NCBI GenBank assembly: GCA_965215265.1 | Contig: OZ244048.1 | Coordinates: forward strand, 2,141,743 to 2,205,742 | Direction of reading: 5' to 3' | Origin: Candidatus Poribacteria bacterium | GTDB taxonomy: Bacteria > Poribacteria > WGA-4E > WGA-3G | Length of the DNA stretch: 64,000 bases | Shown: piece by piece, positions 1 to 64,000 of the stretch | How positions within the stretch are numbered: the stretch's first letter is position 1 | Layout: each line of letters begins with the position of its first letter | Notes under the pieces: generated by a model | Database searches by the model: none | Seen by the model: the letters and a program-made list of their open reading frames with translations, nothing else | What the model was told of the DNA's origin: nothing | Made by a program: the position numbers and the translations under genes

Positions 1-35
1 GGGAAGGCTATCAATTAGAAGATGTTGATACCTAC

Positions 36-425
36 ATGAGCGCATTCTGGGAAGAAGGATTCCTTTACGTATCTGATATGGGAACAGACGGCGATAAAAC
101 GGATGACGTAGAATTTGACGATATTCGCCAAGAGCGCGATGCCGCAATTCGAGTCTTCTCACGGTTCCAAGACATCGAAATTGAACTCTCCCTGCCACCC
201 GAGATAATTATTAACAGAGAAGGCAATCAAGCCGAAGTCCGGAATCACTATCGCATCCAACTGTTTATCGCCGATGGCGAAACCCTTGAAGGCGGATACT
301 CCGGCGTCTACGCAGAGGGCGACAATCTCTTTCTCTTTGAGAAAAGAAAAGACGAATGGCGGATAGTTGAATGGCATGACGAAGCCTTTGATGACGAAGA
401 AATTCGCATCGCCAATAATCTATAG
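36..425 (+). CDS. hypothetical acidic protein; the frame stays open to the window start, so it may be 5'-truncated
   Basis: 129-aa ORF with no in-frame stop upstream of position 36. No recognisable motif. Confidence 0.3.
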   Translation: MSAFWEEGFLYVSDMGTDGDKTDDVEFDDIRQERDAAIRVFSRFQDIEIELSLPPEIIINREGNQAEVRNHYRIQLFIADGETLEGGYSGVYAEGDNLFLFEKRKDEWRIVEWHDEAFDDEEIRIANNL

Positions 426-489
426 CAGCACTTACACACAAGATTATTTTCCCTCGCATGCTTTGTTGAACTTCAATATGGAAACATGA

Positions 490-2001
490 GTGGTCCGGAG
501 CACTCCGCACCACTCTGTTTCTATAGATGACTCAGGTGAATCTGAACTTCAAACCCCAAAGCAGCGCTTTTTTATACTCATGGCACAACAGGAAGAGTCC
601 TTAAACGACTATCTACAACTCATCCGAAAACATGACTTTACCATCTGCCTGAGCCTTCTCCTAGTCTTAGGAACAGCCCTCGTTATTTCCCTTCGATTGC
701 CTAAAACCTATGCAGCTTCAACACTCATGCTACTCGTACAACCCGCTACCACCCCGGCAATCTCATCAACAAACTTATTCCAAACGGTTTTATCGGGCAG
801 CGGAGACTCGCGCGAATTGGAGACGATCACCACACGATTTACAACCGAGTCTATGCTGGCAGCAGCAATCGAAAATCTTGAAGAAAACGGGAACCGTCAA
901 GCTGCATCCATACTTCCACCCATTGGCGCACTCAAACGCAAAGTAAAAGCACAAATATATCCAGATTCCTACTATATTGAATTAGCCTTGGAACTAACCG
1001 AAGCAGAAGGCGGAGCACGCAACGCCGCACTCCTCGTTAATCAACTAGCAGAAGATATGCAGACGCTGAGAACTGAAGATGAAAAAACGAAACTTGTAAA
1101 ACGAAAACAGTTCCTTGACCAAAAACAGAAAGAAATTACTTCCGAACTTGAGAAACACTTAGAAGCCGTTCTCCAATTTGTCAGAGAAAACGGGAGCCCT
1201 GAAATATGGATACCTAAACTCACCAATTTGCTTGAACGACACGCGAATTTGCACGCACAACTTGAGACAACCCAGCAGAACCTCCACCAAACCCAGGCAC
1301 ACATAGTATATTTACAAGAACGCATCCACTTGCTCCCTGAGGAGATACCACTTTCTCAGACTACCTCCTACAACCCTATTTGGCTTTTTCAACAAGAAAA
1401 GTTATTCACATTAGAAACACAACGCAGCGCTGATGAAAAAAAAGTTGGCAAGGATTCATCCGAATTGAAAGGGCTCGATGCCCAAATTCAAGACATCACC
1501 GAAAGAAACCACAACACACCACAAAATGCTACCACCACGACATCCGGGATTTCTCCATATTATACCTATATCCAAAATCGCCTAACCGAATTAATTCCGA
1601 TGCGCGCCCGCTATGAAAATGCTCAAGAACGGATTAAACATGAACTTCGCCGCCTAGATACGCAATTGGAGCAGCTACTAAAACAAATCCCTGAAAACCA
1701 TTCCGTTCTTACCCAATTAAAGGCACGAATTGATAAAATTAATGAATTGAATGAAGAAATCGCAAAACGCGCACTCGACGCAGAAATTTTGAGTGCCGAA
1801 TCAACAGTGACCTCTTCTCAAAATCGGCGCGGCGGCATCGAAATCATCGACCGGGCCGTACCCAGAAAAATACCTATTGCCCCACAACTCAAATTGATCG
1901 TTATCATTGCCGGCGCAGTGGGCTTAGCCTTAGGAACCGCCATTTCACTATTCATTGATTTTACCAGTTCTTCTGATAATCTAAGTAAACGGAACAGATA
2001 A
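490..2001 (+). CDS. polysaccharide chain-length determinant (Wzz/GumC-like, no kinase domain); alternative ATG start at 580
   Basis: N-terminal TM after a short cytoplasmic segment (ICLSLLLVLGTALVISL...LLVQP), a long coiled-coil middle region and a C-terminal TM (LKLIVIIAGAVGLALGTAISLFIDF). This matches PCP-family topology. The 490 start is GTG. Confidence 0.5.
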   Translation: MVRSTPHHSVSIDDSGESELQTPKQRFFILMAQQEESLNDYLQLIRKHDFTICLSLLLVLGTALVISLRLPKTYAASTLMLLVQPATTPAISSTNLFQTVLSGSGDSRELETITTRFTTESMLAAAIENLEENGNRQAASILPPIGALKRKVKAQIYPDSYYIELALELTEAEGGARNAALLVNQLAEDMQTLRTEDEKTKLVKRKQFLDQKQKEITSELEKHLEAVLQFVRENGSPEIWIPKLTNLLERHANLHAQLETTQQNLHQTQAHIVYLQERIHLLPEEIPLSQTTSYNPIWLFQQEKLFTLETQRSADEKKVGKDSSELKGLDAQIQDITERNHNTPQNATTTTSGISPYYTYIQNRLTELIPMRARYENAQERIKHELRRLDTQLEQLLKQIPENHSVLTQLKARIDKINELNEEIAKRALDAEILSAESTVTSSQNRRGGIEIIDRAVPRKIPIAPQLKLIVIIAGAVGLALGTAISLFIDFTSSSDNLSKRNR

Positions 2002-2033
2002 ACTACTTACTTGCATCGAGATAAATAAAAAAA

Positions 2034-2063
2034 TTTACAATTTATCTCAAAATATGGTATAAT
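2034..2063 (+). promoter_or_regulatory. sigma70-type promoter (TTTACA, 18-nt spacer, TATAAT)
   Basis: Exact -10 hexamer at 2058-2063 and a near-consensus -35 at 2034-2039. It points into the GC-rich non-coding island. Confidence 0.5.
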
Positions 2064-2099
2064 ATATAGAAATAAAAGAGTATTAACTTACAGATCGGT

Positions 2100-2640
2100 T
2101 TGTGCAAGTCTTCGCTTCACAGAAAGGCGAGCGCATGCTATCTTGTCAAACATGTCAAAGTCCACACATGACGAAAAACGGGTTTGGCCAACTCACCTAA
2201 CATGTGGAGATAATTCTGTTCTTGGGGCTCGGCGCTTCATGCCCCAAACTGCCATCCCACGCTCCGGCACCGGCCTGCTTCCCAGCAACGCCGCTTCGGG
2301 CGCGCATGCTAAGTGAATTGATGGCTCGCCGGCCCTTGTGCAAACACGGAGAAAGAAAACCGGAAGCGGTACTGTTGCCCGCCCCTGAGCATCTTCACCA
2401 CCGATAACCGTGTGTGCTCGAGAGAAGCCGTGTTATCAGTCGAAAAAAACAGAAACCGAATTTTTAAGCCTGTTTGGCATCAAAGCCGGCCACCCATCGC
2501 CGCGGAACGTGGCCGTCGTGATGTTCAATATACGGAACGCCGCGACACTGCCGCAGTTGTACACATATCCGTTTGATACCGATGAAGGGTGCGTTTCTGT
2601 GAGGACCGCCTACTTCGCGCATAACGGGTAACGTTAAAAC
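2100..2640 (+). other. GC-rich island with no convincing ORF inside a 1.2-kb AT-rich intergenic region; candidate ncRNA or decayed gene remnant
   Basis: There is a sharp composition shift relative to its flanks. It is preceded by the 2034-2063 promoter. The only ORFs are short, frame-discordant and Pro/Ala-rich (2204-2407, 2410-2631). No RNase P, tmRNA or SRP core motifs were seen. Confidence 0.2.
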
Positions 2641-2821
2641 GTTAAATTGTATTCACCGCGGATACGCTGCTACAGCGTAAGAGAATACAAGTTTTTTTCA
2701 ATATCTGCATGCACGGTACCTTTAAGCAAACACCACATTTGGAAATATAGTGCATTTGTGGTATCATGCAATAATAAATTTTTCACATGTACGCGGAAAA
2801 AACTTTTTTTGATAAAAAAAG

Positions 2822-2850
2822 TTGACAGAAAATTGCCGTCGTGCTATATT
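2822..2850 (+). promoter_or_regulatory. sigma70-type promoter (TTGACA, 17-nt spacer, TATATT)
   Basis: Consensus -35 at 2822-2827 and good -10 at 2845-2850. Confidence 0.45.
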
Positions 2851-2958
2851 TAAACACTAAGAACAGTTTTGTGAAAATTTTATCAATTTTGATACTGATT
2901 TTTCTCGAAACGAATCCTTAATTTAGTGGAAGAAACTCACTTTTTGTGCTCGCGCTAC

Positions 2959-2987
2959 TTGAGATTTTGCAGTATCCGGTATATAAT
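2959..2987 (+). promoter_or_regulatory. sigma70-type promoter (TTGAGA, 17-nt spacer, TATAAT), likely serving the 3195 gene
   Basis: Exact -10 at 2982-2987 and -35 at 2959-2964. It would give a ~200-nt leader before ATG 3195. Confidence 0.5.
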
Positions 2988-3194
2988 GGTTCATTAACAC
3001 AAACGAGCACTCTTTATATTTAGTAACGAAACCTTAACGCTTTCCGTTTACATAATATAGTGGTTTCCAACTATTTTTTAAGGTTTTTGTTGGAGTCGGA
3101 ACTGTTGTGTTCGCAGCGATGCCCAGAATTTTCAGGCAGTCGCTTGCAGCTCACATATCCGACTAAATTATTCCCAAGGAGGAAAAATAAAGTA

Positions 3195-6100
3195 ATGAAT
3201 GAGTTAAGACAATCAATTAATGTTTTACTTGTCGTGACCTGTATCTTGAGTAGTTTTGTACTCTACGGTTGTGGGGCGCAAAGCCTAGGTCCGCAAGAAC
3301 CGCTCTTACCAACTATTGAGGGTAGCTCTAAGTTCTCTGCCCGGTTCCAATTAGAAGAAGAACCGCAGTTCTTCTACGATCTATTTGGAAAAGAGCTGCT
3401 TGAAGGAAACGAAGTCTATAACTATCGCGAGCAAAAAGAATTCGACCAGAACGGTGAATTGATTGTAGGTTGGACTGGACAGCTCGATAGTGAAAGATTT
3501 TCCGCACAGCTCGACCGGACGGTATTAACAGAAGATAGTTTCCGAGGGAGATACACGGAATTTGCTATTGGTGATGATATGCGGTTCAAGCCTGCTACGT
3601 TGTTCCCAAACCGGTACATTCTCTATAAAACAGAGTTTGACGGCTTCCGTTGGGACATCTCTTTTTCGCAGGAGCGACATCTATTTACGTTGATTAACTC
3701 CCGTATCTCTAACCCAGCAAGATTAACTGATGCCGCAGCGAACCTCGCACCAACACTCGGCCGACGGAACGGGTTAAACGCGGATGCCGGCACTCGGCAT
3801 ATTGAAAACGCACGCTTGATCGGTTTCAGGGCACAGGGACTCTTAGGCGATATCTTCCGTGTTGGGTTCACCTATGTCAACCTACACAAAGAACACCCCG
3901 AACGCGTTGAGAACCCTCTCATGGGTACCGTCGCCAATACCCCACCTGAAGTCATCTCTGTTGTTTTTCGTGATGATTCTCCAGAAGATAATCACAACGT
4001 CGTTACCCAATTCTCTGGCTACGATGCTAACCTCCATGGAGATAACATCCAGGGCGGTGTCGGTGCTGCCTTCAAATCCATGAAAGCTACCGTCATAACA
4101 CAAGCATTAGAAGAACTCACAGCCGAAGAAATTGAAGAAGGTGTCGAACCGGCAACTCAGCCCGAACAGACGCAAACAATCGATATTTTTGTTGACGACA
4201 TCACGCCTATTGATGTCGGCGGACTTCCATCCGAAATTCGAGACTCCGTTGATGGTGAATGGAAAATCGTAGACGGTTTCAATAAAATGAAATATGATCT
4301 GGTCTTTGCTGACCACGATATTGAACCGCGCACCGTCAAATCCGTGGTCTTTGAGATGATAGTTGCAGGCGATTACAACATCGCTATCATCGGATTCAGT
4401 GACGCAAACAAAGCCGCTGAAGGCGCTGACCCCCTTGTCGAAGAGTGGATTAAAACCGAAGATGGACATATTGAAATGCCATACAGGGATGTCATTCAAG
4501 CACCCGGCAACTACGGACAATCTTCGGATTATGCCAGCAATCGGACAAGTCTTCTCGATAATCCAAGCGACTGGGAAGGAGAAGGAAGACCCCGGAAAGT
4601 CCAATATCGTTACGGCGCAGCACGCGCAGCACTTCTCTACGGACTTGATCTCGAAGGAACCATCGGGAATGTCTTCGTCCGAGCACATTATTCCATTAAC
4701 GGGAAATATAAGCAGTATCCTACTTTGCCCAAAGACAAAGTCGGTTTTAGTCGGCTCAAAACCACAATTATCACGGACAATGGTGAAGAAGAAACCGGCA
4801 TATCCATAGATCCGGCCACAGGACTGCCTCTAGACCGGAACGGCATACCGACCTACTCAGAAACCGAAGGCGAACGGTTTGAAGCAAGGTTGGGCGGAGA
4901 CGGAAGCGATGAAACCGGCGATGGCGAACTCGGAAGAGAAACTGCCTGGTTCGTACAGCTTAAATCACGATTCGGTAAACTCTACCTTGAAGGTGTTTGG
5001 TACCATATTGACCCAGGATATACCACCACCTATCTCAACTTCGGTTCAAACACCGATAGAGACCAGACATATTCACTGGAACGGACACCTGAATCACAAT
5101 CAGAAGAAGACCCCTGGGATGAAACCAATTACGCTCTCATTGAAGATGACGATGATGATGACGACTGGCCCGATGACATCGACTTTGATGGAGTACTACC
5201 ACGAGCCGATGACAGAGACCAGAACGGGATTTTGGACTTCCAAGAAGACTTCCTAATCTTTGATGCAGATCCGCCGGTCTTTACCGACCTGGTTGACTTG
5301 AACAACAACGGTACTATTGATTCCCTCGAAGATGACTTTGAACCACAATATGAATACGGAATTGACCGCGCCGGCTACCATGTCTTCGCCGAGTACGATC
5401 TACTCGACAACCTTTCTCTCAAAGTGGGGTGGCTCAACGAAGACGAAGTCTCCAGCCGACGACAGAATGATTCCAAATATTTGCACGTCACTTACCAACG
5501 TGACATTCCAGATTTTGGAACGATCCTCTTCCAAAACCGATTCGTCCGGGTTAACGACGATATTCCAGATTACACAATCACTCTCCGGGTCGGTGAATTG
5601 GACCCCGTTCAAATCTCTGACGAACTTGACTTCTACAACGCGCGGGTCAATACCACAACTCTTCAGTTCCTCTATACCGCTATACCCAACTTAACCCTTG
5701 AAGCAAAGTTTCTCGTGGTTTTGCAACATCAGTACGAACAAGATGAGGAAGGCGCTATCTTCCTCGATGTTGAGGGATCCGGTGATGAAAATGATCCGCT
5801 TAACGCAGATCAACGCGTTGACTTCATGGTACCTATCGAACAGGTTCGAGCCTCCGGCGAGAAACGGGAATATCCATTCTATCCTGACCACGGAATTAAC
5901 GCCCTTGATCCGGAAGATCCCGGACTTATCTATGACTCCGAAAACTGGAAGAAACGACGCTATCCAGAACGGGATATTCGCAACCAGCAGACTATTCTCA
6001 AAGCAAGATACGAAATCCCGCTCGGAGATCTACCCTTTGTTGATAAAATCGGTGAGGACTTAACCCTCACCCCCATGGTTAAATATATTTGGGATCGTGC

Positions 6101-6521
6101 CTTTGACCGCGGGGCCGAAGAAATCCCGGAATCGCTTAACCCGCGTTTGTTCGTCCCTACGGATGAAGAACCTGTTGGATACCTCCGATTCAATCGCCGA
6201 AGCCGGGAGGATGTCCTCGGTGTCCGCCTAGATTACCAGTTCACACAAAGAATGAACATCCTCGGCGGATTCCAGTACCGGAAATTTACCAACCGAGACG
6301 ATAACTTCAAAAACTATTTGGGGAACTTCCCGGAAGATGAAGACGTACCGATCCTCTTCCGCCCGGACCTGCGGACCCGAATCTTTGAAATCCAAGCCAT
6401 CAACCGCGGCGAATGGCTCGGTTTTAACATTGTTATCCTCGCAGGTTACAGACGAACCACCATCCTCCTTGAACATACAACCAGTAACACTACGTTTGTT
6501 CGAGCGATGATGGGTTTCTAA
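3195..6521 (+). CDS. giant (1108 aa) secreted, highly acidic outer-membrane-type beta-barrel protein with EF-hand/dockerin-like Ca-binding loops; family unknown
   Basis: RBS AAGGAGG 3176-3182 precedes ATG 3195. Signal/lipoprotein-like N-terminus (LLVVTCILSSFVLYGCGAQS). D7 run and DxNxNGxID / DxDxNGxxD loops (DLNNNGTID, DRDQNGILD). Alternating beta-strand pattern and a terminal aromatic (…AMMGF-stop) are typical of OMP barrels. No TonB box or plug motifs were seen. Confidence 0.55.
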   Translation: MNELRQSINVLLVVTCILSSFVLYGCGAQSLGPQEPLLPTIEGSSKFSARFQLEEEPQFFYDLFGKELLEGNEVYNYREQKEFDQNGELIVGWTGQLDSERFSAQLDRTVLTEDSFRGRYTEFAIGDDMRFKPATLFPNRYILYKTEFDGFRWDISFSQERHLFTLINSRISNPARLTDAAANLAPTLGRRNGLNADAGTRHIENARLIGFRAQGLLGDIFRVGFTYVNLHKEHPERVENPLMGTVANTPPEVISVVFRDDSPEDNHNVVTQFSGYDANLHGDNIQGGVGAAFKSMKATVITQALEELTAEEIEEGVEPATQPEQTQTIDIFVDDITPIDVGGLPSEIRDSVDGEWKIVDGFNKMKYDLVFADHDIEPRTVKSVVFEMIVAGDYNIAIIGFSDANKAAEGADPLVEEWIKTEDGHIEMPYRDVIQAPGNYGQSSDYASNRTSLLDNPSDWEGEGRPRKVQYRYGAARAALLYGLDLEGTIGNVFVRAHYSINGKYKQYPTLPKDKVGFSRLKTTIITDNGEEETGISIDPATGLPLDRNGIPTYSETEGERFEARLGGDGSDETGDGELGRETAWFVQLKSRFGKLYLEGVWYHIDPGYTTTYLNFGSNTDRDQTYSLERTPESQSEEDPWDETNYALIEDDDDDDDWPDDIDFDGVLPRADDRDQNGILDFQEDFLIFDADPPVFTDLVDLNNNGTIDSLEDDFEPQYEYGIDRAGYHVFAEYDLLDNLSLKVGWLNEDEVSSRRQNDSKYLHVTYQRDIPDFGTILFQNRFVRVNDDIPDYTITLRVGELDPVQISDELDFYNARVNTTTLQFLYTAIPNLTLEAKFLVVLQHQYEQDEEGAIFLDVEGSGDENDPLNADQRVDFMVPIEQVRASGEKREYPFYPDHGINALDPEDPGLIYDSENWKKRRYPERDIRNQQTILKARYEIPLGDLPFVDKIGEDLTLTPMVKYIWDRAFDRGAEEIPESLNPRLFVPTDEEPVGYLRFNRRSREDVLGVRLDYQFTQRMNILGGFQYRKFTNRDDNFKNYLGNFPEDEDVPILFRPDLRTRIFEIQAINRGEWLGFNIVILAGYRRTTILLEHTTSNTTFVRAMMGF

Positions 6522-6530
6522 ACTGTTTGT

Positions 6531-6567
6531 GGTTTGCTAGACACGATTTCTTCGTGTCTAGCAAACC
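6531..6567 (+). terminator. strong stem-loop (15-bp perfect stem) 10 nt after the stop of the 3195-6521 gene
   Basis: ggtttgctagacacg-atttctt-cgtgtctagcaaacc. There is no clear U-tract, so it is a terminator or processing hairpin. Confidence 0.5.
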
Positions 6568-6668
6568 AGATTCTAAACAAAACGCGTAACTTTCTTATAC
6601 TAGTGGTGTTCATATAGGTAAAGTTTGCTAACTAAACCTATCTCACGCTCAAAATGGAAATATAACAG

Positions 6669-7382
6669 ATGGTCCGGGCTTGTTTAGTTTTTTTCATTCT
6701 ATTAACCGTCTCTTTGGGGATGTGGAACCTTATCGCACAAACCCAAGAAACACATGTTGAAAACGTTGAAAACGGAGTTGTGCGGGGTTACATTTCCGAT
6801 ATAACACGGCAACAATCACCGATTGCCAACGTTCACGTGACACTCACACGGCTTGAACCAGACTTCGAGACGACAACCAACGCGAAGGGCGAATTTGAGC
6901 TCACCAATTTAGCACCCGGACGCTACGTTGTTACTCTGAGTAAAGATGACTACGACCGGGGGATTGTACAACTTGTAACCGTTGTGAATAGGGGAGAGCA
7001 GTATGTCACACTTAAAATGGGCCCAGAGGCGATAGAAAACGTCCCAATTCCGGAAAAGATTCGCACGCCGGTACCAAAAAATGGCGGCACCGTCCGTGGG
7101 CAAATTGTGGATACATCAACCGCCCAAAACCCTATTCCTGACGTGCGTGTCGTCATTGCCAGCCAAGATGGCGAATATGAAGCGACAACAGATGCAAATG
7201 GCGAGTTTGAACGCACTGGTGTCCCCGCAGGACGCTACTTGATTAGTATCTATAGAGAAGGATACGGAGATCGCGAAGGCAAACCCGTAACCGTCGTGAA
7301 TGGCGGCGAGCACTATATTCCACTCAAGATGACTCAAAAATTCTCTTTTTTCCAAAAATTGGGAAAGGTCTTCGGTTTTTAA
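6669..7382 (+). CDS. secreted protein with two tandem carboxypeptidase-regulatory-like (CarboxypepD_reg, transthyretin-like) domains
   Basis: Signal peptide. Two ~80-aa repeats with the pattern G.VRG.I.D....PI..V.V.........T.T.A.GEFE...PG.Y......GY. The second repeat is nucleotide-identical (98%) to the N-terminus of the next gene. Confidence 0.55.
   Translation: MVRACLVFFILLTVSLGMWNLIAQTQETHVENVENGVVRGYISDITRQQSPIANVHVTLTRLEPDFETTTNAKGEFELTNLAPGRYVVTLSKDDYDRGIVQLVTVVNRGEQYVTLKMGPEAIENVPIPEKIRTPVPKNGGTVRGQIVDTSTAQNPIPDVRVVIASQDGEYEATTDANGEFERTGVPAGRYLISIYREGYGDREGKPVTVVNGGEHYIPLKMTQKFSFFQKLGKVFGF
7082..7333 (+). repeat. 252-bp segment 98.4% identical to 7693-7944 (copy 1, inside CDS 6669-7382)
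   Basis: Direct reading comparison gives 4 mismatches over 252 nt at an offset of 611 bp. Confidence 0.9.
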
Positions 7383-7603
7383 CTTTAAATTACAGATAGT
7401 TGGACCTGTCTTGATAGGAGGGGCCACTACAATCTATTCTCCTACAATGGCGTGGGAGAACCTGAATAATCAACCCTGAAAAAAAGCGTAACTTCTTAGT
7501 GTCTCAGGTGTTGATAGATACAAAACTTGTTAGGAATACGAGGGCATACTTGTCCGATTCGAGAACTTTACTAACAAGTTACCTAAAGGAGGAAACAGTC
7601 CGA

Positions 7604-8599
7604 ATGAAACGTTTAAGTTTAATGTTAATGTTAGCTGCCTGTATCGGAATGTCCGCTGGAATCGTCTTTGCACAAGATGACATTGCCAGCAGTGGCGGCA
7701 CCGTCCGTGGGCAAATTGTGGATACATCAACCGCCCAAAACCCTATTCCTGACGTGCGTGTCGTCATTGCCAGCCAAGATGGCGAATACGAAGCGACAAC
7801 AGATGCAAATGGCGAGTTTGAACGCACTGGTGTCCCCGCAGGACGCTACTTGATTAGTATCTATAGAGAAGGATACGGAGATCGCGAAGGCAAACCTGTA
7901 ACCGTCGTGAATGGCGGTGACCACTATATTCCACTCAAGATGACCAAGAAAGACAATATCGTCTCCTTCTTCATGAAGTTCGGTTTCGTCTTCTGGCCCT
8001 TGGCTCTTTGTTCCGTCACAGCACTCACCTTCATTATTGAACGGCTCTTCACGTTCGTCCGAAGCCGTTCACGTATCGGCACCGAACAGTTCATCGCAAA
8101 CATCGCGGATTCTTTGCGGAAAGAGAATATCATGGAAGCCGTTTCAATCTGTGAAGAAGCAGGCGGACCCCTCGCCAACGTGCTTAAAGCAGGGCTCCTG
8201 CGTTACAGCCAAGCCCAGATTGAAGAACGCGACATTACCAAAGAGGAAATTCAGGAAGCGATTGAAGAAGCAAGCCTCCTTGAAATACCCGAATTGGAAA
8301 GAAATCTCCCTGTATTGGGAACAGTTGCAGTGGTTTCGCCCCTATTCGGTCTGCTCGGAACAGTCACTGGTATGATTAGTGCATTTACAACTATTGCACT
8401 TGAAGGTACGGGAGACCCGCAGCAGCTCGCCGGTGGTATCTCACAGGCTCTCCTCACGACTGCTGCAGGCCTAACAGTCGCTATTCCATGCCTGATCTTC
8501 TTCCAACTCTTTGATAGCTGGGTTAACAGGCACATGGTTGAGATTTCTCAGGTCTCCACTGAAATTGTTAACCAATTGGTTGTTGGTGAAGGGTCGTAA
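7604..8599 (+). CDS. exbB: MotA/TolQ/ExbB-family proton channel with an N-terminal signal peptide plus CarboxypepD_reg-like periplasmic domain (unusual fusion)
   Basis: RBS AAAGGAGG 7586-7593. The C-terminal 230 aa are a classic ExbB/TolQ (…LGTVAVVSPLFGLLGTVTGMISAF…AGGISQALLTTAAGLTVAIPCLIFF…). The N-terminal 110 aa are signal plus the GTVRGQIVD…GEFE…PAGRY…GY domain. Confidence 0.8.
   Translation: MKRLSLMLMLAACIGMSAGIVFAQDDIASSGGTVRGQIVDTSTAQNPIPDVRVVIASQDGEYEATTDANGEFERTGVPAGRYLISIYREGYGDREGKPVTVVNGGDHYIPLKMTKKDNIVSFFMKFGFVFWPLALCSVTALTFIIERLFTFVRSRSRIGTEQFIANIADSLRKENIMEAVSICEEAGGPLANVLKAGLLRYSQAQIEERDITKEEIQEAIEEASLLEIPELERNLPVLGTVAVVSPLFGLLGTVTGMISAFTTIALEGTGDPQQLAGGISQALLTTAAGLTVAIPCLIFFQLFDSWVNRHMVEISQVSTEIVNQLVVGEGS
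7693..7944 (+). repeat. 252-bp segment 98.4% identical to 7082-7333 (copy 2, inside the exbB-fusion CDS)
   Basis: See copy 1. Confidence 0.9.
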
Positions 8600-8625
8600 T
8601 GTCTATCCCTTGGAAGGGGCGAGTG

Positions 8626-8649
8626 GAAACCACTCGCCCTACCCTTAAA
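8626..8649 (+). promoter_or_regulatory. 10-bp stem-loop between exbB and exbD (gggcgagtgg-aaac-ccactcgccc); possible attenuator or processing site
   Basis: Perfect inverted repeat with no U-tract. Confidence 0.35.
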
Positions 8650-8666
8650 CAAATGGAGATTTTGAA

Positions 8667-9116
8667 ATGCAACAACTCGCTGAAGGCAAATTGAACATGC
8701 TTGCAAATAAAATTAAGGAACGCAAGGCACCAACCCTCAGCATGGCACCGATGATTGATTGTGTCTTTCTACTCCTAATTTTCTTCATGGTTTCAACAAC
8801 CTTCTCACCCATTCCAGGGCTCCGGGTACAGCTCCCACCGCCAGGGAAACCGTCTCCGGATAAACCGAAAGGGCTCACCGTCAGAATCGCTAACCCGGAA
8901 CCAGGTGAGAGCAGAGGCACCATGGTCCTGAATGACGAGGTCGTTCAACTTGAGGAAATGTTTACGCAATTCATCAACGCCCCAGAAGAAGCAACGAGCA
9001 TGTTGATTATCCAATCTGAACGCGACGTACTTCATGAACAAATTGTACAAGTTATGGATATTGCTAAACAAGCAGGTATTGATAAAATCGGTTTTGCTAT
9101 TGTCGCCCGAGACTGA
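8667..9116 (+). CDS. exbD: biopolymer transport protein ExbD/TolR
   Basis: RBS GGAG. The hallmark N-terminus is MAPMIDCVFLLLIFFMVSTTF with a single TM. Confidence 0.8.
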   Translation: MQQLAEGKLNMLANKIKERKAPTLSMAPMIDCVFLLLIFFMVSTTFSPIPGLRVQLPPPGKPSPDKPKGLTVRIANPEPGESRGTMVLNDEVVQLEEMFTQFINAPEEATSMLIIQSERDVLHEQIVQVMDIAKQAGIDKIGFAIVARD

Positions 9117-9163
9117 ACCTATACACTCGGCGACACTGACACTTATAGGAAAGGAGAATTCCA

Positions 9164-9586
9164 ATGGCTTTGAACATTTCCCGAAACCGGAATAAGGACG
9201 AAGATGAAGATATTCCGATGGCACCCATGATTGATTGTGTGTTCTTGCTATTAATTTTCTTCATGGTCTCTGCTATTATGCGGGTTCCCCCACCTTTCAC
9301 GGTGACGCTCCCGGATTCCTCTACGCAACATGAATTCACGCGAAAGAAGTACAATCTTTTCATCAGCAGCGACGGCCGCGTCTCAATTGACGATCAGGAA
9401 ATGCTCACCCTGGAGGACATGGAGATGTTCCTATCTGCCCATGAAAACCAGATCAGCACCTTGATTATCAAGGCAGATAAACGTGCAAAACACGGCGTTG
9501 TCATTGACGTGGTTGAACGCGCGAAAATGCGCTCCAGTAAAACGGAGGGACTTGAAGTCGCTTTCGCAGTGTCTGAAGAAGATTGA
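9164..9586 (+). CDS. exbD: second ExbD/TolR paralog
   Basis: RBS AAGGAG. It has the same …IPMAPMIDCVFLLLIFFMVSA… motif. Confidence 0.8.
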   Translation: MALNISRNRNKDEDEDIPMAPMIDCVFLLLIFFMVSAIMRVPPPFTVTLPDSSTQHEFTRKKYNLFISSDGRVSIDDQEMLTLEDMEMFLSAHENQISTLIIKADKRAKHGVVIDVVERAKMRSSKTEGLEVAFAVSEED

Positions 9587-9606
9587 ACGGCAAACTGAAT
9601 CAGAAA

Positions 9607-9634
9607 AAGGCAGCATCGGCTGCCTTTTTTTTTG
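9607..9634 (+). terminator. rho-independent terminator of the exb operon
   Basis: aaggcagc-atcg-gctgcctt followed by T9. Confidence 0.8.
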
Positions 9635-9686
9635 CACGCTTGTGCCACCGAAAAAGGCGTAACCTGCTAAACACTAGATATGGTAA

Positions 9687-9800
9687 TTATTAATTATCGC
9701 CGCGGAACCAGATGTGTACCACGAACAGATTGTGCAGGTTATGGACATCGCCAAACAGGCTGGAATTGATAAGGTTGGGTTTGCTCTCGTAAAACAATGA
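9687..9800 (+). pseudogene. remnant of a third exbD: only the C-terminal ~37 codons remain (LLIIAAEPDVYHEQIVQVMDIAKQAGIDKVGFALVKQ-stop)
   Basis: It aligns residue-for-residue with the C-terminus of ExbD 8667-9116 (MLIIQSERDVLHEQIVQVMDIAKQAGIDKIGFAIVARD). An in-frame stop lies immediately upstream at 9684-9686. There is no start or RBS. It sits between two terminators. Confidence 0.6.
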
Positions 9801-9806
9801 GTGCGG

Positions 9807-9840
9807 TACACAAAATAGGGCGAGCACTTGTGTCTCGCCC
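9807..9840 (-). terminator. rho-independent terminator of gltB (minus strand)
   Basis: gggcgag-N9-ctcgccc followed on the minus strand by UAUUUUGUGU, 15 nt past the gltB stop. Confidence 0.65.
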
Positions 9841-9854
9841 ATACGCTCTCCTGA

Positions 9855-12800
9855 TTACCGTTTCCGCCGTTTGCGCCGCGGATTTTTTCTCTCAAGCTGA
9901 GCCGGTGGAGGGCTCGGGGGTGGTGGTGCAACAACTTTTCGGAATTGCGGGAGAAAAACGTCCCAATTGGCGATAATCTCTTGGGCGCGGCAGCTACCCG
10001 TTAATTCGGCATGCTCCCGAATTAGTGTACTAAGCGTTTCAATATCCGCTTTTGACGTGATATTTTCTAGCTTAATCAATTCCAAGTTGCATTTTGTTTG
10101 GAATTCTCCACTTCCATCAAGTACGTACGCGGTTCCACCGGTCATGCCAGCCCCAAAGTTGCGTCCCGTTTCTCCAAGAATCACGACAATTCCTGCTGTC
10201 ATATACTCACAACCGTGGTCGCCGACACCTTCTACCACTGTCGTGGCCCCACTATTCCTGACACAGAATCGCTCACCCGCCCGTCCGGCGGCGTACAACT
10301 TCCCGCCTGTTGCCCCGTACAATACCGTATTCCCGATGATAGTATTTTCATGGCTCCGGAATTGCGCGGCTGCTGACGGTTTGATGACAATCTCCCCGCC
10401 TGCCATACCTTTTCCGACATAGTCATTCGCTTCACCGATAAGCGACAATTTCACCCCATGGATACAGAATGCGCCGAAACTCTGACCTGCACTGCCAACG
10501 AAACTGCACTGAATTGTCGCATTAGGCAGCCCCTCGTCTCCATAAAACTTCGCGATTGTCCCAGATAACTTCGCTCCGACTGTACGGTGTATGTTACGAA
10601 TTGCGTATGACAACTGAATCGGTTCTTTGTCTCTAATCGCCCTCTCTGCATCCATCAAAATTTGGTCATCAAGTGGCGTATCTTCCCGGTCATTCCGTGG
10701 CTGTAGGTGATACCGGGGCTGTTTCCCTGTCGGATCGGCAGGTGTCAGAATTTCGCTCAAATCAAGCATAGTGGCTTTCGGATACTCGGATAGATTCTTC
10801 CGTTCAAGCAATTCCGGTCTGCCGATAACCTCGTCCAGCGACCTGTACCCGAGATTCGCCAAAATTTCTCTCACTTCATTCGCGACACCGAGCATGAAGT
10901 TGACAACCATTTCCGGCGTGCCGGGGTACTTCGCACGAAGTCCCGGATCCTGCGTCGCGATACCTACCGGACATGTGTTTAGATGACACTGACGTGCCAT
11001 AATGCAGCCTGTGGCTACCATCGCTATTGTGCCAAAACCGTACTCTTCGGCACCCAACATCGCCGCCATGACGATATCCCTACCGGAACGCATCCCGCCA
11101 TCAACACGTAACACGACACGGTCACGCAGTTCGTTTGCAACCAGCGCACGTTGCGTTTCTGCCAGCCCGAGCTCCCACGGTGTACCCGCATTTTTGATCG
11201 AACTGAGCGGCGATGCACCGGTCCCCCCCTCATGCCCACTAATTTGAATCACATCGGCATACCCCTTCGCTACCCCAGACGCAATCGTTCCAATTAAGAA
11301 CTCAGAGACCAGCTTAACAGCAACTTTTGCATCTGGATTCGCCTGCTTCAAGTCATAGATGAGCTGCGCCAGGTCCTCTATTGAATAGATATCGTGGTGC
11401 GGCGGAGGGGAAATCAGGGGTACGCCGGGAACCGAATGGCGGATCGCAGCGATTTCCTCTGTGACTTTATGCCCCGGAATCTGCCCACCTTCCCCAGGTT
11501 TTGAGCCTTGTGCCATTTTGATTTCTAGCTCTTTTGCTGATGCGAGATACGTCGGTGTTACGCCAAAACGTCCCGAGGCGACCTGCTTCAAGGCACTAGA
11601 CGCAAGATCGCCGTTAGCCCTCACCTTATATCGCGCGCTATCTTCGCCACCCTCACCACTTCCGGATTTCGCACCGAGACGGTTCATCGCTATAGCCAAG
11701 GTTTCGTGCGTTTCACGGCTCAGTGCACCAAAAGACATACTACCTGTCGTAAAACGGCGAACGAGCTGCTCTGCAGGTTCTACCTCTTCAATTGGAACCG
11801 GGGCACCCGGCTTAAAGTCAAGCAGCTCCCGTAAACTAGAAGGCTCCCCATTTTCAACGGCAGCGACATATTTTTCATAATCTTCTGATTTGCCTGCTTT
11901 CACAAAGCGGTGGAGTGATTTAAACACTGTCGGATTATACGCATGGAATTCGCCATTCCTGCGGAAGCGGAAATGCCCGGCTTCTTCAAGGGAGTCAGTC
12001 CCATCATGGCCTGAAAACGCCTTCGTATGAAAATGGAGCGTTTCGGCAGCGATATGCTCAAAGCCTATACCGCTTAAGCGCGAGGCAGTCCCGGTAAAAC
12101 ACCTATCGATTACTTCCGGATGGATACCGATTGCCTCAAAAATTTGAGCACCGCGATAGCTTGACACAGTCGAGATACCCATCTTCGCCATAATTTTCAG
12201 AATCCCTTTTTCCACAGCTGCCTTATAATTGGCAACTGCTTCACCGGCTGTAAGTCCATCCAGTTCATCGTTTTCCGAGAGCTCCGCAATCGTAGAAAAA
12301 GCAAGATACGGATTAATAGCATCTGCCCCATAACCGAGCAGTACAGCAAAATGGTGTTCTTCCCGCGGGTCCCCGGCTTCAGCTATCAGACTCGCTTGCA
12401 TCCGTTTGCCTTCACGAATCAAGTGATGATGTACAGCACCCACGGCGAGTGCCATCGGAATCGGGGCAAGTGCTGCATCTACCGTTTTATCGCTCAGGAC
12501 GAGGAGTACCTTACCAGCTCCAATTTCAGTTGACGCACGTTGACAGAGTTGCTCTAACGCAGCTTCTAATCCTTGTATACCCGAGGCAACGGGGAAATGG
12601 ATAGGTAAGGTGGCGACTTGAAATTCAGGTAAATTCTGCGTTCGCAACGCGTTTAATTCTTCGTTTCCCAACACCGGAGAGGAGAGACGAATTAAACGCG
12701 CGTGCTCTGCTGTTTCAGTCAGCAGACTGCCACGTCGCCCCATATAAGTCGTTAGCGACATCACCAAACGTTCCCGCAGTGAATCAATCGCTGGATTCGT

Positions 12801-14387
12801 TACCTGAGCGAAACGTTGTTTAAAATAGCTATAGAGCATCCGTGGATGCCGGGAAATCGCCGCCGGCGGTGTATCATCACCCATAGAACCGACTGCCTCT
12901 TTCTTCAAAGCTATCATCGGTTTAATGAACCGTTCGACATCCTCTGTTGTGTAGCCAAACGCTTTCTGCGATAGTGCCAGCCGGGCAGGCACGTCTTCTG
13001 ATTGGATAGACGGGGCGGCTGCGTTTCGATCAAGCAATCTTTTCAGCGGAGTTATACCCTTCCGAACCCACTCCGTGTAGGGTTTTTGCTGCACGACGCT
13101 CGCTTTTATCTCTGAATCTGTCAACAATCTACCGTTAACGGTATCAACCGCAATCATCTGTCCAGGACCCAAACGTCCCTTCTTGACCACCTGTCTATCG
13201 TCTAATTCAATAATGCCTACCTCAGAACCCATCACTACAATATCATCGTCGGTTACCTTATACCGGGCTGGACGCAACCCATTTCTATCTAAACTAGCAC
13301 CGACAACAACCCCATCTGTAAAAGCAACAGCTGCCGGACCATCCCACGGTTCGCTGACACAAGATAGGTACTCATAACATCCCTTCAACGTCTCAGGCAT
13401 ATCCGGAATCTGCTCGTATGCTTCTGGAATCAGACACATCATGGAATGGAGAATACTTCTACCAGAGTGCCGCAGGAGTTCTAACACGTTATCCAGACTC
13501 ATAGAGTCACTTCCCTGTGGACTGATGACGGGTACCAATTTCCGTATCCGTTCTTTCCAGATAGGCGATTTCAGATCCGCTTCTCGTGCCCTCATCCAAT
13601 TGCGATTCCCCATCAACGTGTTAATCTCACCGTTATGCGCCAGCATTCGGAACGGCTGTGCAAGATTCCAAGTCGATGAAGTATTTGTACTATAACGTTG
13701 ATGGAAAACAGCTAATCCTGCCTCAAAGTCCGAGTTTTGTAAGTCCGGATAGAAGTGTGACAGCTGCGGGGCTACCAATAAGCCTTTGTAGACAATCGTT
13801 CGATGCGAAAAAGAGGCAACGTGAAATTCTTCTAATTCTGCTTCAGCGATGCGCTGCTCCAACTCTTTGCAGATAAGATAGAGCTCCTGTTCAAATACTT
13901 CAGCCGGGAGATGGTCAGGCCTTCCCATCAGCACCTGTTGAATATCGGGCAATGCTGCCAACGCTTTGTCGCCAATAGCATTAACGTTTATAGGGACTGA
14001 ACGCCATCCAAGGTGTGGGATACGGTGCTTCTGTAATATTTTTTCAATGAGTGCACGTCCGTGTACTTGTGCATTCCGATCCTGCCCCGGTAGGAAAATC
14101 ATCCCTACACCCAGATCCTTAATTGACTCAAGGTGTACACCCTGTTTTTCAATTTCTTTGCGAAATAGTTTATCCGGAATTTGGGTTAAGAGCCCGGCAC
14201 CATCCCCGGTCTTGGCATCCGCTGCTACCGCCCCACGGTGCGTTAAATTTGTCACCGCTTGTATGGCCATCTTAATAATCTCGTGGCTCCGAGCTCCTGA
14301 GCGGTTTGCAACAAACCCTACGCCGCAGGCATCTTTTTCCTTTAAATCATTATACATCTGTAAACTGATTCTCCATCCTTTCTTCAA
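9855..14387 (-). CDS. gltB: glutamate synthase large subunit (Ntn-amidotransferase, central, FMN and GXGXG domains)
   Basis: 1510 aa. N-terminal …DACGVGFVA… Cys nucleophile context, FMN-binding and C-terminal GXGXG regions. An alternative start lies 10 codons in. There is no gltD in the window. Confidence 0.9.
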   Translation of the reverse strand: MKKGWRISLQMYNDLKEKDACGVGFVANRSGARSHEIIKMAIQAVTNLTHRGAVAADAKTGDGAGLLTQIPDKLFRKEIEKQGVHLESIKDLGVGMIFLPGQDRNAQVHGRALIEKILQKHRIPHLGWRSVPINVNAIGDKALAALPDIQQVLMGRPDHLPAEVFEQELYLICKELEQRIAEAELEEFHVASFSHRTIVYKGLLVAPQLSHFYPDLQNSDFEAGLAVFHQRYSTNTSSTWNLAQPFRMLAHNGEINTLMGNRNWMRAREADLKSPIWKERIRKLVPVISPQGSDSMSLDNVLELLRHSGRSILHSMMCLIPEAYEQIPDMPETLKGCYEYLSCVSEPWDGPAAVAFTDGVVVGASLDRNGLRPARYKVTDDDIVVMGSEVGIIELDDRQVVKKGRLGPGQMIAVDTVNGRLLTDSEIKASVVQQKPYTEWVRKGITPLKRLLDRNAAAPSIQSEDVPARLALSQKAFGYTTEDVERFIKPMIALKKEAVGSMGDDTPPAAISRHPRMLYSYFKQRFAQVTNPAIDSLRERLVMSLTTYMGRRGSLLTETAEHARLIRLSSPVLGNEELNALRTQNLPEFQVATLPIHFPVASGIQGLEAALEQLCQRASTEIGAGKVLLVLSDKTVDAALAPIPMALAVGAVHHHLIREGKRMQASLIAEAGDPREEHHFAVLLGYGADAINPYLAFSTIAELSENDELDGLTAGEAVANYKAAVEKGILKIMAKMGISTVSSYRGAQIFEAIGIHPEVIDRCFTGTASRLSGIGFEHIAAETLHFHTKAFSGHDGTDSLEEAGHFRFRRNGEFHAYNPTVFKSLHRFVKAGKSEDYEKYVAAVENGEPSSLRELLDFKPGAPVPIEEVEPAEQLVRRFTTGSMSFGALSRETHETLAIAMNRLGAKSGSGEGGEDSARYKVRANGDLASSALKQVASGRFGVTPTYLASAKELEIKMAQGSKPGEGGQIPGHKVTEEIAAIRHSVPGVPLISPPPHHDIYSIEDLAQLIYDLKQANPDAKVAVKLVSEFLIGTIASGVAKGYADVIQISGHEGGTGASPLSSIKNAGTPWELGLAETQRALVANELRDRVVLRVDGGMRSGRDIVMAAMLGAEEYGFGTIAMVATGCIMARQCHLNTCPVGIATQDPGLRAKYPGTPEMVVNFMLGVANEVREILANLGYRSLDEVIGRPELLERKNLSEYPKATMLDLSEILTPADPTGKQPRYHLQPRNDREDTPLDDQILMDAERAIRDKEPIQLSYAIRNIHRTVGAKLSGTIAKFYGDEGLPNATIQCSFVGSAGQSFGAFCIHGVKLSLIGEANDYVGKGMAGGEIVIKPSAAAQFRSHENTIIGNTVLYGATGGKLYAAGRAGERFCVRNSGATTVVEGVGDHGCEYMTAGIVVILGETGRNFGAGMTGGTAYVLDGSGEFQTKCNLELIKLENITSKADIETLSTLIREHAELTGSCRAQEIIANWDVFLPQFRKVVAPPPPSPPPAQLERKNPRRKRRKR

Positions 14388-14658
14388 ATTTCTTTTTTTG
14401 TCTATTAAAGCGGTAAGGCGAGTTTTACGTGAAGTCTCCTGTGCCTATCTCACCAGAGCAGTTAAATCAAGGGGCGAATGTGCAGATCGCATCCCGCCGG
14501 CTTTTTGCTTAGTACGCCGTATGCTTATATCTTCATTCTCATCGCTTGGCAGGCTTGCATGTTGGGGGACCGTTTTACGCGTGTGAATAGAGGCAAAATT
14601 ATACTTTTTAAATATTATACCTTAATTTACACCAAAAGTCAAGAACATTTCAATGCTT

Positions 14659-16269
14659 CTAATACCCGATCGCACAGCCATCTCGCCTCGGGTCAGAACC
14701 AGCGATAAGGGTGCCAAATTCCGGATGAACAAAAATCGCTTGTCCCCCGCCAAAGAATGTATTGCCAGGCACGATGTGATGTCCTTTCCGTGCCAACGTC
14801 GCCTGTGCGTTCATCGGAATTCCATTTTCAAGCATAATCCCTGAACCATCAAGCACCCGAAAACGCGGTGCATCCAACGCAGATTGAACATCCATATTAA
14901 AATCAACCAGATTGCATACAAACTGTAAATGCCCTTGCGGCTGCATCTGCCCACCCATCACCCCGAACGTCACTAAAGGCACTCCCTTGTGGGCAATCAT
15001 GCCCGGGATAATCGTATGTAGTGCCCGCTTATGTGGCGCGATGCAATTCGCATGACTCGGATTGAGTGAGAAACCTGCACCCCGGTTTTGCAACATGATA
15101 CCAGTCTCACCCGCAACCAATCCTGAACCGAATCCTGCGAAGAGACTATTAATGAATGAGACAACGTTACGTTCTCTATCAACAACCGAAACGTAGACCG
15201 TATCACTCCCAAGTGAAGGCGTACCAGCACTCGGTTCAACATTCGCCCGCTCAGCAGAGACGCGCCCCCTCTGACTTTGGGTGTACTCGTCACTGAGAAG
15301 TCCTGCAACTGGCACATCAACAAACTTTGGATCCGTCACATATTGATAAAGATCGGCAAAACCTAATTTCATCGCTTCAATTGCGTAGTGTAGATATTCA
15401 GGGCTATTATGCCCCATGGCACGTAGATCTAACCCTTCAACGATATTAAGTGCTAGGAGGGCGGCGATGCCTTGTCCATTCGGCGGTATCTCGTAAATGT
15501 CGTAACCTCGATAGTTTGTCGAAATCGGTTCCACCCAATCCGAGCGATGGTCTTTGAAGTCCTGTATTGTAAACAGCCCCCCGTTTTCATCGGAAAACTT
15601 GACGATGTTTTCCGCAATTTCGCCCCGGTAAAATGCGTCTGTGCCGCCCTCGGCTATGAGTCGAAACGTGCGTGCAAGGTTCGGTTGTCGAAAAATTTCG
15701 CCTGGCACAGGGGCTCTGCCATTATTGAGGTAGGTTCGTGCGCTGTCCGGATGTCGCGCTAACATCTCCGTGCTGCCCTGCCAAGCAAGTGAGATCTGCG
15801 GACTGACCGGAAACCCGTTTTCTGCATAGTCAATCGCCGGCTGAAGCACCTCTGCTAAGGACATCGTTCCATGTGCCTCAAGAAGCGTTGCCCATCCATC
15901 AACCGTACCCGGCACCGTCACTGGATAAAGACTCCCTGATGCAGGAATATGGGTTAGTCCTTGTTTGGTAAAGAACTCCGGTTCTGCAGCGTACGGAGCT
16001 CTGCCGCTTCCGTTTAAACCACGGATGCTCCCTTCTTTCGGCTGATAGACCAGCATAAAGGCATCTCCGCCAATACCCGTGGACATCGGTTCAACAATGT
16101 TAAGGACCGCACCTGTTGCAACTGCTGCATCAATTGCATTCCCGCCATCACGCAAGATCTGTAAACCGCTTTGTGCAGCGAGAGGCTGGCTCGTCGCAAC
16201 CGCACCGTGTTGGCATATAACCGCTGAACGCCCCGGCCCGAATCGGTTCGGGCGATATTCATCAAACAC
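14659..16269 (-). CDS. ggt: gamma-glutamyltranspeptidase (no signal peptide; start probably the GTG after GAGGAG)
   Basis: VATSQPLAAQSGLQILRDGGNAIDAAVA N-terminal motif, a DTVYVSVVD autoprocessing region and a GGQMQPQGH C-terminal motif. Confidence 0.8.
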   Translation of the reverse strand: MFDEYRPNRFGPGRSAVICQHGAVATSQPLAAQSGLQILRDGGNAIDAAVATGAVLNIVEPMSTGIGGDAFMLVYQPKEGSIRGLNGSGRAPYAAEPEFFTKQGLTHIPASGSLYPVTVPGTVDGWATLLEAHGTMSLAEVLQPAIDYAENGFPVSPQISLAWQGSTEMLARHPDSARTYLNNGRAPVPGEIFRQPNLARTFRLIAEGGTDAFYRGEIAENIVKFSDENGGLFTIQDFKDHRSDWVEPISTNYRGYDIYEIPPNGQGIAALLALNIVEGLDLRAMGHNSPEYLHYAIEAMKLGFADLYQYVTDPKFVDVPVAGLLSDEYTQSQRGRVSAERANVEPSAGTPSLGSDTVYVSVVDRERNVVSFINSLFAGFGSGLVAGETGIMLQNRGAGFSLNPSHANCIAPHKRALHTIIPGMIAHKGVPLVTFGVMGGQMQPQGHLQFVCNLVDFNMDVQSALDAPRFRVLDGSGIMLENGIPMNAQATLARKGHHIVPGNTFFGGGQAIFVHPEFGTLIAGSDPRRDGCAIGY

Positions 16270-16482
16270 CCTAACACTCCTCAGTTTAAATAATTTAAAA
16301 CAGTATAGCACTCCCGCTCTTTTTTGTCAAATATGCGTTTATTATCCCTATATTGCCCCGTTAATTGCAGAGGAAATCCATCGCATTGATTTCCAAGCTG
16401 TCTGCGCCGTCTGTAGACTTGCAATATGAGATGTTTTAGTATATAATGCATGATATGGAATTTCATCGAGACAGGAGCATTT

Positions 16483-17865
16483 ATGTCCACGTACGACGTT
16501 GGAATTATCGGAGGGGGTCCCGGCGGTTACGTCGCTGCGATTAAAGCGGCGCAGATGGGGGGCACAGTCTGCCTTATAGAAAAAGGAGCATGGGGTGGCA
16601 CGTGTCTCAATCGGGGATGTATCCCGACTAAAACTCTCTTTTCGGTGGCTTCACTCGCCACCCATGTTCAGGAGGCCGCCGCTTTCGGGCTACAGATTAA
16701 GGAATCAGCAATTGATTACGCACAGGTACTCGCACACAAAGACGCTGTCGTCCAGCGGTTGACAGGAGGCATCGCGCAACTGCTGAAGGGCAATGAGGTT
16801 AATACTCTTAACGGCACCGCAACACTCACCGACAAAAACACGATTGCTGTTAATAAACCAGACGGCACCACCGAAGAGGTGCATGCCAAAAATGTCATTA
16901 TCGCTACAGGCTCCGACCCGGCTGAGCCGCCTGTTTTTGAAATTGATGAAACTCACGTCTTGACGACAACAGGCATTCTAAATCTTACTGCACTCCCTGA
17001 AAGCCTGATTATTGTTGGCGCTGGCGTTTCCGGGTGCGAATTTGCCTCTATCTTTAACGCCCTCGGTTGCCGCGTCACTGTACTAGAACTCCTACCTACC
17101 ATTCTGTCGACGGAAGATGTTCACGTTATTCGCCACATTCAACTTTTCATGAAACGAAAAGGAATTAATATCCACACGCAGGCGAAACTTGACCACGTTA
17201 AAAAAACAGAAACACGCGTTACCGCAGTACTTGAATCTGGAGAGGAATTAACCGCAGAAAAAATTCTTATCTCGATCGGACGGCATTTTAATACAACCGG
17301 TATCGGCTTAGAAAACGTTGGAATTCGGACAGATAACGGGAAAATTCGGGTGAATGCACAGATGCAGACAACTCTTCCGGGTATCTACGCCGTTGGGGAT
17401 GTCGCCAGTCGATACTTGTTAGCACACGTAGCATCGGCCGAGGGAAAGGTAGCAGCGCAAAACAGTTTGGGGAAAACCGCTACAATGGACTATCAGGTGA
17501 TTCCATGGTGTGTTTTCACACTGCCCGAAATTGGACGGGTCGGCATGACAGAAAAAGAGGCAACTGATGAAGGCTATAAGGTGCAAGTCGGGAGATTTCC
17601 GTATACAGCAAACGGAATGGCGTTGGGGATGCGAGAGACTGATGGCTTTGTGAAAACCGTCGCCGATACTGATAGCGGAGATATTCTCGGTGTCCATATC
17701 GTCGGTGCACATGCCTCAATCCTTATCCATGAGGCAGCAGTAGCGATTCGTTCAGGCGCAACTGTGACAGACCTCGCAGATACTGTGCATGCCCACCCAA
17801 CCCTCGCAGAATTGGTGATGGAATCGGCTGAGGCAGCCTACGGAAAAGCCATCCACAGCCTTTAA
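16483..17865 (+). CDS. lpdA: dihydrolipoyl dehydrogenase (pyridine nucleotide-disulfide oxidoreductase class I)
   Basis: RBS AGGAG. GIIGGGPGGYVAA FAD motif, the redox disulfide GGTCLNRGCIPTK and a C-terminal HAHPTL interface motif. Confidence 0.85.
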   Translation: MSTYDVGIIGGGPGGYVAAIKAAQMGGTVCLIEKGAWGGTCLNRGCIPTKTLFSVASLATHVQEAAAFGLQIKESAIDYAQVLAHKDAVVQRLTGGIAQLLKGNEVNTLNGTATLTDKNTIAVNKPDGTTEEVHAKNVIIATGSDPAEPPVFEIDETHVLTTTGILNLTALPESLIIVGAGVSGCEFASIFNALGCRVTVLELLPTILSTEDVHVIRHIQLFMKRKGINIHTQAKLDHVKKTETRVTAVLESGEELTAEKILISIGRHFNTTGIGLENVGIRTDNGKIRVNAQMQTTLPGIYAVGDVASRYLLAHVASAEGKVAAQNSLGKTATMDYQVIPWCVFTLPEIGRVGMTEKEATDEGYKVQVGRFPYTANGMALGMRETDGFVKTVADTDSGDILGVHIVGAHASILIHEAAVAIRSGATVTDLADTVHAHPTLAELVMESAEAAYGKAIHSL

Positions 17866-18767
17866 AACCGGACCAATTCTTGCAGCTCTTCATACCGTGT
17901 CGATATTTCAGTAAACCGTACACGAGTTTGCCGGTTGATGCTGAAATCTTCTATGTTAAAAGAGGCAACAACGGTACCGTAAATCATCGCACGACGGATT
18001 GACTCTTCCGACGTATCGTCAGTCGCTGCGAGGTAACCTACAAACGCCCCCGCAAAACTATCACCCGCCCCAGTCGGATCGACTACGTCCGTGATTGGAT
18101 AAGCCGGTGCACTAAAAAACGATGAATCCGTGACGCTAATCGCCCCGTGCTCGCCTTTCTTAACAATAACCTGCTTCGGACCATAACCTAAAATCGTGCG
18201 TGCTGCACGCACTACATTGGAATCTCCCGTCAAGAGACGCGCCTCACTATCGTTCAAAATTAGAATATCCACACGCGCTAACGTTGCCTCTAACGCCTCC
18301 CTCGCAGTGTTAATCCAAATATCCATCGTATCACAGACAACCAGTTTCGGCTGCGTTGCCTGTTCAATGATACGCAATTGCATTTCCGGTGGATTATTAG
18401 CGAGGAAGAGATAAGGAGTTTCCTTGTAAGTCTCAGGCAAAACCGGTTCAACGTCAGTCGCCACGTTTAATTCAGTAAACAACGTCTCCCGCACGTTAAA
18501 GTCTTCAGCATAACGGCCACCCCAACGAAAGGTTTTCCCACTTTCAACCTGCTGGACACCTGCAAGGTCGATACCGCACCCCTGGAGCAATTCCGAATAT
18601 GCAGACGGGAAATCGCCACCGACGGCTCCAACGAGGCGAACCGGATTATGAAAAAAACTGGCTGCAACAGCAGCATACGTGCCGGAACCACCGAGTACAT
18701 CGGCAACGCGTTGATCTGGAGTTTCTATTGTATCTAAGGTAGCGGACCCGTAAACTAAAACACCCAT
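17862..18767 (-). CDS. PfkB-family carbohydrate/nucleoside kinase, probably adenosine kinase given the ahcY/metK neighbours
   Basis: DPTGAGDSFAGAF PfkB signature. Its stop overlaps the lpdA stop by 4 nt (convergent). Confidence 0.65.
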   Translation of the reverse strand: MGVLVYGSATLDTIETPDQRVADVLGGSGTYAAVAASFFHNPVRLVGAVGGDFPSAYSELLQGCGIDLAGVQQVESGKTFRWGGRYAEDFNVRETLFTELNVATDVEPVLPETYKETPYLFLANNPPEMQLRIIEQATQPKLVVCDTMDIWINTAREALEATLARVDILILNDSEARLLTGDSNVVRAARTILGYGPKQVIVKKGEHGAISVTDSSFFSAPAYPITDVVDPTGAGDSFAGAFVGYLAATDDTSEESIRRAMIYGTVVASFNIEDFSINRQTRVRFTEISTRYEELQELVRF

Positions 18768-18817
18768 TTAATCAACCTATTGTTTCTCTTTCCTACCAAG
18801 CGTTCAGCTGGGGCACC

Positions 18818-19048
18818 TTAGAACGGGCCCGGTCTGTTCTTGTTATCGCGAATTGCATGGATGATCCGGCGGACACGACGCACACAGATCACGCCAAGCA
18901 CAACAACAACGGGGATCTGCAGGAATTTGAAAACCCTTAACAGCCCCCCCGGAAATACTATCTGCTGAGAATGCGACAACCAGATCGGGAGCAATAGCAC
19001 CGCCGATAAAAGGATAATCACACCTTCCCAGATTTCTATCTTTTTCAT
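18818..19048 (-). CDS. small two-TM membrane protein of unknown function
   Basis: 76 aa from MKKIEIW… with RBS GAGAGG. Two hydrophobic helices. It lies between the PfkB kinase and ahcY on the same strand. Confidence 0.35.
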   Translation of the reverse strand: MKKIEIWEGVIILLSAVLLLPIWLSHSQQIVFPGGLLRVFKFLQIPVVVVLGVICVRRVRRIIHAIRDNKNRPGPF

Positions 19049-19062
19049 AGGAGCCCTCTCAA

Positions 19063-20346
19063 TTAGGTACCCATCTCCCAAGAATTCAGGTATCTCTCTT
19101 GTTCATCGGTTAGGGCATCAATATCAACGCCAAACGCTTCCAATTTCAACCGTGCCACGGTTTCATCGATCGCGGCGGGTACATCATAAACTCGATTTTC
19201 AAGTTTATCTGGGTTCTTCATGATATATTCCGTCACTAATGCTTGATTCGCAAAACTCATGTCCATCACGCTTGCTGGATGCCCTTCGGCGGCAGCTAAG
19301 TTGACAAGTCGTCCTTCGCCGACAAGGAACAGTTTCTTTCCATCCGCTAATGTGTAGGCCTCAACAAATTCGCGTGCGTCGGATTTTGCGACACTGAGTT
19401 CTTCAAGTGCCGGAATGTCAATTTCGACGTTAAAATGTCCAGAATTCGCGATAATGGTGCCGTCCTTCATGGCCTCAAAATGTTCCTTCCGCAGGACATG
19501 AATATCCCCGGTTAGCGTAATCACCACGTCTGCTTCTTGAACGGCAGCTTTCATGGGCATGACACGGAATCCGTCCATAACCGCTTCTAACGCTTTTAAG
19601 GCAGTAACCTCTGTCACAATGACGTTCGCCCCTAAGCCTCGTGCCCGACTTGCTACGCCTCTACCGCACCAGCCGTACCCTGCAATGACAACCGTTGTTC
19701 CAGCAATAAGGAGATTGGTTGCCCTGATAATCCCATCTAAAGTGCTTTGCCCGGTCCCGTACCGGTTATCAAAGAAATGTTTGGTTTGCGCATCGTTTAC
19801 AGCGATAATCGGGTACTTCAGTACGCCTTCTGCTGCCATGCTTTTGAGCCGAATCACCCCGGTCGTTGTCTCTTCGGTGCCAGCAATGACCTGCTCGGCG
19901 AGCGCTGGGTTTGTATTTTCAGCATGGAGCCTTGATACCAGATCTGCGCCATCATCCATGGTAATCATGGGTTGTAAATCCAGCGTCGCATCAATGTGTT
20001 GGTAATAGGTATCGGTATCTTCTCCATTAATCGCAAAAACGCCGATTTGCTCATCGGCAACGAGGGATGCAGCTACATCGTCCTGTGTACTAAGTGGATT
20101 TGACGCACACACAACTGCCTCAGCACCGCCTGCCTTCAACGTCTTCAGGAGATTCGCCGTTTCAGTTGTGACATGGAGACAAGCTGCAATCCGCAATCCA
20201 TCCAATGGACGTTCTTTTGCAAACCGGGCGCGGATCGTTTCTAAAACCGGCATAAACCTGTTAGCCCAATCAATACGTTGTTTTCCGGTTGATGCCAAGT
20301 CCGTCGTTTTAATATCGTAGTTCATCAATTCTCCGTTCCAATGCAA
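19063..20346 (-). CDS. ahcY: adenosylhomocysteinase
   Basis: 427 aa. NAD-binding GYGWCGRG motif and conserved AhcY blocks. Confidence 0.9.
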
Positions 20347-20495
20347 TTCTAAATTCTACCTAAGACATAAGTTAAAAAATCTGTGAAACGTCATATCGAG
20401 AGGCGTTCATGCCAAACCTGTTTAACTGCCTCTTGCCCGCATCCGTGGCTGCAGGAAAGGCACAAAAAAATTTTTTTTGCTGTGTCAAAATGTCT

Positions 20496-21641
20496 TTATT
20501 GGAGTTTTTCAACGTAGTCCGTTTTTTCCCACGTAAACCCGGGCTCCTCACGACCGAAATGTCCGTAAACTGCAGTGTTTCTATAAATAGGTTTTCGCAA
20601 TTCCAACCTTTCAATGATACCGTTTGGGGTTAGATCGAAATGCTGATTGACCAGTTGTGCCGCGCGGGTGTCATCGCCGGTTCCAAAGGTATCCACCATA
20701 ACGGATACGGGTGCTTTTCTGCCGATGACGTAAGAGAGCTGAATCTCACATCGTTCAGCTAATCCGGCGGCGACAAGGTTTTTGGCAGCGTGCCGTGCAG
20801 CGTAGGTTGCACTCCGGTCGACTTTGGTTGGATCTTTACCAGAGAAAGCCCCCCCACCGTGTCGTCCCATTCCGCCGTATGTATCAACAATGATTTTTCG
20901 ACCCGTTAAGCCAGCATCTCCTTGCGGGCCACCTGTCACAAACCGTCCAGTTGGATTAATGTGATATTCAATGTCCGGACCTCGGAGATGTTCAGGAATA
21001 ATTTTTTTTATAACTTCTTCAATAATGGCTTCTTTCAGCGTAGTATCTTCAACATCCGGATCGTGTTGCGTCGAAACGACGACAGCCGTGACGGCTTTAG
21101 GCTTGTTGTCAACATATTGAACAGTTACTTGAGATTTTCCATCGGGCCGGATAAAATTCAGGATGCCATCTTTGCGGACTTCTGCCAATCGGCGAGTCAA
21201 TTGGTGGGCAAGGGTGATGGGCAGGGGCATCAATTGCGGTGTTTCTCTACAAGCGTATCCGAACATGATACCTTGGTCTCCGGCACCGCCCGGATTAACC
21301 CCAATTGCAATATCGGGGGACTGTCTGTCAATCAGGCTCAGCACCGCGCTATTCTTGGCATCAAAACCATAGGCGATATCCGTGTAACCAATATCAGCAA
21401 ATACATCACGTGCAATCTGTTGTGCATCATACGAAGCATTCGTTGTGATTTCACCTGTGATGAGCGCAAGTCCGGTTGTTACTAAAGTTTCGCAAGCAAC
21501 CCTGCCCATTTTATCGGATACGAATATCGCATCAAGGACCGCATCAGAGATCTGATCTGCGATTTTGTCCGGATGTCCTTCGGTGACAGATTCGGACGTA
21601 AAAAGAACGTTGTTGTTCAATTCCAAGCTCCTGCTCTGCAT
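20496..21641 (-). CDS. metK: S-adenosylmethionine synthetase
   Basis: [41 protein letters not shown]. Confidence 0.95.
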
Positions 21642-21693
21642 CTCTAATTATCTTGTTCTTGAATATAAGTTGCGGTGGGCAAACTAGATATAT

Positions 21694-21734
21694 AAATTCC
21701 CCTTCTCCGTCTACGTAAACGAGAAGGGGAATTT
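21694..21734 (-). terminator. 14-bp perfect hairpin between rpsA and metK (rpsA terminator)
   Basis: aaattccccttctc-N13-gagaaggggaattt, 23 nt after the rpsA stop, with A/U-rich flanks. Confidence 0.55.
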
Positions 21735-21757
21735 ATATACCGTTAGATCCGTGGAAG

Positions 21758-24010
21758 TTACTCCTCGGAGTTAGCAGCGTTTGACTTCCCCATTTCCTCT
21801 TTGAGCAGTGCTCCCAGGGCGGTTACGGTTTTCTCAGGAACCTGTTTCGCACGTCTCGGTTCCCGCCGGGGTCTGGCGTGCTGCTCTCTCTGTTTTTCTT
21901 CCGTTTCTTCCGGAGCACGTACGGCTGCACGTTCTTGCTCAGCAATCGCTGCCTTCAAACTGAGGCCGATTCGCCGGTCTCGCGGGGAAAGGTTAATGAC
22001 CTTTAAGTCAAGTTCTTGCCCAACGGATACAATTTCGTGCGGGTTTTCAATGCGCCGGTCTGCCAATTCAGAGATGTGAATTAAACCTTCAATTCCTTCC
22101 TCCAATTTGGTAAATGCACCAAAACTCGTGATATTGACAATTTCACCACGCACAACGGAACCAACCTTATACTTCTCCGGGACGTTTTCCCACGGATCCG
22201 GCTGCGTCTGTTTCAGTCCAAGTGAAACCCGGCGTTCCTGCGCATCAATTTGCAGAACAACCACCTCAATTTCGCTTCCTTCCTTCAAAGTTTCATGAGA
22301 TTCTGCACCCCGTTTTGTCCAAGAGAGGTCTGAGGTATGGATTAATCCATCAATACCTTCTTCAATTTCAACAAATACACCGAAATTCGTCAAGTTTCGG
22401 ATGCGACCTGTAATTCTAGCACCAACTGGATACTTTTGTTCCAACAGCTCCCACGGATTCTGTTGCAACTGTTTGATACCGAGCGAAATCCGTTTGTCTG
22501 ACTTAGAAATCTCAAGCACAACGGCTTCAACTTCCTGACCTTTACTCACAATACGGGAAGGTGCAACGTTCCGGCGGGTCCAGGACATTTCCGAGACATG
22601 AATTAATCCTTCAACCCCTTCTTCTAAATGAAGGAACGCGCCATAGTTAACGATATTCACAACGCGCCCGCGCACGGTGGAACCGACTGGATACTTCTCT
22701 TCAACATTCTCCCACGGATCCGGTGTCTTCTGTTTCAAGCCCAACGAAATTTTCTCGCTGTCCTTGCCGATACCGATAACTAAGACTTCAATATGGTTAC
22801 CAACGCCGACGACCTCAGACGGATGGTGAATCCTTCTCCAAGCCATATCTGTCTTGTGGAGTAAGCCATCAACACCACCTAGATCCACAAACGCGCCAAA
22901 GCTGGTTATATTTTTGACTTCACCGGTTACCAATTGTCCGACTTCCAGTCTACTCAGAACCTCAGCCTTCTTTTTCGCTAATTCTTCCTCTAACCAAGCA
23001 CGACGAGACAACACGATATTATGTCGCCGTTTGCTCAGGCTGATCACCTTCATTTCCAGGACCTGACCGACATAGTCTTCTAGATTCTGAACCGGCCGCA
23101 TTTCAATTTGAGAGGCAGGGAGAAAGCCACGGAGTGAGCCAACGCTCACACGGAACCCCCCTTTAATCCTTTCTGTAATCCGGCCATCTACTGGCGTACC
23201 GCTCTCATGTGCACGCGTAATCTTATCCCAAATAAGCGTCTGGTCTGCTATGTTTTTTGAAAGAACTATCTGTCCTTCCGAATCTTCGCGACGGACAATG
23301 TAGACATCTATGACATCGCCTACCTGCACCGGCGGCATATCGCTTCTGCCGGCACCAAATTCCGCTGCAGGGATATAGCCCTCTGATTTAAAGCCGATAT
23401 CGATCATCACCTCATCGCGGTTGACATCTACAACGGTGCCTTTAACTATTTCACCATCCGTAAATGCCTTAATTGAATTATCATACGCCTCTTCAAGAGA
23501 TTCCGGGCTCATTGGTTCTGGAGACGATTCCGGGGCATCCGCAGCAGCGGCAGCCTCATCTGGAAACTCCACCGGCTGTTCAACTTCAGCCGTGTCCTCA
23601 GTTGTCTCCGATTCATCGGTAAGGACTGCTGCCTGTTCCGTTTCAGCGGAGCCTGACGTGCTAGCTGCCTCGGCATCTGAAGCAACCTGCACAACTTCAG
23701 GGGGCTCGTTTGCAGAACCCGCTTCTGTCTCTACTTCGGCGGTCTGTTCAATTGCCTCTTCACCGGTAAGAGAGGTACGTGCCTCAGATAGTGTTGCTGC
23801 TTGATCAGATTCTGAACTGTCAGAAACAAGAGGCTCCTCCTCGCCCGTCTGCGCTTCATGCTCCTCAGGGGCATCCTCGGTTACCGGGGGCGAATTTTCA
23901 GTGTCCGGTGTTTCTGTCTCGCTTACTGCTTCCTTATTCACTTCAACTGTCTCATGCTTTTCTTCCACTTCAACAGCGGATGGATTAGTTGTTGACTGTA
24001 CGTTATTCAT
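21758..24010 (-). CDS. rpsA: 30S ribosomal protein S1 with a ~166-aa acidic low-complexity N-terminal extension
   Basis: At least four S1 domains (…GAFV.L..G..GL.H.S…). A typical S1 start would correspond to the internal Met at 23512. Confidence 0.85.
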   Translation of the reverse strand: MNNVQSTTNPSAVEVEEKHETVEVNKEAVSETETPDTENSPPVTEDAPEEHEAQTGEEEPLVSDSSESDQAATLSEARTSLTGEEAIEQTAEVETEAGSANEPPEVVQVASDAEAASTSGSAETEQAAVLTDESETTEDTAEVEQPVEFPDEAAAAADAPESSPEPMSPESLEEAYDNSIKAFTDGEIVKGTVVDVNRDEVMIDIGFKSEGYIPAAEFGAGRSDMPPVQVGDVIDVYIVRREDSEGQIVLSKNIADQTLIWDKITRAHESGTPVDGRITERIKGGFRVSVGSLRGFLPASQIEMRPVQNLEDYVGQVLEMKVISLSKRRHNIVLSRRAWLEEELAKKKAEVLSRLEVGQLVTGEVKNITSFGAFVDLGGVDGLLHKTDMAWRRIHHPSEVVGVGNHIEVLVIGIGKDSEKISLGLKQKTPDPWENVEEKYPVGSTVRGRVVNIVNYGAFLHLEEGVEGLIHVSEMSWTRRNVAPSRIVSKGQEVEAVVLEISKSDKRISLGIKQLQQNPWELLEQKYPVGARITGRIRNLTNFGVFVEIEEGIDGLIHTSDLSWTKRGAESHETLKEGSEIEVVVLQIDAQERRVSLGLKQTQPDPWENVPEKYKVGSVVRGEIVNITSFGAFTKLEEGIEGLIHISELADRRIENPHEIVSVGQELDLKVINLSPRDRRIGLSLKAAIAEQERAAVRAPEETEEKQREQHARPRREPRRAKQVPEKTVTALGALLKEEMGKSNAANSEE

Positions 24011-24158
24011 TAAGATAACTGGTTCATCTACAAACGCGAAACTGCGTCGCTTTGCCAGTTCCTCCTTATATTCAAAGTGTTTTTAACACTTTGCAAATCG
24101 GTTACTTAATAGTATATCATAAATCCAGATAAAAAAGCAAAGAAATTAAAAAAAATCT

Positions 24159-24187
24159 TTGACATTTTTCGGAATTTAAGATAAAAT
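24159..24187 (+). promoter_or_regulatory. sigma70-type promoter (TTGACA, 17-nt spacer, TAAAAT) for the STAS/RsbW operon
   Basis: Consensus -35 with good spacing. Confidence 0.45.
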
Positions 24188-24246
24188 CATTATCGGTTCT
24201 CAATAAGCATGCAGAATTTTTATGTAATGTATAGTAGGTGATTTTT

Positions 24247-24591
24247 ATGACTGCAACCGAATTGATGATGCTCCGGGACTATTCCGGAATCAAAATTATA
24301 AAAATAAAAACAGAACTCAGTAGTTATGCCGCATCCGATTTACGTAAAATGCTTGAGAGACTCTTAGAGCAAAAAGTTGATAAAATTATCGTTAATCTAA
24401 GTCAAGTCAATCATATCAACAGTACCGCTGTGGGTGCTCTCGTCGGCATTGCCAAGCGATTACGCCAAAATGGAGGAGACCTTAAAATCTGCGAATTAGC
24501 CGATAATTTGACACGGACTTTTAATTTAATAGGCGCATCAAGCGTTATTGAAATCTATGAGTCTGAAAACAGTGCGATTGCCGCCTTTTAA
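24247..24591 (+). CDS. STAS-domain anti-sigma-factor antagonist (SpoIIAA/RsbV-like)
   Basis: RBS AGGTG. ~115 aa STAS fold, with the conserved Ser region …INSTAVGALVG…. Confidence 0.7.
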   Translation: MTATELMMLRDYSGIKIIKIKTELSSYAASDLRKMLERLLEQKVDKIIVNLSQVNHINSTAVGALVGIAKRLRQNGGDLKICELADNLTRTFNLIGASSVIEIYESENSAIAAF

Positions 24592-24628
24592 ATACAGCGA
24601 CTTTTGGAACAAAGCAGATCTGAAGCCC

Positions 24629-25054
24629 ATGGAGAAAGCGCATATTAAAATTAAGATTCCGAGCGACGTTTTTTATTTAGAACCGGTTCGGGCCTTTATA
24701 GGAAACTTAGCACAACACCTCGGATTCTCCAGAAAACGAATTGCCGATATTCAACTCGCGGTTGATGAAATCTGTAGCAACGCAGTGGATCACGGTTCCC
24801 TGAGTACCGAAGCCGAAATTAAATTGCAAATTTGCGGTAATTCGCAAGCACTTGAGATTTTGGTGCAGGATGCTGGAACAGGAGTCGCTTGGTTAACGCC
24901 GGAAAGACTCGCCGAAATTGAGGCGAATCGCTCATCCAACAACGAGAGCGGGCACGGTATTTTTCTCGCAAAATTGCTCTCTGATACTTACGATATACGA
25001 TGCAATGCCGACGGCGGAACGGATGTTCATGTAATCTTTTACCAGAAGGATTAG
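24629..25054 (+). CDS. anti-sigma regulatory factor, Ser-protein kinase (RsbW/SpoIIAB-like GHKL ATPase)
   Basis: N-box E.CSNAVDHG and G-box DAGTGV. 141 aa from Met 24629. The longer TTG ORF overlaps the STAS gene. Confidence 0.7.
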   Translation: MEKAHIKIKIPSDVFYLEPVRAFIGNLAQHLGFSRKRIADIQLAVDEICSNAVDHGSLSTEAEIKLQICGNSQALEILVQDAGTGVAWLTPERLAEIEANRSSNNESGHGIFLAKLLSDTYDIRCNADGGTDVHVIFYQKD

Positions 25055-25547
25055 ATATTTGGCGGAGCGGAGACATCTTTCTCAAAAATAAGTATACTGT
25101 TCTTATCACGTAGCGAAGACGTTTCCACAGATTTCCACCTGGGCAGCCGCCAAGCCAAACGTTTGTGGATACACTATAAAGCATGATATACGAGTCCTTC
25201 TAATGATTTTTGGAGTTCAGGAATGATGAATTCAATATGGAAGATTAACAAGCAACGAGATGATCATCTGCTAATCATTGCTTCTTTTCTCCTAATACTT
25301 AGATGGATGCTGGATGAGCTCAAAGGAGATGTATTTGATGGGTTAGATTTGTTCCTGATGATTAGCAGTTCCTGGGTGTACTTTTGGGTACTTCGGCATC
25401 GGAATAAACTCACAAAGGGAGGACTCCTTTTTTTTTCTAGGGGTAAATGTGTTTGTGAGTGTACTGGCAATTGGCGTTATCTTTTGGGGATGGCAGTTCA
25501 AATTGTATCCTGAAAACCTAGCTTTAGGTACGAAGAGGGGAGAAGCC

Positions 25548-26744
25548 CTAATGCTTCTCCCCTCTCTGTTGTAACTGTTGTGCAGCTGCCTCAATTGCAA
25601 TGAGCGTCAGATCATCGTCTTTAGGACAGGTATCCGTGAACGCATCAATGATTTGGGAGACATTGTTAATGAGTAGAGAGACGGGTTGTTCAGTAGAGGC
25701 GTTGAGGAGTTTCAGGAGTCGTTCTGCTGTAAATTCTTCACCTTGCGGGTTTTTGGCTTCGTAAGTCCCATCGGTATAGAGAAATAGTCGGCTGGACTTG
25801 TCAAACGGATAATGGATAGTTTCATACGTCGATTCCCGCCAAATCCCTAATCCGTTCCCCGTGTTTTTATCGCCAATCGGATGATAGGTCTGCTGTTCGC
25901 TGCTATACAGAAACGGGAACGGGTGCCCCGCATTAGCGCAGATAAATTGGCCTTGAGAGATGTCAAGGACACCACAAAACGCGGTTGCAAACATGAAAAG
26001 GTGGGAACTAATCATATCGTTGAATCGAGTATTGAGGATTTTGAGGAGCCGACTCGGGTCATCTGGGATAAGGGGTTGGAATTCTGCCAAAACGGTTTTG
26101 ATGAAAACTGTCACAAAAGCCGCTGAGACACCGTGTCCCATCACATCAGAGATAAAAACGCCTAATCGATTCGGGGTAATCTCCCAGATATCAAAGAAAT
26201 CCCCACCGACCGCCATTTCCGGGCGGCAATGCGAAGCAATGCTAAATCCCGATAATTCCTGAACGCCATCCTCAGGAAGCAGAATTTCCTGAATGCTTCG
26301 TGCCATTTGGAGTTCTTCTTCTAATCGCGCGTTATGGCTTTCAAGCGTGTCATGATAGTGTTTGATACGCAATAGCGACCGGACGCGTGCTAACACCTCA
26401 AGGCTATTAAACGGTTTTTCAATCAAATCATCTGCACCTGCATCGATTGCCTTAATCCGATTTTCGTATGTATCTCGCAGGGCTGTTATCATAACAATCG
26501 GGATAAATGCAGTCGCAGCATTCGCACGAAGGCGTTCAACAACTTTAAATCCGTCCATCCGCGGCATGTTTATATCTAATAAGATCAGGTCCGGCATTTC
26601 GTTCTCTACAGCCTCTAAGGCTTCAAGTCCATCTATTGCACTGCAAACTGTGTACCCGCGTGCACTGAGATGAATTTGAAGAATTCTCACATTCTTCGGT
26701 TCATCATCAACTACGAGAATTTTGGCTGGAGTTTCGGAGTTCAT
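25548..26744 (-). CDS. response-regulator receiver fused to a PP2C/SpoIIE-type Ser phosphatase (RsbY/RsbP-like)
   Basis: REC: ILVVDDEP…DLILLDINMPRMDGF. The C-terminal half is a PP2C domain (GDFFDIWEI…DVMGHGVSAA…). Confidence 0.8.
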   Translation of the reverse strand: MNSETPAKILVVDDEPKNVRILQIHLSARGYTVCSAIDGLEALEAVENEMPDLILLDINMPRMDGFKVVERLRANAATAFIPIVMITALRDTYENRIKAIDAGADDLIEKPFNSLEVLARVRSLLRIKHYHDTLESHNARLEEELQMARSIQEILLPEDGVQELSGFSIASHCRPEMAVGGDFFDIWEITPNRLGVFISDVMGHGVSAAFVTVFIKTVLAEFQPLIPDDPSRLLKILNTRFNDMISSHLFMFATAFCGVLDISQGQFICANAGHPFPFLYSSEQQTYHPIGDKNTGNGLGIWRESTYETIHYPFDKSSRLFLYTDGTYEAKNPQGEEFTAERLLKLLNASTEQPVSLLINNVSQIIDAFTDTCPKDDDLTLIAIEAAAQQLQQRGEKH

Positions 26745-27133
26745 TTACCGTTTCCTTTAATGTGAGCTTCTACGCGTTCCACCAGGACCTGGATATCAAT
26801 CGGTTTGCTCAGATAATCGTCACAGCCTGCTTTTAAGATGCGTTCCTTGTCCCCAGACATCGCTGCAGCGGTTAAGGCGATGATTGGGATATCTGCCCAT
26901 CTCAATTCCGATTTAATTTTGCGTACTAAATCCTCACCGCTCTCTCCAGGGAGGGCAATATCCATCAGAATGAGTTGAGGCTTTGCCGCTTCTAAGCAGG
27001 CGATTGCTTCCACAGCGTCTGTCGCTTCAATAACAGTATATCCTTTTGACTGTAGCACAATCCGCACCACTTTCCGGTTCAATTCCTGGTCTTCAATCAC
27101 CAATATTCGCGGCAGTGAGTTTGTGGTGTTCAC
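26741..27133 (-). CDS. single-domain response regulator (CheY-like)
   Basis: ILVIEDQELN…LILMDIALPGESGEDL…K. Overlaps the downstream gene by 4 nt. Confidence 0.8.
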   Translation of the reverse strand: MNTTNSLPRILVIEDQELNRKVVRIVLQSKGYTVIEATDAVEAIACLEAAKPQLILMDIALPGESGEDLVRKIKSELRWADIPIIALTAAAMSGDKERILKAGCDDYLSKPIDIQVLVERVEAHIKGNGK

Positions 27134-27187
27134 GGGTTGCCCTCAATTCAAGCGAAAGAATCTTATATTATCGACACGTTGCATGGA

Positions 27188-29497
27188 TTAATCTTTTCGC
27201 TGCGTCCGTGGAATTCTAAAACTGAAGTTACTTCCTTTGCCCACATTGCTGGTGATACTGATGCCCCCCTGATGCAATTCAATTAAGCGATGGGTAAGAG
27301 CCAAACCGAGGCCTGTTCCACCGTAACGACGAGACTTCGAGGTATCAATCTGTGTAAACGGAGCGAAGAGTTTCCCCAAATCTTCTTTAGTGATGCCTAT
27401 ACCGGTGTCAATTACCTCGGCCCGGAGTTCTGTCGAAGTCAGTTCCAATTCAGTTGTAACCTTTCCGTTGTCCGGGGTGAACTTCACAGCGTTTGAGAGT
27501 AGATTATAAAAAATCTGCTTCAATTTAACACGGTCAGCTTCAATTGTTCCATTTTGATTGTAGTTCAAGGTGATATGCAAATTCTTTTTTCCGGTGAGGG
27601 CTTTAATAATCGTGTTGACTTCCTCCACGGCTTCTACAATAGAGAAGGTTTCGAGTTGTAGCATCATTTTCCCAGCTTCAATTTTTGAAAGATCAAGGAT
27701 GTCATTAATCATCTCTAACAGATGTTGCCCACTTGTATGAATGTCGTTCACACACTCCTTCTGCTCTGGATTGATGCTACCGACGAGCTCGTCTCGGAGA
27801 ATTTCGGCGAATCCAATGATCGCGTTTAACGGTGTCCGAAGTTCGTGGCTCATGTTCGCGAGGAAGTCGCTCTTTGCACGACTTGCGTATTCAGCCGTCT
27901 CTTTCGCACGCTGCATCGTCTGCTGTGCCCGGATGCGTTCGGTTATATTCAGTGCCATGCTAATACCGAGATTCCTTCCATCCGGTAGGATTCCCAATAA
28001 AGACGAACTAAATTCCCATATCTGTTTTTTACCGTGTTTGGTAACAATTTCATACTCGCCCTCAGCGACACGTTCTGTAGAACCATATAACTGTGCAAGA
28101 TGGACTCTGATGTCATTCACTTTTCCGCCATCTGTTTGTTCCAACCATTTGGAAACCGTAGGAATGTCCTCAAGTTTATACCCTGTTAATTCTGTCCAGG
28201 CACGGCTAATCAGAATCACTTCTCCATCTTCAGCATGAATCATAACGGGGAGGGGCGCGTTAAGCACCGCTCTGCGAAAACGTGCCTCACTGTTCTGGAG
28301 CTCAATTTCTGCTTGTTTCCGGTCCGTGATATCCGTTGAAGTCATCACAAAACCGACTAATTCTCCATCTCGTTTAATGGGACCTAGACAAGAGGCGTAC
28401 CAGTTTCCGCTCATTTGGCCTTGCACTTCGTACGTCGCCACCTCTCCAGTTTCAATAACCTTTGAACAAGCTTTTCGGAATCTATCATGATGCTCGCTAT
28501 TCAAGAATTCAAAAATGCTTTTTCCAACAACGTCTTTGGTTGTTAAGCTAAGTCCGGTAGGGATCCGGTTGAGGAACTCTAGCTGATAGGCAAGGTTCAT
28601 TGTTGTAATCAGATCTGGCGCACTTTGAACGAGAGAACGCCATTTCGCTTCCGAATCCCGCAACGCTTGTTCCGCACGATAGTATTCAGTAATGTCCCGC
28701 GAAATACCACACGTTCCTTGAATTCGGCCATTTCTATCCCGAATTGGTACCTTGGTTGTCGAAACCCATGTATCTCGTCCATCCGGCCATGTCTCTTTTT
28801 CCTGTTTACCCTCAATTGGCTTACCCGATTCAATAATCGTTTTTTCGTCTTTGTACGCCTGCTGTGCATGTTCACGAGTAAAAAAATCAAAATCCGTTTT
28901 TTCGACAGCATCCGCAGGGTTTTTCAAACCGAACCGGTTTGCCAACGAACGGTTGATGCGGATAAACTTACTCTCTGTATCCTTGAAGTAGATCTGATCG
29001 GTGGAACTGTCCATAAGCGTATGCAACAGATCGCGTTCTTGCGTATGCACCGCCGCCAGTTTCTGATACCGCTTCTCACTCTCTTTCACTCTAGCTTTCA
29101 GATGCTTTGTCTGCGTTATATCTTTGACCACAACATAGCAGGTTTCTTGTGCTGATGGTTTATGAACTTGCCACCGCAGCCACTTGTAAGACGAATCTTT
29201 GCACAGATAGCGGTTCTCAAAGGAGACTATGACACATGCCCCGCATCTCAGCTTTTCGATTTCGCTGAACGTATGCTCCATATCATCTGGATGTATCAGA
29301 TCCAACCAGTGATGCCTCTGAAATTCTGCCTCGCTAAATCCGAGGACTTCCTCCCAGACAGGATTTAATACCACAAGTGCCCCATCAAGTTTTAGAGAGC
29401 CGAACATCTCAGAGGACAGATGCAAAAAAGAGGCACTCTGATCGATTTCCCCTTCAGCTTGCAATATTGTCGTTCCAGTTAAACCCAAATGTGTCAT
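27188..29497 (-). CDS. multi-PAS sensor histidine kinase
   Basis: Several PAS/PAC blocks, H-box HELRTPLNAIIGF and HATPase G-boxes GTGLGLAL. There is no C-terminal REC. Confidence 0.85.
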   Translation of the reverse strand: MTHLGLTGTTILQAEGEIDQSASFLHLSSEMFGSLKLDGALVVLNPVWEEVLGFSEAEFQRHHWLDLIHPDDMEHTFSEIEKLRCGACVIVSFENRYLCKDSSYKWLRWQVHKPSAQETCYVVVKDITQTKHLKARVKESEKRYQKLAAVHTQERDLLHTLMDSSTDQIYFKDTESKFIRINRSLANRFGLKNPADAVEKTDFDFFTREHAQQAYKDEKTIIESGKPIEGKQEKETWPDGRDTWVSTTKVPIRDRNGRIQGTCGISRDITEYYRAEQALRDSEAKWRSLVQSAPDLITTMNLAYQLEFLNRIPTGLSLTTKDVVGKSIFEFLNSEHHDRFRKACSKVIETGEVATYEVQGQMSGNWYASCLGPIKRDGELVGFVMTSTDITDRKQAEIELQNSEARFRRAVLNAPLPVMIHAEDGEVILISRAWTELTGYKLEDIPTVSKWLEQTDGGKVNDIRVHLAQLYGSTERVAEGEYEIVTKHGKKQIWEFSSSLLGILPDGRNLGISMALNITERIRAQQTMQRAKETAEYASRAKSDFLANMSHELRTPLNAIIGFAEILRDELVGSINPEQKECVNDIHTSGQHLLEMINDILDLSKIEAGKMMLQLETFSIVEAVEEVNTIIKALTGKKNLHITLNYNQNGTIEADRVKLKQIFYNLLSNAVKFTPDNGKVTTELELTSTELRAEVIDTGIGITKEDLGKLFAPFTQIDTSKSRRYGGTGLGLALTHRLIELHQGGISITSNVGKGSNFSFRIPRTQRKD

Positions 29498-29521
29498 GAA
29501 GCACCTTTTGTTTACAGTGTG

Positions 29522-30283
29522 CTACTTCGTTACCAAAACAGCACGATTGGCCAATTTGACGACGGTCTGCGTTGTACTTTGGAAGACGAGTTCGTACAAT
29601 CTGCCGTGATGGCTAGCACTCAGTGCGATAAGGTCGCAATCTGTTGCCTCAGCGTTTTCTAAGATGTTCGTTACCGTAAAACCACGAGCCGTCAAAAATT
29701 CCGTCGTGACATCATAGTAATTCAGATACGCTTCCATCTGTTGCTTAATTTGCGTCGCTTCATATTGCGTATTTGAAAGGGCGAGCCCCAAAATACCGGC
29801 CTTTGTCAATTCGCCAATTTCAGCCACAAGACTTAAGACATGGTCCGAATAGATATCACCGTGATGGACAGCTAAAATTTTGCGTAAAAGTGTACACTGT
29901 TCATGAACAATGATGATCGGTTTCGTAATATGCGCGAGGATATCATCAATCTGGCTCTGAATTAATTTTAACCCGCGAGTTCTTATGTCTTCCGGTAGCC
30001 CGACGACGACAAGATCTGCCGAACGTGCTTTTTGGCAAATCATCTGCTCCGGATTTCCAGCAACGGCTTCAACGTGGTAATCAAGAAAATCATACAGCGA
30101 GCATTCCGCTTCTGTCCGGCGCACCACAGTTTCTGCAACATCCGCACTCCCACCATGCTCACTATCCTGAAAAAATACACATGATAAATGTGTTCCTAAG
30201 AGCACCGCCAACTGACCTGCGTACTCAAAGGCATTTTTCTCATAATCTGTATCACCAATAGCAACGAGAATGTTTTTTATCAT
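29522..30283 (-). CDS. tandem universal stress protein (UspA family)
   Basis: Two Usp-like halves, 253 aa. Confidence 0.6.
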   Translation of the reverse strand: MIKNILVAIGDTDYEKNAFEYAGQLAVLLGTHLSCVFFQDSEHGGSADVAETVVRRTEAECSLYDFLDYHVEAVAGNPEQMICQKARSADLVVVGLPEDIRTRGLKLIQSQIDDILAHITKPIIIVHEQCTLLRKILAVHHGDIYSDHVLSLVAEIGELTKAGILGLALSNTQYEATQIKQQMEAYLNYYDVTTEFLTARGFTVTNILENAEATDCDLIALSASHHGRLYELVFQSTTQTVVKLANRAVLVTK

Positions 30284-30402
30284 TACCTCTCACCTTCCGG
30301 GTTTTTGTAGATTGATGTGTTATGTTAACTGCGCTTGAATTTATCGCCCCACGTTAAAGCGGGTCCGGACGGGGATAATCAAGTAGATTATCCCCAACCT
30401 TA

Positions 30403-30753
30403 CTATGAATGCTCCAACAAAGCCGCACAAGCCTCATCTTCAGTTTCAAAGTTTTTAAAAACGGTGATTAATCTCGCCATCACAATCAGGTTTTTCACAT
30501 GTTTATTCACATTTATCACCGCTATTTTCCCCCCGCGTGGATGGATATCAGCGTAGATTTTCATCATCGCACCGAGAGCGGAACTGTCCATGCCTGTTAC
30601 TTCTTGAAAATCAAATACTAATTTCGGCGACCCTGTGAGCCCGGCGAGAGTACTTTCGATAACATCCGTTACCGTTGTAATACCCGGGGCCATAATCCTA
30701 CCGCTGAGTCTAAAAACAATAACCCCTTCTCTCTCAGACACGGTGATTGCCAT
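30403..30753 (-). CDS. STAS-domain anti-sigma-factor antagonist
   Basis: RBS GGAGGA. …FQEVTGMDSSALGAMM… conserved Ser region. Confidence 0.7.
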   Translation of the reverse strand: MAITVSEREGVIVFRLSGRIMAPGITTVTDVIESTLAGLTGSPKLVFDFQEVTGMDSSALGAMMKIYADIHPRGGKIAVINVNKHVKNLIVMARLITVFKNFETEDEACAALLEHS

Positions 30754-30811
30754 ATTTTCATCCTCCACGTTGTGCAGTGTGAAGTGAATTCAGTCAATCA
30801 AGTTGGCTGAA

Positions 30812-31159
30812 TCAGTTTTCGCTACCTAATTCTGAGACCGCAGCATCTTCCGTGTCATAATGTTCAAAGATACTAACGAGCCGGCTTCGGACAATCAGGT
30901 TTTTGATGTTTTTCCCAACGTTGATAACCCCAATCCTTCCACCTTGTCGTTTTGCCGCCACATGCGCACCCATCAGTGTACCCAAACCAGAACTGTCCAT
31001 CATTGTGACCCGGTTAAAATCTATCAGAATCCGTGGTGCCTCACTGTCATTGATCTGAGCTGTAATAGTTTCTCGTAACTCTGATACAGCAGCACCCATT
31101 ATTTTCCCCGTGGGTTCCAGAATGGCGACACCATCCTTTTGACGAATTGTCGTTGACAT
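30812..31159 (-). CDS. STAS-domain anti-sigma-factor antagonist
   Basis: RBS AAGGAG. …FNRVTMMDSSGLGTLMG…. Confidence 0.7.
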   Translation of the reverse strand: MSTTIRQKDGVAILEPTGKIMGAAVSELRETITAQINDSEAPRILIDFNRVTMMDSSGLGTLMGAHVAAKRQGGRIGVINVGKNIKNLIVRSRLVSIFEHYDTEDAAVSELGSEN

Positions 31160-31450
31160 GAATTGTCTCCTTGTTCGATAGCTGCGTCATGAATCAGTAC
31201 CTGAAAATCTTGATGAAAGTGATATAACCTTTATTCAAGCATCAGCCATCGCGCTATTAAGTGATGTAACAAATTTGAAACTGAGAATCACTTCATCTTA
31301 TCTCTTAATTTTACAAAGTTTTTTATTATTTGTCAAGATCTTTTTCAGTCTCATTTACTCTCATTTTTTAGAACGCTTGTCGTCAAACAGAGTAATAAAA
31401 AAAGTCTGCAAACTCCAAAAAATAGCGGCCAATGAGTCCAGTTGATTTAG

Positions 31451-31479
31451 TTGACATATTTTACAAATTCTGTTAATAT
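31451..31479 (+). promoter_or_regulatory. sigma70-type promoter (TTGACA, 17-nt spacer, TAATAT) for the TPR gene
   Basis: Consensus -35. Confidence 0.45.
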
Positions 31480-31545
31480 TTAATTACATAGTTTGCAAAG
31501 CGATATTACAACGCCAATTAATATGCATGTTTGGAGGAGAAACCG

Positions 31546-32784
31546 ATGAAAAAGTTCATAATCGCAGAAATTTGTGTCATTGTTGCTCTAGGTGGTGGGT
31601 TTTGGCTCGGACGAATTACAAGCACTGACAACAGTCACTTGCAATATTACAAAAATGCTGACCAAGCATGGGCTGCAGTTCAAAAAATTGACAGCCCGCC
31701 GATCCCGCTAGATGAATCGGATCAAAGCCGCATCCTCAAAGCGCGTGCTGGATACCGCGCAGTTTTTGAGAAATACCCAGACAGCCTCTGGGCAGACGAT
31801 GCCATGTATCAACTCGCCTCACGTTTCACACGAACGGATGAGGAAGCATTCGCTTTGTTGCGGCGGCTAATCAATGATTACCCAGACAGCGAGTGGACAG
31901 ATGATTCAATGTACGCCATCGCTGTTGCTTACTATAGAATTGCAGAAGAACTAAAAAAGACAGACACCCTTGAGTCAATTGATGCATACTACGACAAGGC
32001 ACTCGCCCTTTTCAATCAGTTAATCACCATCTTCCCCGGCAGCATATTCGAAGAACAGGCACATTTTAATACCGCGATGTGTTACTACGGGAAGGGTGAT
32101 TTCAACACCGCCCTTGCTCAATTTGGAAATCTGAGCCAAGATTTGAGAAATAGCTCACTCTTTTATCAGATTTTGTACGTCACCGGCGAAATTTATTTCA
32201 AAATGCAGGACTATGAGAAGGCACGCACTGAATTTACTAACATCGTAGATTCCGGTGATCCGGACTTCGGACCGCTTGCCAGCTTTGGTATCCCACAAAC
32301 CTACCTTGCCGAAGGGAAATATGAAGAAGCAATCGCCGGATACCAAAAAGTCATAGCTCTCTATCCAGATGCACAGGTCGGACAAGATGCACACTTCTAC
32401 ATCGGCTGGGCGTATGAAAAACTAGAAAAGTATGATAAAGCAATCGCACAGTTGGAGGAAGCTATCGACCGATATCCGCGAAACGAGAACGCTGCCAACT
32501 CCCAGATTTACATTGGACAAATTGCATACGCTAGTCAAGATATGCCCAGCGCGATTAGTGCTTATCAAAAAGTTGCCGATAACAGGATGTACAATTACGA
32601 CAGCCGGCGACAAGCACAGTACTGGGTAGGGAAAATCTATGAGGAAATCGGCGATATAGCTCAAGCCGTCGTTTCCTACCGGAAATTAGTCGACAATTTC
32701 CAAGAACCGCATAGAGAGACATCGCACCCTTCAAATAGTATAGATGATACTTATATACAGAATCTAAAAAGCGAACGACTCTAA
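31546..32784 (+). CDS. membrane-anchored tetratricopeptide-repeat protein
   Basis: RBS GGAGGAG. N-terminal TM, then many TPR-like helices (…AL.LF..L….P.S…A.F….YY..G.…). Confidence 0.55.
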   Translation: MKKFIIAEICVIVALGGGFWLGRITSTDNSHLQYYKNADQAWAAVQKIDSPPIPLDESDQSRILKARAGYRAVFEKYPDSLWADDAMYQLASRFTRTDEEAFALLRRLINDYPDSEWTDDSMYAIAVAYYRIAEELKKTDTLESIDAYYDKALALFNQLITIFPGSIFEEQAHFNTAMCYYGKGDFNTALAQFGNLSQDLRNSSLFYQILYVTGEIYFKMQDYEKARTEFTNIVDSGDPDFGPLASFGIPQTYLAEGKYEEAIAGYQKVIALYPDAQVGQDAHFYIGWAYEKLEKYDKAIAQLEEAIDRYPRNENAANSQIYIGQIAYASQDMPSAISAYQKVADNRMYNYDSRRQAQYWVGKIYEEIGDIAQAVVSYRKLVDNFQEPHRETSHPSNSIDDTYIQNLKSERL

Positions 32785-33981
32785 CGCTTGACCCAAGTCG
32801 GCAATAATATCCTCGGCATCCTCTAAGCCAATTGACATTCTGACTAAACCGTCCGAAATCCCGGTTTTTTCTCGAATGTCGTGCGGCACTTGTGAGTGTG
32901 TAGTGGAGGCAGGATGGCAAACTAACGTTCGTACATCCCCTAAACTGACTGCCAGCGAGCAGAGCTGAAGCTGGTTCACAAACTGCTCACCTGTCTCCTT
33001 ACCCCCCAAACGTCCGGCTTTAAGTTCAAACGTTATAATGCCACCGAACCCACTCATCTGCTGCCTTGCAAGCTCATGTTGCGGATGACTTTGCAAACCA
33101 GGATAGCGAACCCAGGCAACACAAGGATGACCTTCAAGAAACACCGCAACGCGCACCGCATTTTCACAGTGCCGAACCCAACGAAGCGGCAAGGTTGGAA
33201 TACCCAACAGCGTTAACCACGCGTTGAAAGGGCTAATGACTGCCCCAAAATTGCGCAAAATGTTTTTGTTGGCAAGCCCAATGAACTCCTTCTCTCCAAC
33301 AATCGCACCCGCTATGACAGTGCCGTTCCCGCTCAGGTACTTCGTCATGCTATGAACGACTACATCAATACCTAACGTAATCGGTTGCTGCCCGCAAGGT
33401 GTCGCGAACGTATTATCGATAATTGAGGTTAAACCGTGTCTTTTTGCTATCCCGGCACAAGAACCGAGGTCTACAATTTTCAGTAAAGGATTTGTCGGAC
33501 TTTCAAGGTAAAGAACTTTTGTATCAGGCCGAATTGCTTTTTCGATTTTATCCGTATCTGTTGCATCCACAAAGGTTGTCTCAATACCTAGTTGCCGGAG
33601 GTCTTGGGCTAGCAGGCGGTGTGTCGCAGAATAGAGCGTCTCCATGGCCACTACGTGCCCGCCGCTTCGGAGTGCAGTGAGTAACGCTGTACTAACTGCA
33701 CCCATGCCAGACGCGGTTGCAAGGGCGGCTCCGCCTTCTTCCATAACAGCGAGTTTCTGTTCTAAGGCACACTGTGTTGGATTACCCCAGCGCGTGTAGA
33801 CATAGCCACTTTCTTCATTGATAAACGCTGCGGCACACTCCTCTGCCGTTGTGAACCGAAACGTGCTATTCTGATAGATAGAAGGCAGTAACGGAATCCC
33901 ACTCTTTTCTGAGGAGGAAGGCGGTTGTTCTCCAGCATGGATAGCACGGGTAGCTGTTCCTAATTTTTTCACCAATACCAC
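32764..33981 (-). CDS. PLP-dependent Cys/Met-metabolism enzyme (cystathionine gamma-synthase / O-acylhomoserine sulfhydrylase / Met gamma-lyase family)
   Basis: PLP-Lys motif SMTKYLSGNGTVIAG and family-typical blocks. 405 aa. Confidence 0.75.
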   Translation of the reverse strand: MVLVKKLGTATRAIHAGEQPPSSSEKSGIPLLPSIYQNSTFRFTTAEECAAAFINEESGYVYTRWGNPTQCALEQKLAVMEEGGAALATASGMGAVSTALLTALRSGGHVVAMETLYSATHRLLAQDLRQLGIETTFVDATDTDKIEKAIRPDTKVLYLESPTNPLLKIVDLGSCAGIAKRHGLTSIIDNTFATPCGQQPITLGIDVVVHSMTKYLSGNGTVIAGAIVGEKEFIGLANKNILRNFGAVISPFNAWLTLLGIPTLPLRWVRHCENAVRVAVFLEGHPCVAWVRYPGLQSHPQHELARQQMSGFGGIITFELKAGRLGGKETGEQFVNQLQLCSLAVSLGDVRTLVCHPASTTHSQVPHDIREKTGISDGLVRMSIGLEDAEDIIADLGQALESFAF

Positions 33982-34565
33982 TCCCTCTCTATTTTTAATT
34001 TCTCAACCGGATAGCCTTCAAGCTCTAACAATTGACATTTGCGCCATACGCCACTGTTATAACCACTTAATCTGCCGTTACTTCCGATGACCCGATGGCA
34101 CGGAATGATAATGTTTAGCAGATTTCCAGCAACCGTATTGCCTATCGAACGTGCCGCGTTCGGCCTCCCAATCTGATTCGCAATCCATTTGTACGTCCGC
34201 ACCTCACCATAAGGAATCTGACGAACTGTGTTCCAGACGGCATGCTGGAACTCTGTGCTGCCATCTAAACTTATCGATAATTCGGAAAAGTCGACAATTT
34301 CTCCTGTAAAATAGCGCGTGAGTGCGTCAAACGCCATGCCTAAAACCGGATCCGTCGGAATCGTGAAATACTTAGGCCGAGGGACATCGTCAAAACTAGA
34401 CTCTATAATACAATCTCCTAAGCGAGCAATCTGTAAAAAGCCTATAGGAGAGAAAAAGTAAAATTGGACGATGTTACGAAAATCTAATGATTCCGTTGAA
34501 TCCAGACAATCCGCATTCTGAGAGGAATCCTTTCTGAATTGACTTTTTAATTCTTCTTGTTTCAT
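33969..34565 (-). CDS. ogt: methylated-DNA--protein-cysteine methyltransferase
   Basis: Active-site IPCHRVIGSNGRLSGY (PCHRV). Confidence 0.85.
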   Translation of the reverse strand: MKQEELKSQFRKDSSQNADCLDSTESLDFRNIVQFYFFSPIGFLQIARLGDCIIESSFDDVPRPKYFTIPTDPVLGMAFDALTRYFTGEIVDFSELSISLDGSTEFQHAVWNTVRQIPYGEVRTYKWIANQIGRPNAARSIGNTVAGNLLNIIIPCHRVIGSNGRLSGYNSGVWRKCQLLELEGYPVEKLKIEREWYW

Positions 34566-34614
34566 TTTTTTTCTTGACCTCCACTACGGAGTAAAGTATG
34601 CTATATAGCAAACC

Positions 34615-34995
34615 ATGGCTACATTTAAAACACCAGACCAGCTCTATAGAGAGCTCGGGAAGCTGTTTGAACGCATTGCCACAGAACCGGAAGTCCAAGA
34701 ATCCCTGAAGTCTTTACGGCTGTGCGTTCGATTTAACTACTCTGAGCCGGACGCGACGATGACATTGAACGCGAAGGATGGCGAATACTCCATCATCTGC
34801 GGTGATTGCGATAACACCCCCGACGTTGAATTAACAATGACCGGCGAGGTCGCTTACCGATTCTGGACCGGCGAACTCAATGTGATAGAAGCAATTACCA
34901 AGCGAGATATCGAGGTTATTGGTTCGCTTGGTAAAATCATGCGTCTAACTCCGGTTCTTAAGACTGCTATACGTTATTTTCGTATAGGGCAGTAA
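34615..34995 (+). CDS. SCP2 sterol-carrier-like domain protein
   Basis: 126 aa with an SCP-2-like pattern (…LKSLRLCVRFNYSEPDATMTLNAKDGEYSII…). Confidence 0.45.
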   Translation: MATFKTPDQLYRELGKLFERIATEPEVQESLKSLRLCVRFNYSEPDATMTLNAKDGEYSIICGDCDNTPDVELTMTGEVAYRFWTGELNVIEAITKRDIEVIGSLGKIMRLTPVLKTAIRYFRIGQ

Positions 34996-35178
34996 CCTCA
35001 CATCCTCAGGCAATGACACCTGACATTAAAATCTCATTGGCAGTTATACGATTTCACTATTCTAATGACGAGCCGGGGCAGTGCCACTTGCAATTTTTTA
35101 GGTGAAACGTTATAATGATTGTGCCTAGATAAGTTCGCTGTCGATACATCGCTGCTTCAGTTCCATTAGGAGGTTACT

Positions 35179-35967
35179 ATGGTAGACAAGTTATCCGAAA
35201 CAGTTGAACCTTACGTTACACAATTGCGTGAAGAAGGTTGGTGCATCTTAGAGAATGTTATACCTGCCGATGTAGTTGATGAAGTTCGCGAAGAGGTCGA
35301 GACCTCAGAGCTGGACTACAATCAATTTACAAAAGAGAACGGCAGATGGACGCGCAATGTTGTCTGTTTTGTGCCACGTTTTGCACAATATTTAGCCGAT
35401 GAACGACTATTAACGGTGATTCGCACATTATTAGGGCCCCAAGTTCGCATCTCACAAACGGAATATAAGATTCGACCTCCGCATTATGAATTAGTGCGCG
35501 CCTACCACTCTGATTTCCCGTACGACCTGAACCAAAAATGGCACATTCCTCAGCCGTTCCCTCGTGCTGTTATTGGCATCACTACCCTCTGGATGCTATC
35601 CAAATTCACTACAGAGAACGGCGGCACTTGGATTGTTCCCAAAACCCATGTAGACCTCAGAAATCCACGCGGCAAAGCCGATAACATCGGAGATCGGAAC
35701 CCTATTCTGGGTGAAATCCAAGCCACCGGTGAAACTGGCAGTGTACTCATCATGGACAGCCGAATCTGGCATTCCAACGCGGAGAACCCAAGTGATAGCA
35801 AACGCACAGCTGTCGTGGTGAGGTATGCACCGTGGTGGTTGAATTTAGAACTGTTCGGCGTTAATACCGCAACGATCCCCGGCGACATTTTTGACACCTT
35901 CCCAGAAAATGTCAAACGACTTTATGAACACCGCGCCGAAAACAGAGAACCCACGCTCTGGATATAG
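35179..35967 (+). CDS. phytanoyl-CoA dioxygenase (PhyH)-family Fe(II)/2-oxoglutarate oxygenase
   Basis: RBS AGGAGG. HSDFPY…WHSN… H-x-D…H facial-triad context. Confidence 0.55.
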   Translation: MVDKLSETVEPYVTQLREEGWCILENVIPADVVDEVREEVETSELDYNQFTKENGRWTRNVVCFVPRFAQYLADERLLTVIRTLLGPQVRISQTEYKIRPPHYELVRAYHSDFPYDLNQKWHIPQPFPRAVIGITTLWMLSKFTTENGGTWIVPKTHVDLRNPRGKADNIGDRNPILGEIQATGETGSVLIMDSRIWHSNAENPSDSKRTAVVVRYAPWWLNLELFGVNTATIPGDIFDTFPENVKRLYEHRAENREPTLWI

Positions 35968-35990
35968 CACAAAACAAAGGAGGACCTCTC

Positions 35991-36419
35991 ATGTCAACAA
36001 CACTTGTACACATTGGTGTCCGAACCACTGATCTGGAAAAAAGCATCCATTTCTGGCGGGATGCGCTCGGCTTAACCGTCTTCTCAACCATGAACGGGTG
36101 TTACGATCTCACGGATGGCTATCACAACTTCAGAGTTTTTCAACACCGTGGACCAGAACGGCCCAAACACGTCGGCGGTATGCTCGACTATCTGCACATC
36201 GGAGTCCGTGTCCCTAATTTGCGCGAAGCCGCAAAACGGTGTGAAGAACTCGGCTTCACAATCACTTGGGAAGGTTTAGACGGGAGTAAACCTTACGACC
36301 CGAATTCCAACCAGCTTCCTTCACAAGCCTTTAAAGTCGAAGACCCCGACGGAATTGTCGTTGATATTACGCAACGAGACGATCAGTGGCCAGGGGTTGA
36401 ACTCCAAAGCCGGCACTAA
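35991..36419 (+). CDS. glyoxalase/bleomycin-resistance (VOC) family protein
   Basis: RBS AAAGGAGG. VOC-like beta-alpha-beta-beta-beta pattern with HIGVRTTDLEKSI…HIGVRV. Confidence 0.5.
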   Translation: MSTTLVHIGVRTTDLEKSIHFWRDALGLTVFSTMNGCYDLTDGYHNFRVFQHRGPERPKHVGGMLDYLHIGVRVPNLREAAKRCEELGFTITWEGLDGSKPYDPNSNQLPSQAFKVEDPDGIVVDITQRDDQWPGVELQSRH

Positions 36420-36441
36420 AAACACGCAATTCGCAGCGCCC

Positions 36442-36570
36442 GTGGTGGCGGGAAAAGGGAATCCCAGTAGGTGGCGAGTAAAAGGTAGTAGTGCGTCACC
36501 TTCAGATGACGCAACACTACCTATCTCGCCACTTTGCTATCCTTCAGAATAAAAAAGAAAACCGGACCCC
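36442..36570 (+). repeat. intergenic repeat family A, copy A1 (REP/MITE-like, modular, internally palindromic)
   Basis: Shares modules ggtggcggg, cccagtaggtggcgagtaaaaggta and acctatctcgccactttgctatccttcagaataaaaaagaaaaccggacccc with A2, and inverted modules with A4. Confidence 0.8.
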
Positions 36571-36613
36571 ATCAGTGGAGTTACTACCTTGAACTCCGCC
36601 TATATCCACGAAA

Positions 36614-37318
36614 TCACTCATCACCTCCACCTAACAGCCCTAACCGGAAGAGATAATAGACTAACGTGAGCAGACTTGTCACTGCCGCAGCGAGATAAGT
36701 TAAGAACGCAGCATTCAGAACCTTACTTGCGTGACGATTTTCTTCTGGCGTGAGCATGCCCGCTTCATCCATCGCAACTTTAGCGCGCCGACTCGCATCC
36801 CATTCAACCGGAAGCGTTATCAGTGAAAATACCACCCCTACTGTGAACAGTGCCACACCCAACAATAGAAACGGTTGAATAAAAAGTCCAACCATAATCA
36901 GGATATAGGAAAACATTGAACTGAAATTAGTCGCTGGCACAAGCGCGGTACGCAGACTGAGCATGGAGTAACCGTGTGCATCCTGCATGGCGTGCCCAGC
37001 TTCATGACAGGCCACTCCTATTGCTGATAGAGACTGGCTTGAATACACATCATCCGATAGACGAAGGGCTTTCTGTGACGGATCATAGTGGTCGCTTAGC
37101 CAGCCACTTGAACGTTCAATTCTCACACCGCTGATCCCGTGTCTATGCAACATCTGTGCTGCTGCTTGCGCACCCGTCATACCGCTCCGAGAACCGACTT
37201 GTGAATATTTTGAGAATGTTGACCTTGTGCGCCATGTTGCATAGAGAGACAGGGCAAACCCGGGAGCAATAATGATAAAATAGAGCGGATCAAAGAAAAA
37301 CATGATATACACCTCCAA
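36614..37318 (-). CDS. membrane-embedded putative neutral zinc metallopeptidase (HExxH)
   Basis: HEAGHAMQDAHGY zinc motif with N- and C-terminal TM helices. ~230 aa. Confidence 0.55.
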   Translation of the reverse strand: MEVYIMFFFDPLYFIIIAPGFALSLYATWRTRSTFSKYSQVGSRSGMTGAQAAAQMLHRHGISGVRIERSSGWLSDHYDPSQKALRLSDDVYSSQSLSAIGVACHEAGHAMQDAHGYSMLSLRTALVPATNFSSMFSYILIMVGLFIQPFLLLGVALFTVGVVFSLITLPVEWDASRRAKVAMDEAGMLTPEENRHASKVLNAAFLTYLAAAVTSLLTLVYYLFRLGLLGGGDE

Positions 37319-37330
37319 TTTTAGATTCCT

Positions 37331-37456
37331 GTGGTGGCAGGGAAAGGTATCCTAGTGGGTGACGAGTAAAAGGTTATCTTCTCTCATGGACAGAGAAAGA
37401 ATACCTATCTCGCCACTTTGCTATCCTTCAGGATAGAAAAAGAAAACCGGACCCCG
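37331..37456 (+). repeat. repeat family A, copy A2, a direct repeat of A1 on the other side of the metallopeptidase gene
   Basis: The last ~60 nt are near-identical to A1. Same orientation. Confidence 0.8.
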
Positions 37457-38012
37457 CAATTTGTCTTTTGTTTGTTAAAAGCGTGTAGATCTAATTAGTT
37501 TAAAAAATTATACATGATATCCTTGAGAAATTCAAATTATTTTTGTAATTTGCCAGAAGTAAGACTAAATGAGTTGAATCTCTCTTGCTTTGTCGGAGTG
37601 AACTTTGTAAGCACTGCTTACATTTTAGACAAACGAAAAAACCGAAGCATAGAAAAACGGATAATAGCGGAAAGGGGTGAGAGCTCATTCTTTCTCCTTG
37701 GTTCTGTGACATTGATGCTTTTCAAGCAACGTTGTCAACCAGTTTGCCGTTTCTCGCCTCAACACGGCAGAGCTATACGGGTGAAAAACTTTGGCAAAGT
37801 CCAGTTCTCGAATCGTGAGAACAACCACATCACTATAAATCCGCAACTCAAGCGAAAATAGACCCGTCCTATTGACACACTAAAAAATGCTTGGAACTTC
37901 ACTTAGAAATATGATACAATGATTCTCAGTCAACACGGAACTACAGTACTCACTTACCCCTTTTTTTTTCTGAGAGTCGTCTGTGTGTGATATTATTAGG
38001 GTTGTGTATGAG

Positions 38013-38175
38013 AAAAGGTGGCAGGAGAGGTATTCTTTATCTCTCCTTCAAGGAGAGATAAGATAACCTTTTATTTATAGATGGCGGGGATAAGGTATTC
38101 TTTGTCTCTCCTGCAAGGAGAGAGGAGTTCGGCGGGTGGGAGCCACCTGCCACCCACTGGGCGGAGCAACCTTTT
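38013..38175 (+). repeat. repeat family A, composite copy A3
   Basis: Contains gtattctttatctctccttcaaggagagataaga (13-bp palindrome) twice in variant form, plus cacctgccacccactggg. Confidence 0.7.
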
Positions 38176-38635
38176 CTGTTTCGACTTCTCTCGTTTTACC
38201 GAAAGCGGCAAACGCGACGCGAGCGCATTGAGGCGACACGTTTGCGAGACACTGATGGCTATCAGCACAGAGAGCAAGTGACGCAACGCCGGTTTTTTGA
38301 TAGCAATAGACTTGAAGATGTCTTGAAAACGGGTTATCATAGATGTTGGATTTACCCGGTTCGGGTATCTCTAACCCACGGCTTTTCTCACACGTTTACA
38401 AACAAAAACCTTTCACCACAAACCTTCAAAAAAAAAGGGTAAATGAGGCAGAAAAATACCTTGTATTCTTCCCGTCTTTGTGATATTATTTAAAAAGAGG
38501 CCTTGTCAACCGTTTTAGGGATATATCCGTTACATAAATTGCATAATTAGAATACAGAGATAATAGTATACTGAAGCTGCCTAACGCACATCTGCTCGTT
38601 TAAATTATATCCCTAATCCAGAAAGGAATAAAACC

Positions 38636-39436
38636 ATGTTCGCCAAAATCAACCGCATGCTCTTAAAATTTTTGACCTTGATGCTCCTCTTCAGTCCTTA
38701 TGGCTGTTATATTGACACCAACGATTCTGATGATAACGAACCGCCCGCCGTGCCGCGCGGGGTTAGAACCATCACAGGCGATGAACAAGTTCACATCGAA
38801 TGGTACCCCAACGCCGAACACGACCTCGCAGGATACAGAATCTGGCGCAGCGTTGATGGCCTCAATTTTGACGAATTACTCACCGAAACCTCCGCCGGAA
38901 CAATACGCTACACCGATACCGGTGTCCGTAACGGTTATACCTACTACTACGCCGTTTCTGCTTTCGACTTTGAAGACAACGAAAGCGGACTCAGTCCCGA
39001 AGACGCATGGGATACACCCCGGCCTGAAGGGCGAAACATTACCCTTAACAATTACCAACTTTCTCCGGACCGAAGCGGCTTTGATTTCTCACAACCCGAA
39101 AAGGGCAGCATTCCATGGGACGCGCCCGAAACAGATGTCTATTTAGGATTCGATACCGATGTTAACGTTACATATCTCTATTCTGATAACGATACGTTGA
39201 TGCAGGACCTCGGATATCACGAACATTTTGACGACGTTGATGTCGTACCTGAAATCGGGTACATAACCCTATTTGTAGAGTTAATTGAAGGACATATTTA
39301 CGCACTCTATACACCTGATGGAAACTTCGCCAAAATTCGAGTCCGACGACTTTCTGAGGATGATCTCGTTTTTGACTGGGCATACCAACTCGAACAGGAT
39401 AATGTACAATTAGCACCCGCACTACAGAAACCTTAA
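38636..39436 (+). CDS. secreted fibronectin type III domain protein
   Basis: Signal peptide. FN3 pattern …IEWYPNAEHDLAGYRIWRS…YTDTGVRNGYTYYYAVSA…. Confidence 0.5.
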   Translation: MFAKINRMLLKFLTLMLLFSPYGCYIDTNDSDDNEPPAVPRGVRTITGDEQVHIEWYPNAEHDLAGYRIWRSVDGLNFDELLTETSAGTIRYTDTGVRNGYTYYYAVSAFDFEDNESGLSPEDAWDTPRPEGRNITLNNYQLSPDRSGFDFSQPEKGSIPWDAPETDVYLGFDTDVNVTYLYSDNDTLMQDLGYHEHFDDVDVVPEIGYITLFVELIEGHIYALYTPDGNFAKIRVRRLSEDDLVFDWAYQLEQDNVQLAPALQKP

Positions 39437-39515
39437 TCGATAGATTAGAAAGTTAAAATTTACTTCATGGTGAGGACGGCGCCTCGCCATGAAGCGACAT
39501 TAAAAAGGAAGAACT

Positions 39516-40148
39516 ATGAAAAAACTCGAACGCGTTTTTTTGCTATCCGTAATACTCCTCACCGTATCTACAGTAGCGCTTGCAGCAACCGCAAATAATG
39601 ACGCTAACGCCCGTATTGACGACAAGAAACCTCAACAGGCACAACCGCTCGTCCCCGGTTATACTACTGATAAACCGCAAAGTGAGTCGACGACGTACCC
39701 GCTCTTTCGGACGCATGCACAGCGGTTTTATCCAGAATTGGACATCCAAAAAGCGACTCGGTTATCAATGTTCATGCCCGGCTTAGGACAAGCGTACGCC
39801 GGCAACTACAGCAAAGCCACCCTTTTTCTTGCATCGGAATTGGGAGCCTTCGCACTCGCAGGCTATAACATCGCTCGCGCACTGCATTACAACGCCCAGG
39901 ACGGTTTCGAAACAGGATTCCAAGATTCGCGAATCGGTGAATTCTTAACCGCCGACCAGGCACGCGTGCGTATGAGGGACCACACCCTCTTTGGGGGGCT
40001 TTTTCTCCTCACCGGCATCGGCATCCATGTATGGAATATCCTCGACGCACCCAAAACAGCAGATGCATATAATAATCGAAGATTTTCCCTGCAAATGCTA
40101 CAAACAGAGAGTGGGATACGTTCAATTATTTTTACGCAACGATTCTAA
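39516..40148 (+). CDS. hypothetical secreted protein
   Basis: Signal peptide MKKLERVFLLSVILLTVSTVALA. RBS AAGGAAG. Family unknown. Confidence 0.4.
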   Translation: MKKLERVFLLSVILLTVSTVALAATANNDANARIDDKKPQQAQPLVPGYTTDKPQSESTTYPLFRTHAQRFYPELDIQKATRLSMFMPGLGQAYAGNYSKATLFLASELGAFALAGYNIARALHYNAQDGFETGFQDSRIGEFLTADQARVRMRDHTLFGGLFLLTGIGIHVWNILDAPKTADAYNNRRFSLQMLQTESGIRSIIFTQRF

Positions 40149-40203
40149 TCGCACTTTTTCTTTACACGTGTAGTCGAAACACGCAGATTGGAGACTGTTA
40201 AAG

Positions 40204-41082
40204 ATGCCTTATCCTAAGCAATTAACACGGATTTTTTACGGCTTAATCGCCGCAAACCTAATTGTGACTATTGGCGCGCTCGCACAGCAAAAAACCGGAA
40301 CACGCGATGATGTTTTGACCAGTCTCGTTCAAACTGAAAACATCTCACCTGCACCCTTTCAGGTAGGCGAAAAATTCACTTACAAAGTCAAAATCCGCAG
40401 ACTACCCGCAGGAAAACGCACCGACCTGGTCGTCAAAAAAACACAATTGAACGGGAAAAACGTCTATCATATCCGATCCGAGGCAAAAACCCATTCTATT
40501 TTTAGACTTTACCACTTCCGCAATCAGCAGGAGACTTTTTTACAACGCAGCACACCGCTAACCGATATGGAAAAAGAGAGCACATCATCCACACAAAAAT
40601 GCAGCCGACTCCCCGGGCTCTCGCCAGTCCGATTCCAGAACCGGATCGAAGACCGGAAATATCGCGCAACCGTCACAGCAAATTTCGGCATAGACGACGC
40701 TATCGAATATCAGAAAACTTCGCGGTTAAATCCAAAATCACCACAAAAACGCGAAACAAAAGTACTCTCCATGCCCAACGGAACACAAGATGAACTCTCT
40801 ATGCTCTATTTTCTACGCAGCAAAAAACTCGCTATTGGGAAAACCTATTTTTTCCCGCTCTTGGCTCAGGGAAAGATCGTCAAGGTTAACATCACCGTCC
40901 AACGTAGAGAATCTCTCAAAACAAAGGTATTAGGGACGGTTAAAACCCTCGTACTGCACGCCTCAAACGGGTCACAACTCTGGTTGACAGACGACACACG
41001 ACGCATACCTGTCAAAATTGAAGCGCAAAGCAAGATTGGAAAAATGGTAGCCAATCTAGAAAAGGTAGAATTTGCAAAATAG
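40204..41082 (+). CDS. hypothetical secreted protein
   Basis: N-terminal signal-like helix. 292 aa. Family unknown. Confidence 0.4.
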   Translation: MPYPKQLTRIFYGLIAANLIVTIGALAQQKTGTRDDVLTSLVQTENISPAPFQVGEKFTYKVKIRRLPAGKRTDLVVKKTQLNGKNVYHIRSEAKTHSIFRLYHFRNQQETFLQRSTPLTDMEKESTSSTQKCSRLPGLSPVRFQNRIEDRKYRATVTANFGIDDAIEYQKTSRLNPKSPQKRETKVLSMPNGTQDELSMLYFLRSKKLAIGKTYFFPLLAQGKIVKVNITVQRRESLKTKVLGTVKTLVLHASNGSQLWLTDDTRRIPVKIEAQSKIGKMVANLEKVEFAK

Positions 41083-41142
41083 ACATCAGCAAAACTAACG
41101 AATAAATTGAAACCCAAAATAGCAACACTAAACCACAAACTA

Positions 41143-41240
41143 GGTATTCTTTATCTCTTCTTTCAGGAGAGATAAGTGGCGAGATAGGTATCTTTCTCTG
41201 TCCATGAGAGAAGATTACCTTTTACCTGCCACCCACTGGG
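41143..41240 (-). repeat. repeat family A, copy A4 (inverted relative to A1)
   Basis: taccttttacctgccacccactggg is the reverse complement of the A1 module cccagtaggtggcgagtaaaaggta. It also carries the ggtattctttatctc…gagagataag palindrome. Confidence 0.75.
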
Positions 41241-41268
41241 TTGAAACAGATCGGATAAGGGAAATTTT

Positions 41269-44200
41269 GTGATAGAACTTTTACGCCATACCCAGAATTA
41301 TCAAAAACTGAGCACTGCCCTCAAACACAGGGAAGAACTTACATGGCTCCGAGGCTTGCCCAATGCATCCACGGCATATCTCTTAGCAGTGCTCATTGAC
41401 GACTTTCCTAATAAATCATTCCTAATTGTACTCCCATCACAACAAGAAGCAGAACAAGTGCACGCGGAAATCCAGACTTATTGGACGTATAGTCTTCCTA
41501 ATTCTGATGCCATGGATACTAGCACGCAAACACAAAAACCTCTGCCTGCACACCCACACATGACACTTTTTCCCGGATGGCAATCACAACTTTTTGATGG
41601 CATCCCGCCATCCAAAAATACGGCTGTCCAGCGGATGCAAACGCTGCAAACGTTGCTGCAAGCACGCGAACGCAGCGTGGTTGTAACGAACGCCCGAACG
41701 TTAACTTACAAACTGCCACCCCGTTCAACATTGGCAACCGCTTTCTGCGAACTTCAACTCGGTGATGAAGCAGAACCAGACGATGTCATTGAAATGCTCC
41801 TCTGCGGCGGTTATCAACAGGTCGAATTGGTAGAGGTCAAAGGCGAATTCGCTTTCCGCGGGGACATCCTCGATGTCTATCCCTCCACTCTTGATACACC
41901 CGTCCGAATCGAATTTTTCGGCGATGAAGTTGAGGCCATCCGCGCCTTTGAACCCATGTCGCAGCGCTCAACTGAACAACTTGATGCCGTTACACTCCCA
42001 CCGATGCGCGAAATTCTCGCACGTCACATCTCTCTCGAACACTGGCACTTGCAAACAGACCAAATCATCCAAGAATATGCAACGCCGCAATTGATACACC
42101 GTATTAATGAACTCACACAACACTTAAAGGAAGCTACTTGCGAGCCGACAATAAGACGCACACACACAACCGACAACTTTACAGCAGCACCCCCGATGTT
42201 CGATTGGATAGAGGCGTTCTTGCCGCTCCTCTATCCCAAAACTGAAGCACTCATCGACTATCTCCCCGATGACACTTGTGTTGTACTGATAGAACCACAC
42301 TGGCAAAAACGTGAAGCAGCCCAAATGCTCGAGCAGATGCACGAACTGTTTCAGAAAAATTTGGCAGAATCAAAACTCATGGTGCCACCAGATAAAATGT
42401 TCGTTCCATTTGAGGAGCTCCAGACGCAATTAAAGCAATATCCGCTCCTCTGTGCATCCTTGGCACCCCCACGCGACATCTCAGCCTCAGAAAAGACACA
42501 GCTACACTTTGATATGAAACCGTTGGGACTGCCACGAGGCAGCTACCAGATGGTTATCGACCACATCAAAACCTGGACAGACGAAGGATATCAGGTTTAT
42601 GTATTCTGTGAAACGCCACAGCAGGCGAAGCGCGTCTCAGAAATTTTAGCCGAACGAGAAGCCGACTCAGAAATCAGCGAACACGCTATCCACGCTAACC
42701 ACACGGACTTCACAGCCAGCAATCCTTATCGTCTTAATCGACTTTTCGTCACAGTCGGAACAATTACGGAAGGCTTCCTTAATGAATCGCTAAACATCGT
42801 TGTCATCTCCGAAGAAGAGATATTCGGCAATCGGCATCAACGGCGAATACGGCCGAAACGACCCAAGGACGGCACACCGGTTCTCAGCCTAATTGACTTG
42901 AAGATAGGAGACCATGTCGTGCATGTCTCGCACGGCATCGCGGTTTATGGAGGCATCCAGCGCTTGGATTTTAACGGAAAATTACAAGATTTCCTAGTCC
43001 TCAAATATAGCAATGACGATGTCCTCTATGTGCCTAATTATCAAGTCGAGCTGGTTCAAAAATATATCAGCAGCAACGATGAAACTTACAAACCGCGGCT
43101 AGACCGACTAGGCGGACCCGCATGGCGCAACCGAAAAAACAGAGTAAAAGCATCAATCGAAAAAATGGCCGATGAACTCCTCGAACTTTACGCCGCACGC
43201 CAAGCCCGAAAAGGTTATAGCTTCCCAGACGAAGTACCCTGGCAGACTGAATTTGAGGCCCTGTTTCCTTATCAAGAAACCGATGATCAGTTCCAAGCAA
43301 TTGAAGATGTTAAAGCCGACATGGAGGCAGAACAGCCCATGGACCGGCTCATCTGTGGCGATGTCGGATACGGTAAAACTGAAGTCGCCTTGCGCGCAGC
43401 CTTTAAAGCCGTCATGGCCGAAAGGCAGGTCGCCGTACTCGTTCCAACAACCATTCTCGCACTCCAGCACTACGACACCTTTGAGAAACGGTTCAAGCCC
43501 TTTCCTGTTCACGTCGAAATGTTGAACCGTTTCCGAACGCCAAAGCAGATAAAGCAGGTCAAAGCAGGACTCGCAGATGGCACGGTCGATATTGTTATCG
43601 GAACGCACAGCCTCCTCGCCAAAACCGTCGAATTTAGCAACCTTGGCCTCTTAATTGTTGACGAAGAACACCGATTCGGCGTGAGACATAAAGAGAAAAT
43701 TAAGAAATTTAAAGAGACAATTGACGTACTCACGTTGACCGCAACACCAATTCCGCGCACTTTGCACATGTCGCTCGTCGGAATCCGAGATTTCAGCGTT
43801 ATCAACACACCACCCGCCAATCGACTGCCGATTCAAACCTACGTGATGCCGTACAACACGGATGTCATCCGAACCGCAATCCTCCAAGAATTAAGTCGCA
43901 GCGGTCAGGTCTTCTTTGTACATAATCGCGTCCGGAGCATCCAGAGCATTGCCAAAAGGTTGGAGCAATTGGTCCCAGAGGCACGCATCGCCGTCGCACA
44001 TGGACAAATGCCCGAACGTGAACTCGAAACGATTATGCTTGAGTTTGTTCGCCACAAGCACGACATACTTGTTTGTACCATGATTATTGAATCCGGACTC
44101 GATATCTCGAACGTAAACACTATCCTGATTAACCGGGCTGATGCACTCGGGTTAGCCCAACTCTATCAACTTCGCGGGCGCGTCGGACGCGCCGAGGCAC

Positions 44201-44901
44201 AGGCGTACGGTTATATGTTCTATCCAGAGAACCAAGTAATTACCGAAGGCGCGCAGAAAAGACTCCGCGTCATTGAAGAATTTACCGACCTCGGCTCCGG
44301 TTTTAAAATCGCACTCCGAGACCTAGAAATCCGTGGAACAGGCAATATCCTCGGCGCAGAACAGCACGGACACATCGTTACAATCGGCTATGAACTTTAC
44401 TGCAAACTCCTTGAAGAAGCCGTTCAGAAGTTGAAAGGCGAAACGGTCGAGGAGAATATTGAAACGCGCATCAACCTACCTATTGAAGCTTACTTGCCAG
44501 ACGACTACGTACCAGATAGCCGCCAAAAGGTGGCGGTTTACCGAAAAATTGCCGCCTTAAAAAACGAAGAAGCCTTACAAGAACTTCGCGCTGAACTAAA
44601 CGATCGATACGGTGCTATTCCTGAACCCGCTCAGATGCTTCTCGCTGTCGCCAGTCTCAAGCAGCTTTGTCAAAAACTCAGCATTACCGCAATCGTGGCG
44701 GGGAAAGCACAGATAAAAGTCACTTTTGACGAGCACAAACCACGAATTAACATCGAACGGCTACTTGAGGACATCCGCAAAGATGATAAACTTCGGCTCC
44801 TTCCGCCAGCACAACTTATGATTCGCATGCCGAACGGAACAACCGGAGAGAAAATGCTTACTGAATTACAACAAACCCTAACACAGTTTGTTAAAACATA
44901 G
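41269..44901 (+). CDS. mfd: transcription-repair coupling factor
   Basis: 1210 aa. DEEHRFGV DExH box and helicase motifs …LTLTATPIPRTL…, with UvrB-homology N-terminal and TRCF C-terminal domains. Confidence 0.9.
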   Translation: MIELLRHTQNYQKLSTALKHREELTWLRGLPNASTAYLLAVLIDDFPNKSFLIVLPSQQEAEQVHAEIQTYWTYSLPNSDAMDTSTQTQKPLPAHPHMTLFPGWQSQLFDGIPPSKNTAVQRMQTLQTLLQARERSVVVTNARTLTYKLPPRSTLATAFCELQLGDEAEPDDVIEMLLCGGYQQVELVEVKGEFAFRGDILDVYPSTLDTPVRIEFFGDEVEAIRAFEPMSQRSTEQLDAVTLPPMREILARHISLEHWHLQTDQIIQEYATPQLIHRINELTQHLKEATCEPTIRRTHTTDNFTAAPPMFDWIEAFLPLLYPKTEALIDYLPDDTCVVLIEPHWQKREAAQMLEQMHELFQKNLAESKLMVPPDKMFVPFEELQTQLKQYPLLCASLAPPRDISASEKTQLHFDMKPLGLPRGSYQMVIDHIKTWTDEGYQVYVFCETPQQAKRVSEILAEREADSEISEHAIHANHTDFTASNPYRLNRLFVTVGTITEGFLNESLNIVVISEEEIFGNRHQRRIRPKRPKDGTPVLSLIDLKIGDHVVHVSHGIAVYGGIQRLDFNGKLQDFLVLKYSNDDVLYVPNYQVELVQKYISSNDETYKPRLDRLGGPAWRNRKNRVKASIEKMADELLELYAARQARKGYSFPDEVPWQTEFEALFPYQETDDQFQAIEDVKADMEAEQPMDRLICGDVGYGKTEVALRAAFKAVMAERQVAVLVPTTILALQHYDTFEKRFKPFPVHVEMLNRFRTPKQIKQVKAGLADGTVDIVIGTHSLLAKTVEFSNLGLLIVDEEHRFGVRHKEKIKKFKETIDVLTLTATPIPRTLHMSLVGIRDFSVINTPPANRLPIQTYVMPYNTDVIRTAILQELSRSGQVFFVHNRVRSIQSIAKRLEQLVPEARIAVAHGQMPERELETIMLEFVRHKHDILVCTMIIESGLDISNVNTILINRADALGLAQLYQLRGRVGRAEAQAYGYMFYPENQVITEGAQKRLRVIEEFTDLGSGFKIALRDLEIRGTGNILGAEQHGHIVTIGYELYCKLLEEAVQKLKGETVEENIETRINLPIEAYLPDDYVPDSRQKVAVYRKIAALKNEEALQELRAELNDRYGAIPEPAQMLLAVASLKQLCQKLSITAIVAGKAQIKVTFDEHKPRINIERLLEDIRKDDKLRLLPPAQLMIRMPNGTTGEKMLTELQQTLTQFVKT

Positions 44902-45007
44902 CAAGCTTGTAGAAGCGCAATTCATTCTCTGCCTCTCCACGCTTGCATCTTTAAACCATCGGAGCACTGTGAAAAGCACAGAGTCTTTCTCATAGCTCTC
45001 CATTTCT

Positions 45008-45097
45008 GATTACCACAGCAGCCTAAATCGGCTCTGACGAGATTTGTATAGGTATTATGAAAGCAGCAGCCTTTTATAATGCTTCAGGAGACAAAAA
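45008..45097 (+). repeat. repeat family B, copy B1 (core …ggctc[tc]gacgagatttgta…gcagcagcctt…)
   Basis: ~97% identical to B2 over 90 nt. Lies just 3' of mfd. Confidence 0.8.
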
Positions 45098-45217
45098 TAT
45101 GTAGCCGCGAGCTGATGCTCGCGATTCTTAATCGGAGATTCGCAGGAAAAGGTATTGACCTAAAGGTTAATTAATACCTTACCTGCGAACTTGAACCACA
45201 AAAAAGGAACTATGAAT

Positions 45218-46258
45218 ATGAAAAAAACGATTACTATTTTGAGCATCGTCGCCATAACTTGCCTGTTGACATGGCGATTTGTTCAGTCCGATAGCCATGT
45301 TGGAATTGGGCCGGTGGAAGCCACAGAAGAGCATTCTGCAAACCAGACATCTACAGACGATGAGAATCTACAGATTGTGGCTGAATTTAAATGGAACGGC
45401 CAACGTCATCAAATTTCTCTCGCAGACTTGAACGCCGCAATAGCAGAACTGCCGGTTTACCGCCAGCAAAACTATGAAAACCGGGCGGACAAAGCCGAAT
45501 ACTTAGAAGAACTGATAGAGGAACGCCTCAAAATCCTACGTGCTACTGACGAAGGGTTTGATAAACTACCAGAACACCTCAAAAAGTTAGATGACTATAC
45601 CCATCAACTCATGTTGGAAAAACTGACCGAAATTGAAGTAGACCAGAAAATCGTCTACACCGATGACGAACTCATGGCACACTATGAGGAAAACATAAGC
45701 GAGTACATTGAAGACGCTAAAGTCCGAGCAACCTGCATCAGCCTCGACGATGAAGACCTGGCCAACGAAACGTTAGATGCAATTATAGCAGGCAAAGACA
45801 TCGTAGAAATGGCAAATGAACTCTTTCAGGCAGGCAAATTAGCCAACGGCCCCGGAACCAATCGCGATGAACCCGGGAACACATATCTCTTTACAAAGGC
45901 AGTCTCTCCACGCTGGGAGGAATTCATCAACGCCACATTCGCCCAAGAAATTGGCGAAATCACCGATACCGTCTTTGAGACCGAGGTCAACGAGCAAACA
46001 TTCTATCTTATTTTCAGAAAAGAGGAACACCACCCCGAACGCCAGATGGAATTCGACGAGGTTAAAGACGATATCATACGCGACATCGAACGCAACAAGA
46101 AGCAGCTGCGCATAAACGAGTGGTTAGAAGAAATTTATGAACGCGGGAAACTGAAGACCTACCCTGAGAATATTCCTACTCCCTCAGAACCAGCGGAAGA
46201 GGAAAATCAAACTCAAGAGCATCCCTCAGATACCAAACAAGGAGAAAACGAGAATTGA
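45218..46258 (+). CDS. SurA-like periplasmic chaperone paralog with a degenerate parvulin (PpiC) domain
   Basis: Signal peptide. SurA_N-like …AEFKWNGQRHQISLADLNAAIAELP…. The parvulin-like region lacks GGDLG. Confidence 0.55.
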   Translation: MKKTITILSIVAITCLLTWRFVQSDSHVGIGPVEATEEHSANQTSTDDENLQIVAEFKWNGQRHQISLADLNAAIAELPVYRQQNYENRADKAEYLEELIEERLKILRATDEGFDKLPEHLKKLDDYTHQLMLEKLTEIEVDQKIVYTDDELMAHYEENISEYIEDAKVRATCISLDDEDLANETLDAIIAGKDIVEMANELFQAGKLANGPGTNRDEPGNTYLFTKAVSPRWEEFINATFAQEIGEITDTVFETEVNEQTFYLIFRKEEHHPERQMEFDEVKDDIIRDIERNKKQLRINEWLEEIYERGKLKTYPENIPTPSEPAEEENQTQEHPSDTKQGENEN

Positions 46259-47307
46259 AAACTTTAATCACAACGTTAACACACGCACGTGCCGCCCAGA
46301 ACAGCCTCGCATATCTGAGCCTATTCGCGATTATTGTGACACTACCCCTATTCTATGCATGCGGCGACAAAGCCATCGGAGCAGACGGAACTGTCATTGC
46401 TGAATTTGAATGGAACGGGAAGCACAAAATCACACTCGAAGAGATGATGCAGGAAATTAGTGAGCTCCCTGAATACAAACAACGCAAATATCAGGACAAA
46501 GAGGGACTCGAAACCTACATGCTCCTCATGGCAGAGAGCCGGCTCATCCTCAACCTCGCACGCGATATGCAACTCCAAGAAGATCCCGAAATCCTCAAAA
46601 AGGTTCAGGACTATCTTCATGAGCTAATGGTAAAGAAAATTACCACCCAGGAAGTTGATGACAAACTCTCTTTGAGTGAAGCGGATTATATCAGCTATTA
46701 CGAGGCACATAAGCAAGACTACATCCGTCCAGCACAAGTCCGACTCCTATGTATCACCCTGCTCAACAAGGAGCGCGCTGAGGAAGTCTTCGCGGAAATC
46801 AACGCAGGCAAAGACATCGCTGAAGCTGCACAGGAACTCTCCGATAGAGGCGAGCTCGTCGGACCAGGCGCAAACCCCGCAGCACCCGGCGATACCGACT
46901 ACATTGGTAGAAGCGCCTTTCCATCAGGCACAGAACCTTTCTTGGATGCAGCATTCTCCGCTGAAATCGGAACATTCCACGACAAGATAGTTGAAGTTGA
47001 CGTGCAAGGACAGAAATACTACATGATCTTCCGAAAAGACGAAGCACGCGATGAATACCAAAAACCTTTTGAGGAAGAAGATGTACGCAAAAATGTCGTC
47101 CGAAAGGCTGAACGCGAAAAACGACAAGCACTCATGAAAGAGTGGATCGCCAGCCTCAGGGAACGCGCTGAAGTCATCACATACATTGACCGCATCCCTG
47201 AAGCACAAAACGAAGAAGCACCTGCCGAAACCGAACCTGAGGCACAACCCGAACAAACGCCTGAGGCACAACCCGAACAAACGCCTGAGGACAATCAACC
47301 TGAATAA
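46255..47307 (+). CDS. second SurA-like paralog (degenerate PpiC) with a C-terminal 24-bp x2 PEAQPEQT repeat
   Basis: …AEFEWNGKHKITLEEMMQEISELPEY… parallels the previous gene. 4-nt overlap implies an operon. Tandem repeat at 47239-47286. Confidence 0.55.
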   Translation: MKTLITTLTHARAAQNSLAYLSLFAIIVTLPLFYACGDKAIGADGTVIAEFEWNGKHKITLEEMMQEISELPEYKQRKYQDKEGLETYMLLMAESRLILNLARDMQLQEDPEILKKVQDYLHELMVKKITTQEVDDKLSLSEADYISYYEAHKQDYIRPAQVRLLCITLLNKERAEEVFAEINAGKDIAEAAQELSDRGELVGPGANPAAPGDTDYIGRSAFPSGTEPFLDAAFSAEIGTFHDKIVEVDVQGQKYYMIFRKDEARDEYQKPFEEEDVRKNVVRKAEREKRQALMKEWIASLRERAEVITYIDRIPEAQNEEAPAETEPEAQPEQTPEAQPEQTPEDNQPE

Positions 47308-47325
47308 CCAATTTTGATTACCACA

Positions 47326-47406
47326 GCAGCCTAAATCGGCTCTGACGAGATTTGTATAGGTATTATGAAAGCAGCAGCCTTTTATAGTACTTCAGGAGAC
47401 AAAAAG
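47326..47406 (+). repeat. repeat family B, copy B2
   Basis: Near-identical to B1. Followed by a 15-bp perfect hairpin. Confidence 0.8.
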
Positions 47407-47408
47407 TT

Positions 47409-47451
47409 GTAAAGTGTCTAAAGTTACTACACAAGACTTTAGACACTTTAC
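47409..47451 (+). terminator. 15-bp perfect-stem hairpin after surA-like gene 2 (gtaaagtgtctaaag-N13-ctttagacactttac)
   Basis: Perfect inverted repeat with no U-tract. Confidence 0.4.
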
Positions 47452-47496
47452 AGCCCTTTAAACTTGAAGGAACCACGTTATGCTATGCCTAATGCG

Positions 47497-47565
47497 TCTC
47501 CGACGAGATTTACACTGTCATTAACAAAGCATAAAGCGTGATGGTACGGAGATATACAAAACACC
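47497..47565 (+). repeat. repeat family B-related element F1 (ctccgacgagattta…gatggtacggagatatac), abutting the surA start
   Basis: Shares both modules with F2 at 54847-54935. Confidence 0.7.
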
Positions 47566-48849
47566 ATGAAATGCAAAATCGGGGCTTATCTCTTGCTAAC
47601 TCTGATGTTTATCAGCACGGGGACAGCACGCACTTTTGACACCATCATCGCCTACGTCAACGATGATGTCATTACACAACGCGAACTTGATACCTTAGTC
47701 AAACAACGCGCCATGGAACTCCAACAGATGTACCGTTTCACTGAACGAGAGGCACTTCAGGAAGCCGAGCGGCAACGCCCAGAACTCCTTGATAGGCTCA
47801 TCCGCCAAATGCTCCTCCTTGAAGCAGCACTCACCTTGAAAGTCAACGTGACATCTGTAGAAGTTGAACAATACATCCAAGACTTTAAAAAGAGATACCA
47901 GATTAAGACAGATGAGGAACTTCAAAAACAGTTGAATCGCGAAGGACTCACCCTCATCGGGTTTCGGGAACAGACAGAACGCAACCTCAAAGCAGAGAAG
48001 TTAGTCATGGGCAGAATTATACCACGACTCCAGATTCGCGACAGTGAAGTCCAAAAATTTTTTGAAGAGAATCGGGACCAACTCCCAACTAAATCAGATA
48101 AGGTCCGATTCCGGCACATCTTTGTCGCTTTCAAACCGACGCAGACGGAACGTGACACCGCACTGCATAAAATTCACACCGCACGAAACGACATCGAAAA
48201 AGAACCAGCGCAGTTTGAACGCATCGCACGGCAAGAAATCGACGACTCCAACAACTCTCAAGTCGGCATACTCATAGAAGCTAGCCCCGAAGAGCTCAAA
48301 GAGTTCCCCGAAAACTTTCAAAATGCGCTAACCAATCTCAACGCTGGTGAATTTAGTGAACCCATCCAAGGAAACGAAGGGCTCTATCTCTTCAAAGTAG
48401 AAACAAAAACTGACACGCTCATCGCGTTTCGCTATCTCATCGTTCCGATTAAGTTGACTGAAGAAGCGAAACTTGAAGCACGGCTGCACGCCGCCAAAAT
48501 TTTTACAAAATTGGAGGAAGGACAACACTTCAACACCCTCGCCGCTGAACATTCCGACGATACGGAAACACGCGAAGACGGCGGCGACCTTGGCGTCCGC
48601 TCCCTGATTGAAATCAATCCAAAAACACGCAGAATCGTTGAAGCCCTCGAAGAAGGGACTTACAGTCAACCTTTTGAAACCGATTCCGGAATCCACATTT
48701 TTAAACTAGATGAACGAAATACACCCGAACTGAGCGAGGCCGAGAAAAAGCAGATTATCTCTATACTCCGCCAGCAGCGCTTTCAGGAAGAATGGGATGC
48801 ATATACCGATAGCCTCCTCGAAAACGCTTACGTCAAAATAAAACCGTAG
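47566..48849 (+). CDS. surA: periplasmic chaperone/peptidyl-prolyl isomerase SurA (two parvulin domains)
   Basis: Signal peptide. SurA_N (…IIAYVNDDVITQRELD…) and two PpiC-type domains. Confidence 0.75.
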   Translation: MKCKIGAYLLLTLMFISTGTARTFDTIIAYVNDDVITQRELDTLVKQRAMELQQMYRFTEREALQEAERQRPELLDRLIRQMLLLEAALTLKVNVTSVEVEQYIQDFKKRYQIKTDEELQKQLNREGLTLIGFREQTERNLKAEKLVMGRIIPRLQIRDSEVQKFFEENRDQLPTKSDKVRFRHIFVAFKPTQTERDTALHKIHTARNDIEKEPAQFERIARQEIDDSNNSQVGILIEASPEELKEFPENFQNALTNLNAGEFSEPIQGNEGLYLFKVETKTDTLIAFRYLIVPIKLTEEAKLEARLHAAKIFTKLEEGQHFNTLAAEHSDDTETREDGGDLGVRSLIEINPKTRRIVEALEEGTYSQPFETDSGIHIFKLDERNTPELSEAEKKQIISILRQQRFQEEWDAYTDSLLENAYVKIKP

Positions 48850-48938
48850 AAGCAATCTCCAACTCGCTACGCCTTTTCCACAATGAAAAAATACACACCT
48901 TTTTTTCATCCTGTTTCTCCTCAGGAGGGGGACGCACT

Positions 48939-51900
48939 TTGAACTTTCAAGACGCGCCGGCAAGCGGCGAACGAAAACCTAAATTTTGGGACACTTGCGC
49001 AGCTGCCATAATCGCACTACTCGCAATCCCGTACCTCCACTCTCCGGCAGCACCCGCGCATCCCGCTCTTAACGCACGGCTCATCGCTCAAACACCCCCG
49101 CCGGAACAGACAGAGACACCCACTGAGCCCCAAGAAGAAACAGACGAAAAAGAAAATGCCCCTACATTCAATCCAGAGCAGGAGACACCTGACTCCGGGT
49201 TTGTCATCGGCGACGGAGACGAGATGGTGATGCACGAGAATCTCGTACAAATCCATGGAAACGCTCTCGTCAAATTTGGGGATATCACTTTGCGGGCAGA
49301 CCACGTCTGGGCCGATTTCACCGAAAACGTCAATTTAATCCGCGCATCCGGGAACGTACATCTCATCACCGGCGACGAGGAGACATTCTCTGATGAACTC
49401 GTCTTTAACCTCGAAACCAAAAAGGGCATCGCACGAAACGGCTTTACCTACAGCGACCCCTGGTACTTCGGCGGGAGTGAAATCTTTAAAATTGAAGATA
49501 AGACATCTTACGTCCGAAGTGCTAGCTTGACAACCTGTTCCCTCAAATATCCACACTACTATTTTAGCGTCTCACGCGTTATCATACGAGTCAACGACGA
49601 GCTCATCGCCAAAAATATCATACTCCGCATCGGAGGCTTCCCACTCTTCTATTTTCCAGCCATCCGACGCGATCTGCAGAAGGGAAAAATCGCTAAAATT
49701 ATTGTCAAAGTCGGAACCGATAGCTACCAAGGCCCTTATATCAGTATCATTCAACCTGTCGCACGCAAAAGACGCTACGATGGCGCACTCCTCTACGATA
49801 GAAGTGCACGCAGAGGACACGGCTTCGGGCTTGAAACAAAATATCGATTCAATGATACACAATTCCAAGAAATTTATATCCCTATTCCACCCGACCTAAC
49901 CGCCGCGCAACGCTCAAAATTGGAGGATAAAGCCAAAGAGATACGCGAACGGCTCGAAGGCAAATACAACCGATATTGGCTAAAGCAAATTTTCCTACCT
50001 TATGAAATTACGGATGCTGACTTCAAACGCGCGAAAGAGAACGCTGAAGAACTGCATAATCAACTTGTCCAAGAAAACGCAGATTTCGCACAACTCGCAC
50101 AGCAGCATTCTAGCCACGAAACTCGATACGAAGGGGGCGACTTAGGGTTCATCACATTCGGAGAACTGATTGAGGACACAGAAAAATCAACGCCTGCCTC
50201 TAAAAACACAGATAAAAATACCGAAACACCGCAAACCCAATCCGGATCAGAAGACGCAGCACAAACAGACGACGATACGCCGCAATCCGATGATAAACCA
50301 CCACAAACAGACGACGATGCACCGCAATCCGATGATGAACCACCACAAACAGACGACGATACGCCGCAATCCGATGATGAACCACCACAAACAGACGACG
50401 ATACGCCGCAATCCGGATCAGAAGACGCAGTGCAGCCCATTGGGACACCCAAACTCGACCCGATTTTAGAAACAGCAGCATTTCAACTAGAGGAAGGCCA
50501 AATCAGTCAGGTTTTAAAGACTGAATCCGCTTTTCACATCCTCAAAATCGAACGGGCCCTTGATGTATACGGAGAACGCGAAATACAGGTCCGACGGATT
50601 GATATTAACATTGAACCCAGCGACGAAACACGGCAGAAAATACGCGAAACCGCAAATCAAATTTATCAACGTGCACACGAAGGCGAACCCTTGGAAAAAC
50701 TTGCCGAAGAATTCGACGAAGCCGCTTTATCAGAAATCAACCAAGGCAAAGGACTCCCACTCAATCAAATGGAGTCCGGATGGCAATATTCTGTCAGAAG
50801 GTTAGAGAAGCCCGGCGAAATCATACAACGCCGGCCAGTTTCCGCACCAGAGGGGTTATACATCTTCCAATTAATTAAAAAAGAAGAGACTCCCTCCTTT
50901 GAACAACTCGCTCAAGAATTTGAATTGGAATGGGAAACCTTCCAACAAGAGGTCATGCGTTCAACCGAAGAAGAGAAACAGGAAAACGCAGAAAAAAACC
51001 AAACAGCCGCAGCTGCCGAACCTCTACAAGCTAAAAGTATAGCACCGCAACAAAAGAAAAAAACAGAAGAAAAAAACGGAACACCTACACAACTAGACGA
51101 GCAGCCGGACGCGGAGAGTGAGAACACAACCCAAGAAGAAGATGAAGAAGATGAAGAAGATGAAGCAGCAGCAGCAGAGCAGGGTGTCTATCGAAAACAC
51201 GGATTTCGCGGACAGTGGGAAGATCCCCGCATGGTCGCAGCCGAAGCACGCAGTTTGTACACCGGCGAATTCAGTCGTGTCGTAAAAACAAAAAAAGCGA
51301 TCCGCCTTATTAAGGTCGATCGAAAACGCACTTACCGCGGGGATTTCTACTTCTACGGCAAAGATGCATACTCCTTCGACAGGCAGAACGCAACTCGTAT
51401 CGGCAGAACATGGATATCCCGATGGGGACACACGCAAGCTATCTATACACCCTGGGATAATCGCCAAGAAGGACGCCGCCCTATCAACTTTACCGGACGC
51501 CTCGAATGGCGCGCCCGAAACTACAAAGAAGAACTCCGACTCCCCGGAGAATCCACACTCAAATCGTTTGGACTCCTTAACTACGGCTCCGCATTCACCA
51601 CATGGTCTACTCAAGATGTCGATGAAAACAATAATCTCAAATTCTCAATGGAAACTATCGGAGATTTCGCAGGACGACTCGAAATCCGACATATCTATGA
51701 TTTCACCCAACAAGGCACTACATCTTTACAAAAACTCCCACAACTCTCCTTAAACTTTTCACGGATGCGGTTTAGCCAACTGCCTCTCTTTCGAACCATT
51801 AACTCCGGGTTAGTCTACCTCTCCGAAAAAGCCCAAAGCGACAAACCTTTTCTCTCACTACTCTCTGTACCAACATTAGATAACACCAGCTTCGATCTGG

Positions 51901-53012
51901 ACATGGAATTCGGAAATTTCTTTAGACAAATCTATAAAGGCAAAAACGAGGAAGAGAGAGATGTCTTCCTGCAGACGCTTGACTTCGGTTTTGACCTGCG
52001 CAAACAGGCAACCTTACTCATTACCCCGCTGCGCGAATTGGTAACCAACATCAATCTGAATACAAACTTTATCTGGCACGACCGGGACCAGGACAAAAAC
52101 AGGAACATTATCCGCGGCGTTTATAGTTTCAACGGCTCCGCCACAAATACACTCTTCCGTGTCTACAATATTAGTTTCATCCCACGGGCACGTAAACTAC
52201 GGCACGAGATGCAATCATCACTCCGGTTTGATTACCAACCCCCTGTTGATCGGAACGATAATCTCTATCCCTTCGGCCCCAGCACCTATTTCTACGAACG
52301 GAAAAGGATCGTCTATAACTTCAACACGAACATCGAAATTAAGACACAGCGCAGCCAATCCCCACATCGTATCTTCCATTTTGACACCCGACTCACTGCC
52401 GACTTTACCAAATTCGACCCGCTAAACAGACGCAAATATGAACCGATCGAGAGTGATTTCACTATCATACCGCTCCCCAATCGCAGCCTGAACATGACCG
52501 TCCGACTCACCCACGACCCCAATCCACACCCAGAGGACGGTACCATGTTCAAAGTTGTCGGAATCCGTTCCAACATCCGATACACACGACAGAAGTGGAA
52601 TGTCAGCATCGGAAACTCCTTTAGCAAACGGCACACCGCCATTCGAGCATCACGCTCCATCACCGCCAATGGCAGATACCGATTTAACGAGAACCTCGAT
52701 TTCGATTTCAACCTCATCTTTTATCCGATCGACAGGGACTTCTACTCACAACGCATTAGTATCAATCGGAACTTACACGATTGGAACTTGCGCGTCTCTT
52801 GGAGCCGCATCGGCATTAAACGCGGGCCGCCACCCCATAACAACGTCCGACAAGATTTCACTTTTCAGATTAGCTTAATTCCAGAACCAGCAGTCTCAAT
52901 GGGCATCGGCTACGATGCCACTACCGAAACATGGGGACTCCGTACCTTACCCGCCGGCGCACCTTACAACGCTTTCGGGGTAGGAAATGCACTCGGACGT
53001 TCTTACTTCTAA
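48939..53012 (+). CDS. LptD/OstA-like outer-membrane protein (1357 aa) carrying an embedded parvulin (PpiC) domain split by acidic PQ[ST]DD tandem repeats
   Basis: RBS AGGAGGGGG plus TTG. N-terminal LptA/OstA-type beta-jellyroll (…FGDITLRADHVWADFTENVNLIRASGNVHLITGDEE…). PpiC signature …ADFAQLAQQHS….GGDLGFITFGEL – [repeat insert] – AAFQLEEGQISQVLKTESAFHILKI. Long C-terminal beta-rich region ending …GRSYF-stop. Confidence 0.55.
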   Translation: MNFQDAPASGERKPKFWDTCAAAIIALLAIPYLHSPAAPAHPALNARLIAQTPPPEQTETPTEPQEETDEKENAPTFNPEQETPDSGFVIGDGDEMVMHENLVQIHGNALVKFGDITLRADHVWADFTENVNLIRASGNVHLITGDEETFSDELVFNLETKKGIARNGFTYSDPWYFGGSEIFKIEDKTSYVRSASLTTCSLKYPHYYFSVSRVIIRVNDELIAKNIILRIGGFPLFYFPAIRRDLQKGKIAKIIVKVGTDSYQGPYISIIQPVARKRRYDGALLYDRSARRGHGFGLETKYRFNDTQFQEIYIPIPPDLTAAQRSKLEDKAKEIRERLEGKYNRYWLKQIFLPYEITDADFKRAKENAEELHNQLVQENADFAQLAQQHSSHETRYEGGDLGFITFGELIEDTEKSTPASKNTDKNTETPQTQSGSEDAAQTDDDTPQSDDKPPQTDDDAPQSDDEPPQTDDDTPQSDDEPPQTDDDTPQSGSEDAVQPIGTPKLDPILETAAFQLEEGQISQVLKTESAFHILKIERALDVYGEREIQVRRIDINIEPSDETRQKIRETANQIYQRAHEGEPLEKLAEEFDEAALSEINQGKGLPLNQMESGWQYSVRRLEKPGEIIQRRPVSAPEGLYIFQLIKKEETPSFEQLAQEFELEWETFQQEVMRSTEEEKQENAEKNQTAAAAEPLQAKSIAPQQKKKTEEKNGTPTQLDEQPDAESENTTQEEDEEDEEDEAAAAEQGVYRKHGFRGQWEDPRMVAAEARSLYTGEFSRVVKTKKAIRLIKVDRKRTYRGDFYFYGKDAYSFDRQNATRIGRTWISRWGHTQAIYTPWDNRQEGRRPINFTGRLEWRARNYKEELRLPGESTLKSFGLLNYGSAFTTWSTQDVDENNNLKFSMETIGDFAGRLEIRHIYDFTQQGTTSLQKLPQLSLNFSRMRFSQLPLFRTINSGLVYLSEKAQSDKPFLSLLSVPTLDNTSFDLDMEFGNFFRQIYKGKNEEERDVFLQTLDFGFDLRKQATLLITPLRELVTNINLNTNFIWHDRDQDKNRNIIRGVYSFNGSATNTLFRVYNISFIPRARKLRHEMQSSLRFDYQPPVDRNDNLYPFGPSTYFYERKRIVYNFNTNIEIKTQRSQSPHRIFHFDTRLTADFTKFDPLNRRKYEPIESDFTIIPLPNRSLNMTVRLTHDPNPHPEDGTMFKVVGIRSNIRYTRQKWNVSIGNSFSKRHTAIRASRSITANGRYRFNENLDFDFNLIFYPIDRDFYSQRISINRNLHDWNLRVSWSRIGIKRGPPPHNNVRQDFTFQISLIPEPAVSMGIGYDATTETWGLRTLPAGAPYNAFGVGNALGRSYF
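50268..50417 (+). repeat. in-frame 42-bp tandem repeat x ~3.5 (DDD[AT]PQSDD[EK]PPQT) inside the LptD-like CDS
   Basis: Units at 50268, 50310, 50352 and a partial one at 50394. It is flanked by a longer direct repeat (…caatccggatcagaagacgcag…). A 9-bp x3 EED repeat lies at ~51131. Confidence 0.85.
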
Positions 53013-53096
53013 CATTATTAAATTGAAGACTCATAACCTAGAATGGCTCCCACTGGGAGCCTACTTAGGCATAGTCTTTTGAAGTCAAAGCATCAG

Positions 53097-53161
53097 AAGG
53101 CTCCGACGAGATTTGTAAAGGGTTTAACATTGCAGCAGCCTTGTATCGGGCTCCTGTAGAC
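53097..53161 (+). repeat. repeat family B, copy B3 (variant), 3' of the LptD-like gene
   Basis: gaaggctccgacgagatttgtaaagggtttaacattgcagcagccttgtatcgggctcctgtagac. Preceded by the small hairpin ggctccc-act-gggagcc at 53045-53061. Confidence 0.7.
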
Positions 53162-53820
53162 GAAAAGGCGATTTCAAGCAACTGAGCGCGGTTTTATATG
53201 AATGGAGAATCTACTACAGCACTGGATACCGGGTTTATTTCGGCGTTTTCCGCACCACAGCTATTCTGCTTTGTGGCGGAACTAAACGCACACAACAGCA
53301 AGACATTGCCAGAACACAAAACTATTGGAACGACTTCTTAGTACACAGGAAGGAACAAGGACAACAAATACCGAAACGAGGCTTCAGAGGCGCACATTGC
53401 CTTTCAATCCCCCTTTTCTTAAAGAACTTGCTGAACTGGGGTTTGCCAAAGTTTATCTGGAAGCTGCATGAGCCGATTTTGACAAGGATAGGAACATTGA
53501 AAGACTATTGCACGCCATAAAAGAGGTAGCAGAAGCACAAAGCGGAATTGGCATCCTTGTTGCATGGACACAACTCAGTTATCAGAATCTTGCTTATCTT
53601 CTTCGTGTCAAACATCCATTGCAATTGGATAAAACGTTAGATTCAAAAACAGAAACCGCTCATCAACCTAACCGTAGCGTGGACAGAGACGCTAATATCA
53701 TTGTCATCGACTTCGTGAACGGAAAAACGGAGAAAATCGGAACAGATTGAAACACTGAAACCGAAGCTGTTTTTTTATGAAACGAAGACACACCGACTGA
53801 CTCAGGGGCATTCCGATGCC

Positions 53821-54546
53821 TTAGTCTGCTTCAACATCCACAAGTAGCTCACGTCCATTCAACGGTTGCACCGGACGACTATTGCCCTGCATAATCGTTT
53901 CAAATGCCAAAATTTGCGATTCAGACATTTCAATAGGTGTCGTTATTATGAACCATTTGACCCCTTCCGAACACGGCGGAGTCGTTAACGAACCCTCGTA
54001 ACGATAGGTATGCCTCGTGCTTGGCAACAGTTCGTCGGCATTGACGGTAACACTCTCAATGCTGCGCATCTCGCCCGATACGGATGGCAAATTGCTCCAG
54101 ATTGAAGCAAACGTCGGATTATCACTTCCACGTTCTATTAACACACCAACCACAGCCAACGTTCCATCCTCACTTTGGTGAACGTAGTGCATCTCCATGT
54201 CAAACGCTCTACCGGCTACTGTATGTTCACCGGGGGCGTGGAAGTGGAATTGTTGCAATTCATACCTTGTGCCATCAACCTCAATCCAACTCCCTTCATT
54301 GTATGCAACTTGAATAGTATGTCCAGTATTGCGAATGTTCAAAACCGTTGGCTGGTATTTGAAAGTCATCGCTGGAAGTTCAACAGCTATCGGGTTCACC
54401 AAATCAATCGGCGATTGGTGTATCCCCACAGCACAAATGGCATACTCCGGATTTAATTGCCCCCAGATGTTTGGACCATTTTCTTCTGTATAACCCCACT
54501 CTACTGTGTGGGATTCACTAACTAATTCTTCGTGTATGATATCCAT
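53821..54546 (-). CDS. alpha-class carbonic anhydrase (apparently without a signal peptide)
   Basis: QSPIDL, HFHAPGEHTV…MEMHYVH and the SLTTPPCSEGVKWF zinc-ligand/active-site blocks. Confidence 0.85.
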   Translation of the reverse strand: MDIIHEELVSESHTVEWGYTEENGPNIWGQLNPEYAICAVGIHQSPIDLVNPIAVELPAMTFKYQPTVLNIRNTGHTIQVAYNEGSWIEVDGTRYELQQFHFHAPGEHTVAGRAFDMEMHYVHQSEDGTLAVVGVLIERGSDNPTFASIWSNLPSVSGEMRSIESVTVNADELLPSTRHTYRYEGSLTTPPCSEGVKWFIITTPIEMSESQILAFETIMQGNSRPVQPLNGRELLVDVEAD

Positions 54547-54682
54547 TATAAACTTATATCCATGAACTATAGTAGATTTAGTACGCTATCTTTATCCGTA
54601 TGCCATTTCAGGATGTTTACCAAGAACACGAAGCAAACGTTCATCTGCACCTTCCAAGACATAGTCAGGCATACGTTTGTTT

Positions 54683-54807
54683 GTCTACAGGAGCCCCATA
54701 CAAGGCTGCTGCAATGTTAAACCCTTTCCAAAACTCGCTCTTTAGTATATTTCAGCACAACAACGATGGCTGTAATGAACAACGAAAGCACAAATCTCGT
54801 CGGAGCC
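54683..54807 (-). repeat. repeat family B, copy B5 (inverted, with a ~62-nt internal insertion)
   Basis: The reverse complement reads ggctccgacgagatttgtg-[insert]-gggtttaacattgcagcagccttgtatggggctcctgtagac. Confidence 0.7.
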
Positions 54808-54846
54808 ATTTTAGGTTTTGATTTTAAAAGACTATACCTAGTTAAC

Positions 54847-54935
54847 CTCCGACGAGATTTACATCGGATTTAACAATACATAACCCTTGATGGTACCAAG
54901 ATATACAAAAAGATGGTACGGAGATATACGAAAAG
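54847..54935 (+). repeat. element F2 (ctccgacgagatttaca…gatggtaccaagatatacaaaaagatggtacggagatatacg, internally duplicated)
   Basis: Matches F1 modules. Confidence 0.7.
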
Positions 54936-55110
54936 AAGTGTTTGTTCTTTTGACATATTTCTAATACCTAAAAAAGCGTGTCTCCTGTTAAGATTCTTAA
55001 AAGTTTTCCGTTAATAACTCATGTCCTATTAGTATTCTGTGATAACTAGGGAAAGTCGTTCAGGCTGTTTACCCAATTCAGAGCCGTTTATGTTTAGATT
55101 CATAGCATAA

Positions 55111-55176
55111 GAAGGCTCCGGCGAGATTTATACAGGTTTTAGCATAGCAGCAGCCTTGTTGCGGGCTCCTGTAGAC
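55111..55176 (+). repeat. repeat family B, copy B4
   Basis: gaaggctccggcgagatttatacaggttttagcatagcagcagccttgttgcgggctcctgtagac. Confidence 0.7.
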
Positions 55177-55967
55177 AAATGAACCAAATCGATGTGGGCA
55201 GATGCAATGATATCGGCACCCATTCGCCCTGAAACTGCCTGTCGTTGGCAGCATTGATGACTGTGCAATCGGTGAATGTCACTCGCGCCCCCTTCAATGA
55301 CTTTTCCTGAATCTTGATACCGTAACCGACGGTATTCTCAACTGTGCAGTTATTAAATTCAATATGCCCCCTGGTCCATCGTCTCGAATCTTTGAAACGC
55401 GGATACCCGTTCCGTGTTGACTGCTGATGTAGCAATTTTCAAAGTGCATCGTCACAGCCTCGGATTCACCGGTGGTGTGCGCCAAGAACACTTCGATACC
55501 GTCTCCGCTGTTATCGACGTTGACGTTCTTGCAACCGCCTCTTCCAACGTCATCCGCCACTCGCCCTTTGGATACTGTCCATACCAGCGATGCCAGCCAA
55601 ATTGTTCGAGTACGAGCCCTGTGATATAGTCCTGTTTCCACATCCTGAAAGTCGCGCCGTAGCCACGGATGGTGAGATTCTCCACATTTTGTGCTGTTAA
55701 CATGGAGTCCCCTTTTCCCCGATATTCCCCGCGTTTTGCGGTAACGACTGTGCCGGGTTCAAAAAGCAATTCTTGATTCCCGGCAAGCCGAATTGGCTGA
55801 ATTATCCAATCGGTGTGCATATTCGGCACAAACACGCGTTTCGCGCCGGAGTCAATTGCTGCCTGCAGCGTCGTTGTCGCATCTTCAGGATCAAAACCCC
55901 ACCACGCAGCATTGGCAAAAGTCTTTTCTCCAGAACGAATCTCTTCAATCGCTTCAAGATTTTTCAT
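55139..55967 (-). pseudogene. frameshifted right-handed beta-helix (pectate-lyase-fold) protein gene
   Basis: Three successive minus-strand ORFs in three different frames (55967-55452, 55641-55294, 55435-55139) together read as one beta-helix protein (…AAWWGFDPEDATTTLQAAIDSGAKRVFVP…, …NCYISSQHGTGIRV…, …NCTVENTVGYGIKIQ…FTDCTVINAA…). The last ORF runs into repeat B4. Confidence 0.55.
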
Positions 55968-56091
55968 GGTTAACCTCTATTGCAATGCTTAAAATACTAA
56001 AGTCCCGACGATTTTTTTCGGATAAAAACAGGTAGAGAAAGGCGCATTTTTCACGCGCGGCTATTATCCCTTCTTACATAAAAAAGTGGGA

Positions 56092-57375
56092 CTATATCGC
56101 AAACGTCTTTTCATCGTCAAGCAGCATCAACGCAAACCAGGTTTTGATATCGGCACGCCCGGGCGCGAGTTTGTTGAGCATCCTCGCCATCATTTGCTTA
56201 TGTTGCTCAGTGGTAGGTCCCATCTCAGTCATATGCTGGTTATATGTCTCAATCTCCGCCGCTTGCTTGGGATAGTTTTCCGTGAGCCATGCCTCAACAT
56301 CGGCATCGGTTGGCATGTTCTTCAGTGCCGCTGCAAAATCCGTCGCGGAGATACCGAGAAAAGCGAGGGTTGCCCGGTCAATACCGGAATCTTCCCCGTA
56401 AAAATAGGCGCCCAATGTGTCTCCATTTACAGCCCGTGCTTTGTCAATCAATCGTGCGAGTTGAACCATTCCATAGACATCTGTATTGTAAGGGCTCCGT
56501 GGTGCGCGCCGTTGGAGATCTACGATTCCGAAACAGAGCTGATCGTCTATGTCTTGGAGTGCGACCCACGTGTCAATGTCCGTGCGGTCTGGAGCAACTT
56601 CACGGCATCGTGCTTCAAAGCGTTGGCGCGTGTTTTCATTGGGACCATAGTTTATCAACGTCTGATTGAAGGTATCGATTTCCGCGGATGATTTACCTGA
56701 GTTTTCCAGTACCCATGTGCCCAATTCGAGGTCGTTCGGGTTGTTCACTGCTGCTGCCTGAAAATCATCAGCTGAGATTCCGAGAGTTTCTAATATGCGT
56801 ATGTCTTGCCCGGAATCTTTGCCGTATTTATACTCTCCGATTTTTCCTGCGCGTGCGGCGCGTGCTTTATCGGCCATCCGTGCAACGCCACAAATGCCGC
56901 CAACATCTTTTGCCCGTGCGCTGCGGGGCGGCCGCACGGTGAGGTCTACCTGCCAAAAACTGCCCCAGTCATCAAGTTCCATAGATTGAAGCACCGTTTT
57001 AATATCGGTTCGCCCTGGGGCATACCGCGCGAGTCGTTCTTTTAGCCGCTGCTTGTGCCCTTCCGTATCTGGATTATGATTAATCGCGTCCTCGTTAAAA
57101 GCATCAATTTCTGCTGCGGTTTTTCCACTCGTTTCAAGCACCCAGTCTGCAAGTGCTTCATCGTCATGTTCTGCAACGGCTTCGGCGAAAGTGTCGGCTG
57201 AGATACCGAGGAACTGTAGGACGCGCAGGTCCAACCCTGAGTTTTCCCCGTACACATATTCCGCGAGAGTTTCGGCATTAGATGCACGTGCTTTGTCAGT
57301 CATTCGTGCTAAGCCAACAATCCCTGAAACGCCAAGATTCGTTGGCCGGCGTGGAGGTTGACGTGTTAAATCCAT
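56092..57375 (-). CDS. protein built of three tandem ~142-aa homologous repeats of unknown function
   Basis: Each repeat reads …P[PR]RS…G[IM]V.LARM.DKARA…G.Y.YG..SG.D…L.FLGISA..F…W..EN…AEI..FN…GP….RQ…AR…APGR.DI.TW…DD…. Confidence 0.6.
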   Translation of the reverse strand: MDLTRQPPRRPTNLGVSGIVGLARMTDKARASNAETLAEYVYGENSGLDLRVLQFLGISADTFAEAVAEHDDEALADWVLETSGKTAAEIDAFNEDAINHNPDTEGHKQRLKERLARYAPGRTDIKTVLQSMELDDWGSFWQVDLTVRPPRSARAKDVGGICGVARMADKARAARAGKIGEYKYGKDSGQDIRILETLGISADDFQAAAVNNPNDLELGTWVLENSGKSSAEIDTFNQTLINYGPNENTRQRFEARCREVAPDRTDIDTWVALQDIDDQLCFGIVDLQRRAPRSPYNTDVYGMVQLARLIDKARAVNGDTLGAYFYGEDSGIDRATLAFLGISATDFAAALKNMPTDADVEAWLTENYPKQAAEIETYNQHMTEMGPTTEQHKQMMARMLNKLAPGRADIKTWFALMLLDDEKTFAI

Positions 57376-57543
57376 AATTAATTTCTCCTTTCAAAATGAA
57401 ACAGTGTCAAATTTTAAAATATATTGACAAAAACTCTGATAAGATAGAGACAATTTATTTCCATCCGGGCCACAAAGTCTCTGCCGGGATGGACGTGTGA
57501 GCATTCACAAGAAAAGAACCGTATGACTTTAAATAGACAAAAC

Positions 57544-58998
57544 TTATTTCAATGGATGCAGGTTGACTTCAGCGGCGAGTCGCCCTTCTAAACGAAACCA
57601 AACCTGCAAACCGTTTTGTGTCAGATAAAGTGCCTCTGGTGCAACAGTATCGACGGTACCGCGCAAGATTACATACGAACCGAGCTTGCGTTTTTCTATC
57701 GCGCCTGATAACGTTTCATGTAATTGCGTGAGTTGTTGTTCTAGTGGAAAAACCAGTTTTTCTTCTACTGTCGTTCGGAGGTCAGGAAAGAAGCCTTCGC
57801 CCACGTCCTCCGCGATACTCAACAGCAGACTTTGGGTTGTGAGCGAATAGTCAAATTCGGTGACAGCGACCGTCATCTCGGTTGCATTATACACAGGTGT
57901 CCCGAGGAGATACAGTTTGCCCTTCGCGTTAAAGGTTGGCATCCCAAACGTCACACCTGCGACTAACTGCGTACCGCTACCGTAGAGAGTTAGGTTTCCA
58001 ACCTGTGTCTCAATACCCTTTAACTTATGCGTTTTTTCAACATAAGGCTTAGCAAGTTGTTGAATCGCCGTATAAGCGACCTCAACCGGGGCGATAATAT
58101 GATACCCTGATTCAAGCGAGTCAACAAAACGGAGGTCTGGTAGTGGTGGAATCGGTGCAGCTTCCACCGTCTCTCCAATACGTACGTGAATATGTGTTTT
58201 TATTCCTAGGTGGATAGAGAGCGTATCCACATCTCCAGAAAGTTGCTGCGTGAGAATCTCTAACGGTTGTATCACAAGAACTATAGGCGGTTCGTCTCTG
58301 ATAACAATCGGTTCATGGAGTTTCTCCCATAACCCGGCAACGCGACTTTTCAGATTCACACGGGTGATATGTGTCACAATGAGCTCTTCTAATTTAGGTA
58401 CAACTTTGTCTTCAACCAATTTAGTGAGGAGGCTCCGAATTGAGATAGTGATACCTACAATTTTAATATCTGCCCGCTGAATTGATATGTCAAGGCTGCT
58501 TTGAGCAGTAATTCTCCAATCAGGATTGAACATAAACCGAAGGTTTAACGTTGCGGCGGCTGCGCCATCAAAATCTTCTCGCTTCCGGATTACTTTCCGA
58601 AAGACCGTTTTAGAGACTTCCGCCCAACCGCTAAATTGAAACGGCATTTGTATCGAGATGGTGTCATCAGGCATCCTAGTCATCAGCATCGGACCTGGAT
58701 TTAGCTGAATGGACGATTCAATCGATCCATCTTTCCGTTGAATGGGCTTATGCAGATAGTCCTGCAAAGCGGATTCAACGAGTGGTTTAACATCCTGTAT
58801 CGGTAATTCCGCTTTAACAGCAAGCGTTGACGGTATCGGCGGTGGTAACGGTCTCAGTGTCACTTCTCTCGGTGGTGCGGGCGCGTTTACGATTCGGTCA
58901 GAACCGCTGAAAAGGGTAAGGAACAACACAACGCAAATGAGGACGGCCCCCAGCACAATCCCAATAATTATCTTGACGCGTTTCGTTAGTGCTTTCAT
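57544..58998 (-). CDS. hypothetical N-terminally membrane-anchored protein
   Basis: Start chosen at MKALTKRVKIIIGIVLGAVLICVVLFLTLF (TM), which avoids a 53-nt overlap with the upstream gene. 484 aa. Confidence 0.45.
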   Translation of the reverse strand: MKALTKRVKIIIGIVLGAVLICVVLFLTLFSGSDRIVNAPAPPREVTLRPLPPPIPSTLAVKAELPIQDVKPLVESALQDYLHKPIQRKDGSIESSIQLNPGPMLMTRMPDDTISIQMPFQFSGWAEVSKTVFRKVIRKREDFDGAAAATLNLRFMFNPDWRITAQSSLDISIQRADIKIVGITISIRSLLTKLVEDKVVPKLEELIVTHITRVNLKSRVAGLWEKLHEPIVIRDEPPIVLVIQPLEILTQQLSGDVDTLSIHLGIKTHIHVRIGETVEAAPIPPLPDLRFVDSLESGYHIIAPVEVAYTAIQQLAKPYVEKTHKLKGIETQVGNLTLYGSGTQLVAGVTFGMPTFNAKGKLYLLGTPVYNATEMTVAVTEFDYSLTTQSLLLSIAEDVGEGFFPDLRTTVEEKLVFPLEQQLTQLHETLSGAIEKRKLGSYVILRGTVDTVAPEALYLTQNGLQVWFRLEGRLAAEVNLHPLK

Positions 58999-59017
58999 AG
59001 CAATTCTCAAATTAAGG

Positions 59018-60160
59018 CTAACCCGAGTCCTGTCCAGAAAACCGATTGATAGAAAAATGGCTGATGTCAAAAGCGGTCTCGTCTGTAGATGCCAATTCGC
59101 TCAAGATACGTCCGACAAGCGCGCAAAATTTGAATCCGTGCCCTGAAAAACCTGCCGCAATTAAGACATCAGCACAGTCCGGGTGTACATCAATGATAAA
59201 ATCTTCGTCGGGTGTTTGTGTATAGAGACACACTTCCGCTTTAACAGTGGTACCAAGGCTCGGAAAACGTTCTTGCACATAAGCATCCAGATGTTGGATG
59301 TAGTCAGCATCGGCATCCCGATTGCATGTATTAGGTGAGACGGTTTGCCCTTTTCCGTCTCTCGCCACCTTTACACCGTTTTCCCCGAAAGCGGGGATAC
59401 CGTAAAAAAAATCACCTTCTGCGGTTGTCTCTGTGAAAACAGGGAACTGTTTTGGTTGGAACAGTGGCTGAGCCGTGGGTTGGTAGTAGCAGACCTGTTG
59501 GCGTGTAACAGTGAGCGGCAGTTTGAGTTCAGCAAGGAGAGCTGCTGTCCATGCGCCGGCTGTCACAATGAGTTTTTTGCCACGAAACGTCCCTGCTTCA
59601 GTCTCTACGCTCGGTACATCAGCATCCGTTAGGATTCGGGTTACCGGAATGTCTTCTCGGATTTCGGCACCGTGATGTGCAGCTAATTGCAAGTGGGTTG
59701 AAACGCAGTGAGCAGCGTGAAGAAAACCGGTATCCTTTTGCCAGAGGATGTGCATATCCTTTGACACGTGAAATTGCGGAAAACGGCGCGCTAACTGTGG
59801 TGCCTCCCACCACTCTGATTCAACACCGGCAGCATCCAAACTTGCACGCACCGACCTTCCATACGGATTGTCTTCAATACCGAGGTTGATACTTCCGGTA
59901 ATAGACAGCAACGAGTTACCTGAGGCAGCTTCTAATGCGCGCCATTCTGCATAGGCAGATTTCATTAATTCAGTGTAGAACGGCTTATCGTAGAACAGCC
60001 GGATAATCCGGGTTTCGCCATGCGAACTGCCGAACGCATGTCCACGATGGAATTGTTCCAAGGCAAGGACGTTCGCGCCAGATTTCGAAAGGTGGTAAGC
60101 TGTCGCGCTACCCATCCCGCCAACACCGATGACAATGGCATCATAAATATGAGTTTGCAT
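59018..60160 (-). CDS. FAD-dependent amine oxidase of the sarcosine / N-methyltryptophan oxidase (MSOX/DAO) family
   Basis: N-terminal Rossmann motif YDAIVIGVGGMGSATAYHL. 380 aa, typical of monomeric sarcosine oxidase-like enzymes. A Cys near the C-terminus (…GHGFKFCALVG…) lies where covalent FAD attaches in MSOX. Confidence 0.6.
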   Translation of the reverse strand: MQTHIYDAIVIGVGGMGSATAYHLSKSGANVLALEQFHRGHAFGSSHGETRIIRLFYDKPFYTELMKSAYAEWRALEAASGNSLLSITGSINLGIEDNPYGRSVRASLDAAGVESEWWEAPQLARRFPQFHVSKDMHILWQKDTGFLHAAHCVSTHLQLAAHHGAEIREDIPVTRILTDADVPSVETEAGTFRGKKLIVTAGAWTAALLAELKLPLTVTRQQVCYYQPTAQPLFQPKQFPVFTETTAEGDFFYGIPAFGENGVKVARDGKGQTVSPNTCNRDADADYIQHLDAYVQERFPSLGTTVKAEVCLYTQTPDEDFIIDVHPDCADVLIAAGFSGHGFKFCALVGRILSELASTDETAFDISHFSINRFSGQDSG

Positions 60161-60926
60161 GTGATTCCTCTTGTGAACCGAATGGGGGTTGCACCGTGGT
60201 AAAATTCTTATACAGGTCCTTACCGCGCAGGAGTATGGGCTTCCAGGGCCGTTTCAATGAATTCTCTTCGGCTTGCCGCACCGATGGCGGGATGTAGCGA
60301 ATCGTCAGTCCACAACGTCGACGGGTGGAGTGATTGGGAAGGCTGCCGTGAATTATCTGGCCATGGTGAATAGACATCTCCCCGGCTTTAAGCACCAAAT
60401 CGACGGCTGAGTCGGCCGCCTCCGTCGTGACAGAGACCTCCTGATTGATACTTAGTAGGTTCCCCGCCTGTTTCGATTTACCATGTGCCTGAATCCCCTG
60501 CTGATGGCTGCCAGGGATAACCTGCATGCATCCGTTCCCGGTGTCGCTGTCATCTACCGCGTACCAAGCGGTTATTGCCTCTGGTGGCTCAAGTCCCCAA
60601 TAGGTAACGTCTTGATGCCATGCGACAAATTTCTCGCGCGGGCCATATTTGCAGAAGAAGTGGGTGGCTAACAACATCACATCGGGCCCGATAATTTCTT
60701 CAATCACATCCACAATTTTCGGATGGGTTGCAAGTCCCCATATAAATTGATGCTCAAAATGCCAATCAACAAGTCCGATTTCGCATTTGTCTGCGCCGAC
60801 TTCGGCCTCCAACGCATTGTAAGCATCTTGATATCGTAGTGCTTCGGTTTCATCTGCAACGTGGATACCGGTTAAAAATCCATCCTTCCGGTACCGATTA
60901 GCCAGTTGTCCATTTGTCGTTTCCAT
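60141..60926 (-). CDS. second phytanoyl-CoA dioxygenase (PhyH)-family oxygenase
   Basis: RBS AAGGAGG before ATG 60926. …WHQD…PGSHQQG…IHHGQIIHGSLPN…R… 2OG-oxygenase pattern. Overlaps the FAD oxidase gene by 20 nt (operon). Confidence 0.55.
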   Translation of the reverse strand: METTNGQLANRYRKDGFLTGIHVADETEALRYQDAYNALEAEVGADKCEIGLVDWHFEHQFIWGLATHPKIVDVIEEIIGPDVMLLATHFFCKYGPREKFVAWHQDVTYWGLEPPEAITAWYAVDDSDTGNGCMQVIPGSHQQGIQAHGKSKQAGNLLSINQEVSVTTEAADSAVDLVLKAGEMSIHHGQIIHGSLPNHSTRRRCGLTIRYIPPSVRQAEENSLKRPWKPILLRGKDLYKNFTTVQPPFGSQEESHANSYL

Positions 60927-61330
60927 GTAATGTCCTCCTTTACCATTTTGTAACGCGTGCCGATATCTGTTATCAGAGTTTAGCAAAAAACACACAATTT
61001 GTCCAGTTTAAAATAGTGTTATTGAATGAAGTTGTTTACAACCACCCGCTGCATGTTTCTCTGAACCGTAGCGGATGGAGCCACAAGCACTTGCCTATCC
61101 TTAAAATTCTGATAGAGACAGTTTAGTTCTCCGCTAAGAACGAAGGCTAAATTGCTAGACTCCCCTATAGGAGGGCTTGACATCCTTCGCAAATCTGAGA
61201 GAGAGAATGTTGAAAACTAAATGCCCCTAAAATCTTGACAAATTCGCTTTTTTGTGTTACACTAAAAAAAAGCACTAACGTGAACAGATACTACCGTTTA
61301 TTTTTCAGACATCAACTTAGGAAGTTTACT

Positions 61331-61882
61331 ATGCTTATTACCATGCCGAAGACGTTTTTTTTCTATGGGGTGTTTATGCTTTGTGTCTTGTTTTCTGCTT
61401 GTGTAGAAGAGACACAAGTTGATGAATTTGTTGAAAATGCCCAGCAGGAAAAGGTCCCTGAGGAACCTGCAGCCACCTTGCCTGGCCTTCCGCTAGATGT
61501 CGCTGGCTACACAAAGTGGCTCAAACTGAACGCGGAACCTATTCCTCCTGTTGCTGGGGGTGACCCGCATAACGGGACAAAAAATGTGTACGTCAACCAA
61601 ACGCGAGAAAAACTCACAGCAAATGGTGAGCAGCAGTTCCCTTACCCCGAAGGCAGCATCGTTGTCAAAGAAGCGTCCCGTCCTAATAAGTCGTATGTTG
61701 GACTTATCGCTATTATGCGAAAGGTAGCCGGCACAGACCCGGCGCACAACGACTGGGAGTTCATTGAGTATACGCGAAATGCGCCGGATGCGGATTTCCG
61801 CGTCATTGCCTCTGGTGGAATCTGTTGGGGATGTCACGCCCGGGTTAAAGAGAGTGACTATGTTTTTACGCTACTTGATTAA
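61331..61882 (+). CDS. cytochrome P460-family mono-heme protein (lipoprotein-type signal)
   Basis: RBS AGGAAG. …NVYVNQ…FPYPEGSIVVKE…NDWEFIEY… and a C-terminal CWGCH heme motif followed by …DYVFT. Confidence 0.6.
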   Translation: MLITMPKTFFFYGVFMLCVLFSACVEETQVDEFVENAQQEKVPEEPAATLPGLPLDVAGYTKWLKLNAEPIPPVAGGDPHNGTKNVYVNQTREKLTANGEQQFPYPEGSIVVKEASRPNKSYVGLIAIMRKVAGTDPAHNDWEFIEYTRNAPDADFRVIASGGICWGCHARVKESDYVFTLLD

Positions 61883-61894
61883 AGGAGAGAATTT

Positions 61895-63130
61895 TTGTCG
61901 ACAGTTTACAATAGATTGATGACATTCATATTGAATTATGAAAAATGCGGCACATTTTTCAGAGCTGCTTCACTTCTCATCGCTATGGTTTCGATATGTC
62001 TTGTTGTGCCTGAGGCGACTGAGGCACGTCCGGAATTTGCAGCCGAATTAGAAAAAGAATGTAACTTTTGCCATATTGACCCGGCCGGCGGGGGTCCGCG
62101 AAACCGTATCGGAGAAATTTTTGAGGATAATTATTTTGAATTCCCTGAAGATTTTGACATGGAAGCCGTAATGGAGGAAGCAAAAGAAATTGTCAAACAA
62201 CTCACAACCTCTCTTGATTTGCAAACCGCTTTTATCAAGAGCATGCATGTGGACGAAGCCGAAAACACGGTTGCCGGATGTAATTCGTGTCACTCTTCAA
62301 TTGATAGATTTCTCCTGATGCAAGCAGAGGTGACGTTCAATGCACAGGCCTCCGAACACGTACGGCTAACCCTTTCTAATAACGTTGGAACGACACTCAA
62401 TGCATTTGCCACTGTAGATGCTATTCCAAAGCATCTCTACGTCAAGGTAGGACAATTCCGCTTACCTTTCGGTATTAAGCAAAAGGACCACAATATCCTT
62501 GTCCGCGAGGGTTATGGGCTCGGTTCTAACAAACGCAATGTCGGCGTAGAGCTTGGGGGTAGCCTTGGAAGAGTTTTTTACAATGCTGCCTTTTTTAATG
62601 CGAAGAATGCAACAGCCTCCGGCACACTAGGAACCGTTGGCGGGCAAATCGGTCCGATTCGAGCAGGTGTTTCTGGCAGAGTTGACCGGAACACTGAGGA
62701 ATGGGAACGCCTCATCGGCTTATTTATGACAACCTCCTATGCAGGCCTGAGCTTAGAAGGGGAGTTCAATTTGGGGAATACTGGTGTACTCAATGACAGT
62801 TCAGTCATATCACCTTACATCGCTGCTTTGACACCGGATGCTGTTGATTCAAAAGGCTACTATGTCGGGGCAAAATACCGTATCCATCCCCAATTGAGTG
62901 TTGCCTGCCGCTACGGGCTGTTTGATCCGGATAGAACTATCAAGGGCGACGCAGCCAGACGTGTAACGCTCAGTGGGCATTACAATTTTATGGAAAACGG
63001 GGCAATTTCACTCTTCTATTGGTCAAACTTGGCAAATCCTGACCGGGGTACGTCACACCGTAATACCGGCATGTCCCGGCAGCTGCAAGGCACAGATCAG
63101 GTGATTGTAATGTCACGATTCTGGTTTTAA
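61895..63130 (+). CDS. di-heme c-type cytochrome fused to a porin-like outer-membrane beta-barrel (Cyc2-like architecture)
   Basis: RBS AAGGAG plus TTG. Signal peptide. CNFCH and CNSCH heme motifs in the first 135 aa. Then ~275 aa of amphipathic beta-strand pattern ending …VMSRFWF-stop. Confidence 0.5.
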   Translation: MSTVYNRLMTFILNYEKCGTFFRAASLLIAMVSICLVVPEATEARPEFAAELEKECNFCHIDPAGGGPRNRIGEIFEDNYFEFPEDFDMEAVMEEAKEIVKQLTTSLDLQTAFIKSMHVDEAENTVAGCNSCHSSIDRFLLMQAEVTFNAQASEHVRLTLSNNVGTTLNAFATVDAIPKHLYVKVGQFRLPFGIKQKDHNILVREGYGLGSNKRNVGVELGGSLGRVFYNAAFFNAKNATASGTLGTVGGQIGPIRAGVSGRVDRNTEEWERLIGLFMTTSYAGLSLEGEFNLGNTGVLNDSSVISPYIAALTPDAVDSKGYYVGAKYRIHPQLSVACRYGLFDPDRTIKGDAARRVTLSGHYNFMENGAISLFYWSNLANPDRGTSHRNTGMSRQLQGTDQVIVMSRFWF

Positions 63131-63168
63131 CAATTGAGATTAACTTGAGTCAATACGGAGGATTAAAA

Positions 63169-64000
63169 GTGATACCTCAATTCTCAAAACGTTTTCTCAT
63201 AGGGATTATCGGTTTCCTCGTGCTCATCATTATTGTAGGTATTTTCTACATTGTGCGCACCCAGGTGGGTGCGAGAATCAACTACAGTGTCAAAACGTTC
63301 ACTCCTCAAGATGAGGTCCCGCAATGGGTAGATTTCTCAATTACCTTGTCGGAACCTGTGATTGATAATTTTCAAATGGGTTCTGAAGTGCCGCAGGACG
63401 CTATCCAATTCACCCCTGCCATTGACGGGAAAGCGCAGTGGATAGCCCTCGATAGAGTTGATTTCTTTTTAGAGAGTGCGTTGGCCCCTTCGACTCAGTA
63501 CACGGTGGAGCTGACCTCCAAATTGAGTCCATCTAGTGTTTTTATGTTGACGGGGCGGCGCACTTTTAAATTTGCGACGCAACGTTTTGCTGTGGTTGAA
63601 ACCGCTATTGAATTCAAGTATGACAAGGCGCGGCAGAATGCTAAAGCGGTCGGCAGCATTTCTTTCAACTATCCGATAAATATAGCCGATTTAAAGGCAC
63701 ATCTTTCTGTACAACATGACGATGGGACGGAAATCCCGTATCAAATCCTGCCTGGTGCCTCAACGGAAACGCGTATGGTGAAACTGGAAACCGTCCAAAT
63801 CCCGCGCGAACTTGAAGATCAGTTAATTAAGATAAAGATAGAAAAAGGGTTCAAATGTATTGGGGCGCAGCTCGGGCTCAAAGCTGCCAGCATTACGCCG
63901 ATAATCCTGAACGGTAGTGGTACACTGGGTGTTACGTACTGTAATGTCACAGAGAGGGCGGGTAACCCGTATTTCGCGCTCCGATTTAGCACGCCGATCA
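63169..64000 (+). CDS. hypothetical membrane-anchored protein, 3'-truncated by the window end
   Basis: RBS GGAGGA plus GTG. N-terminal TM FLIGIIGFLVLIIIVGIFYIV. The ORF is open to the end of the window. Confidence 0.4.
   Translation, partial: MIPQFSKRFLIGIIGFLVLIIIVGIFYIVRTQVGARINYSVKTFTPQDEVPQWVDFSITLSEPVIDNFQMGSEVPQDAIQFTPAIDGKAQWIALDRVDFFLESALAPSTQYTVELTSKLSPSSVFMLTGRRTFKFATQRFAVVETAIEFKYDKARQNAKAVGSISFNYPINIADLKAHLSVQHDDGTEIPYQILPGASTETRMVKLETVQIPRELEDQLIKIKIEKGFKCIGAQLGLKAASITPIILNGSGTLGVTYCNVTERAGNPYFALRFSTPI

Follow-up and report, generated by a model that had tools for sequence, protein, structure and literature searches.

A giant outer-membrane barrel beside an ExbB-ExbD-ExbD motor in Poribacteria: a candidate uncharacterised envelope system

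In this study, we examine a window of 64,000 nucleotides from the genome of a sponge-associated bacterium, Candidatus Poribacteria, in which an ExbB-ExbD-ExbD proton motor lies next to a giant outer-membrane barrel. We give about even chances to the reading that we see here the poribacterial form of an envelope system which spans several phyla and is uncharacterised, with an ExbBD motor putatively coupled to a barrel of an unnamed family. The pairing of barrel and motor recurs in several phyla, which is why we see in it probably an uncharacterised energy-coupled envelope system. The locus itself, including a fusion of a CarboxypepD_reg domain to ExbB, has already been published as the "BMC-A region" (Jahn 2016), and vitamin B12 import was proposed for it by the same authors; the sole basis of this assignment is the ExbB/ExbD annotation. 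All the features given below lie on the + strand.

The giant barrel

Gene A (3195-6521) encodes an acidic outer-membrane lipoprotein of 1108 residues (pI 4.4; 202 D+E versus 107 K+R), and it corresponds to the 3402-bp hypothetical protein 2265142944 of Jahn 2016. The COG5422 RhoGEF-like outer-membrane protein of that paper was also considered for gene A and rejected, since the supplement assigns it to an upstream gene of about 530 aa. The predicted structure of the gene A product is an outer-membrane beta-barrel of about 26-28 strands that starts at about residue 58 and carries large loops at 303-465, 507-582, 605-725 and 846-926; in this model, the pLDDT is below 50 at 257 residues. The predicted fold is not that of a soluble sandwich, in agreement with the barrel proposed in the preliminary description, and the protein has the features by which BAM substrates are recognised, namely a signal peptide or lipobox, a C-terminal beta-signal with an aromatic end and a closed antiparallel barrel. 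Its N-terminal periplasmic peptide is highly conserved, yet disordered.

No Pfam or NCBIfam model matches gene A, so that it has no Plug or TonB_dep_Rec domain; the same two models have no match in 10 distant members of its family either, and a TonB box is not recognisable, just as had been claimed. The EF-hand/dockerin-like calcium loops that had also been announced hold in part: a strongly conserved D/N-rich motif does lie in loop 605-725, but it matches no calcium-binding Pfam model. According to Pfam, there is neither an SLH match nor an OmpA-like peptidoglycan-binding domain in gene A, while one distant family member shows a weak SlpA_C match (E 3e-4) under the cut-off. PADLOC and a PDB profile search of gene A returned nothing meaningful, the sole PDB match, EcoR124, being dismissed as chance. 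SlpA of Deinococcus (7zgx) and LptD (5iv9) are each 12% identical to gene A in sequence, and the likeness is at the level common to all barrels. Moreover, gene A differs from SlpA in having no SLH domain, and from LptD in having neither an N-terminal jellyroll nor an LptE partner.

The motor and its beta-sandwich domain

Gene C (7604-8599) encodes a signal peptide (residues 1-24), a CarboxypepD_reg beta-sandwich (residues 32-113; 7697-7942) and a TolQ/ExbB channel core (residues 119-331; 7958-8596). Both domains of this fusion, already described from the sequence, were found by Pfam search (PF13620, E 1.6e-14; MotA_ExbB, PF01618, E 3.5e-32), and both are present in 120 of the 120 best homologues (68-90% identity); the N-terminal domain is thus not missing from orthologous ExbB genes. 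Gene C matches ExbB/TolQ chains with Foldseek TM-scores of 0.70-0.75, and its core is slightly nearer TolQ than ExbB, although it stays under the NCBIfam equivalog cut-offs of both (ExbB, 74.7 bits for a cut-off of 206; TolQ, 105 bits for a cut-off of 221). The TolR equivalog reaches 50 bits at the locus, for a cut-off of 127. Two genes follow, ExbD1 (8667-9116; 149 aa; PF02472, E 2.9e-23), with its membrane Asp in the motif MAPMIDCVF, and ExbD2 (9164-9586; 140 aa; PF02472, E 5.3e-24), in which this Asp is kept; we take it to be the essential residue equivalent to D25 of E. coli ExbD. The two ExbD genes initially reported are therefore both confirmed by PF02472.

Between the last strand of the sandwich, which runs to residue 113, and the TM1 helix, from residue 119 on, there is a linker of about 5 residues. 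This places the domain on the periplasmic face of the inner-membrane stator, from where it cannot span the periplasm. The sequence of the domain varies far more than that of the near-invariant channel, and free-standing copies of it (144-150 aa) are found in unrelated poribacterial loci. Other N-terminally extended ExbB-type proteins are known, such as TtpC of Vibrio. Like gene C, the ExbB of Serratia marcescens starts with a cleavable signal peptide and is extended at its N-terminus in the periplasm (PMC9008036), but the extensions of these two proteins are short in comparison with the folded, 80-residue transthyretin-like domain of gene C. In fold class and periplasmic site, this domain resembles the N-terminal extension of SusC-like proteins and the CP domain of PorE, which are discussed as contact points for TonB-type transducers (PMC12204202). 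However, the carriers in those systems are outer-membrane components and not, as in gene C, the inner-membrane stator, and the gene C domain matches PF13620 and not the SusC-type PF13715 (CarbopepD_reg_2; 29.7 bits, under the cut-off of 32.2).

The barrel and the motor in other phyla

The family of gene A has hundreds of members and no Pfam model. In a genome scan with a query alignment of 14 sequences, 16 of the 35 evaluable loci had the order barrel, TPR gene, ExbB, with ExbB right behind the TPR gene; these loci are labelled Latescibacterota, Gemmatimonadota, Zixibacteria, Zhuqueibacterota, Neomarinimicrobiota and, for one MAG, Cytophagia. About half of the evaluable loci have no adjoining ExbB, and many paralogues stand alone. 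In these phyla, the barrels precede the clusters, whose last gene encodes a lipoprotein or a DUF4159 protein. The order of ExbD1 then ExbD2 is kept across phyla, and poribacterial lineages whose ExbB is as little as 69% identical still have the order A-exbB-exbD. The poribacterial ExbB core aligns without gaps to the ExbB of a Gemmatimonadota cluster (38% identity, 129 bits), as against about 50-55 bits with solved ExbB/TolQ. This conserved genetic linkage speaks for the earlier suggestion that the motor has an outer-membrane partner.

The ExbB genes beside the barrels of other phyla carry no CarboxypepD_reg sandwich, so the sandwich is not the conserved coupling device; conversely, the poribacterial locus has neither the TPR nor the DUF4159 gene found with the module in those phyla. 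None of the upstream poribacterial genes (about 250 aa, about 520 aa, DUF5683, 186 aa and GNVR) could be matched to a neighbour family of the other phyla, and the barrel is the only shared element in this comparison. The family is expanded in Latescibacterota, with up to three barrels in tandem and several loci per genome. We also observed that A-family barrels are frequently paired with proteins bearing T9SS-type C-terminal domains.

No TonB_C domain was found in the recurrent A-family neighbour families scanned. For the poribacterial locus, the absence of a TonB/TolA-like gene noted at the outset agrees with our search, since phmmer with E. coli TonB and a scan for proline-rich proteins, a weak test, turned up no ORF resembling TonB, whether in the cluster or in the 64-kb window, and there is no TonB within +/-10 kb at the loci of relatives. 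Two candidates downstream of exbD, in L017 (264 aa) and L085 (190 aa), were rejected as lipoproteins without a Pro-rich spacer.

How the motor may act on the barrel

The locus resembles the TonB-ExbB-ExbD system in its ExbB/TolQ-fold channel and in its ExbD with a membrane Asp, and the A family resembles the TonB-dependent transporters in being a large barrel family that is genetically linked to a motor and has many paralogues in some genomes. It differs from them in that the locus has no TonB, the ExbB bears an N-terminal beta-sandwich, and the barrel lacks both a Plug and a recognisable TonB box and counts about 26-28 strands instead of 22. With Tol-Pal (TolQ-TolR-TolA-TolB-Pal-CpoB), the modules of other phyla share a TPR protein accompanying the motor, which is of about 1050 aa there and not of CpoB size. 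A third point of comparison is the FCB-type TPR-ExbB-ExbD-ExbD-TonB cluster FSU_2400-2403 of Fibrobacter succinogenes, which is induced by cellulose and discussed together with TPR envelope proteins (PMC6851124). Like the poribacterial locus, it has one ExbB followed by two ExbD paralogues, but it ends in a TonB-family gene, whereas the poribacterial locus has neither the TPR nor the TonB gene.

Motors of the 5:2 ExbB/TolQ/MotA type are now understood as general rotary engines and, to our knowledge, TonB, TolA, the flagellar motor proteins and GldM are the only cases in which the route of their output to the outer membrane is understood. In the envelope system that we favour, the giant barrel would work with a TolQ/ExbB-ExbD proton motor that sits in the inner membrane and has two or three ExbD paralogues. 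The motor would be the usual 5:2 stator, and its proton flow would produce a conformational or rotary output that gates or powers the passage of a large substrate through a pore devoid of a TonB-type plug. The five CarboxypepD_reg domains would sit as a crown at the stator's periplasmic mouth. This crown may dock or regulate a periplasmic partner (such as an ExbD C-terminal domain, a TonB-like protein encoded in trans or the N-terminal peptide of gene A), without extending as far as the outer membrane. In other phyla, the partner spanning the periplasm is probably the membrane-anchored TPR protein, the protein made of a TM, a basic/Pro linker and DUF4159, or both.

Tentatively, this could be taken further: A-family barrels might be a new class of PMF-dependent outer-membrane conduits that do without the TonB_C/TonB-box handshake, the motor acting via non-canonical transducers. 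In Latescibacterota, Gemmatimonadota and their allies, the part of transducer would fall to the anchored giant TPR protein, the TonB-like DUF4159 protein or both, and in Poribacteria the stator-mounted crown would capture either an ExbD domain or the conserved peptide at the N-terminus of the lipoprotein barrel. If this were true, the pairing with T9SS-type C-terminal domains would point to a Ton-like system for surface proteins or large glycans. An unnamed barrel family that is repeatedly wired to a TonB_C-less ExbB-ExbD-ExbD set offers a testable candidate for another type of coupling, and its occurrence in Gemmatimonadota, which has cultured members, would make it experimentally accessible.

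Transcription and expression of the locus

The promoter first proposed for the cluster (2959-2987) exists as a promoter-like site with an 11/12 match, but it is not conserved. The conserved one is a sigma-70-like, TG-extended promoter at 2822-2850 (TTGACA-17-TATATT; 11/12 match), nearly invariant in an alignment of four lineages (with L084, L001 and L003). It is followed by a leader of about 345 nt (2851-3194) with conserved blocks and a Shine-Dalgarno sequence, AAGGAGG, at its end; an Rfam search of bases 1-16000, which include this leader, gave no match. Directly 3' of the gene A stop codon lies a conserved 17-bp hairpin without U-tract (6531-6567; -31.5 kcal/mol), with paired changes between lineages (stem pairs TAGACACG/CGTGTCTA, TGGACACG/CGTGTCCA and GGGCACG/CGTGCCC). 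At the end of the cluster, the terminator that had been noticed was found as a GC stem followed by 9 U (9602-9634; -17.8 kcal/mol).

BTP-ExbD-ExbD* was published as one highly expressed transcript with zero read coverage on its flanks (Jahn 2016). Together with the conserved hairpin after gene A, this separate exbB-exbD-exbD transcript makes a single operon doubtful and conflicts with the preliminary description, in which one probable operon ran from promoter to terminator. Gene A and the exbB operon thus carry separate regulatory signals in Poribacteria. Inside sponges, the four genes are expressed at high and similar levels, which are among the highest: relative to housekeeping genes in SAG 3G, it is 3.0x for gene A, 4.9x for the fusion, 2.6x for ExbD and 3.3x for ExbD*, and 0.5x for the neighbouring gltB (PMC5087111). 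In the literature, ExbD* is membrane-localised. Whatever these four genes move is likely central to the physiology of the symbiont.

Alternative explanations

An ordinary Ton motor is an unlikely but real competitor: ExbBD would energise a canonical TonB and plugged transporters encoded elsewhere, barrel A would be unrelated and the sandwich a lineage-specific decoration. Indeed, a canonical pfam03544 (TonB_C) gene is listed on another SAG 3G contig (Jahn 2016 supplement), ExbBD and gene A are apparently on separate transcripts, and a long periplasmic extension is known from the Serratia ExbB (PMC9008036). Yet that TonB gene is expressed at 0.65x housekeeping, against the 3-5x at which gene A and the motor are co-expressed, the gene C core stays under the ExbB as well as the TolQ cut-off, and A-family barrels are repeatedly syntenic, in several phyla, with one specific clade of ExbB-ExbD1-ExbD2.

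Somewhat more improbable is Tol-like envelope maintenance, in which the motor would stabilise or tether the outer membrane via an abundant barrel, as SlpA-/OmpM-type barrels do in other phyla, while the sandwich crown would serve to bind peptidoglycan or a partner in the periplasm. However, no TolA, TolB, Pal or CpoB domains were seen in the cluster genes (the rest of the window was scanned in part), gene A has no domain of the SLH or OmpA type with which to tether, and the paralogue expansion in Latescibacterota resembles a transporter family and not a tether.

We give little credence to polysaccharide export, with barrel A as conduit for the product of the upstream Wzz/GNVR co-polymerase and the motor assisting. 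The GNVR gene and gene A lie 0.56-1.2 kb apart, and the interval holds a conserved promoter of its own; the upstream poribacterial genes never accompany A-family barrels of other phyla in the comparison run, OPX/Wza, flippase and polymerase genes are absent from the locus, and the loci of other phyla are largely without polysaccharide genes.

Still less credence goes to the coupling first proposed, in which the ExbB-fused domain replaces TonB and physically links the motor to barrel A. The lack of a TonB in cis, in the window and at the loci of relatives, the retention of the fusion in all poribacterial orthologues and the conserved disordered peptide of gene A, which could be a docking motif, all speak for it; but the linker to TM1 has only about 5 residues, the homologous modules of other phyla do without the domain, it evolves fast, it has free-standing paralogues in unrelated loci, and for the poribacterial SAG 3G a TonB_C gene is listed on another contig. 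A defence system (Zorya, MotAB-like or others) was rejected, as none of the five proteins has a PADLOC match.

Local duplication and decay

The free-standing double-CarboxypepD_reg protein reported upstream of the fusion is the product of gene B (6669-7382), which is secreted, has two PF13620 domains (E 2.6e-28) and is identical (100%) to P0391. Bases 7082-7340 of gene B are 97% identical to bases 7693-7951 of gene C, residues 135-235 are 88% identical to residues 27-130 of gene C, the start of TM1 included, and the gene is missing at the loci of the relatives L001, L003, L084 and L085. Judged from these sequences, gene B arose recently and lineage-specifically, through a partial tandem duplication that copied the 5' part of exbB. 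The decayed third exbD that had been pointed out is a relic at 9687-9800 that keeps the last 37 codons and the stop codon; its translation, LLIIAAEPDVYHEQIVQVMDIAKQAGIDKVGFALVKQ, is identical to the ExbD1 C-terminus at 28 of 35 positions, and an intact third exbD stands at this position in L084 and L085. Gene B and the relic would thus both be by-products of local duplication and decay.

Gene content of the locus

Between 3195 and 9800, the plus strand carries five genes and one relic. Gene A (3195-6521) encodes a giant acidic protein of 1108 aa (pI 4.4, 202 acidic versus 107 basic residues) which has no match in Pfam, NCBIfam or PADLOC. It is followed by gene B (6669-7382), whose 237-aa product starts with a signal peptide and contains CarboxypepD_reg twice (PF13620, E 2.6e-28), and by gene C (7604-8599), which encodes a fusion of 331 aa: after the signal peptide come a single PF13620 domain (1.6e-14), here called the sandwich, and a MotA_ExbB channel (3.5e-32). 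The two ExbD genes come next, ExbD1 at 8667-9116 and ExbD2 at 9164-9586 (PF02472, E about 1e-23), and both proteins keep the membrane Asp (MAPMIDCVF). Directly after them, at 9602-9634, a GC hairpin runs into a tract of nine U, and beyond it lies the relic of a third exbD (9687-9800), of which the last 37 codons are left, with 28 of 35 residues identical to the ExbD1 C-terminus. Past this relic, gltB converges on the cluster from the minus strand. The gene set of the preliminary description is thus confirmed almost point by point, and the window holds no second ExbB or ExbD locus.

The named close homologues are all from Candidatus Poribacteria. Jahn et al. 2016 (PMC5087111) described this conserved poribacterial locus as the "BMC-A region", so the fusion architecture is not new: both locus and fusion are already known. 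What is new is the placement of A in a large barrel family that has no Pfam model, the synteny of barrel, TPR and ExbB-ExbD-ExbD genes across phyla without TonB_C, the TonB-like DUF4159 proteins, and the anatomy of a local duplication and decay.

Expression and transcription units

Under the names BTP (the fusion), ExbD and ExbD*, the three motor genes were described as a single highly transcribed polycistron with zero reads on either flank; ExbD* was localised to the cell membrane, and TonB-dependent vitamin B12 import was proposed (Jahn et al. 2016, PMC5087111). In the supplement of the same work, expression in the single-cell genome SAG 3G, relative to housekeeping genes, is 3.0x for the A orthologue (3402 bp, annotated as a hypothetical protein), 4.9x for BTP, 2.6x for ExbD and 3.3x for ExbD*, and 0.5x for the adjoining gltB. 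Every lineage has a 17-bp hairpin (6531-6567, -31.5 kcal/mol) directly 3' of the A stop codon, and its substitutions between lineages are paired. Taken with the gaps in published read coverage, the hairpin favours separate transcription of A and of exbB-exbD-exbD, as two units of similarly high expression, over the probable single operon in which the whole set had been placed.

The promoter-like site previously proposed for this operon, at 2959-2987, does exist, but the one that is conserved in four lineages is at 2822-2850, ahead of a conserved leader of about 345 nt. This leader (2851-3194) contains several blocks conserved across four poribacterial lineages and may be a regulatory 5' UTR. 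An element GCGTAACTT-N-AGGTGTTGATA precedes both B (6584-6620) and exbB (7486-7520) and is present in one or two copies between A and exbB in relatives. It may serve the exbB operon as promoter or operator. Further upstream, a strong promoter-like site, TTTACA-18-TATAAT, stands directly 3' of the GNVR gene (window 2034-2820) and is conserved in two relatives. The roughly 750 nt that follow it have no ORF longer than 73 aa and no Rfam match; this stretch is GC-rich, is in part an insertion relative to relatives, and could represent a non-coding RNA or gene debris.

The fusion protein

The combination of PF13620 and PF01618 is present in all of the 120 best homologues of C (68-90% identity). In the AF2 model, a signal helix (2-28) is followed by a beta-sandwich (32-113) and by the TM1 helix, which starts at residue 119. 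A BLASTP alignment to an unfused ExbB begins at this same residue (partner residue 6), and the linker between sandwich and TM1 is therefore about five residues long. Foldseek matches the C-terminal 210 residues to TolQ and ExbB chains (TM-score 0.70-0.75) and the N-domain to the transthyretin-like domain of carboxypeptidase D. The channel hardly varies across 50 poribacterial orthologues; the sandwich, which is preceded by a variable acidic tail, is much more variable. On geometric grounds, an 80-residue sandwich held so near TM1 would be able to decorate only the periplasmic mouth of the stator, and would not bridge the periplasm.

The barrel protein and its family

The A protein is a lipoprotein, with a lipobox L/F-Y-G-C in all 121 poribacterial homologues, after which comes a peptide (GAQSLGPQEPLLPTIEG...) that is highly conserved and is disordered in the model. 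Its C-terminus is a typical beta-signal (...FVRAMMGF). The AF2 model (72-sequence alignment; pLDDT 71.5, pTM 0.74) bears out the membrane barrel proposed earlier, with long antiparallel strands throughout and about 26-28 barrel strands (DSSP strands of at least 7 residues, 303-465 insert removed). Large inserts (303-465, 507-582, 605-725 and 846-926) occupy alternate strand connections, which, counting strands back from the C-terminus, would place them on the extracellular side. The third one holds the hallmark motif of the family, LVDDNDDxDxxPD...GVFPGxDEDxDGxPDxNxNxN..PDYxEPFL..DP..F.YG.D.NNNG.ID.REND..PDYPY. As for the EF-hand/dockerin-like Ca loops attributed to A, its DxDxDG-like pattern makes Ca2+ binding plausible, but no Ca-binding Pfam model matches the motif.

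This family extends well beyond Poribacteria. An exhaustive HMMER search returned 281 cluster representatives, of which 157 have E values up to 1e-10; full-length relatives measure 850-1150 aa and are 21-28% identical to A over their whole length, and Pfam gave no significant domain in any of 10 members. Across species-representative genomes, a scan confirmed 428 relatives, mainly in Latescibacterota (several loci per genome, up to three tandem barrels), and also in Gemmatimonadota, Zixibacteria, Handelsmanbacteria, Neomarinimicrobiota, Zhuqueibacterota and one Planctomycetota MAG.

We clustered the neighbours at 79 A-family loci and scanned their representatives against Pfam. The recurring layout begins with a ~317-aa protein, the barrel, a ~259-aa lipoprotein, a ~218-aa protein and a ~552-aa protein whose C-terminal domain is of FlgD_ig/CHU_C type (T9SS-like); it continues with a ~286-aa small barrel of weak FadL/PorP similarity, a second barrel and an N-terminally anchored TPR protein of ~1050 aa, and ends with ExbB, ExbD, ExbD, a lipoprotein and a SurA-like PPIase. 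Where the TPR gene is complete and the flank sufficient, ExbB lies directly 3' of it in 16 of 35 loci. In most others, the ~259-aa lipoprotein family follows, in some preceded by a ~420-aa protein that starts with a TM helix, often containing a His, and continues through a basic/proline-rich linker to DUF4159 at its C-terminus. Its architecture resembles that of TonB, but the head is not a TonB one. Such proteins (L048:16868-18097, L024:14884-16152, L005:4611-5948 and 29 further loci) are encoded beside the TPR gene, and some of their genes also adjoin ExbB/ExbD genes; the one paper found to mention DUF4159 is on the Pfam database and is no functional study. One Latescibacterota A-family locus encodes a single 369-aa protein in which MotA_ExbB and ExbD are fused (L044:17340-18446). 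TonB_C is missing from every recurrent neighbour family scanned.

The poribacterial channel core aligns without gaps to the ExbB of a Gemmatimonadota cluster (38% identity, 129 bits); its scores with solved ExbB and TolQ are no higher than 50-55 bits. In distant clusters, the first ExbD corresponds to ExbD1 and the second to ExbD2. Both the ExbB-ExbD1-ExbD2 module and its pairing with A-family barrels therefore seem to predate these phyla.

Possible roles of the system

It is chiefly this apparent age that speaks for a functional link between barrel and motor. The reading that we prefer, with about even confidence, is a Ton/Tol-like envelope system, driven by protons, whose motor would be dedicated to the giant barrel without a plug and in which the sandwich would be a docking or regulatory crown mounted on the stator. 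The single, highly conserved and highly expressed copy of Poribacteria fits a housekeeping role; in Latescibacterota, the barrels are paired with carbohydrate-binding proteins that have T9SS-type C-terminal domains, and this pairing, with the expansion of paralogues, fits either large-substrate uptake or surface-protein handling.

An ordinary Ton motor could instead serve a TonB encoded in trans. The cluster had been described as lacking a TonB gene, and we found no TonB-like ORF in the whole 64-kb window either, by the weak test of phmmer with E. coli TonB and a proline-rich scan. For SAG 3G, a 954-bp gene on another contig (pfam03544, 0.65x) appears as "TonB family C-terminal domain" in the supplement of Jahn et al. 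2016 (PMC5087111), so TonB_C is annotated in trans in one poribacterial genome or more. We regard this explanation as unlikely, if a serious one. Somewhat less probable still is a Tol-like role in envelope maintenance. Export of polysaccharide together with the upstream co-polymerase seems improbable. The poribacterial gene order, which persists in lineages as far as 69% ExbB identity, places the co-polymerase gene before A (PduL, ~250 aa, ~520 aa, DUF5683, 186 aa, GNVR/Wzz, a gap, A, fusion, ExbD, ExbD). We give the least credence to the earlier model, in which the sandwich replaces TonB in a cluster devoid of it, given the short linker, the variability of the domain and its absence from the ExbB proteins examined beside A-family barrels in other phyla.

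Local duplication and decay

B is not a conserved component: all relatives examined lack it, although a 100% identical protein is encoded on a contig of 4.83 Mb. Between bases 7082-7340 of B and 7693-7951 of C, identity is 97%, and residues 135-235 of B are 88% identical to residues 27-130 of C, first TM1 residues included. The upstream element GCGTAACTT...AGGTGTTGATA was co-duplicated (copies at 6584 and 7486), and B is thus a recent partial tandem duplicate of the exbB 5' end, joined to an older domain copy. Free-standing single-domain paralogues of 144-150 aa are common in Poribacteria, in an unrelated neighbourhood in the one context examined. In another poribacterial lineage, a double CarboxypepD_reg protein 40% identical to B is encoded inside a nuo (complex I) operon (L087:8001-8702).

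Two poribacterial relatives (L084 and L085) have an intact third exbD at the exact position of the relic, so the window has lost one exbD. In the most divergent poribacterial lineage (L085:9833-11743 and the loci of P0113), three exbD precede genes for a 190-215-aa lipoprotein and for two Laminin_G_3 proteins, all of which are absent from the lineage of the window.

Other loci in the window

Elsewhere in the window, 45191-53012 is an unusual chaperone-rich envelope locus, in which three SurA-like PPIase genes and mfd (45191-48849) precede the gene of a 1357-aa protein with PPIC-type PPIase domains and a weak LptD_2-like region (48939-53012). At 39516-41082 are genes for another DUF5683 protein and for one with DUF3108; DUF5683 is also found in the conserved block upstream of A in relatives.

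Follow-up and report, generated by a model that had tools for sequence, protein, structure and literature searches.

The window, a 64-kb stretch of a Poribacteria genome, carries an exbB–exbD operon preceded by a small gene that shares a near-identical segment with exbB; all features described here lie on the + strand and are numbered within the window. The gene at 3195..6521, a neighbour that Poribacteria conserve upstream of exbB, encodes a large lipoprotein-like or outer-membrane-like protein (1108 residues from ATG 3195, as called in a sister strain), collinear with orthologous loci at 78–82% nucleotide identity and without a Pfam or NCBIfam match. A strong hairpin (6524..6579; 17-bp inner stem 6530–6546/6552–6568) lies directly 3′ of its stop codon. 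The hairpin folds at a minimum free energy of -32.2 kcal/mol (z = -8.3 against shuffles) in a stretch that aligns with related loci, and is probably a terminator or RNA-stabilizing element that separates the 1108-residue gene from downstream sequence. A leader motif, AAAACGCGTAACTT(T)CTTA...GGTGTT, follows at 6579..6610 and forms the 5′ edge of an ancient duplication unit. Scanning 6400–7700 for promoter and terminator consensus sequences gave nothing above shuffled expectation, and there are no Rfam families anywhere in the window.

The exbB/tolQ-like proton-channel gene (7604..8599) encodes 331 residues, arranged as a signal peptide (7604–7675), a periplasmic CarboxypepD_reg β-sandwich (about 7700–7924) and a MotA_ExbB core (Pfam stretch 8168–8545). 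ATG 7604 is the likely start, having an AAGGAGG ribosome-binding site at 7586–7592, yielding the signal peptide and matching the 331-residue gene call of the sister strain; GTG 7499 is not a likely start. In an AlphaFold2 model the β-sandwich spans residues 32–113 and is followed by ExbB-like helices. Foldseek matches the model to TolQ/ExbB at TM 0.65–0.75, and the sandwich to a carboxypeptidase D domain and to CnaB-type domains. Score and fold agree in assigning the product to PF01618 (111 bits, cut-off 22.9; three-TM ExbB-like fold) and its N-terminal domain to PF13620 (54.2 bits, gathering cut-off 32.3; transthyretin-like β-sandwich). The NCBIfam equivalogs both fall short (TolQ, 105 bits, cut-off 221; ExbB, 74.7 bits, cut-off 206), so the system is not assignable to Ton or Tol. 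No TonB or TolA gene is found among the open reading frames examined between 490 and 9586. With neither an equivalog-level score nor a TonB/TolA partner in the operon, the protein is not placed with ExbB proper or TolQ proper, and we therefore term it ExbB/TolQ-like. Two exbD/tolR-like genes complete the operon, at 8667..9116 (Pfam ExbD, 2.9e-23) and 9164..9586 (5.3e-24).

Between the hairpin and exbB lies a gene for a 237-residue protein (6669..7382) with a signal peptide (6669–6740) and two CarboxypepD_reg domains (PF13620, 98.6 bits over two stretches; gathering cut-off 32.3). The first domain, D1 (about 6768–7019), is old and diverged, with only ~36% protein and 56% DNA identity to the ExbB domain and dS saturated at 1.3–1.7, in line with the strong protein divergence that the first-pass annotation had ascribed to it. 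A linker (7020–7081) leads to the second domain, D2, which Pfam places within the repeat described below. The protein ends in a truncated relic of ExbB TM1 (7341–7382), its tail FSFFQKLGKVFGF, closed by the stop codon, aligning with ExbB VSFFMKFGFVFWP. The spacer to exbB (7383..7603) holds a second copy of the leader motif (about 7481–7512) and the exbB ribosome-binding site, and is common to the window, the sister strain and the nearest species (locus L056) only.

Self-BLAST pairs 7082–7333 with 7693–7944 over 252 nt at 98.4% identity. The duplication across adjacent genes from which this study started is thus borne out; of the four mismatches in the aligned copies, three are synonymous and the fourth exchanges Glu and Asp. 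A repeat search extends the pair to 259 nt (7082–7340 and 7693–7951) at 97% identity, with a start-to-start spacing of 611. Copy A (7082..7340, core 7082–7333) constitutes the putative conversion tract in D2, and copy B (7693..7951), delineated by repeat search, alignment and self-BLAST, is the ExbB N-terminal domain and probable conversion donor. No second repeat as long and as similar exists in the window, where five other direct-repeat families measure 53–104 nt. The counterpart pair in the sister strain has a BLAST E-value of ~1e-122, which excludes chance.

Repeats of a few hundred bases are prone to mis-assembly, and one copy might have been duplicated or misplaced by the assembler. This we consider very improbable. 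Each copy is in frame within its own gene, their flanks are not alike, and the two differ at four positions. An independent short-read contig of the sister strain, assembled with SPAdes (99 kb; divergence 0.74%), contains these genes and the repeat as well, with strain-specific differences of its own, which argues that the repeat is real. That contig runs straight through both copies, against an earlier concern that short reads would collapse them. The 237-residue protein is also on record from a 4.83-Mb contig. Two further loci, L056 and L075 (both chromosome-level records), display the same phenomenon at 80–89% identity, beyond the reach of any assembler.

Which of the two genes is the novelty is resolved by comparison with orthologous loci, the test proposed in the first-pass annotation. 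CarboxypepD_reg is present within exbB at 80 of 80 orthologous Poribacteria loci, and the PF13620–PF01618 architecture recurs in all of the best 120 protein database matches; more distant clusters (40–46% identity) also combine CarboxypepD_reg with MotA_ExbB. P0237, P0242, P0246 and P0251 are distant fusion proteins. The N-terminal CarboxypepD_reg domain of ExbB is, by these comparisons, evidently ancestral, and the fusion itself was already described in 2016 (PMC5087111). A recent capture of the domain onto ExbB, one of two explanations first offered for the repeat, is refuted by its presence in every orthologue and in all of the best 120 matches.

The upstream gene has the opposite distribution. 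It is missing from 77 of the 80 loci, and among 5.8 billion proteins its product has full-length matches only in the source genome and in one sister-strain variant. In L056 the upstream copy is a pseudogene remnant with an in-frame TAG. Judged by this distribution, the upstream gene is evidently a lineage-specific tandem copy of part of exbB, its 5′ end, and the derived element of the locus, presumably under relaxed constraint or dispensable. With the ExbB fusion old and conserved and the upstream gene novel, the earlier reading of the locus is corrected.

The age of the duplication can be bracketed. Upstream copies in the window and L056 end at the same stop codon, carry one and the same 9-nt deletion when compared with exbB and have derived tail residues in common, and the two loci have a collinear spacer and a duplicated leader motif. 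That motif occurs once, after the gene upstream, in the single-copy loci L001 and L013, and twice in the window and L056. By these common features, the duplication is older than the divergence from the nearest species. When the D1 region is aligned with L056, loss of D1 there and its gain on the window side both fit; the one argument for loss is that D1 divergence far exceeds the species split.

Against this chronology, the identity of the two copies is strikingly high. Copies are 98.4% identical within the genome and 70–74% identical across genomes. Neighbour-joining trees, built on 252 columns only, group all four copies of the window and the sister strain in 200 of 200 bootstraps and the L056 pair likewise in 200 of 200, with orthology groupings in 0 of 200. 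Synonymous divergence between the copies is 0.069 in the window and 0.105 in the sister strain, and 0.83–1.05 between orthologues.

Selection on the sequence itself, for an identical protein or an RNA element, might in principle maintain such identity without recombination, given that the domain is functional in ExbB and that the operon is highly expressed in Poribacteria according to PMC5087111, in which the sequence on either side of it has zero transcript coverage. We find this hardly credible. Synonymous sites match just as closely as non-synonymous ones (dS 0.07, compared with ~1 between orthologues), for which protein-level selection cannot account. Orthologous ExbB domains evolve fast (70–82% amino acid identity where the core has 96–98%), the homogenized L056 copy is a pseudogene, no Rfam family is found, and the nucleotide sequence is not conserved across species.

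The homogenized region is discrete. Within the tract 248 of 252 positions are identical, and in the homologous tail 27 of 49 (Fisher P = 4e-16), so that beyond the 3′ edge an identity of 98% gives way to one of 55%; on the 5′ side, homology itself stops at the tract edge. L056 presents a mosaic of its own, in which a central 95 nt carries three mismatches between flanks of ~65–75% identity, despite the pseudogene state of its upstream copy.

A single, very recent duplication of the 252-nt ExbB segment into the upstream gene, without recurrent conversion, would also yield copies 98.4% identical, and L075 shows that part of the exbB 5′ end can indeed be duplicated in tandem (562 nt at 85%, including non-coding leader). 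We nonetheless judge it improbable. The tail beyond the tract is just 55% identical and has the 9-nt deletion in common with L056, meaning that the copy was already present before the species split; this orthologous tail, together with the spacer in L056, largely refutes the idea already. L056 has its own, separately homogenized tract, and at one pair of sites (see below) both copies changed after the strains split. Moreover, when one domain replaces another in frame at the homologous position, the process falls under the very definition of gene conversion.

Comparison with the sister strain (99.26% nucleotide identity overall) resolves the tract further. Paralogue differences common to both strains begin at tract position 205. 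The youngest sub-tract (~7082–7285) has zero fixed differences between the paralogues, and at 7286–7333 three positions distinguish them in the window and the sister strain alike. Position 7142 and its partner 7753 co-vary: both read C in the window and both read G in the sister strain (L085), an Asp/Glu difference. We take this pair to mark a conversion after the strain split, from a single site for which the rough chance expectation of a parallel identical change is ~0.01. Four signs by which gene conversion is recognized are present: a duplication older than speciation, homogenized synonymous sites, a discrete tract and, at this single site, ongoing exchange.

We conclude that the repeat has very probably been kept near-identical by recurrent gene conversion between exbB and its upstream partial duplicate, as comparative sequence evidence suggests. 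Ongoing concerted evolution, the other explanation first put forward, is thereby upheld by the trees, dS, the tract edge and 7142/7753. In the history we propose, an ancestor of the source species and L056 would have tandem-duplicated exbB from the leader through the signal peptide and domain to the start of TM1, yielding a small gene just upstream that in the window carries the older, diverged D1 too. Non-reciprocal homologous recombination with the copy in exbB, at a distance of 611 bp, would then have overwritten D2 of this old duplicate again and again, presumably by a RecA-type pathway. At least three conversion events would be required: an older one reaching to about 7333, a younger one covering about 7082–7285 before the two sampled strains split, and at least one further event after that split, through which the 7142/7753 substitution would have come to stand in both copies.

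The donor was most likely exbB. We infer this direction, since the only orthologue of D2, that of L056, is itself homogenized. Either direction is possible in principle, and the data do not reveal in which copy the 7142/7753 substitution originated. Had upstream D2 instead overwritten the ExbB N-terminal domain, the window ExbB domain might be expected to lie farther from its orthologues, and it does so slightly (78% against a mean of 82%). This value is, however, well inside the normal range of 63–99% for pairs with 96–98% core identity. Where the upstream gene is unconverted, in D1 and the tail, its identity to exbB is ~55%, and with D2 as donor the ExbB domain should accordingly stand out clearly; its ordinary distance to orthologues led us to reject it as an outlier. 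The nearest tree relatives of the tract are the ExbB domains of other species and, at 7310, the exbB copy retains the Asp of the aligned orthologues (GGDH) where window D2 has Glu. Conversion in the reverse direction is, on balance, unlikely, if the least so of the alternatives.

The case illustrates how a decaying partial duplicate can stay partly 'fresh' through its parent gene. The locus is a clean natural case of domain-level gene conversion in an uncultivated sponge-associated symbiont, and offers dated reference points in the species split, the strain split and the nested tracts. Domain trees of the CarboxypepD_reg/ExbB family will mislead unless conversion is considered.

Homogenization might serve a function instead of being incidental, with a secreted, soluble two-domain paralogue kept matched to ExbB. 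Matching would be favoured if both proteins must bind the same periplasmic partner, in which case the small upstream protein could be a competitor or adaptor that tunes a Ton/Tol-like motor. The 252-nt direct repeats share a codon register, raising the possibility of reversible deletion or duplication, through which a population would come to hold ExbB forms bearing either a single N-terminal domain or two; the proteins that match D1 include no fused two-domain ExbB, which such a deletion is predicted to yield. Recurrent copying of part of the exbB 5′ end, which took place independently in L075, could be how the widespread Poribacteria family of small signal peptide–domain–TM proteins is born. 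Taken jointly, we regard these functional, variant and birth readings as unlikely.

The exbB product resembles ExbB–ExbD and TolQ–TolR stators (PDB 5SV0, 6TYI, 8ODT and 9DDM) across its core (residues ~118–326, E-values of 1e-12 to 1e-14), in its predicted core fold (TM 0.65–0.75) and in the two ExbD/TolR genes downstream. Its N-terminal periplasmic β-sandwich and cleavable signal peptide are without counterpart in the matched ExbB/TolQ PDB chains. A closer parallel is the poribacterial 'BTP' (Jahn et al. 2016, Sci Rep 6:35860, PMC5087111), reported as a channel of the MotA/TolQ/ExbB type that bears a carboxypeptidase regulatory-like domain and shares a transcript with ExbD* and ExbD. That system has the same architecture and the same exbB–exbD–exbD order. 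With its fusion gene and the two exbD genes behind it, the window locus, in a Poribacteria genome, is a BTP–ExbD*–ExbD operon in the sense of that paper, whose operon passages make no mention of an upstream partial paralogue. The corresponding locus of the genome treated there, SAG WGA-3G (L052), is among our orthologous loci (86% amino acid identity) and, unlike the window, lacks that paralogue.

Stand-alone Poribacteria proteins of 144–150 residues (for example, P0135, P0141 and P0151) combine a signal peptide, CarboxypepD_reg and a C-terminal TM helix, a module equivalent to the ExbB N-terminus through TM1, and are 65–74% identical to the protein encoded by the repeat. They come from unrelated loci, are well conserved, fall in one clade in 81 of 85 cases and possess a full TM anchor, whereas the window upstream gene has two domains and a 13-residue TM1 relic. 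Considered as conversion partners, they were set aside, with none in the window and a nearly separate clade. The partial exbB tandem duplication in L075 exemplifies a route to a gene of the stand-alone type.

Precedents for concerted evolution are tufA/tufB in Salmonella and E. coli and the rRNA operons (PMC5485169, PMC8022953 and PMC6053082). Here, unlike in these, homogenization involves only a single 84-codon domain in a pair of genes that otherwise differ, and the partner, 611 bp off, is a truncated lineage-specific duplicate, probably under relaxed constraint. There being no second functional full-length gene, homogenization has no obvious dosage rationale. The locus reveals no new kind of system. 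It shares with tuf and rRNA conversion a non-reciprocal homogenization within one genome that leaves paralogues closer than orthologues, and tracts of tens to hundreds of bases that end where homology drops and recur over time, a well-documented, ordinary kind of bacterial genome evolution.

The repeat measures 259 nt at 97% identity in a repeat search of the window (7082–7340 and 7693–7951, spacing 611), and self-BLAST returns 252 nt at 98.4% with four mismatches (7082–7333 and 7693–7944). Pairwise alignment assigns these mismatches to three synonymous changes and one Glu/Asp exchange, with similarity ending abruptly on either side. The first-pass annotation of a 252-bp segment at this identity in two adjacent genes is thereby confirmed. 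The 64-kb window holds no second repeat of comparable length and similarity; its five other direct-repeat families span 53–104 nt. Pfam places two CarboxypepD_reg domains in the upstream gene (6669–7382) and CarboxypepD_reg plus MotA_ExbB in the gene that follows, itself followed by two ExbD genes. This fusion gene, exbB (7604–8599, 331 aa), most likely starts at the ATG at 7604, because an AAGGAGG site precedes it, a signal peptide results and the 331-aa call in the sister strain agrees. The exbD1 and exbD2 genes have a 53-nt stretch in common (85%), coding for a TM helix (8742–8794 and 9218–9270).

A CarboxypepD_reg domain sits inside exbB at 80 of 80 orthologous Poribacteria loci, gathered by scanning species-representative genomes, many with chromosome-level records. 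Among 5,630 database relatives of the fusion, the best 120 were inspected for domains; all carry PF13620 and PF01618, and those named are Candidatus Poribacteria. Remoter clusters (40–46% identity) have the same architecture. The fusion was already known: passages of Jahn et al. 2016 (PMC5087111) describe it in Poribacteria SAG 3G, with two exbD genes on one highly transcribed message, a locus that is L052 in our set. The domain was therefore not recently captured onto ExbB, contrary to one of the two readings proposed, and comparison across orthologous loci shows it to be ancestral there. An AlphaFold2 model (mean pLDDT 74) comprises a signal helix, a β-sandwich (residues 32–113) and an ExbB/TolQ-like helical core. 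Foldseek matches the core to TolQ/ExbB structures and the sandwich to carboxypeptidase D and CnaB domains. Since the fusion scores under the cut-offs of both the TolQ and ExbB NCBIfam models, we name the protein ExbB/TolQ-like.

The derived element is the upstream gene, not the ExbB domain. It arose when exbB was partly duplicated in tandem, from the leader into the coding sequence as far as the start of the first ExbB transmembrane helix. By tblastn it is absent at 77 of the 80 orthologous loci. A search of 5.8 billion proteins with the 237-aa product gave only two full-length matches, its own entry (P0121, encoded on a contig of 4.83 Mb) and a variant, P0220. Next in rank come N-termini of ExbB or unrelated proteins with two domains, at ~40% identity. 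P0220 is encoded on a 99-kb SPAdes contig of the sister strain, L085, which matches the window at 99.26% across 12.7 kb with gene order unchanged. The nearest species, L056 (~80% nucleotide identity), retains a remnant at the corresponding position, lacking the signal peptide and first domain, with an in-frame TAG and the same tail as in the window (...QKRSFFQRLGNMFGF, then stop). The upstream copies in window and L056 both lack 9 nt that exbB has, and they have in common the stop codon, derived tail bases and the spacer down to exbB; the leader motif AAAxGCGTAACTTCTTA...GGTGTT has a second copy in both, and one copy only in single-copy loci. Because of these common features, the duplication is placed before the split of the two species. 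In a distant Poribacteria species, exbB was independently duplicated in part and in tandem, across its leader and 5′ end (L075, 5311–5852 and 5877–6438; 562 nt, 85%). This event is cleaner than the window's, yielding an intact 167-aa gene (5415–5918) with signal peptide, domain and TM helix.

Without homogenisation, the second upstream domain is expected to be at least as different from the window's ExbB domain as from its L056 orthologue. The opposite holds, copies being nearer within a genome (98.4% nucleotide identity, or 96% including flanking codons) than between orthologues (70–74%). Likewise, dS is 0.069 in the window and 0.105 in the sister strain, against 0.83–1.05 between orthologues. 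In a neighbour-joining analysis (87 sequences, 252 columns, 200 replicates), the four window and sister-strain copies form one clade in 200/200 replicates, as do the two L056 copies, and orthology groupings appear in 0/200. The homologous tail just past the tract is identical at 27 of 49 positions, versus 248 of 252 inside it (Fisher p = 4e-16). The L056 copies are mosaic, with a central 95 nt (three mismatches) flanked by ~65–75% identity, despite the pseudogene status of the upstream copy. That homogenisation extends to this pseudogene, and to synonymous sites, excludes selection in the absence of recombination as what keeps the copies alike. An assembly artefact is very improbable: the sister-strain sequence comes from an independent assembly, every copy carries differences of its own in either strain, and L056 and L075 display the same phenomenon at lower identity.

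We compared both copies in each of the two strains. The paired site 7142/7753 is C in both window copies and G in both sister-strain copies; therefore a new substitution was copied across after the strains diverged (0.7%). This covariation, together with the old, shared tail and spacer, renders a single recent duplication lacking recurrent conversion improbable. Grouping by genome, low dS, the sharp tract edge and this site all support the suggestion of ongoing concerted evolution. Differences at tract positions 97, 166 and 184 (7082 being 1) are young mutations, because each varies in one copy of one strain. Paralogue differences present in both strains start at position 205 (7286) and recur at 226 and 229; past 252 the copies diverge strongly. 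The four copies call for a minimum of three events, making conversion ongoing and nested: an older one extending to ~7333, a younger one spanning ~7082–7285, and a third postdating the strain split.

The window's ExbB domain, at 78% to its orthologues, is about as near to them as expected (pairs of equal core identity average 82%, range 63–99%). Because of this, and because the upstream gene outside the converted tract shows a mere ~55% identity to exbB, exbB is the likely donor; conversion in reverse, from the second upstream domain into exbB, is unlikely. Between window and sister strain, the upstream gene has four non-synonymous and two synonymous differences, versus five and 28 in four neighbouring genes together. 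These numbers, though small, and the loss of the gene in L056 suggest relaxed constraint.

The ExbB N-terminal module also recurs as common stand-alone Poribacteria proteins of 144–150 aa (P0135, P0141, P0151 and others; L081 8001–8438, L082 2162–2599), with signal peptide, CarboxypepD_reg and one TM helix. They are 65–74% identical to the ExbB N-terminus, highly conserved between genomes and encoded at unrelated loci between amidohydrolase and DUF1326 genes. Ten ExbB domains (L033, L034, L037, L040–L042, L044, L045, L048 and L051) nest in their clade in a neighbour-joining tree. By analogy, the small proteins may have arisen through L075-type duplication. A nuo (complex I) cluster encodes, between its 49-kDa and 24-kDa subunits, a TM-anchored 233-aa protein in which CarboxypepD_reg occurs twice (L083 8001–8702, L084 2075–2776). 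Four further Poribacteria proteins (P0259, 600 aa; P0239; P0290; P0240) are headed by signal peptide and domain module, 55–63% identical to ExbB residues 1–120; one has a transglutaminase-like core, and others have two or three tandem domains.

The gene for an 1108-aa lipoprotein-like protein (3195–6521; lipobox LYGC, Phe at the C-terminus), matched by neither Pfam nor NCBIfam, is conserved just upstream of exbB in those orthologous Poribacteria loci that were aligned. Directly after its stop is a very stable hairpin (6524–6579; inner stem of 17 bp, −32 kcal/mol, z = −8.3), alignable with related loci and not picked up by a consensus terminator scan. Repeats 3′ of exbB (70–88%) in L002 (7559–8096/8193–8727), L050 (7591–8092/9255–9736), L032 (7852–8081/8249–8480) and L080 (8715–9478/9549–10318) are probably additional or duplicated exbD genes. 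Elsewhere in the window, an intergenic family of ~80–105 nt (45000–45103, 47308–47411, 47483–47561, 53069–53172, 54832–54910 and 55084–55187; core CTCCGACGAGATTTrTAnAGG..TTTA.CA..GCAGCAGCCTTGTAT...GACAAAAAG) includes two copies 94% identical and matches no Rfam family; it could act as a shared leader or as an RNA regulator, or else represent a small repetitive element. Direct repeats of 58 nt (83%; 36513–36570 and 37397–37454) flank a 234-aa minus-strand ORF (36614–37318) and may mark insertion ends or be duplicated regulatory sequence. A 21-nt coding tandem repeat (7 aa, Asp/Pro/Gln-rich; 50250–50457) lies inside a 1357-aa ORF (48939–53012).

Mechanistically, the conversion is ordinary and resembles that of bacterial tuf genes and rRNA operons (PMC5485169, PMC8022953, PMC6053082). 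Unlike those cases, it is limited to one 84-codon domain, which a conserved motor gene has in common with a partial duplicate specific to the lineage; this restriction to a single domain is its only unusual aspect.

Follow-up and report, generated by a model that had tools for sequence, protein, structure and literature searches.

A conserved partner-switching gene cluster with a proposed two-component input in Candidatus Poribacteria

Gene content and layout of the locus

The window analysed is a 64-kb stretch of DNA from a Candidatus Poribacteria bacterium, in which positions 24159-31159 hold eight genes. These encode three single-domain STAS proteins, a serine kinase of the RsbW/SpoIIAB type, a REC-PP2C phosphatase, a stand-alone REC protein, a soluble histidine kinase with four PAS domains and a tandem universal stress protein (Usp). 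Pfam searches recovered every element named in a sequence-only reading of this DNA, each at the position assigned to it there. The genes make up two convergent operons, each with a near-consensus sigma-70-type promoter-like site ahead of it. All eight proteins are soluble, and the catalytic and phospho-acceptor motifs are intact in all those that bear them. From left to right, the features are:

24159-24187, plus strand: sigma-70-type promoter-like site TTGACA-17-TAAAAT of the STAS1-RsbW operon (11/12 match)
24247-24591, plus strand: STAS1, single-domain STAS protein of the anti-sigma-antagonist type, 114 aa (PF01740, E=1.5e-20)
24629-25054, plus strand: GHKL serine kinase of the RsbW/SpoIIAB type (anti-sigma-factor-type domain), 141 aa (HATPase_c_2, E=4e-20)
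25548-26744, minus strand: REC-PP2C (SpoIIE-family) response-regulator phosphatase, 398 aa (PF00072, E=3e-28; PF07228, E=1e-40)
26741-27133, minus strand: stand-alone receiver REC, 130 aa (PF00072, E=2e-27)
27188-29497, minus strand: soluble sensor histidine kinase, four PAS domains, HisKA and HATPase_c, 769 aa (Pfam)
29522-30283, minus strand: tandem universal stress protein Usp2, 253 aa (PF00582 in two stretches, E=2.5e-23)
30403-30753, minus strand: STAS2, single-domain STAS protein, 116 aa (PF01740, E=7e-15)
30812-31159, minus strand: STAS3, single-domain STAS protein, 115 aa (PF01740, E=2.5e-17)
31308-31336, minus strand: sigma-70-type promoter-like site TTGACA-17-TAAAAT of the STAS3-STAS2-Usp2-HK-REC-REC-PP2C operon (11/12 match)

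Position 24159, first noted as the start of the cluster, is the -35 hexamer of the promoter-like site preceding STAS1, and STAS3 has the same pair of hexamers ahead of it at 31336-31308. Upstream of STAS1, the related loci L001-L005 share the pattern TTGACx-N17-TAnAAT, and eight of nine relatives have TTGACA-N17-TAnAAT upstream of STAS3.

The mechanical open reading frame of STAS1 starts at GTG 24238, and the gene call in the related locus L081 gives 114 aa. The protein exceeds the cutoff of TIGR00377 (64.5 bits against 53.45), and alignment to SpoIIAA (1th8_B) places a Ser at the phospho-site, within INSTAVG at residues 60-66 of the open reading frame; this Ser is invariant in 10 orthologues. 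STAS2, whose mechanical frame reaches GTG 30768 and which the L081 gene call sets at 116 aa, scores 53.8 bits with TIGR00377 and carries its phospho-Ser in the motif MDSSALG, invariant among orthologues. In STAS3, the equally invariant MDSSGLG falls on the SpoIIAA phospho-site (1th8_B, E=9.5e-10), where the variant SpoIIAA chain 1tid_B has DASGLG. STAS2 and STAS3 are 37% identical.

The RsbW-like kinase lies in an open reading frame spanning 24548-25054 on the plus strand, and its true start, ATG 24629, is confirmed by a 141-aa database protein (P0001) of 100% identity. Its best NCBIfam matches are anti-sigma B factor RsbW, RsbA and SpoIIAB, with a score of 57.6 bits against the RsbW family, under the equivalog cutoff of 145; the best PDB match is Bacillus subtilis RsbW (6m36_A, E=4.5e-9). 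The N-box E..NA..HG and the D-x-G and S-GHG motifs are kept across 120 orthologues, and purifying selection acts on the motifs of the kinase and of the STAS phospho-sites.

Several STAS proteins together with a small GHKL kinase and a PP2C phosphatase superficially resemble an RsbRST-X module, in which a stressosome-type RsbR/RsbS/RsbT complex would sequester the kinase on a STAS scaffold. An RsbR-like protein with an N-terminal sensor and a C-terminal STAS domain is absent, however, as all three STAS proteins are single domains of 114-116 aa; their nearest solved relatives are SpoIIAA, RsbV and TM1442 rather than RsbS or RsbR, and the kinase best matches RsbW and SpoIIAB. This comparison of sequences speaks strongly against a stressosome, which we consider very improbable.

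On the minus strand, the REC-PP2C protein has its receiver residues (DD13-14, D57, T87 and K110) and its PPM motifs (GGDFFD 180-185, SDVMGHG 199-205, YTDG 323-326 and DDD 376-378). Its best full-length solved relative is Pseudomonas aeruginosa RssB (3eq2_A, E=1e-33), although the score against the RssB family NF045505 (128 bits) is far under the equivalog cutoff of 700. The stand-alone REC, which at its stop shares 4 nt with the start of REC-PP2C, retains ED, D58, T88 and K110, and in NCBIfam it best matches the receiver of HrmK, a hybrid kinase. In the histidine kinase, the H-box SHELRTPLN (550-558) and the N, G1 and G2 boxes are present, no hydrophobic 19-mer above KD 1.05 occurs in its 769 aa, and the core resembles hybrid-type kinases such as LuxQ, ArcB, TorS and BarA (NCBIfam). 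Domains and motifs hence uphold the proposed logic, in which a sensor kinase acts through REC-PP2C on STAS antagonists opposed by an RsbW-like serine kinase.

The nearest solved relative of Usp2 is the tandem Usp TTHA0350 (3ab7, E=9e-5). With 84-90% identity across the Poribacteria loci and five invariant Cys, Usp2 is the most conserved of the cluster genes; RsbW is the least conserved, at 49-65%, which is weakly consistent with a role as a kinase only. Usp2 homologues in other Poribacteria-labelled lineages (62-69% identical) lie outside any partner-switch cluster. Our guess is that Usp2 stands outside the core switch and probably serves the kinase as an accessory stress protein or is co-regulated with it.

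Conservation of the cluster in Poribacteria

The order and orientation of the eight genes are identical in 9/9 full-length orthologous Poribacteria loci. Locus L004, a 2.8-kb fragment, holds four of the eight genes, and the two units are adjacent there too. The flanks vary among the loci: one side carries either rpsA or NMT1-like, VWA and OmpA genes, and the other TPR, RadC or DEAD-helicase genes. In relatives with mobile-element insertions inside the cluster, the gene order is otherwise unchanged. A gene order that holds across the nine full loci while the surroundings change marks the cluster as a functional unit. Chance is ruled out as an explanation of the arrangement, which is a conserved unit in one clade of Candidatus Poribacteria; the cluster is real, is conserved in sponge-associated Poribacteria and is of the stress-signalling type.

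The same data bear on whether two independent systems merely lie side by side, STAS1-RsbW being served by a phosphatase encoded elsewhere and the STAS3-to-REC-PP2C unit by a kinase encoded elsewhere. The transcription units are separate and convergent, and the identity of STAS1 to either STAS2 or STAS3 is only 22-23%. Against this, the units are adjacent in every full locus and in the L004 fragment despite altered flanks and mobile insertions, they jointly hold exactly one kinase and one phosphatase, the minimum complementary set, and in Mycobacterium smegmatis a pair of units converging in the same way is coupled in function. We therefore regard two independent systems as unlikely.

Predicted mechanism and output

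Upon these directly observed parts, intact motifs, two-operon layout and conservation, we propose that the cluster encodes a cytoplasmic partner switch of the Rsb type under two-component control, with an output encoded elsewhere, most likely a sigma factor; we lean towards this reading by a little more than an even chance. The soluble four-PAS kinase would autophosphorylate at His551 and pass the phosphate to Asp57 of REC-PP2C. The stand-alone REC (Asp58), translationally coupled to REC-PP2C, may be a competing or inhibitory receiver, the latter role being modelled on the C-terminal REC of Bacillus cereus RsbK, which is inhibitory (PMC4574943). Phosphorylation of the receiver could either raise or lower PP2C activity; it is reported to be activating in RsbY and inhibitory in M. 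smegmatis RsfR. The phosphatase would then strip phosphate from the conserved Ser of one, two or all three STAS proteins, to be re-added by the RsbW-like kinase, the active species being unphosphorylated STAS proteins, which would bind a partner.

As to the output, neither sigma-70 nor sigma-54 domains turned up in domain searches of window open reading frames of at least 150 aa, and tblastn probing of the 64-kb window and of a set of Poribacteria loci gave nothing sigma-like. In Poribacteria relatives, the DNA up to 10 kb from the cluster is likewise free of sigma factor genes. The claim that there is no local sigma gene is thus upheld for the whole window and extends to the relatives. From this absence, and from a supposed lack of any anti-sigma domain, the sequence-only reading had concluded that the output was likely non-sigma. 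The second premise fails, since the RsbW-like HATPase_c_2 protein is itself an anti-sigma-type domain (NCBIfam RsbW, RsbA and SpoIIAB; PDB 6m36), and the conclusion does not follow, both for that reason and because characterised sigma-less clusters can control remote sigma factors. The sigma-less rsfB-rsbW2/rsfR-rsfS locus of M. smegmatis controls SigF, which lies in a separate operon with the true anti-sigma factor RsbW1 (PMC10950880); RpoS is the target of HsbR/HsbA and CrsR/CrsA, and FlgM/FliA is a further target of HsbA (PMC6482189); and for the Rsb system of Chlamydia the reported target is sigma-66, the housekeeping factor (PMC8256260). On our analysis, a missing neighbouring sigma gene says little about the target of the cluster.

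If the output is non-sigma, unphosphorylated STAS or the RsbW-like kinase would act directly on an enzyme, a transporter, a c-di-GMP protein or polysaccharide or secretion machinery, the three STAS proteins forming three output branches, as modelled on SypA/SypE, HmpUVW, RbaVWY and BtrUVW. The absence of a sigma gene from the window and from the relatives' flanks, the single kinase facing three STAS proteins with an invariant phospho-Ser, and precedents with unidentified or non-sigma targets (reviewed in PMC8256260; no sigma target has been identified for SypA, HmpV, RbaV or BtrV) can be cited for it. Non-adjacency carries no evidential weight, however, as several sigma-less clusters govern remote sigma factors, the best family matches of the kinase are anti-sigma factors, and the variable flanks hold no conserved candidate effector gene beside the cluster in the Poribacteria loci compared. 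A non-sigma output is possible, but nothing here favours it and we think it doubtful.

The candidate sigma factor, encoded elsewhere in the genome, could be held by the local RsbW-like protein, as in the Chlamydia or Shewanella pattern. Alternatively, the STAS proteins may antagonise a second, true anti-sigma factor, the local RsbW serving as STAS kinase only, as M. smegmatis RsbW2 does.

Comparison with known partner-switching systems

REC-PP2C regulators paired with STAS antagonists are also found in P. aeruginosa RssB (PA2798, PDB 3eq2)/RssC and HsbR/HsbA and in Shewanella CrsR/CrsA. In HsbR and CrsR, a kinase domain is fused to the REC-PP2C protein, which is fed via an Hpt relay, whereas the Poribacteria cluster encodes the kinase on its own, as a 141-aa protein, and has no Hpt. 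Clusters of the Syp, Hmp, Rba and Btr type adjoin or sit inside the pathway that they control (syp, hmp, type III secretion); the Poribacteria loci compared are without conserved adjoining effector genes. The triad of STAS protein, serine kinase and PP2C phosphatase is shared with Vibrio fischeri SypE/SypA, Nostoc HmpU/V/W, Rhodobacter RbaV/W/Y and Bordetella BtrU/V/W, non-canonical switches whose output is unphosphorylated STAS acting on an unidentified, possibly non-sigma target (PMC8256260). The Chlamydia trachomatis RsbU/RsbV1/RsbV2/RsbW module is also sigma-less and combines multiple STAS antagonists with a single RsbW kinase (PMC8256260). In its RsbU phosphatase, a periplasmic sensor domain takes the place of the receiver, and the system is without histidine kinase, REC and Usp.

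In the B. cereus RsbK-RsbY-RsbV-RsbW-SigB pathway, a two-component kinase phosphorylates a REC-PP2C protein (RsbY) acting on a STAS antagonist, with RsbW opposing, and an extra receiver domain modulates the kinase (PMC4574943; PMC9912610). The hybrid kinase RsbK has a REC fused to it and a methylatable S-helix, and is partnered by the methyltransferase RsbM; the Poribacteria cluster encodes REC in a gene of its own and lacks a methyltransferase. The B. cereus genes lie within the sigB gene cluster and include one STAS gene and no Usp, as against three STAS genes, a Usp and no sigma gene here. The label RsbK/RsbY-type, given to the cluster earlier, consequently fits at the level of the REC-PP2C logic and not for kinase architecture, RsbM or sigB linkage.

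The closest case is the M. smegmatis rsfB-rsbW2/rsfR-rsfS-MSMEG_6128 locus, in which the RsfSR two-component system controls the SigF partner switch (PMC10950880). In both, an operon of STAS followed by serine kinase (rsfB-rsbW2) converges with one encoding a REC-PP2C protein and a histidine kinase (rsfR-rsfS) and a second receiver. Both loci lack a sigma gene, and the scheme proposed for Poribacteria shares with M. smegmatis the feeding of several antagonists into one switch and the path from histidine kinase through REC-PP2C to phosphorylated STAS. RsfS is a membrane CHASE3 kinase, in contrast to the soluble four-PAS kinase of Poribacteria; the additional receiver of M. smegmatis bears an HTH and has been shown not to partner RsfS, whereas the Poribacteria one is REC-only; and the Poribacteria cluster has two additional STAS genes and the tandem Usp. 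The phyla are unrelated and the likeness is one of layout and logic; the cluster is an ordinary representative of an already well-known kind of system.

Organization of the cluster into two convergent operons

Listing of open reading frames (ORFs) combined with Pfam assignment recovered all elements that a sequence-only reading had named at this site, namely three STAS proteins, an RsbW-like kinase, a REC-PP2C phosphatase, a stand-alone REC, a multi-PAS histidine kinase and a tandem universal stress protein (Usp2). The eight genes form two convergent transcription units, a plus-strand pair of STAS1 and the RsbW-like kinase and a minus-strand operon led by STAS3.

Features of the cluster, in window coordinates
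24159-24187, plus strand: sigma-70-type promoter-like site, TTGACA-17-TAAAAT (11/12 match), 5' of the STAS1-kinase unit
24247-24591, plus strand: STAS1, 114 aa (mechanical ORF start at GTG 24238)
24629-25054, plus strand: RsbW-like kinase, HATPase_c_2, 141 aa, start ATG 24629
31336-31308, minus strand: sigma-70-type promoter-like site, TTGACA-17-TAAAAT (11/12 match), 5' of the STAS3-led unit
31159-30812, minus strand: STAS3, first gene of the operon
30753-30403, minus strand: STAS2, second gene
30283-29522, minus strand: tandem Usp (Usp2), third gene
29497-27188, minus strand: histidine kinase, PAS x4-HisKA-HATPase_c, fourth gene
27133-26741, minus strand: stand-alone REC, fifth gene
26744-25548, minus strand: REC-SpoIIE/PP2C, 398 aa, sixth and last gene

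STAS1 and the RsbW-like gene are parted by 37 nt, and the ATG 24629 start of the latter is backed by a 100%-identical 141-aa database protein and by public gene calls. Within the minus-strand operon, REC and REC-PP2C overlap by 4 nt and the remaining gaps measure 24-119 nt. The two promoter-like sites have identical hexamers; from their positions at 24159-24187 and 31336-31308, the interval 24159-31159 therefore begins exactly at one promoter and ends at the start codon of the other unit. Sites of comparable form, TTGACA-N17-TAnAAT, were found 5' of STAS3 in eight of nine relatives and 5' of STAS1 in five. Scanning for terminators between the convergent operons turned up no convincing candidate. 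An Rfam gathering search detected no RNA family in the whole window, so no riboswitch or leader is evident.

The stop codons of the RsbW-like and REC-PP2C genes are parted by an AT-rich spacer of 493 nt (25055-25547) in which an ORF of 96 aa (25223-25513) contains two hydrophobic stretches and lacks a Pfam match. The spacer was seen only in the window and in a public contig that carries the cluster (L081), and is not repeated elsewhere in the window. The corresponding gap is about 20-45 nt in eight of the Poribacteria loci (L001-L004, L007-L010) and longer in L006 (about 155 nt) and L005 (about 700 nt), neither of which matches the 493-nt sequence. A repeat or conserved gene was rejected on these grounds, the spacer being species-unique, unrepeated and devoid of a Pfam match, and we take it and its ORF as incidental. 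Compared over the spacer, L081 is 99.4% identical to the window and so probably derives from a slightly different strain; an exact-sequence look-up of REC-PP2C returned no match.

Several other genes of the window were recorded. An ORF of 1153 aa at 3060-6521 (plus strand) matched no Pfam family at E<=0.001; downstream of it are CarboxypepD_reg-domain and MotA/ExbB-like genes (6669-8599). At 41269-53012 (plus strand), four PPIase/SurA-like genes in a row follow mfd (TRCF), and the final one encodes a protein of 1357 aa with rotamase domains and a weak LptD-like region. A eukaryotic-type (alpha) carbonic anhydrase gene (53821-54546, minus strand) lies near one for a 427-aa protein of three DUF5069 repeats (56092-57375, minus strand).

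Conservation of the cluster among Poribacteria

Scanning species-representative genomes with REC-PP2C yielded ten Candidatus Poribacteria loci at 64-79% identity; outside this phylum identity falls sharply, from 64% to about 32%. When all window genes were compared by tblastn, each of the nine full-length loci showed the eight cluster genes in unchanged order and orientation; the tenth locus is a 2.8-kb fragment with four of the eight.

The surroundings differ between loci. On the STAS1 side, the window shares rpsA-metK-ahcY-pfkB with five relatives (L001-L003, L005, L006), rpsA was not detected in L007-L010, and L008 carries NMT1-like, VWA, OmpA and DUF4159 genes. The region upstream of STAS3 also varies: the window has a TPR gene there, L001 has RadC/SpoU, and L008 encodes a DEAD/DSHCT helicase. 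Mobile DNA has entered the cluster in two relatives, with gene order otherwise kept. This constancy of the eight-gene order despite differing flanks and mobile insertions is strong evidence that the eight genes are a selected unit and not a chance neighbourhood. That the two operons, convergent and each preceded by its own promoter-like site, should be functionally separate is accordingly a very improbable alternative.

One of the insertions, at 4580-6169 of L003, places a TnpB/IS605-OrfB (Cas12f-like) gene between STAS3 and STAS2; the other, at 5657-9527 of L007, comprises genes for two N6/N4 DNA methylases (one HNH-fused) and an 8xMP membrane protein between the kinase and REC. The flanking rpsA gene of the window (21758-24010, minus strand) encodes a ribosomal protein S1 of 750 aa, whose six S1 domains follow an acidic, low-complexity N-terminal extension of roughly 180 aa; tblastn coverage of 0.77-1.0 points to a varying length of this extension among Poribacteria relatives.

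Identity among the Poribacteria loci is uneven, with Usp2 highest (84-90%, comparable to ahcY and above metK) and RsbW lowest (49-65%). The eight-gene layout was rejected for other phyla, where STAS or RsbW neighbours, recognized as weak tblastn matches, occur in only a minority of loci; they reflect a general REC-PP2C/STAS association and not this cluster. These non-Poribacteria loci (L011-L069) are mostly from MAGs and encode REC-PP2C proteins of about 30% identity, and several of the MAGs belong to phyla typical of sponge symbionts (Chloroflexota, Latescibacterota, Gemmatimonadota and Acidobacteriota). In the minority mentioned, the STAS or RsbW-like gene directly adjoins REC-PP2C.

Signalling proteins and the tandem Usp

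By sequence comparison, the parts of the cluster could be assigned to their families without ambiguity. All three STAS proteins pass the cutoffs of PF01740 and TIGR00377 (anti-sigma-antagonist), consist of a single domain of 114-116 aa, and have SpoIIAA, RsbV and TM1442 as their best solved relatives. Alignment to SpoIIAA places a serine at the phospho-acceptor position (SpoIIAA Ser58) in STAS1 (INSTAVG), STAS2 (MDSSALG) and STAS3 (MDSSGLG), and all Poribacteria orthologues share this residue. STAS2 and STAS3, with 37% identity, are paralogues; STAS1 is distant from both (22-23%).

The RsbW-like protein is a GHKL protein of the HATPase_c_2 type (PF13581, E=4e-20); of the proteins with solved structures, B. 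subtilis RsbW (6m36_A, E=4.5e-9) matches it best. Its N-box (E..NA..HG), D-x-G and S-GHG motifs are kept across 120 orthologues. Among curated families it scores best against anti-sigma B factor RsbW, RsbA and SpoIIAB, each time under the equivalog cutoff; because it stays below the cutoffs of RsbW and SpoIIAB, we regard it as a member of the family and not as an orthologue. The protein is itself an anti-sigma-type domain, and the sequence-only reading was mistaken in finding no such domain in the cluster.

REC-PP2C is a SpoIIE-family PPM phosphatase (PF07228, E=1e-40) with its metal-binding motifs present (GGDFFD, SDVMGHG, YTDG and DDD) and the receiver residues DD13-14, D57, T87 and K110 kept; among solved structures, P. 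aeruginosa RssB (3eq2, E=1e-33) is its best relative over the full length. The stand-alone REC is intact and best matches the receiver domain of a hybrid kinase among curated families. The core of the histidine kinase also resembles hybrid-type kinases, with HATPase_c at its end and REC on a separate gene, so that kinase and REC look like a split hybrid kinase. An Hpt domain is not present. None of the eight proteins contains a hydrophobic segment compatible with a membrane helix, and the pathway is therefore cytoplasmic. The orthologous kinase of L005 (7924-9810) has 628 aa and apparently three PAS domains instead of four; the sensor module thus appears to vary within the clade.

The nearest solved relative of Usp2 is T. 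thermophilus TTHA0350 (E=9e-5). In both halves a Gln replaces the last Gly of the ATP-binding G-2x-G-9x-G(S/T) motif, as read from the sequence, and five Cys are invariant. Homologues outside partner-switch clusters were found on other Poribacteria-labelled contigs (62-69% identity), another large contig (61%) and unlabelled contigs (40-51%), and a universal tie of Usp2 to partner switching was rejected in view of these 40-69% identical proteins. Their contexts include a protoglobin kinase and sigma-54 regulator near Lon/HSP20, a REC-only gene, HSP20, or no signalling neighbour. Three of these contigs carry homologues of 51-69% identity: L082 (7303-16317) combines a protoglobin kinase, a sigma-54 response regulator, Usp, MgtC, Lon and two HSP20 genes, L086 (8897-10762) a REC-only gene and Usp, and L084 (414-1723) HSP20 and Usp. 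The occurrences outside partner-switch clusters mark Usp as an older stress-associated gene, repeatedly situated near two-component genes and within the operon in one clade. As a conjecture, it would act here as a kinase accessory or a co-regulated effector. A Usp belongs to none of the characterised partner switches compared, and a full-text literature search for this combination with STAS retrieved no paper.

Output of the partner switch and comparison with known systems

The cluster has the hallmarks of Rsb/SpoIIA-type modules: single-domain STAS proteins with a phosphorylatable serine, a small RsbW/SpoIIAB-type GHKL kinase and a SpoIIE-family PP2C. The cognate sigma gene, canonically in the same operon, is not found in the window. 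When all window ORFs of at least 150 aa were scanned with Pfam, none carried a sigma-70 or a sigma-54 domain. SigF and RpoE tblastn probes matched neither the window nor the Poribacteria loci compared; the same probes matched one unrelated Pseudomonadales locus and are thus able to detect sigma genes. The relatives' flanks examined likewise contained no sigma genes. Locally, then, the claim that no sigma factor lies in or beside the cluster holds, and no sigB-like gene occurs within 24-33 kb on either side.

We propose that the PAS kinase would phosphorylate Asp57 of REC-PP2C, and that the stand-alone REC might compete with or inhibit the phosphotransfer, as the inhibitory REC in RsbK suggests by analogy (PMC4574943). 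The receiver state would set PP2C activity with either sign, as the precedents go both ways. Phosphatase and RsbW-like kinase would together determine phosphorylation of the conserved serine on one or more STAS proteins, which in the unphosphorylated form may bind a partner.

From the missing sigma gene the sequence-only reading had concluded that the output is likely non-sigma, which missing adjacency does not imply. In M. smegmatis, SigF and its real anti-sigma factor RsbW1 share an operon of their own, and RsbW2 does not bind SigF and only phosphorylates RsfB (PMC10950880). RpoS is the target of HsbR/HsbA in P. aeruginosa and of CrsR/CrsA in Shewanella (PMC6482189), and the sigma-less RsbU/V1/V2/W system of Chlamydia is reported to control sigma-66 (PMC8256260). 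We slightly favour a remote sigma factor as the output, held directly by the cluster RsbW or via a second anti-sigma factor. A non-sigma target is possible and appears distinctly less probable: the targets of the STAS outputs SypA, HmpV, RbaV and BtrV are unidentified and may be non-sigma (PMC8256260), which makes the idea a legitimate minority hypothesis, and this locus gives it no specific support. More doubtful is a sigma-independent hub in one Poribacteria clade, in which the three differently diverged STAS proteins would each relay their phosphorylation state to a different non-sigma target and Usp, unusually conserved, rich in Cys and with degenerate ATP motifs, would have been recruited to work with the PAS kinase as co-sensor or output partner.

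Poribacteria are an uncultivated phylum known from marine sponges, to which a well-defined, phylogenetically conserved partner-switching cluster is now added. Searches for Poribacteria with anti-sigma, sigma factor or universal stress protein found nothing on the cluster, and no signalling pathway from the phylum turned up in the literature searched. The cluster does not open a new mechanism class; every mechanistic element has a characterised precedent, and earlier work already documents Rsb modules unlinked to a sigma gene, the use of several STAS antagonists, and PP2C phosphatases under two-component control. Novelty is confined to two features, the three-STAS complement and a tandem Usp that is embedded in the operon and evolves very slowly; sequence alone cannot interpret them, and they could guide heterologous biochemistry. 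A specialist may wish to look again at the trio of STAS proteins, the split hybrid kinase and the highly conserved Usp within the operon.

Among known systems, a stressosome (RsbR/RsbS/RsbT) is essentially excluded: the cluster lacks its hallmark, an RsbR-type protein with N-terminal sensor and C-terminal STAS, and its STAS proteins are nearest to SpoIIAA and RsbV. The previously suggested RsbK/RsbY type is borne out in part, since REC and PP2C are joined in one protein as in RsbY of B. cereus. The likeness does not extend further: RsbK is a hybrid with a fused C-terminal REC and a methylatable S-helix, whereas the cluster kinase ends with HATPase_c; Pfam revealed no methyltransferase, the partner role of RsbM in B. 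cereus, in or beside the cluster; and the B. cereus system sits in the sigB gene cluster.

[quoted passage not shown] The histidine kinase of that locus is a CHASE3 membrane protein, unlike the soluble cluster kinase with four PAS domains and no CHASE3. The layout itself, a STAS-kinase operon facing REC-PP2C and HK with an extra receiver and no sigma gene, is that of the Poribacteria cluster, which thus offers a clean natural example of the convergent mycobacterial arrangement in an unrelated phylum.

Follow-up and report, generated by a model that had tools for sequence, protein, structure and literature searches.

Hairpin-forming repeats between housekeeping genes of a Candidatus Poribacteria species, probably a family of the REP/REPIN-like class

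Modular or long imperfect-palindrome repeats of ~100-200 nt lie between genes in Streptococcus pneumoniae (BOX) and in enterobacteria (ERIC/IRU), where they are transcribed along with the adjoining genes, do not code for protein and vary in internal module number among copies and strains. The module order of BOX is fixed, A-B(n)-C, ERIC is a single 127-bp palindrome, and each is present in tens to hundreds of dispersed copies. Another class comprises the GTAG-tagged REP and REPIN elements, which are repetitive extragenic palindromes associated with RAYT (Di Nocera et al. 2013, PMC3733652; Bertels and Rainey 2011, PMC3116915). Among GTAG-type REPs a GTGG tag is known (the variant has been reported in Opitutus terrae), G-T pairs and clustering are frequent, and families range from fewer than 20 members to thousands (PMC3733652). 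Nothing relevant was found in the literature on Poribacteria with REP or MITE.

The sequence examined is a 64-kb stretch (hereafter the window) of the 4.83-Mb chromosome of a sponge-associated Candidatus Poribacteria, together with a 20.7-kb overlapping locus from a sister strain (assembly ERZ21848999) that is 99% identical to it. The related species compared stand at roughly species-to-genus distance (peptidase ~90% identical, Mfd 76%). Copies were scored in bits with a covariance model run over the whole window. The window contains four related, non-coding, hairpin-forming repeats of roughly 65 to 160 bases between housekeeping genes, and perhaps a fifth. The original prediction had placed four copies at 36442-36570, 37331-37456, 38013-38175 and 41143-41240, in both chromosomal orientations; all are present as claimed (A1 and A2 direct, A2 and A4 inverted), the modules and palindrome quoted for them are found in the sequence, and the AT-rich surroundings described for A3 are real (37457-38635 has 40.5% G+C, against 47% for the window). 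The copies and the features around them are the following:

36442..36570, minus strand: copy A1, 75 bits, between the convergent glyoxalase (plus strand) and peptidase (minus strand) genes
36614..37303, minus strand: Zn_peptidase_2 (YugP-like, HEAGH) gene, bracketed by A1 and A2
37331..37456, minus strand: copy A2, 80 bits, laid out as A1, with apical hairpin TCTTTCTCT..AGAGAAGA
37507..37535, minus strand: peptidase promoter of sigma-70 type, TTGAAT-17-TATAAT, which is also conserved in related species
37891..37920, plus strand: putative promoter-like site, TTGGAA-18-TACAAT with an extended -10 TG, predicted to read into A3
38013..38175, plus strand: copy A3, a composite of two tandem units with outer stem GGTGGCAGG...CCTGCCACC
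41143..41240, plus strand: copy A4, 78 bits, between the DUF3108 gene and mfd
45131..45192, minus strand: possible diverged fifth unit, TTCGCAGG-AAAAGGTATT...AATACCTTACCTGCGAA, a weak covariance-model match

The unit common to the copies is a nested hairpin of 57-63 nt, in which an outer stem of 8 bp (GTGGCGAG/CTCGCCAC, or the compensated variant GTGGCAGG/CCTGCCAC) encloses an AGGTA/TACC stem that in turn encloses a variable apical hairpin. The tetranucleotide adjoining the outer stem is GTAG in A1 and GTGG in A2, A3 and A4, and ATGG in A3 of the sister strain. Read on the minus strand, A1 consists of a GGGGTCCGGTTTTC(T)n leader, a small hairpin, the compound hairpin GTGGCGAG-AT-AGGTA-(GTGTTGCGTCA..TGACGCACTAC)-TACC-TTTTA-CTCGCCAC, the tag CTAC (GTAG on the plus strand) and a second, orphan 3' arm. 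Given where the peptidase promoter lies, A2 is part of the transcribed leader: it sits in the 5' UTR of the peptidase mRNA, with the conserved promoter on one side and the ribosome-binding site on the other. A3 is built of units at about 38016-38091 and 38078-38164, which score 69.5 and 31.8 bits, and the -10 box of the promoter-like site ahead of it is TATAAT in the sister strain. In A4 an accessory hairpin (TTATCTCTTC..GGAGAGATAA) precedes a compound hairpin with a chimeric outer stem (GTGGCGAG / CCTGCCAC), and the element ends 28 nt 5' of the mfd start codon. RNA folding, which had been proposed as a check, gives stable hairpins, with z-scores of -3.2 to -5.6 relative to shuffled controls (for A1, -60.5 kcal/mol and z = -5.6). 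When six units are aligned, 86% of the cells are paired and both sides have changed in 5 of 19 pairs, values matched by only 2-5 of 500 shuffles; pairing is thus maintained between copies through compensatory changes. The two strands are not equivalent, with 21 G.U cells against 3 A.C cells, and the strand that is mRNA-sense for A2, A3 and A4 folds better by 5-9 kcal/mol in all four copies.

All copies are extragenic, palindromic and modular, each lying in an intergenic region or a UTR. A1 and A2 are 79% identical over 133 nt, with a spacing of 885 nt and an identical run of 29 nt; A2 is inverted relative to A3 and also to A4, to which it is 84% identical over 99 nt (90% in a 50-nt core). A 35-nt hairpin module (AGGTATTCTTTnTCTCTCC..GGAGAGA) occurs as two tandem copies in A3 and again in A4. 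The 15-mer TACCTATCTCGCCAC has three exact occurrences in the window and, with up to 3 mismatches (<=3), 8 matches where ~1 is expected, a count reached in none of 100 shuffles; a 24-mer arm has 2 matches where 0 are expected. The possible fifth unit (15.2 bits, E = 0.027 over the whole window) is present in the sister strain too and lies directly upstream of a PPIase-family gene, its orientation with respect to transcription being opposite to that of A2-A4. With it, all copies are confined to 36.4-45.2 kb of the window, that is, within 9 kb, and k-mer and covariance model searches revealed no additional strong copy in the other 55 kb. Another repeat family, unrelated to this one, is likewise clustered locally, at 45.0-55.2 kb.

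The genes of this region and the peptidase promoter are retained in related species, whose intergenic regions are short and contain no A1, A2 or A4. The intergenic region that holds A1 is 194 nt here and 98-136 nt in relatives; that of A4 is 186 nt here and 78 nt, element-free, in the closest available species; and alignment with three related species shows A2 as a clean insertion of ~130 nt, flush at its boundaries in the peptidase leader. Because the context is conserved where A1, A2 and A4 are absent, these copies are clean lineage-specific insertions of 100-130 nt, made at three or more (>=3) intergenic or UTR sites after the split from the related species. Applied to 23 other loci (447 kb in all), the model detected copies only in the sister strain, and in three additional loci it detected none. 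The sister strain has all four copies, with A3 shorter by 65 nt (one module, not two), and this indel falls between direct repeats AGGTATTCTTT; the copies thus go on changing, even between 99%-identical strains, as whole modules are gained or lost by recombination between internal direct repeats. Other Poribacteria have their own unrelated palindromic repeats, many of them GTAG-headed, at the same intergenic sites: between the DUF3108 gene and mfd, after mfd, and between the peptidase and glyoxalase genes. Synteny breaks upstream of the FN3-like operon in each of the Poribacteria species compared, which makes a reciprocal-junction test uninformative there.

Public collections, in which the genome of the source species is not included, gave no further members. 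The core pattern GTGGCGAGATAGGTA-N15-45-ACCTTTTA had 0 matches in 185,579 GTDB species-representative genomes (source species not among them) and 0 in each of the JGI metagenomes and IMG/VR. A chimeric protein composed of all stop-free six-frame translations of the four copies, aimed at spurious ORFs lying over further copies, retrieved nothing at E <= 1 from 5.8 billion proteins. Neither a blastn search of A2 against plasmid and phage collections nor a protein-anchored search of the JGI metagenomes for close relatives of the locus returned a match. Logan contigs end away from the repeats, and their ends therefore carry no information on copy number. No Rfam 15 family reached its gathering score anywhere in the window (0 matches), and permissive searching of 36300-41400 produced chance-level matches only (best E = 0.089), far below gathering scores. 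The family had been called a modular REP/MITE-like one; the REP part of this description is supported in kind (extragenic, palindromic, modular, lineage-specific insertions with GTAG or GTGG next to the stem), but the MITE part is not. The ends of A1, A2 and A4 match at only 5-7 of 25 positions, so that terminal inverted repeats are lacking, and no direct repeat of 5 nt or more (>=5 nt) that could be a target-site duplication lies within +/-8 nt of any boundary. The MITE reading was rejected, both hallmarks being absent.

The most probable explanation, to which we give a probability of roughly 0.6, is that the repeats form a new family of REP/REPIN-like elements, a class of palindromic repeats found between genes, and that this family is confined to a single Candidatus Poribacteria species. 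Such elements could spread as single-stranded hairpins through a RAYT (IS200/IS605-type tyrosine transposase), as is supposed for REPs, or by short-range copying, which would account for all known copies lying within 9 kb. They would be transcribed together with their neighbours and fold as RNA, A2 in the peptidase leader, A4 before mfd and A1 in a 3' region, and their role in RNA would be at most that of incidental stabilisers or terminators rather than that of a conserved regulator. Several observations speak against this assignment: only 4-5 copies are known, all in 9 kb, the remaining 55 kb of the window being free of them; the scans of public genomes, metagenomes, IMG/VR and proteins were without match; the hairpin is longer and more complex than the classic REP of 20-40 bp; the tag is GTGG, not GTAG, in three of the four; the weak fifth copy is oppositely oriented with respect to transcription; and no transposase or RAYT occurs among the Pfam-scanned ORFs of the window (which exclude some ORFs at roughly 9.8-14.4, 19-24.6 and 48.9-53 kb) or the annotations of the sister strain. 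That the family is dispersed and of high copy number is unproven.

A1 and A2 do form, as originally predicted, direct repeats flanking the HEAGH metallopeptidase gene, and this arrangement had been taken as that expected of a cassette able to be excised or inverted by recombination. A1 and A2 would then be recombination sites, either attC-like or substrates for homologous recombination. The 29-nt identity of these direct repeats, and the inverted orientation of A2 relative to A3 and A4, are what such a reading would expect, yet it is exceedingly improbable. The peptidase (229 aa, PF04298, E = 1.6e-82, HEAGH motif) has counterparts of 79-92% identity in >100 genomes and metagenome contigs, and in repeat-free relatives its neighbours are again the glyoxalase, SCP2 and MGMT genes and its promoter is unchanged, synteny and promoter being conserved without the repeats in four other species. 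It is an ordinary core gene of Poribacteria, conserved and unrelated to the element, which leaves the cassette reading unsupported. The presence/absence polymorphism that was to be looked for did not appear, since the gene is kept in two of two available strains, with its arrangement unchanged in both. No integrase or recombinase is seen among the annotated or scanned neighbouring genes, and no attC core sites (RYYYAAC/GTTRRRY) were seen on reading the element sequences by eye; an integron gene cassette was rejected on the synteny, the gene's own promoter and the lack of an integrase among these neighbours. The bracketing is simply the result of two independent insertions into both short intergenic regions beside a 0.7-kb gene.

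A purely local duplication of one ancestral hairpin segment within 9 kb, by replication slippage, template switching or ectopic gene conversion, with no mobile family and no copies elsewhere, is unlikely but conceivable. It fits the confinement of every copy to 36.4-45.2 kb of the 64-kb window, the negative scans of all public collections, the similar local clustering of the unrelated family at 45.0-55.2 kb, and the module shuffling and 65-nt indel, which show that recombination between internal repeats occurs. Slippage would hardly produce four clean insertions in different intergenic regions and both orientations with intact conserved genes between them, however, and the scans could not have shown copies in a species missing from the scanned sets, while clustering is known for REP families (PMC3733652). 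Rather improbable is a functional cis-acting RNA (leader, attenuator or stabiliser) that would co-regulate the peptidase, the FN3-like/DUF5683/DUF3108 operon and mfd, the duplicated 3' arms of A1 and A2 serving as alternative pairings. In its favour, A2 and A4 terminate 24-28 nt ahead of a start codon, A2, A3 and A4 have the same orientation relative to the downstream gene, the G.U asymmetry favours the mRNA-sense strand, the second 3' arm of A1 and A2 could pair alternatively, and a predicted promoter is directed into A3. The shared orientation is weak evidence, because the copies are not independent. Against such an RNA, the element is missing from the same leaders and intergenic regions in all other Poribacteria examined, where genes and promoters are conserved, there is no Rfam family match, A1 occupies a 3' position, the fifth copy points the other way and module count varies between strains; a conserved riboswitch or leader was rejected on its absence in all relatives examined. 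Distinctly improbable, finally, is that the repeats represent, instead of a decaying REP family, a hitherto undescribed kind of structured RNA module, transcribed and strand-specific, which would constitute a new class of mobile cis-regulators in an uncultivated phylum. Such a module would favour insertion sites immediately ahead of ribosome-binding sites (A2, A4 and possibly A5), tune the expression of neighbouring genes by alternative pairing of its duplicated 3' arms and hop over short range without terminal inverted repeats, target-site duplications or a nearby transposase.

These repeats are of little importance outside annotation. They show that Candidatus Poribacteria genomes contain species-specific families of palindromic intergenic repeats with fast turnover, the same intergenic regions holding different families in different species and module number differing in 99%-identical strains, so that they could be used for strain typing, to explain assembly breaks and to reduce the number of false "cassettes" or small RNAs called in uncultivated sponge symbionts. 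A2, with its strong G.U strand asymmetry and its place in a conserved mRNA leader, offers a convenient natural experiment on how insertion of a REP-like element affects expression.

Among known systems, attC sites are likewise gene-flanking imperfect palindromes of 60-140 nt whose structure is better conserved than their sequence, but here no core sites are seen in the element sequences as read and no integrase in the annotated neighbourhood, the flanked syntenic core gene has its own promoter, and elements are found also in leaders and in both orientations. MITEs such as Correia/NEMIS of Neisseria are likewise small and non-autonomous, insert between genes or in UTRs, fold into hairpins as RNA and can alter the expression of neighbouring genes, but the Poribacteria elements lack terminal inverted repeats and target-site duplications. 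BOX and ERIC/IRU resemble the present elements in their length, intergenic location, variable module number, co-transcription and lack of coding capacity, but they belong to a different phylum and are not known to share sequence similarity with them. Compared with REPs and REPINs, the hairpin is a nested compound of 57-63 nt with accessory modules rather than a stem-loop of 20-40 bp, it does not consist in the strict sense of two inverted REPs with a spacer, 4-5 copies are known and no RAYT gene was seen in the scanned ORFs. The likeness lies in the extragenic imperfect palindromes, with a tetranucleotide adjoining the stem that may correspond to the GTAG tag (here GTAG or GTGG, in four copies, too few to define a consensus), the compensated stem variants (sub-families), the frequent G-T pairs on one strand, the clustering, the species specificity, the absence of terminal inverted repeats and target-site duplications, and a hairpin of REPIN-like length.

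The four copies of family A, a non-coding hairpin repeat, were all found where the original prediction had placed them, together with a possible fifth unit:

36442-36570, minus strand: A1, direct repeat with A2
37331-37456, minus strand: A2, direct repeat with A1
38013-38175, plus strand: A3, composite, in the same orientation as A4
41143-41240, plus strand: A4, reverse complement of the A2 core
45131-45192: weak, diverged unit (covariance model, 15 bits)

A1 and A2 are indeed direct repeats (79% identity across 133 nt), and the occurrence of the family in both orientations was borne out by A4, which matches the A2 core in reverse complement (84% across 99 nt). A3 contains a 35-nt hairpin module, present twice in tandem and also found in A4, and the motifs common to the copies are well above chance expectation. 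A covariance model trained on six family A units retrieves the known copies in the 64-kb window at 69-80 bits and adds just the unit at 45131-45192; no other strong copy was found there.

On the mRNA-sense strand of the adjoining gene (minus for A1 and A2, plus for A3 and A4), the unit contains four parts: an outermost 8-bp stem (GTGGCGAG...CTCGCCAC), an asymmetric internal loop (AU/UUUA) conserved between copies, a short stem (AGGUA/UACC) and an apical hairpin that varies between copies. Two versions of the outer stem occur, each compensated within itself relative to the other: GCGAG/CUCGC (A1 and A2) and GCAGG/CCUGC (A3); A4 carries a chimera of them. The tetranucleotide just outside the outer stem, on the opposite strand, is GTAG in A1 and GTGG in A2, A3 and A4. 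The apical region of A1 is unlike the apical hairpins of A2 and A4 in sequence, yet also forms a hairpin (GTAGTGCGTCA..TGACGCAAC), of the same type as isolated GTAG-headed short palindromes. A1 and A2 contain, in addition, a 5' leader (GGGGUCCGGUUUUC(U)n), a small hairpin (CUAUCC-UGAA-GGAUAG) and an orphan second copy of the 3' arm; in place of these three, A4 has the hairpin UUAUCUCUUC..GGAGAGAUAA. The folding check was positive: the copies fold far more stably than shuffled sequences do (z = -3.2 to -5.6). Across the six units, 86% of cells are paired and 5 of 19 pairs differ at both partners, values that are equalled in no more than 2-5 of 500 column shuffles. G.U cells outnumber A.C cells (21 vs 3), and paired cells amount to 86% on one strand vs 69% on the other, the copies being paralogues and the structure having been derived on the mRNA-sense strand. 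The mRNA-sense strand folds better by 5-9 kcal/mol in all four copies, which are paralogues and non-independent.

In a 99%-identical sister strain (ENA ERZ21848999 NODE_51), compared over the 20.7-kb overlapping locus of its 99-kb contig, identity is 99.0-99.4% and all four copies are present; A3 has one unit there vs two in the window (65 nt less), and this 65-nt indel sits exactly between the direct repeats AGGTATTCTTT. In four other Poribacteria lineages, the Zn_peptidase_2/YugP gene that A1 and A2 bracket (36614-37303, minus strand) shows 90-92% identity, keeps its glyoxalase, SCP2 and MGMT neighbours and has an identical promoter (TTGAAT-17-TATAAT), and its leader measures about 65-75 nt, vs about 200 nt in the window. 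A2 appears in the alignment as a flush ~130-nt insertion, with the promoter on one side and the ribosome-binding site on the other. The peptidase-glyoxalase spacer is of 194 nt in the window vs 98-136 nt in relatives without A1, and, in the FN3-like-to-mfd operon (syntenic in 18 of 18 Poribacteria loci compared), the DUF3108-mfd spacer is of 186 nt vs 78 nt in the closest locus, without A4. The covariance model had no match in the 22 other Poribacteria loci searched (447 kb), nor in three further loci, and BLAST for family A gave no match in other Poribacteria loci. Together with the short spacers and leader of the relatives, this shows A1, A2 and A4 to be lineage-specific insertions. All scans of public collections were also negative; as these do not include this species, what follows from them is limited to the absence of the family from the other Poribacteria sequenced.

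The neighbouring genes are ordinary ones: on the plus strand, a PhyH dioxygenase, the glyoxalase and the conserved operon (FN3-like lipoprotein, DUF5683, DUF3108 and mfd) and, on the minus strand, the peptidase. The remaining window ORFs scanned are housekeeping genes, with no transposase, integrase or RAYT seen among them. Loci anchored on Mfd assign the window to Candidatus Poribacteria, and the nearest species-representative genome by Mfd is OY730443.1 (76% identity). The 1.2-kb spacer upstream of the operon (37457-38635; 40.5% G+C) is a synteny breakpoint where genes differ in every compared Poribacteria species, conservation with the closest one being limited to the last ~110 nt (promoter region); promoter-like sites occur in it on either strand, and a 115-aa ORF that was not called as a gene (37514-37861) has no Pfam match. 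It had been proposed that the peptidase is an excisable or invertible cassette, an idea now rejected: the gene belongs to the core set (79-92% identity across over 100 Poribacteria genomes and metagenome contigs), and species that lack the repeats share its promoter and synteny. The gene is kept in both strains of this species, and no recombinase was seen near it among the genes scanned. In principle, A1 and A2 could allow rare RecA-mediated deletion, although such a role has no sign.

A second intergenic repeat family (B), unrelated to A, has five copies of about 100-180 nt, all within 10 kb:

45000-45103: family B
47308-47411: family B
53069-53172: family B
54672-54850: family B, inverted
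55084-55187: family B

Its two best copies (94% identity) lie upstream of PPIase/SurA-family paralogues, and the family is found in the sister strain and absent from other Poribacteria loci. Both families are clustered locally, possibly a general trait of the genome. Directly after the second family B copy, a near-perfect 24-bp inverted repeat (47401-47459; AAAAAGTTGTAAAGTGTCTAAAGT/ACTTTAGACACTTTACAGC) forms a 20-bp hairpin. The 1357-aa ORF at 48939-53012 contains in-frame 21/42-nt tandem repeats (50238-50457), and two adjacent CarboxypepD_reg-domain genes, the second fused to MotA/ExbB, share a 259-nt segment (7082-7340/7693-7951; 97-98% identity) that suggests recent gene conversion or duplication in a TonB-system cluster.

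Other Poribacteria have their own, unrelated palindromic repeats at the same spots (DUF3108-mfd, downstream of mfd, peptidase-glyoxalase), often in the intergenic regions flanking mfd, and many show a GTAG head and a long REPIN-like hairpin. By locus, these palindromic intergenic repeats are:

L003: 6402-6464/13686-13748 and 9607-9780/17333-17482
L008: 421-503/9713-9901/17565-17680
L010: 6874-6936/13694-13756
L035: 8066-8135/15688-15755
L011 and L004: also present

Isolated GTAG-headed short intergenic palindromes, such as GTAGGGCGAGTGG-TTT-CCACTCGCCC and GTAGCCGCGAGC-TGAT-GCTCGCGA, lie in the window at 8642 (minus), 45101 (plus) and 53064 (minus) and in the Poribacteria loci L086 (1020-1065) and L091 (5305-5350); in related species, one fills the peptidase-glyoxalase spacer, the site of A1 in the window. 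In locus L084, from a related genome, two adjacent called ORFs (6808-7341 and 7538-8095) with the same first 18 residues (MISPFVRATARVRWTILK), one of them repeating the peptide SPFVRATARVRW internally, look like a translated DNA repeat and not real genes. A literature search turned up nothing about repeats of the REP type in Poribacteria.

The best-supported reading, with a probability of about 0.6, assigns family A to the REP/REPIN-like class of palindromic extragenic repeats, as a member specific to this species. From the proposed "REP/MITE-like" assignment, the REP-like part is retained (palindromic, extragenic), while the MITE part was rejected because the elements lack both terminal inverted repeats and target-site duplications. 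Local duplication only, with no mobile family, is kept alive by the clustering of every known copy within 9 kb, though as an improbable account. Family A copies may have moved as single-stranded hairpins on which an enzyme of the RAYT type would act; the sequence available for this genome showed no gene for one.

GTAG-type REPs have a tetranucleotide tag that adjoins the stem and takes the degenerate form GTGG in one PVC-group species, sub-families with compensated stems, frequent G-T pairs, suggesting transcription, clustering, and families of fewer than 20 to thousands of members (PMC3733652). Family A fits them in compensated stems, G-T pairs and clustering, and its four or five known copies would be within the range of family sizes; its tag, GTAG in one copy and GTGG in three, may be of the same type. 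It differs from the classic REP, of 20-40 bp, in its nested 57-63-nt hairpin with accessory modules. In its modular, variable-number build, family A seems closer to BOX or ERIC elements than to the classic REP.
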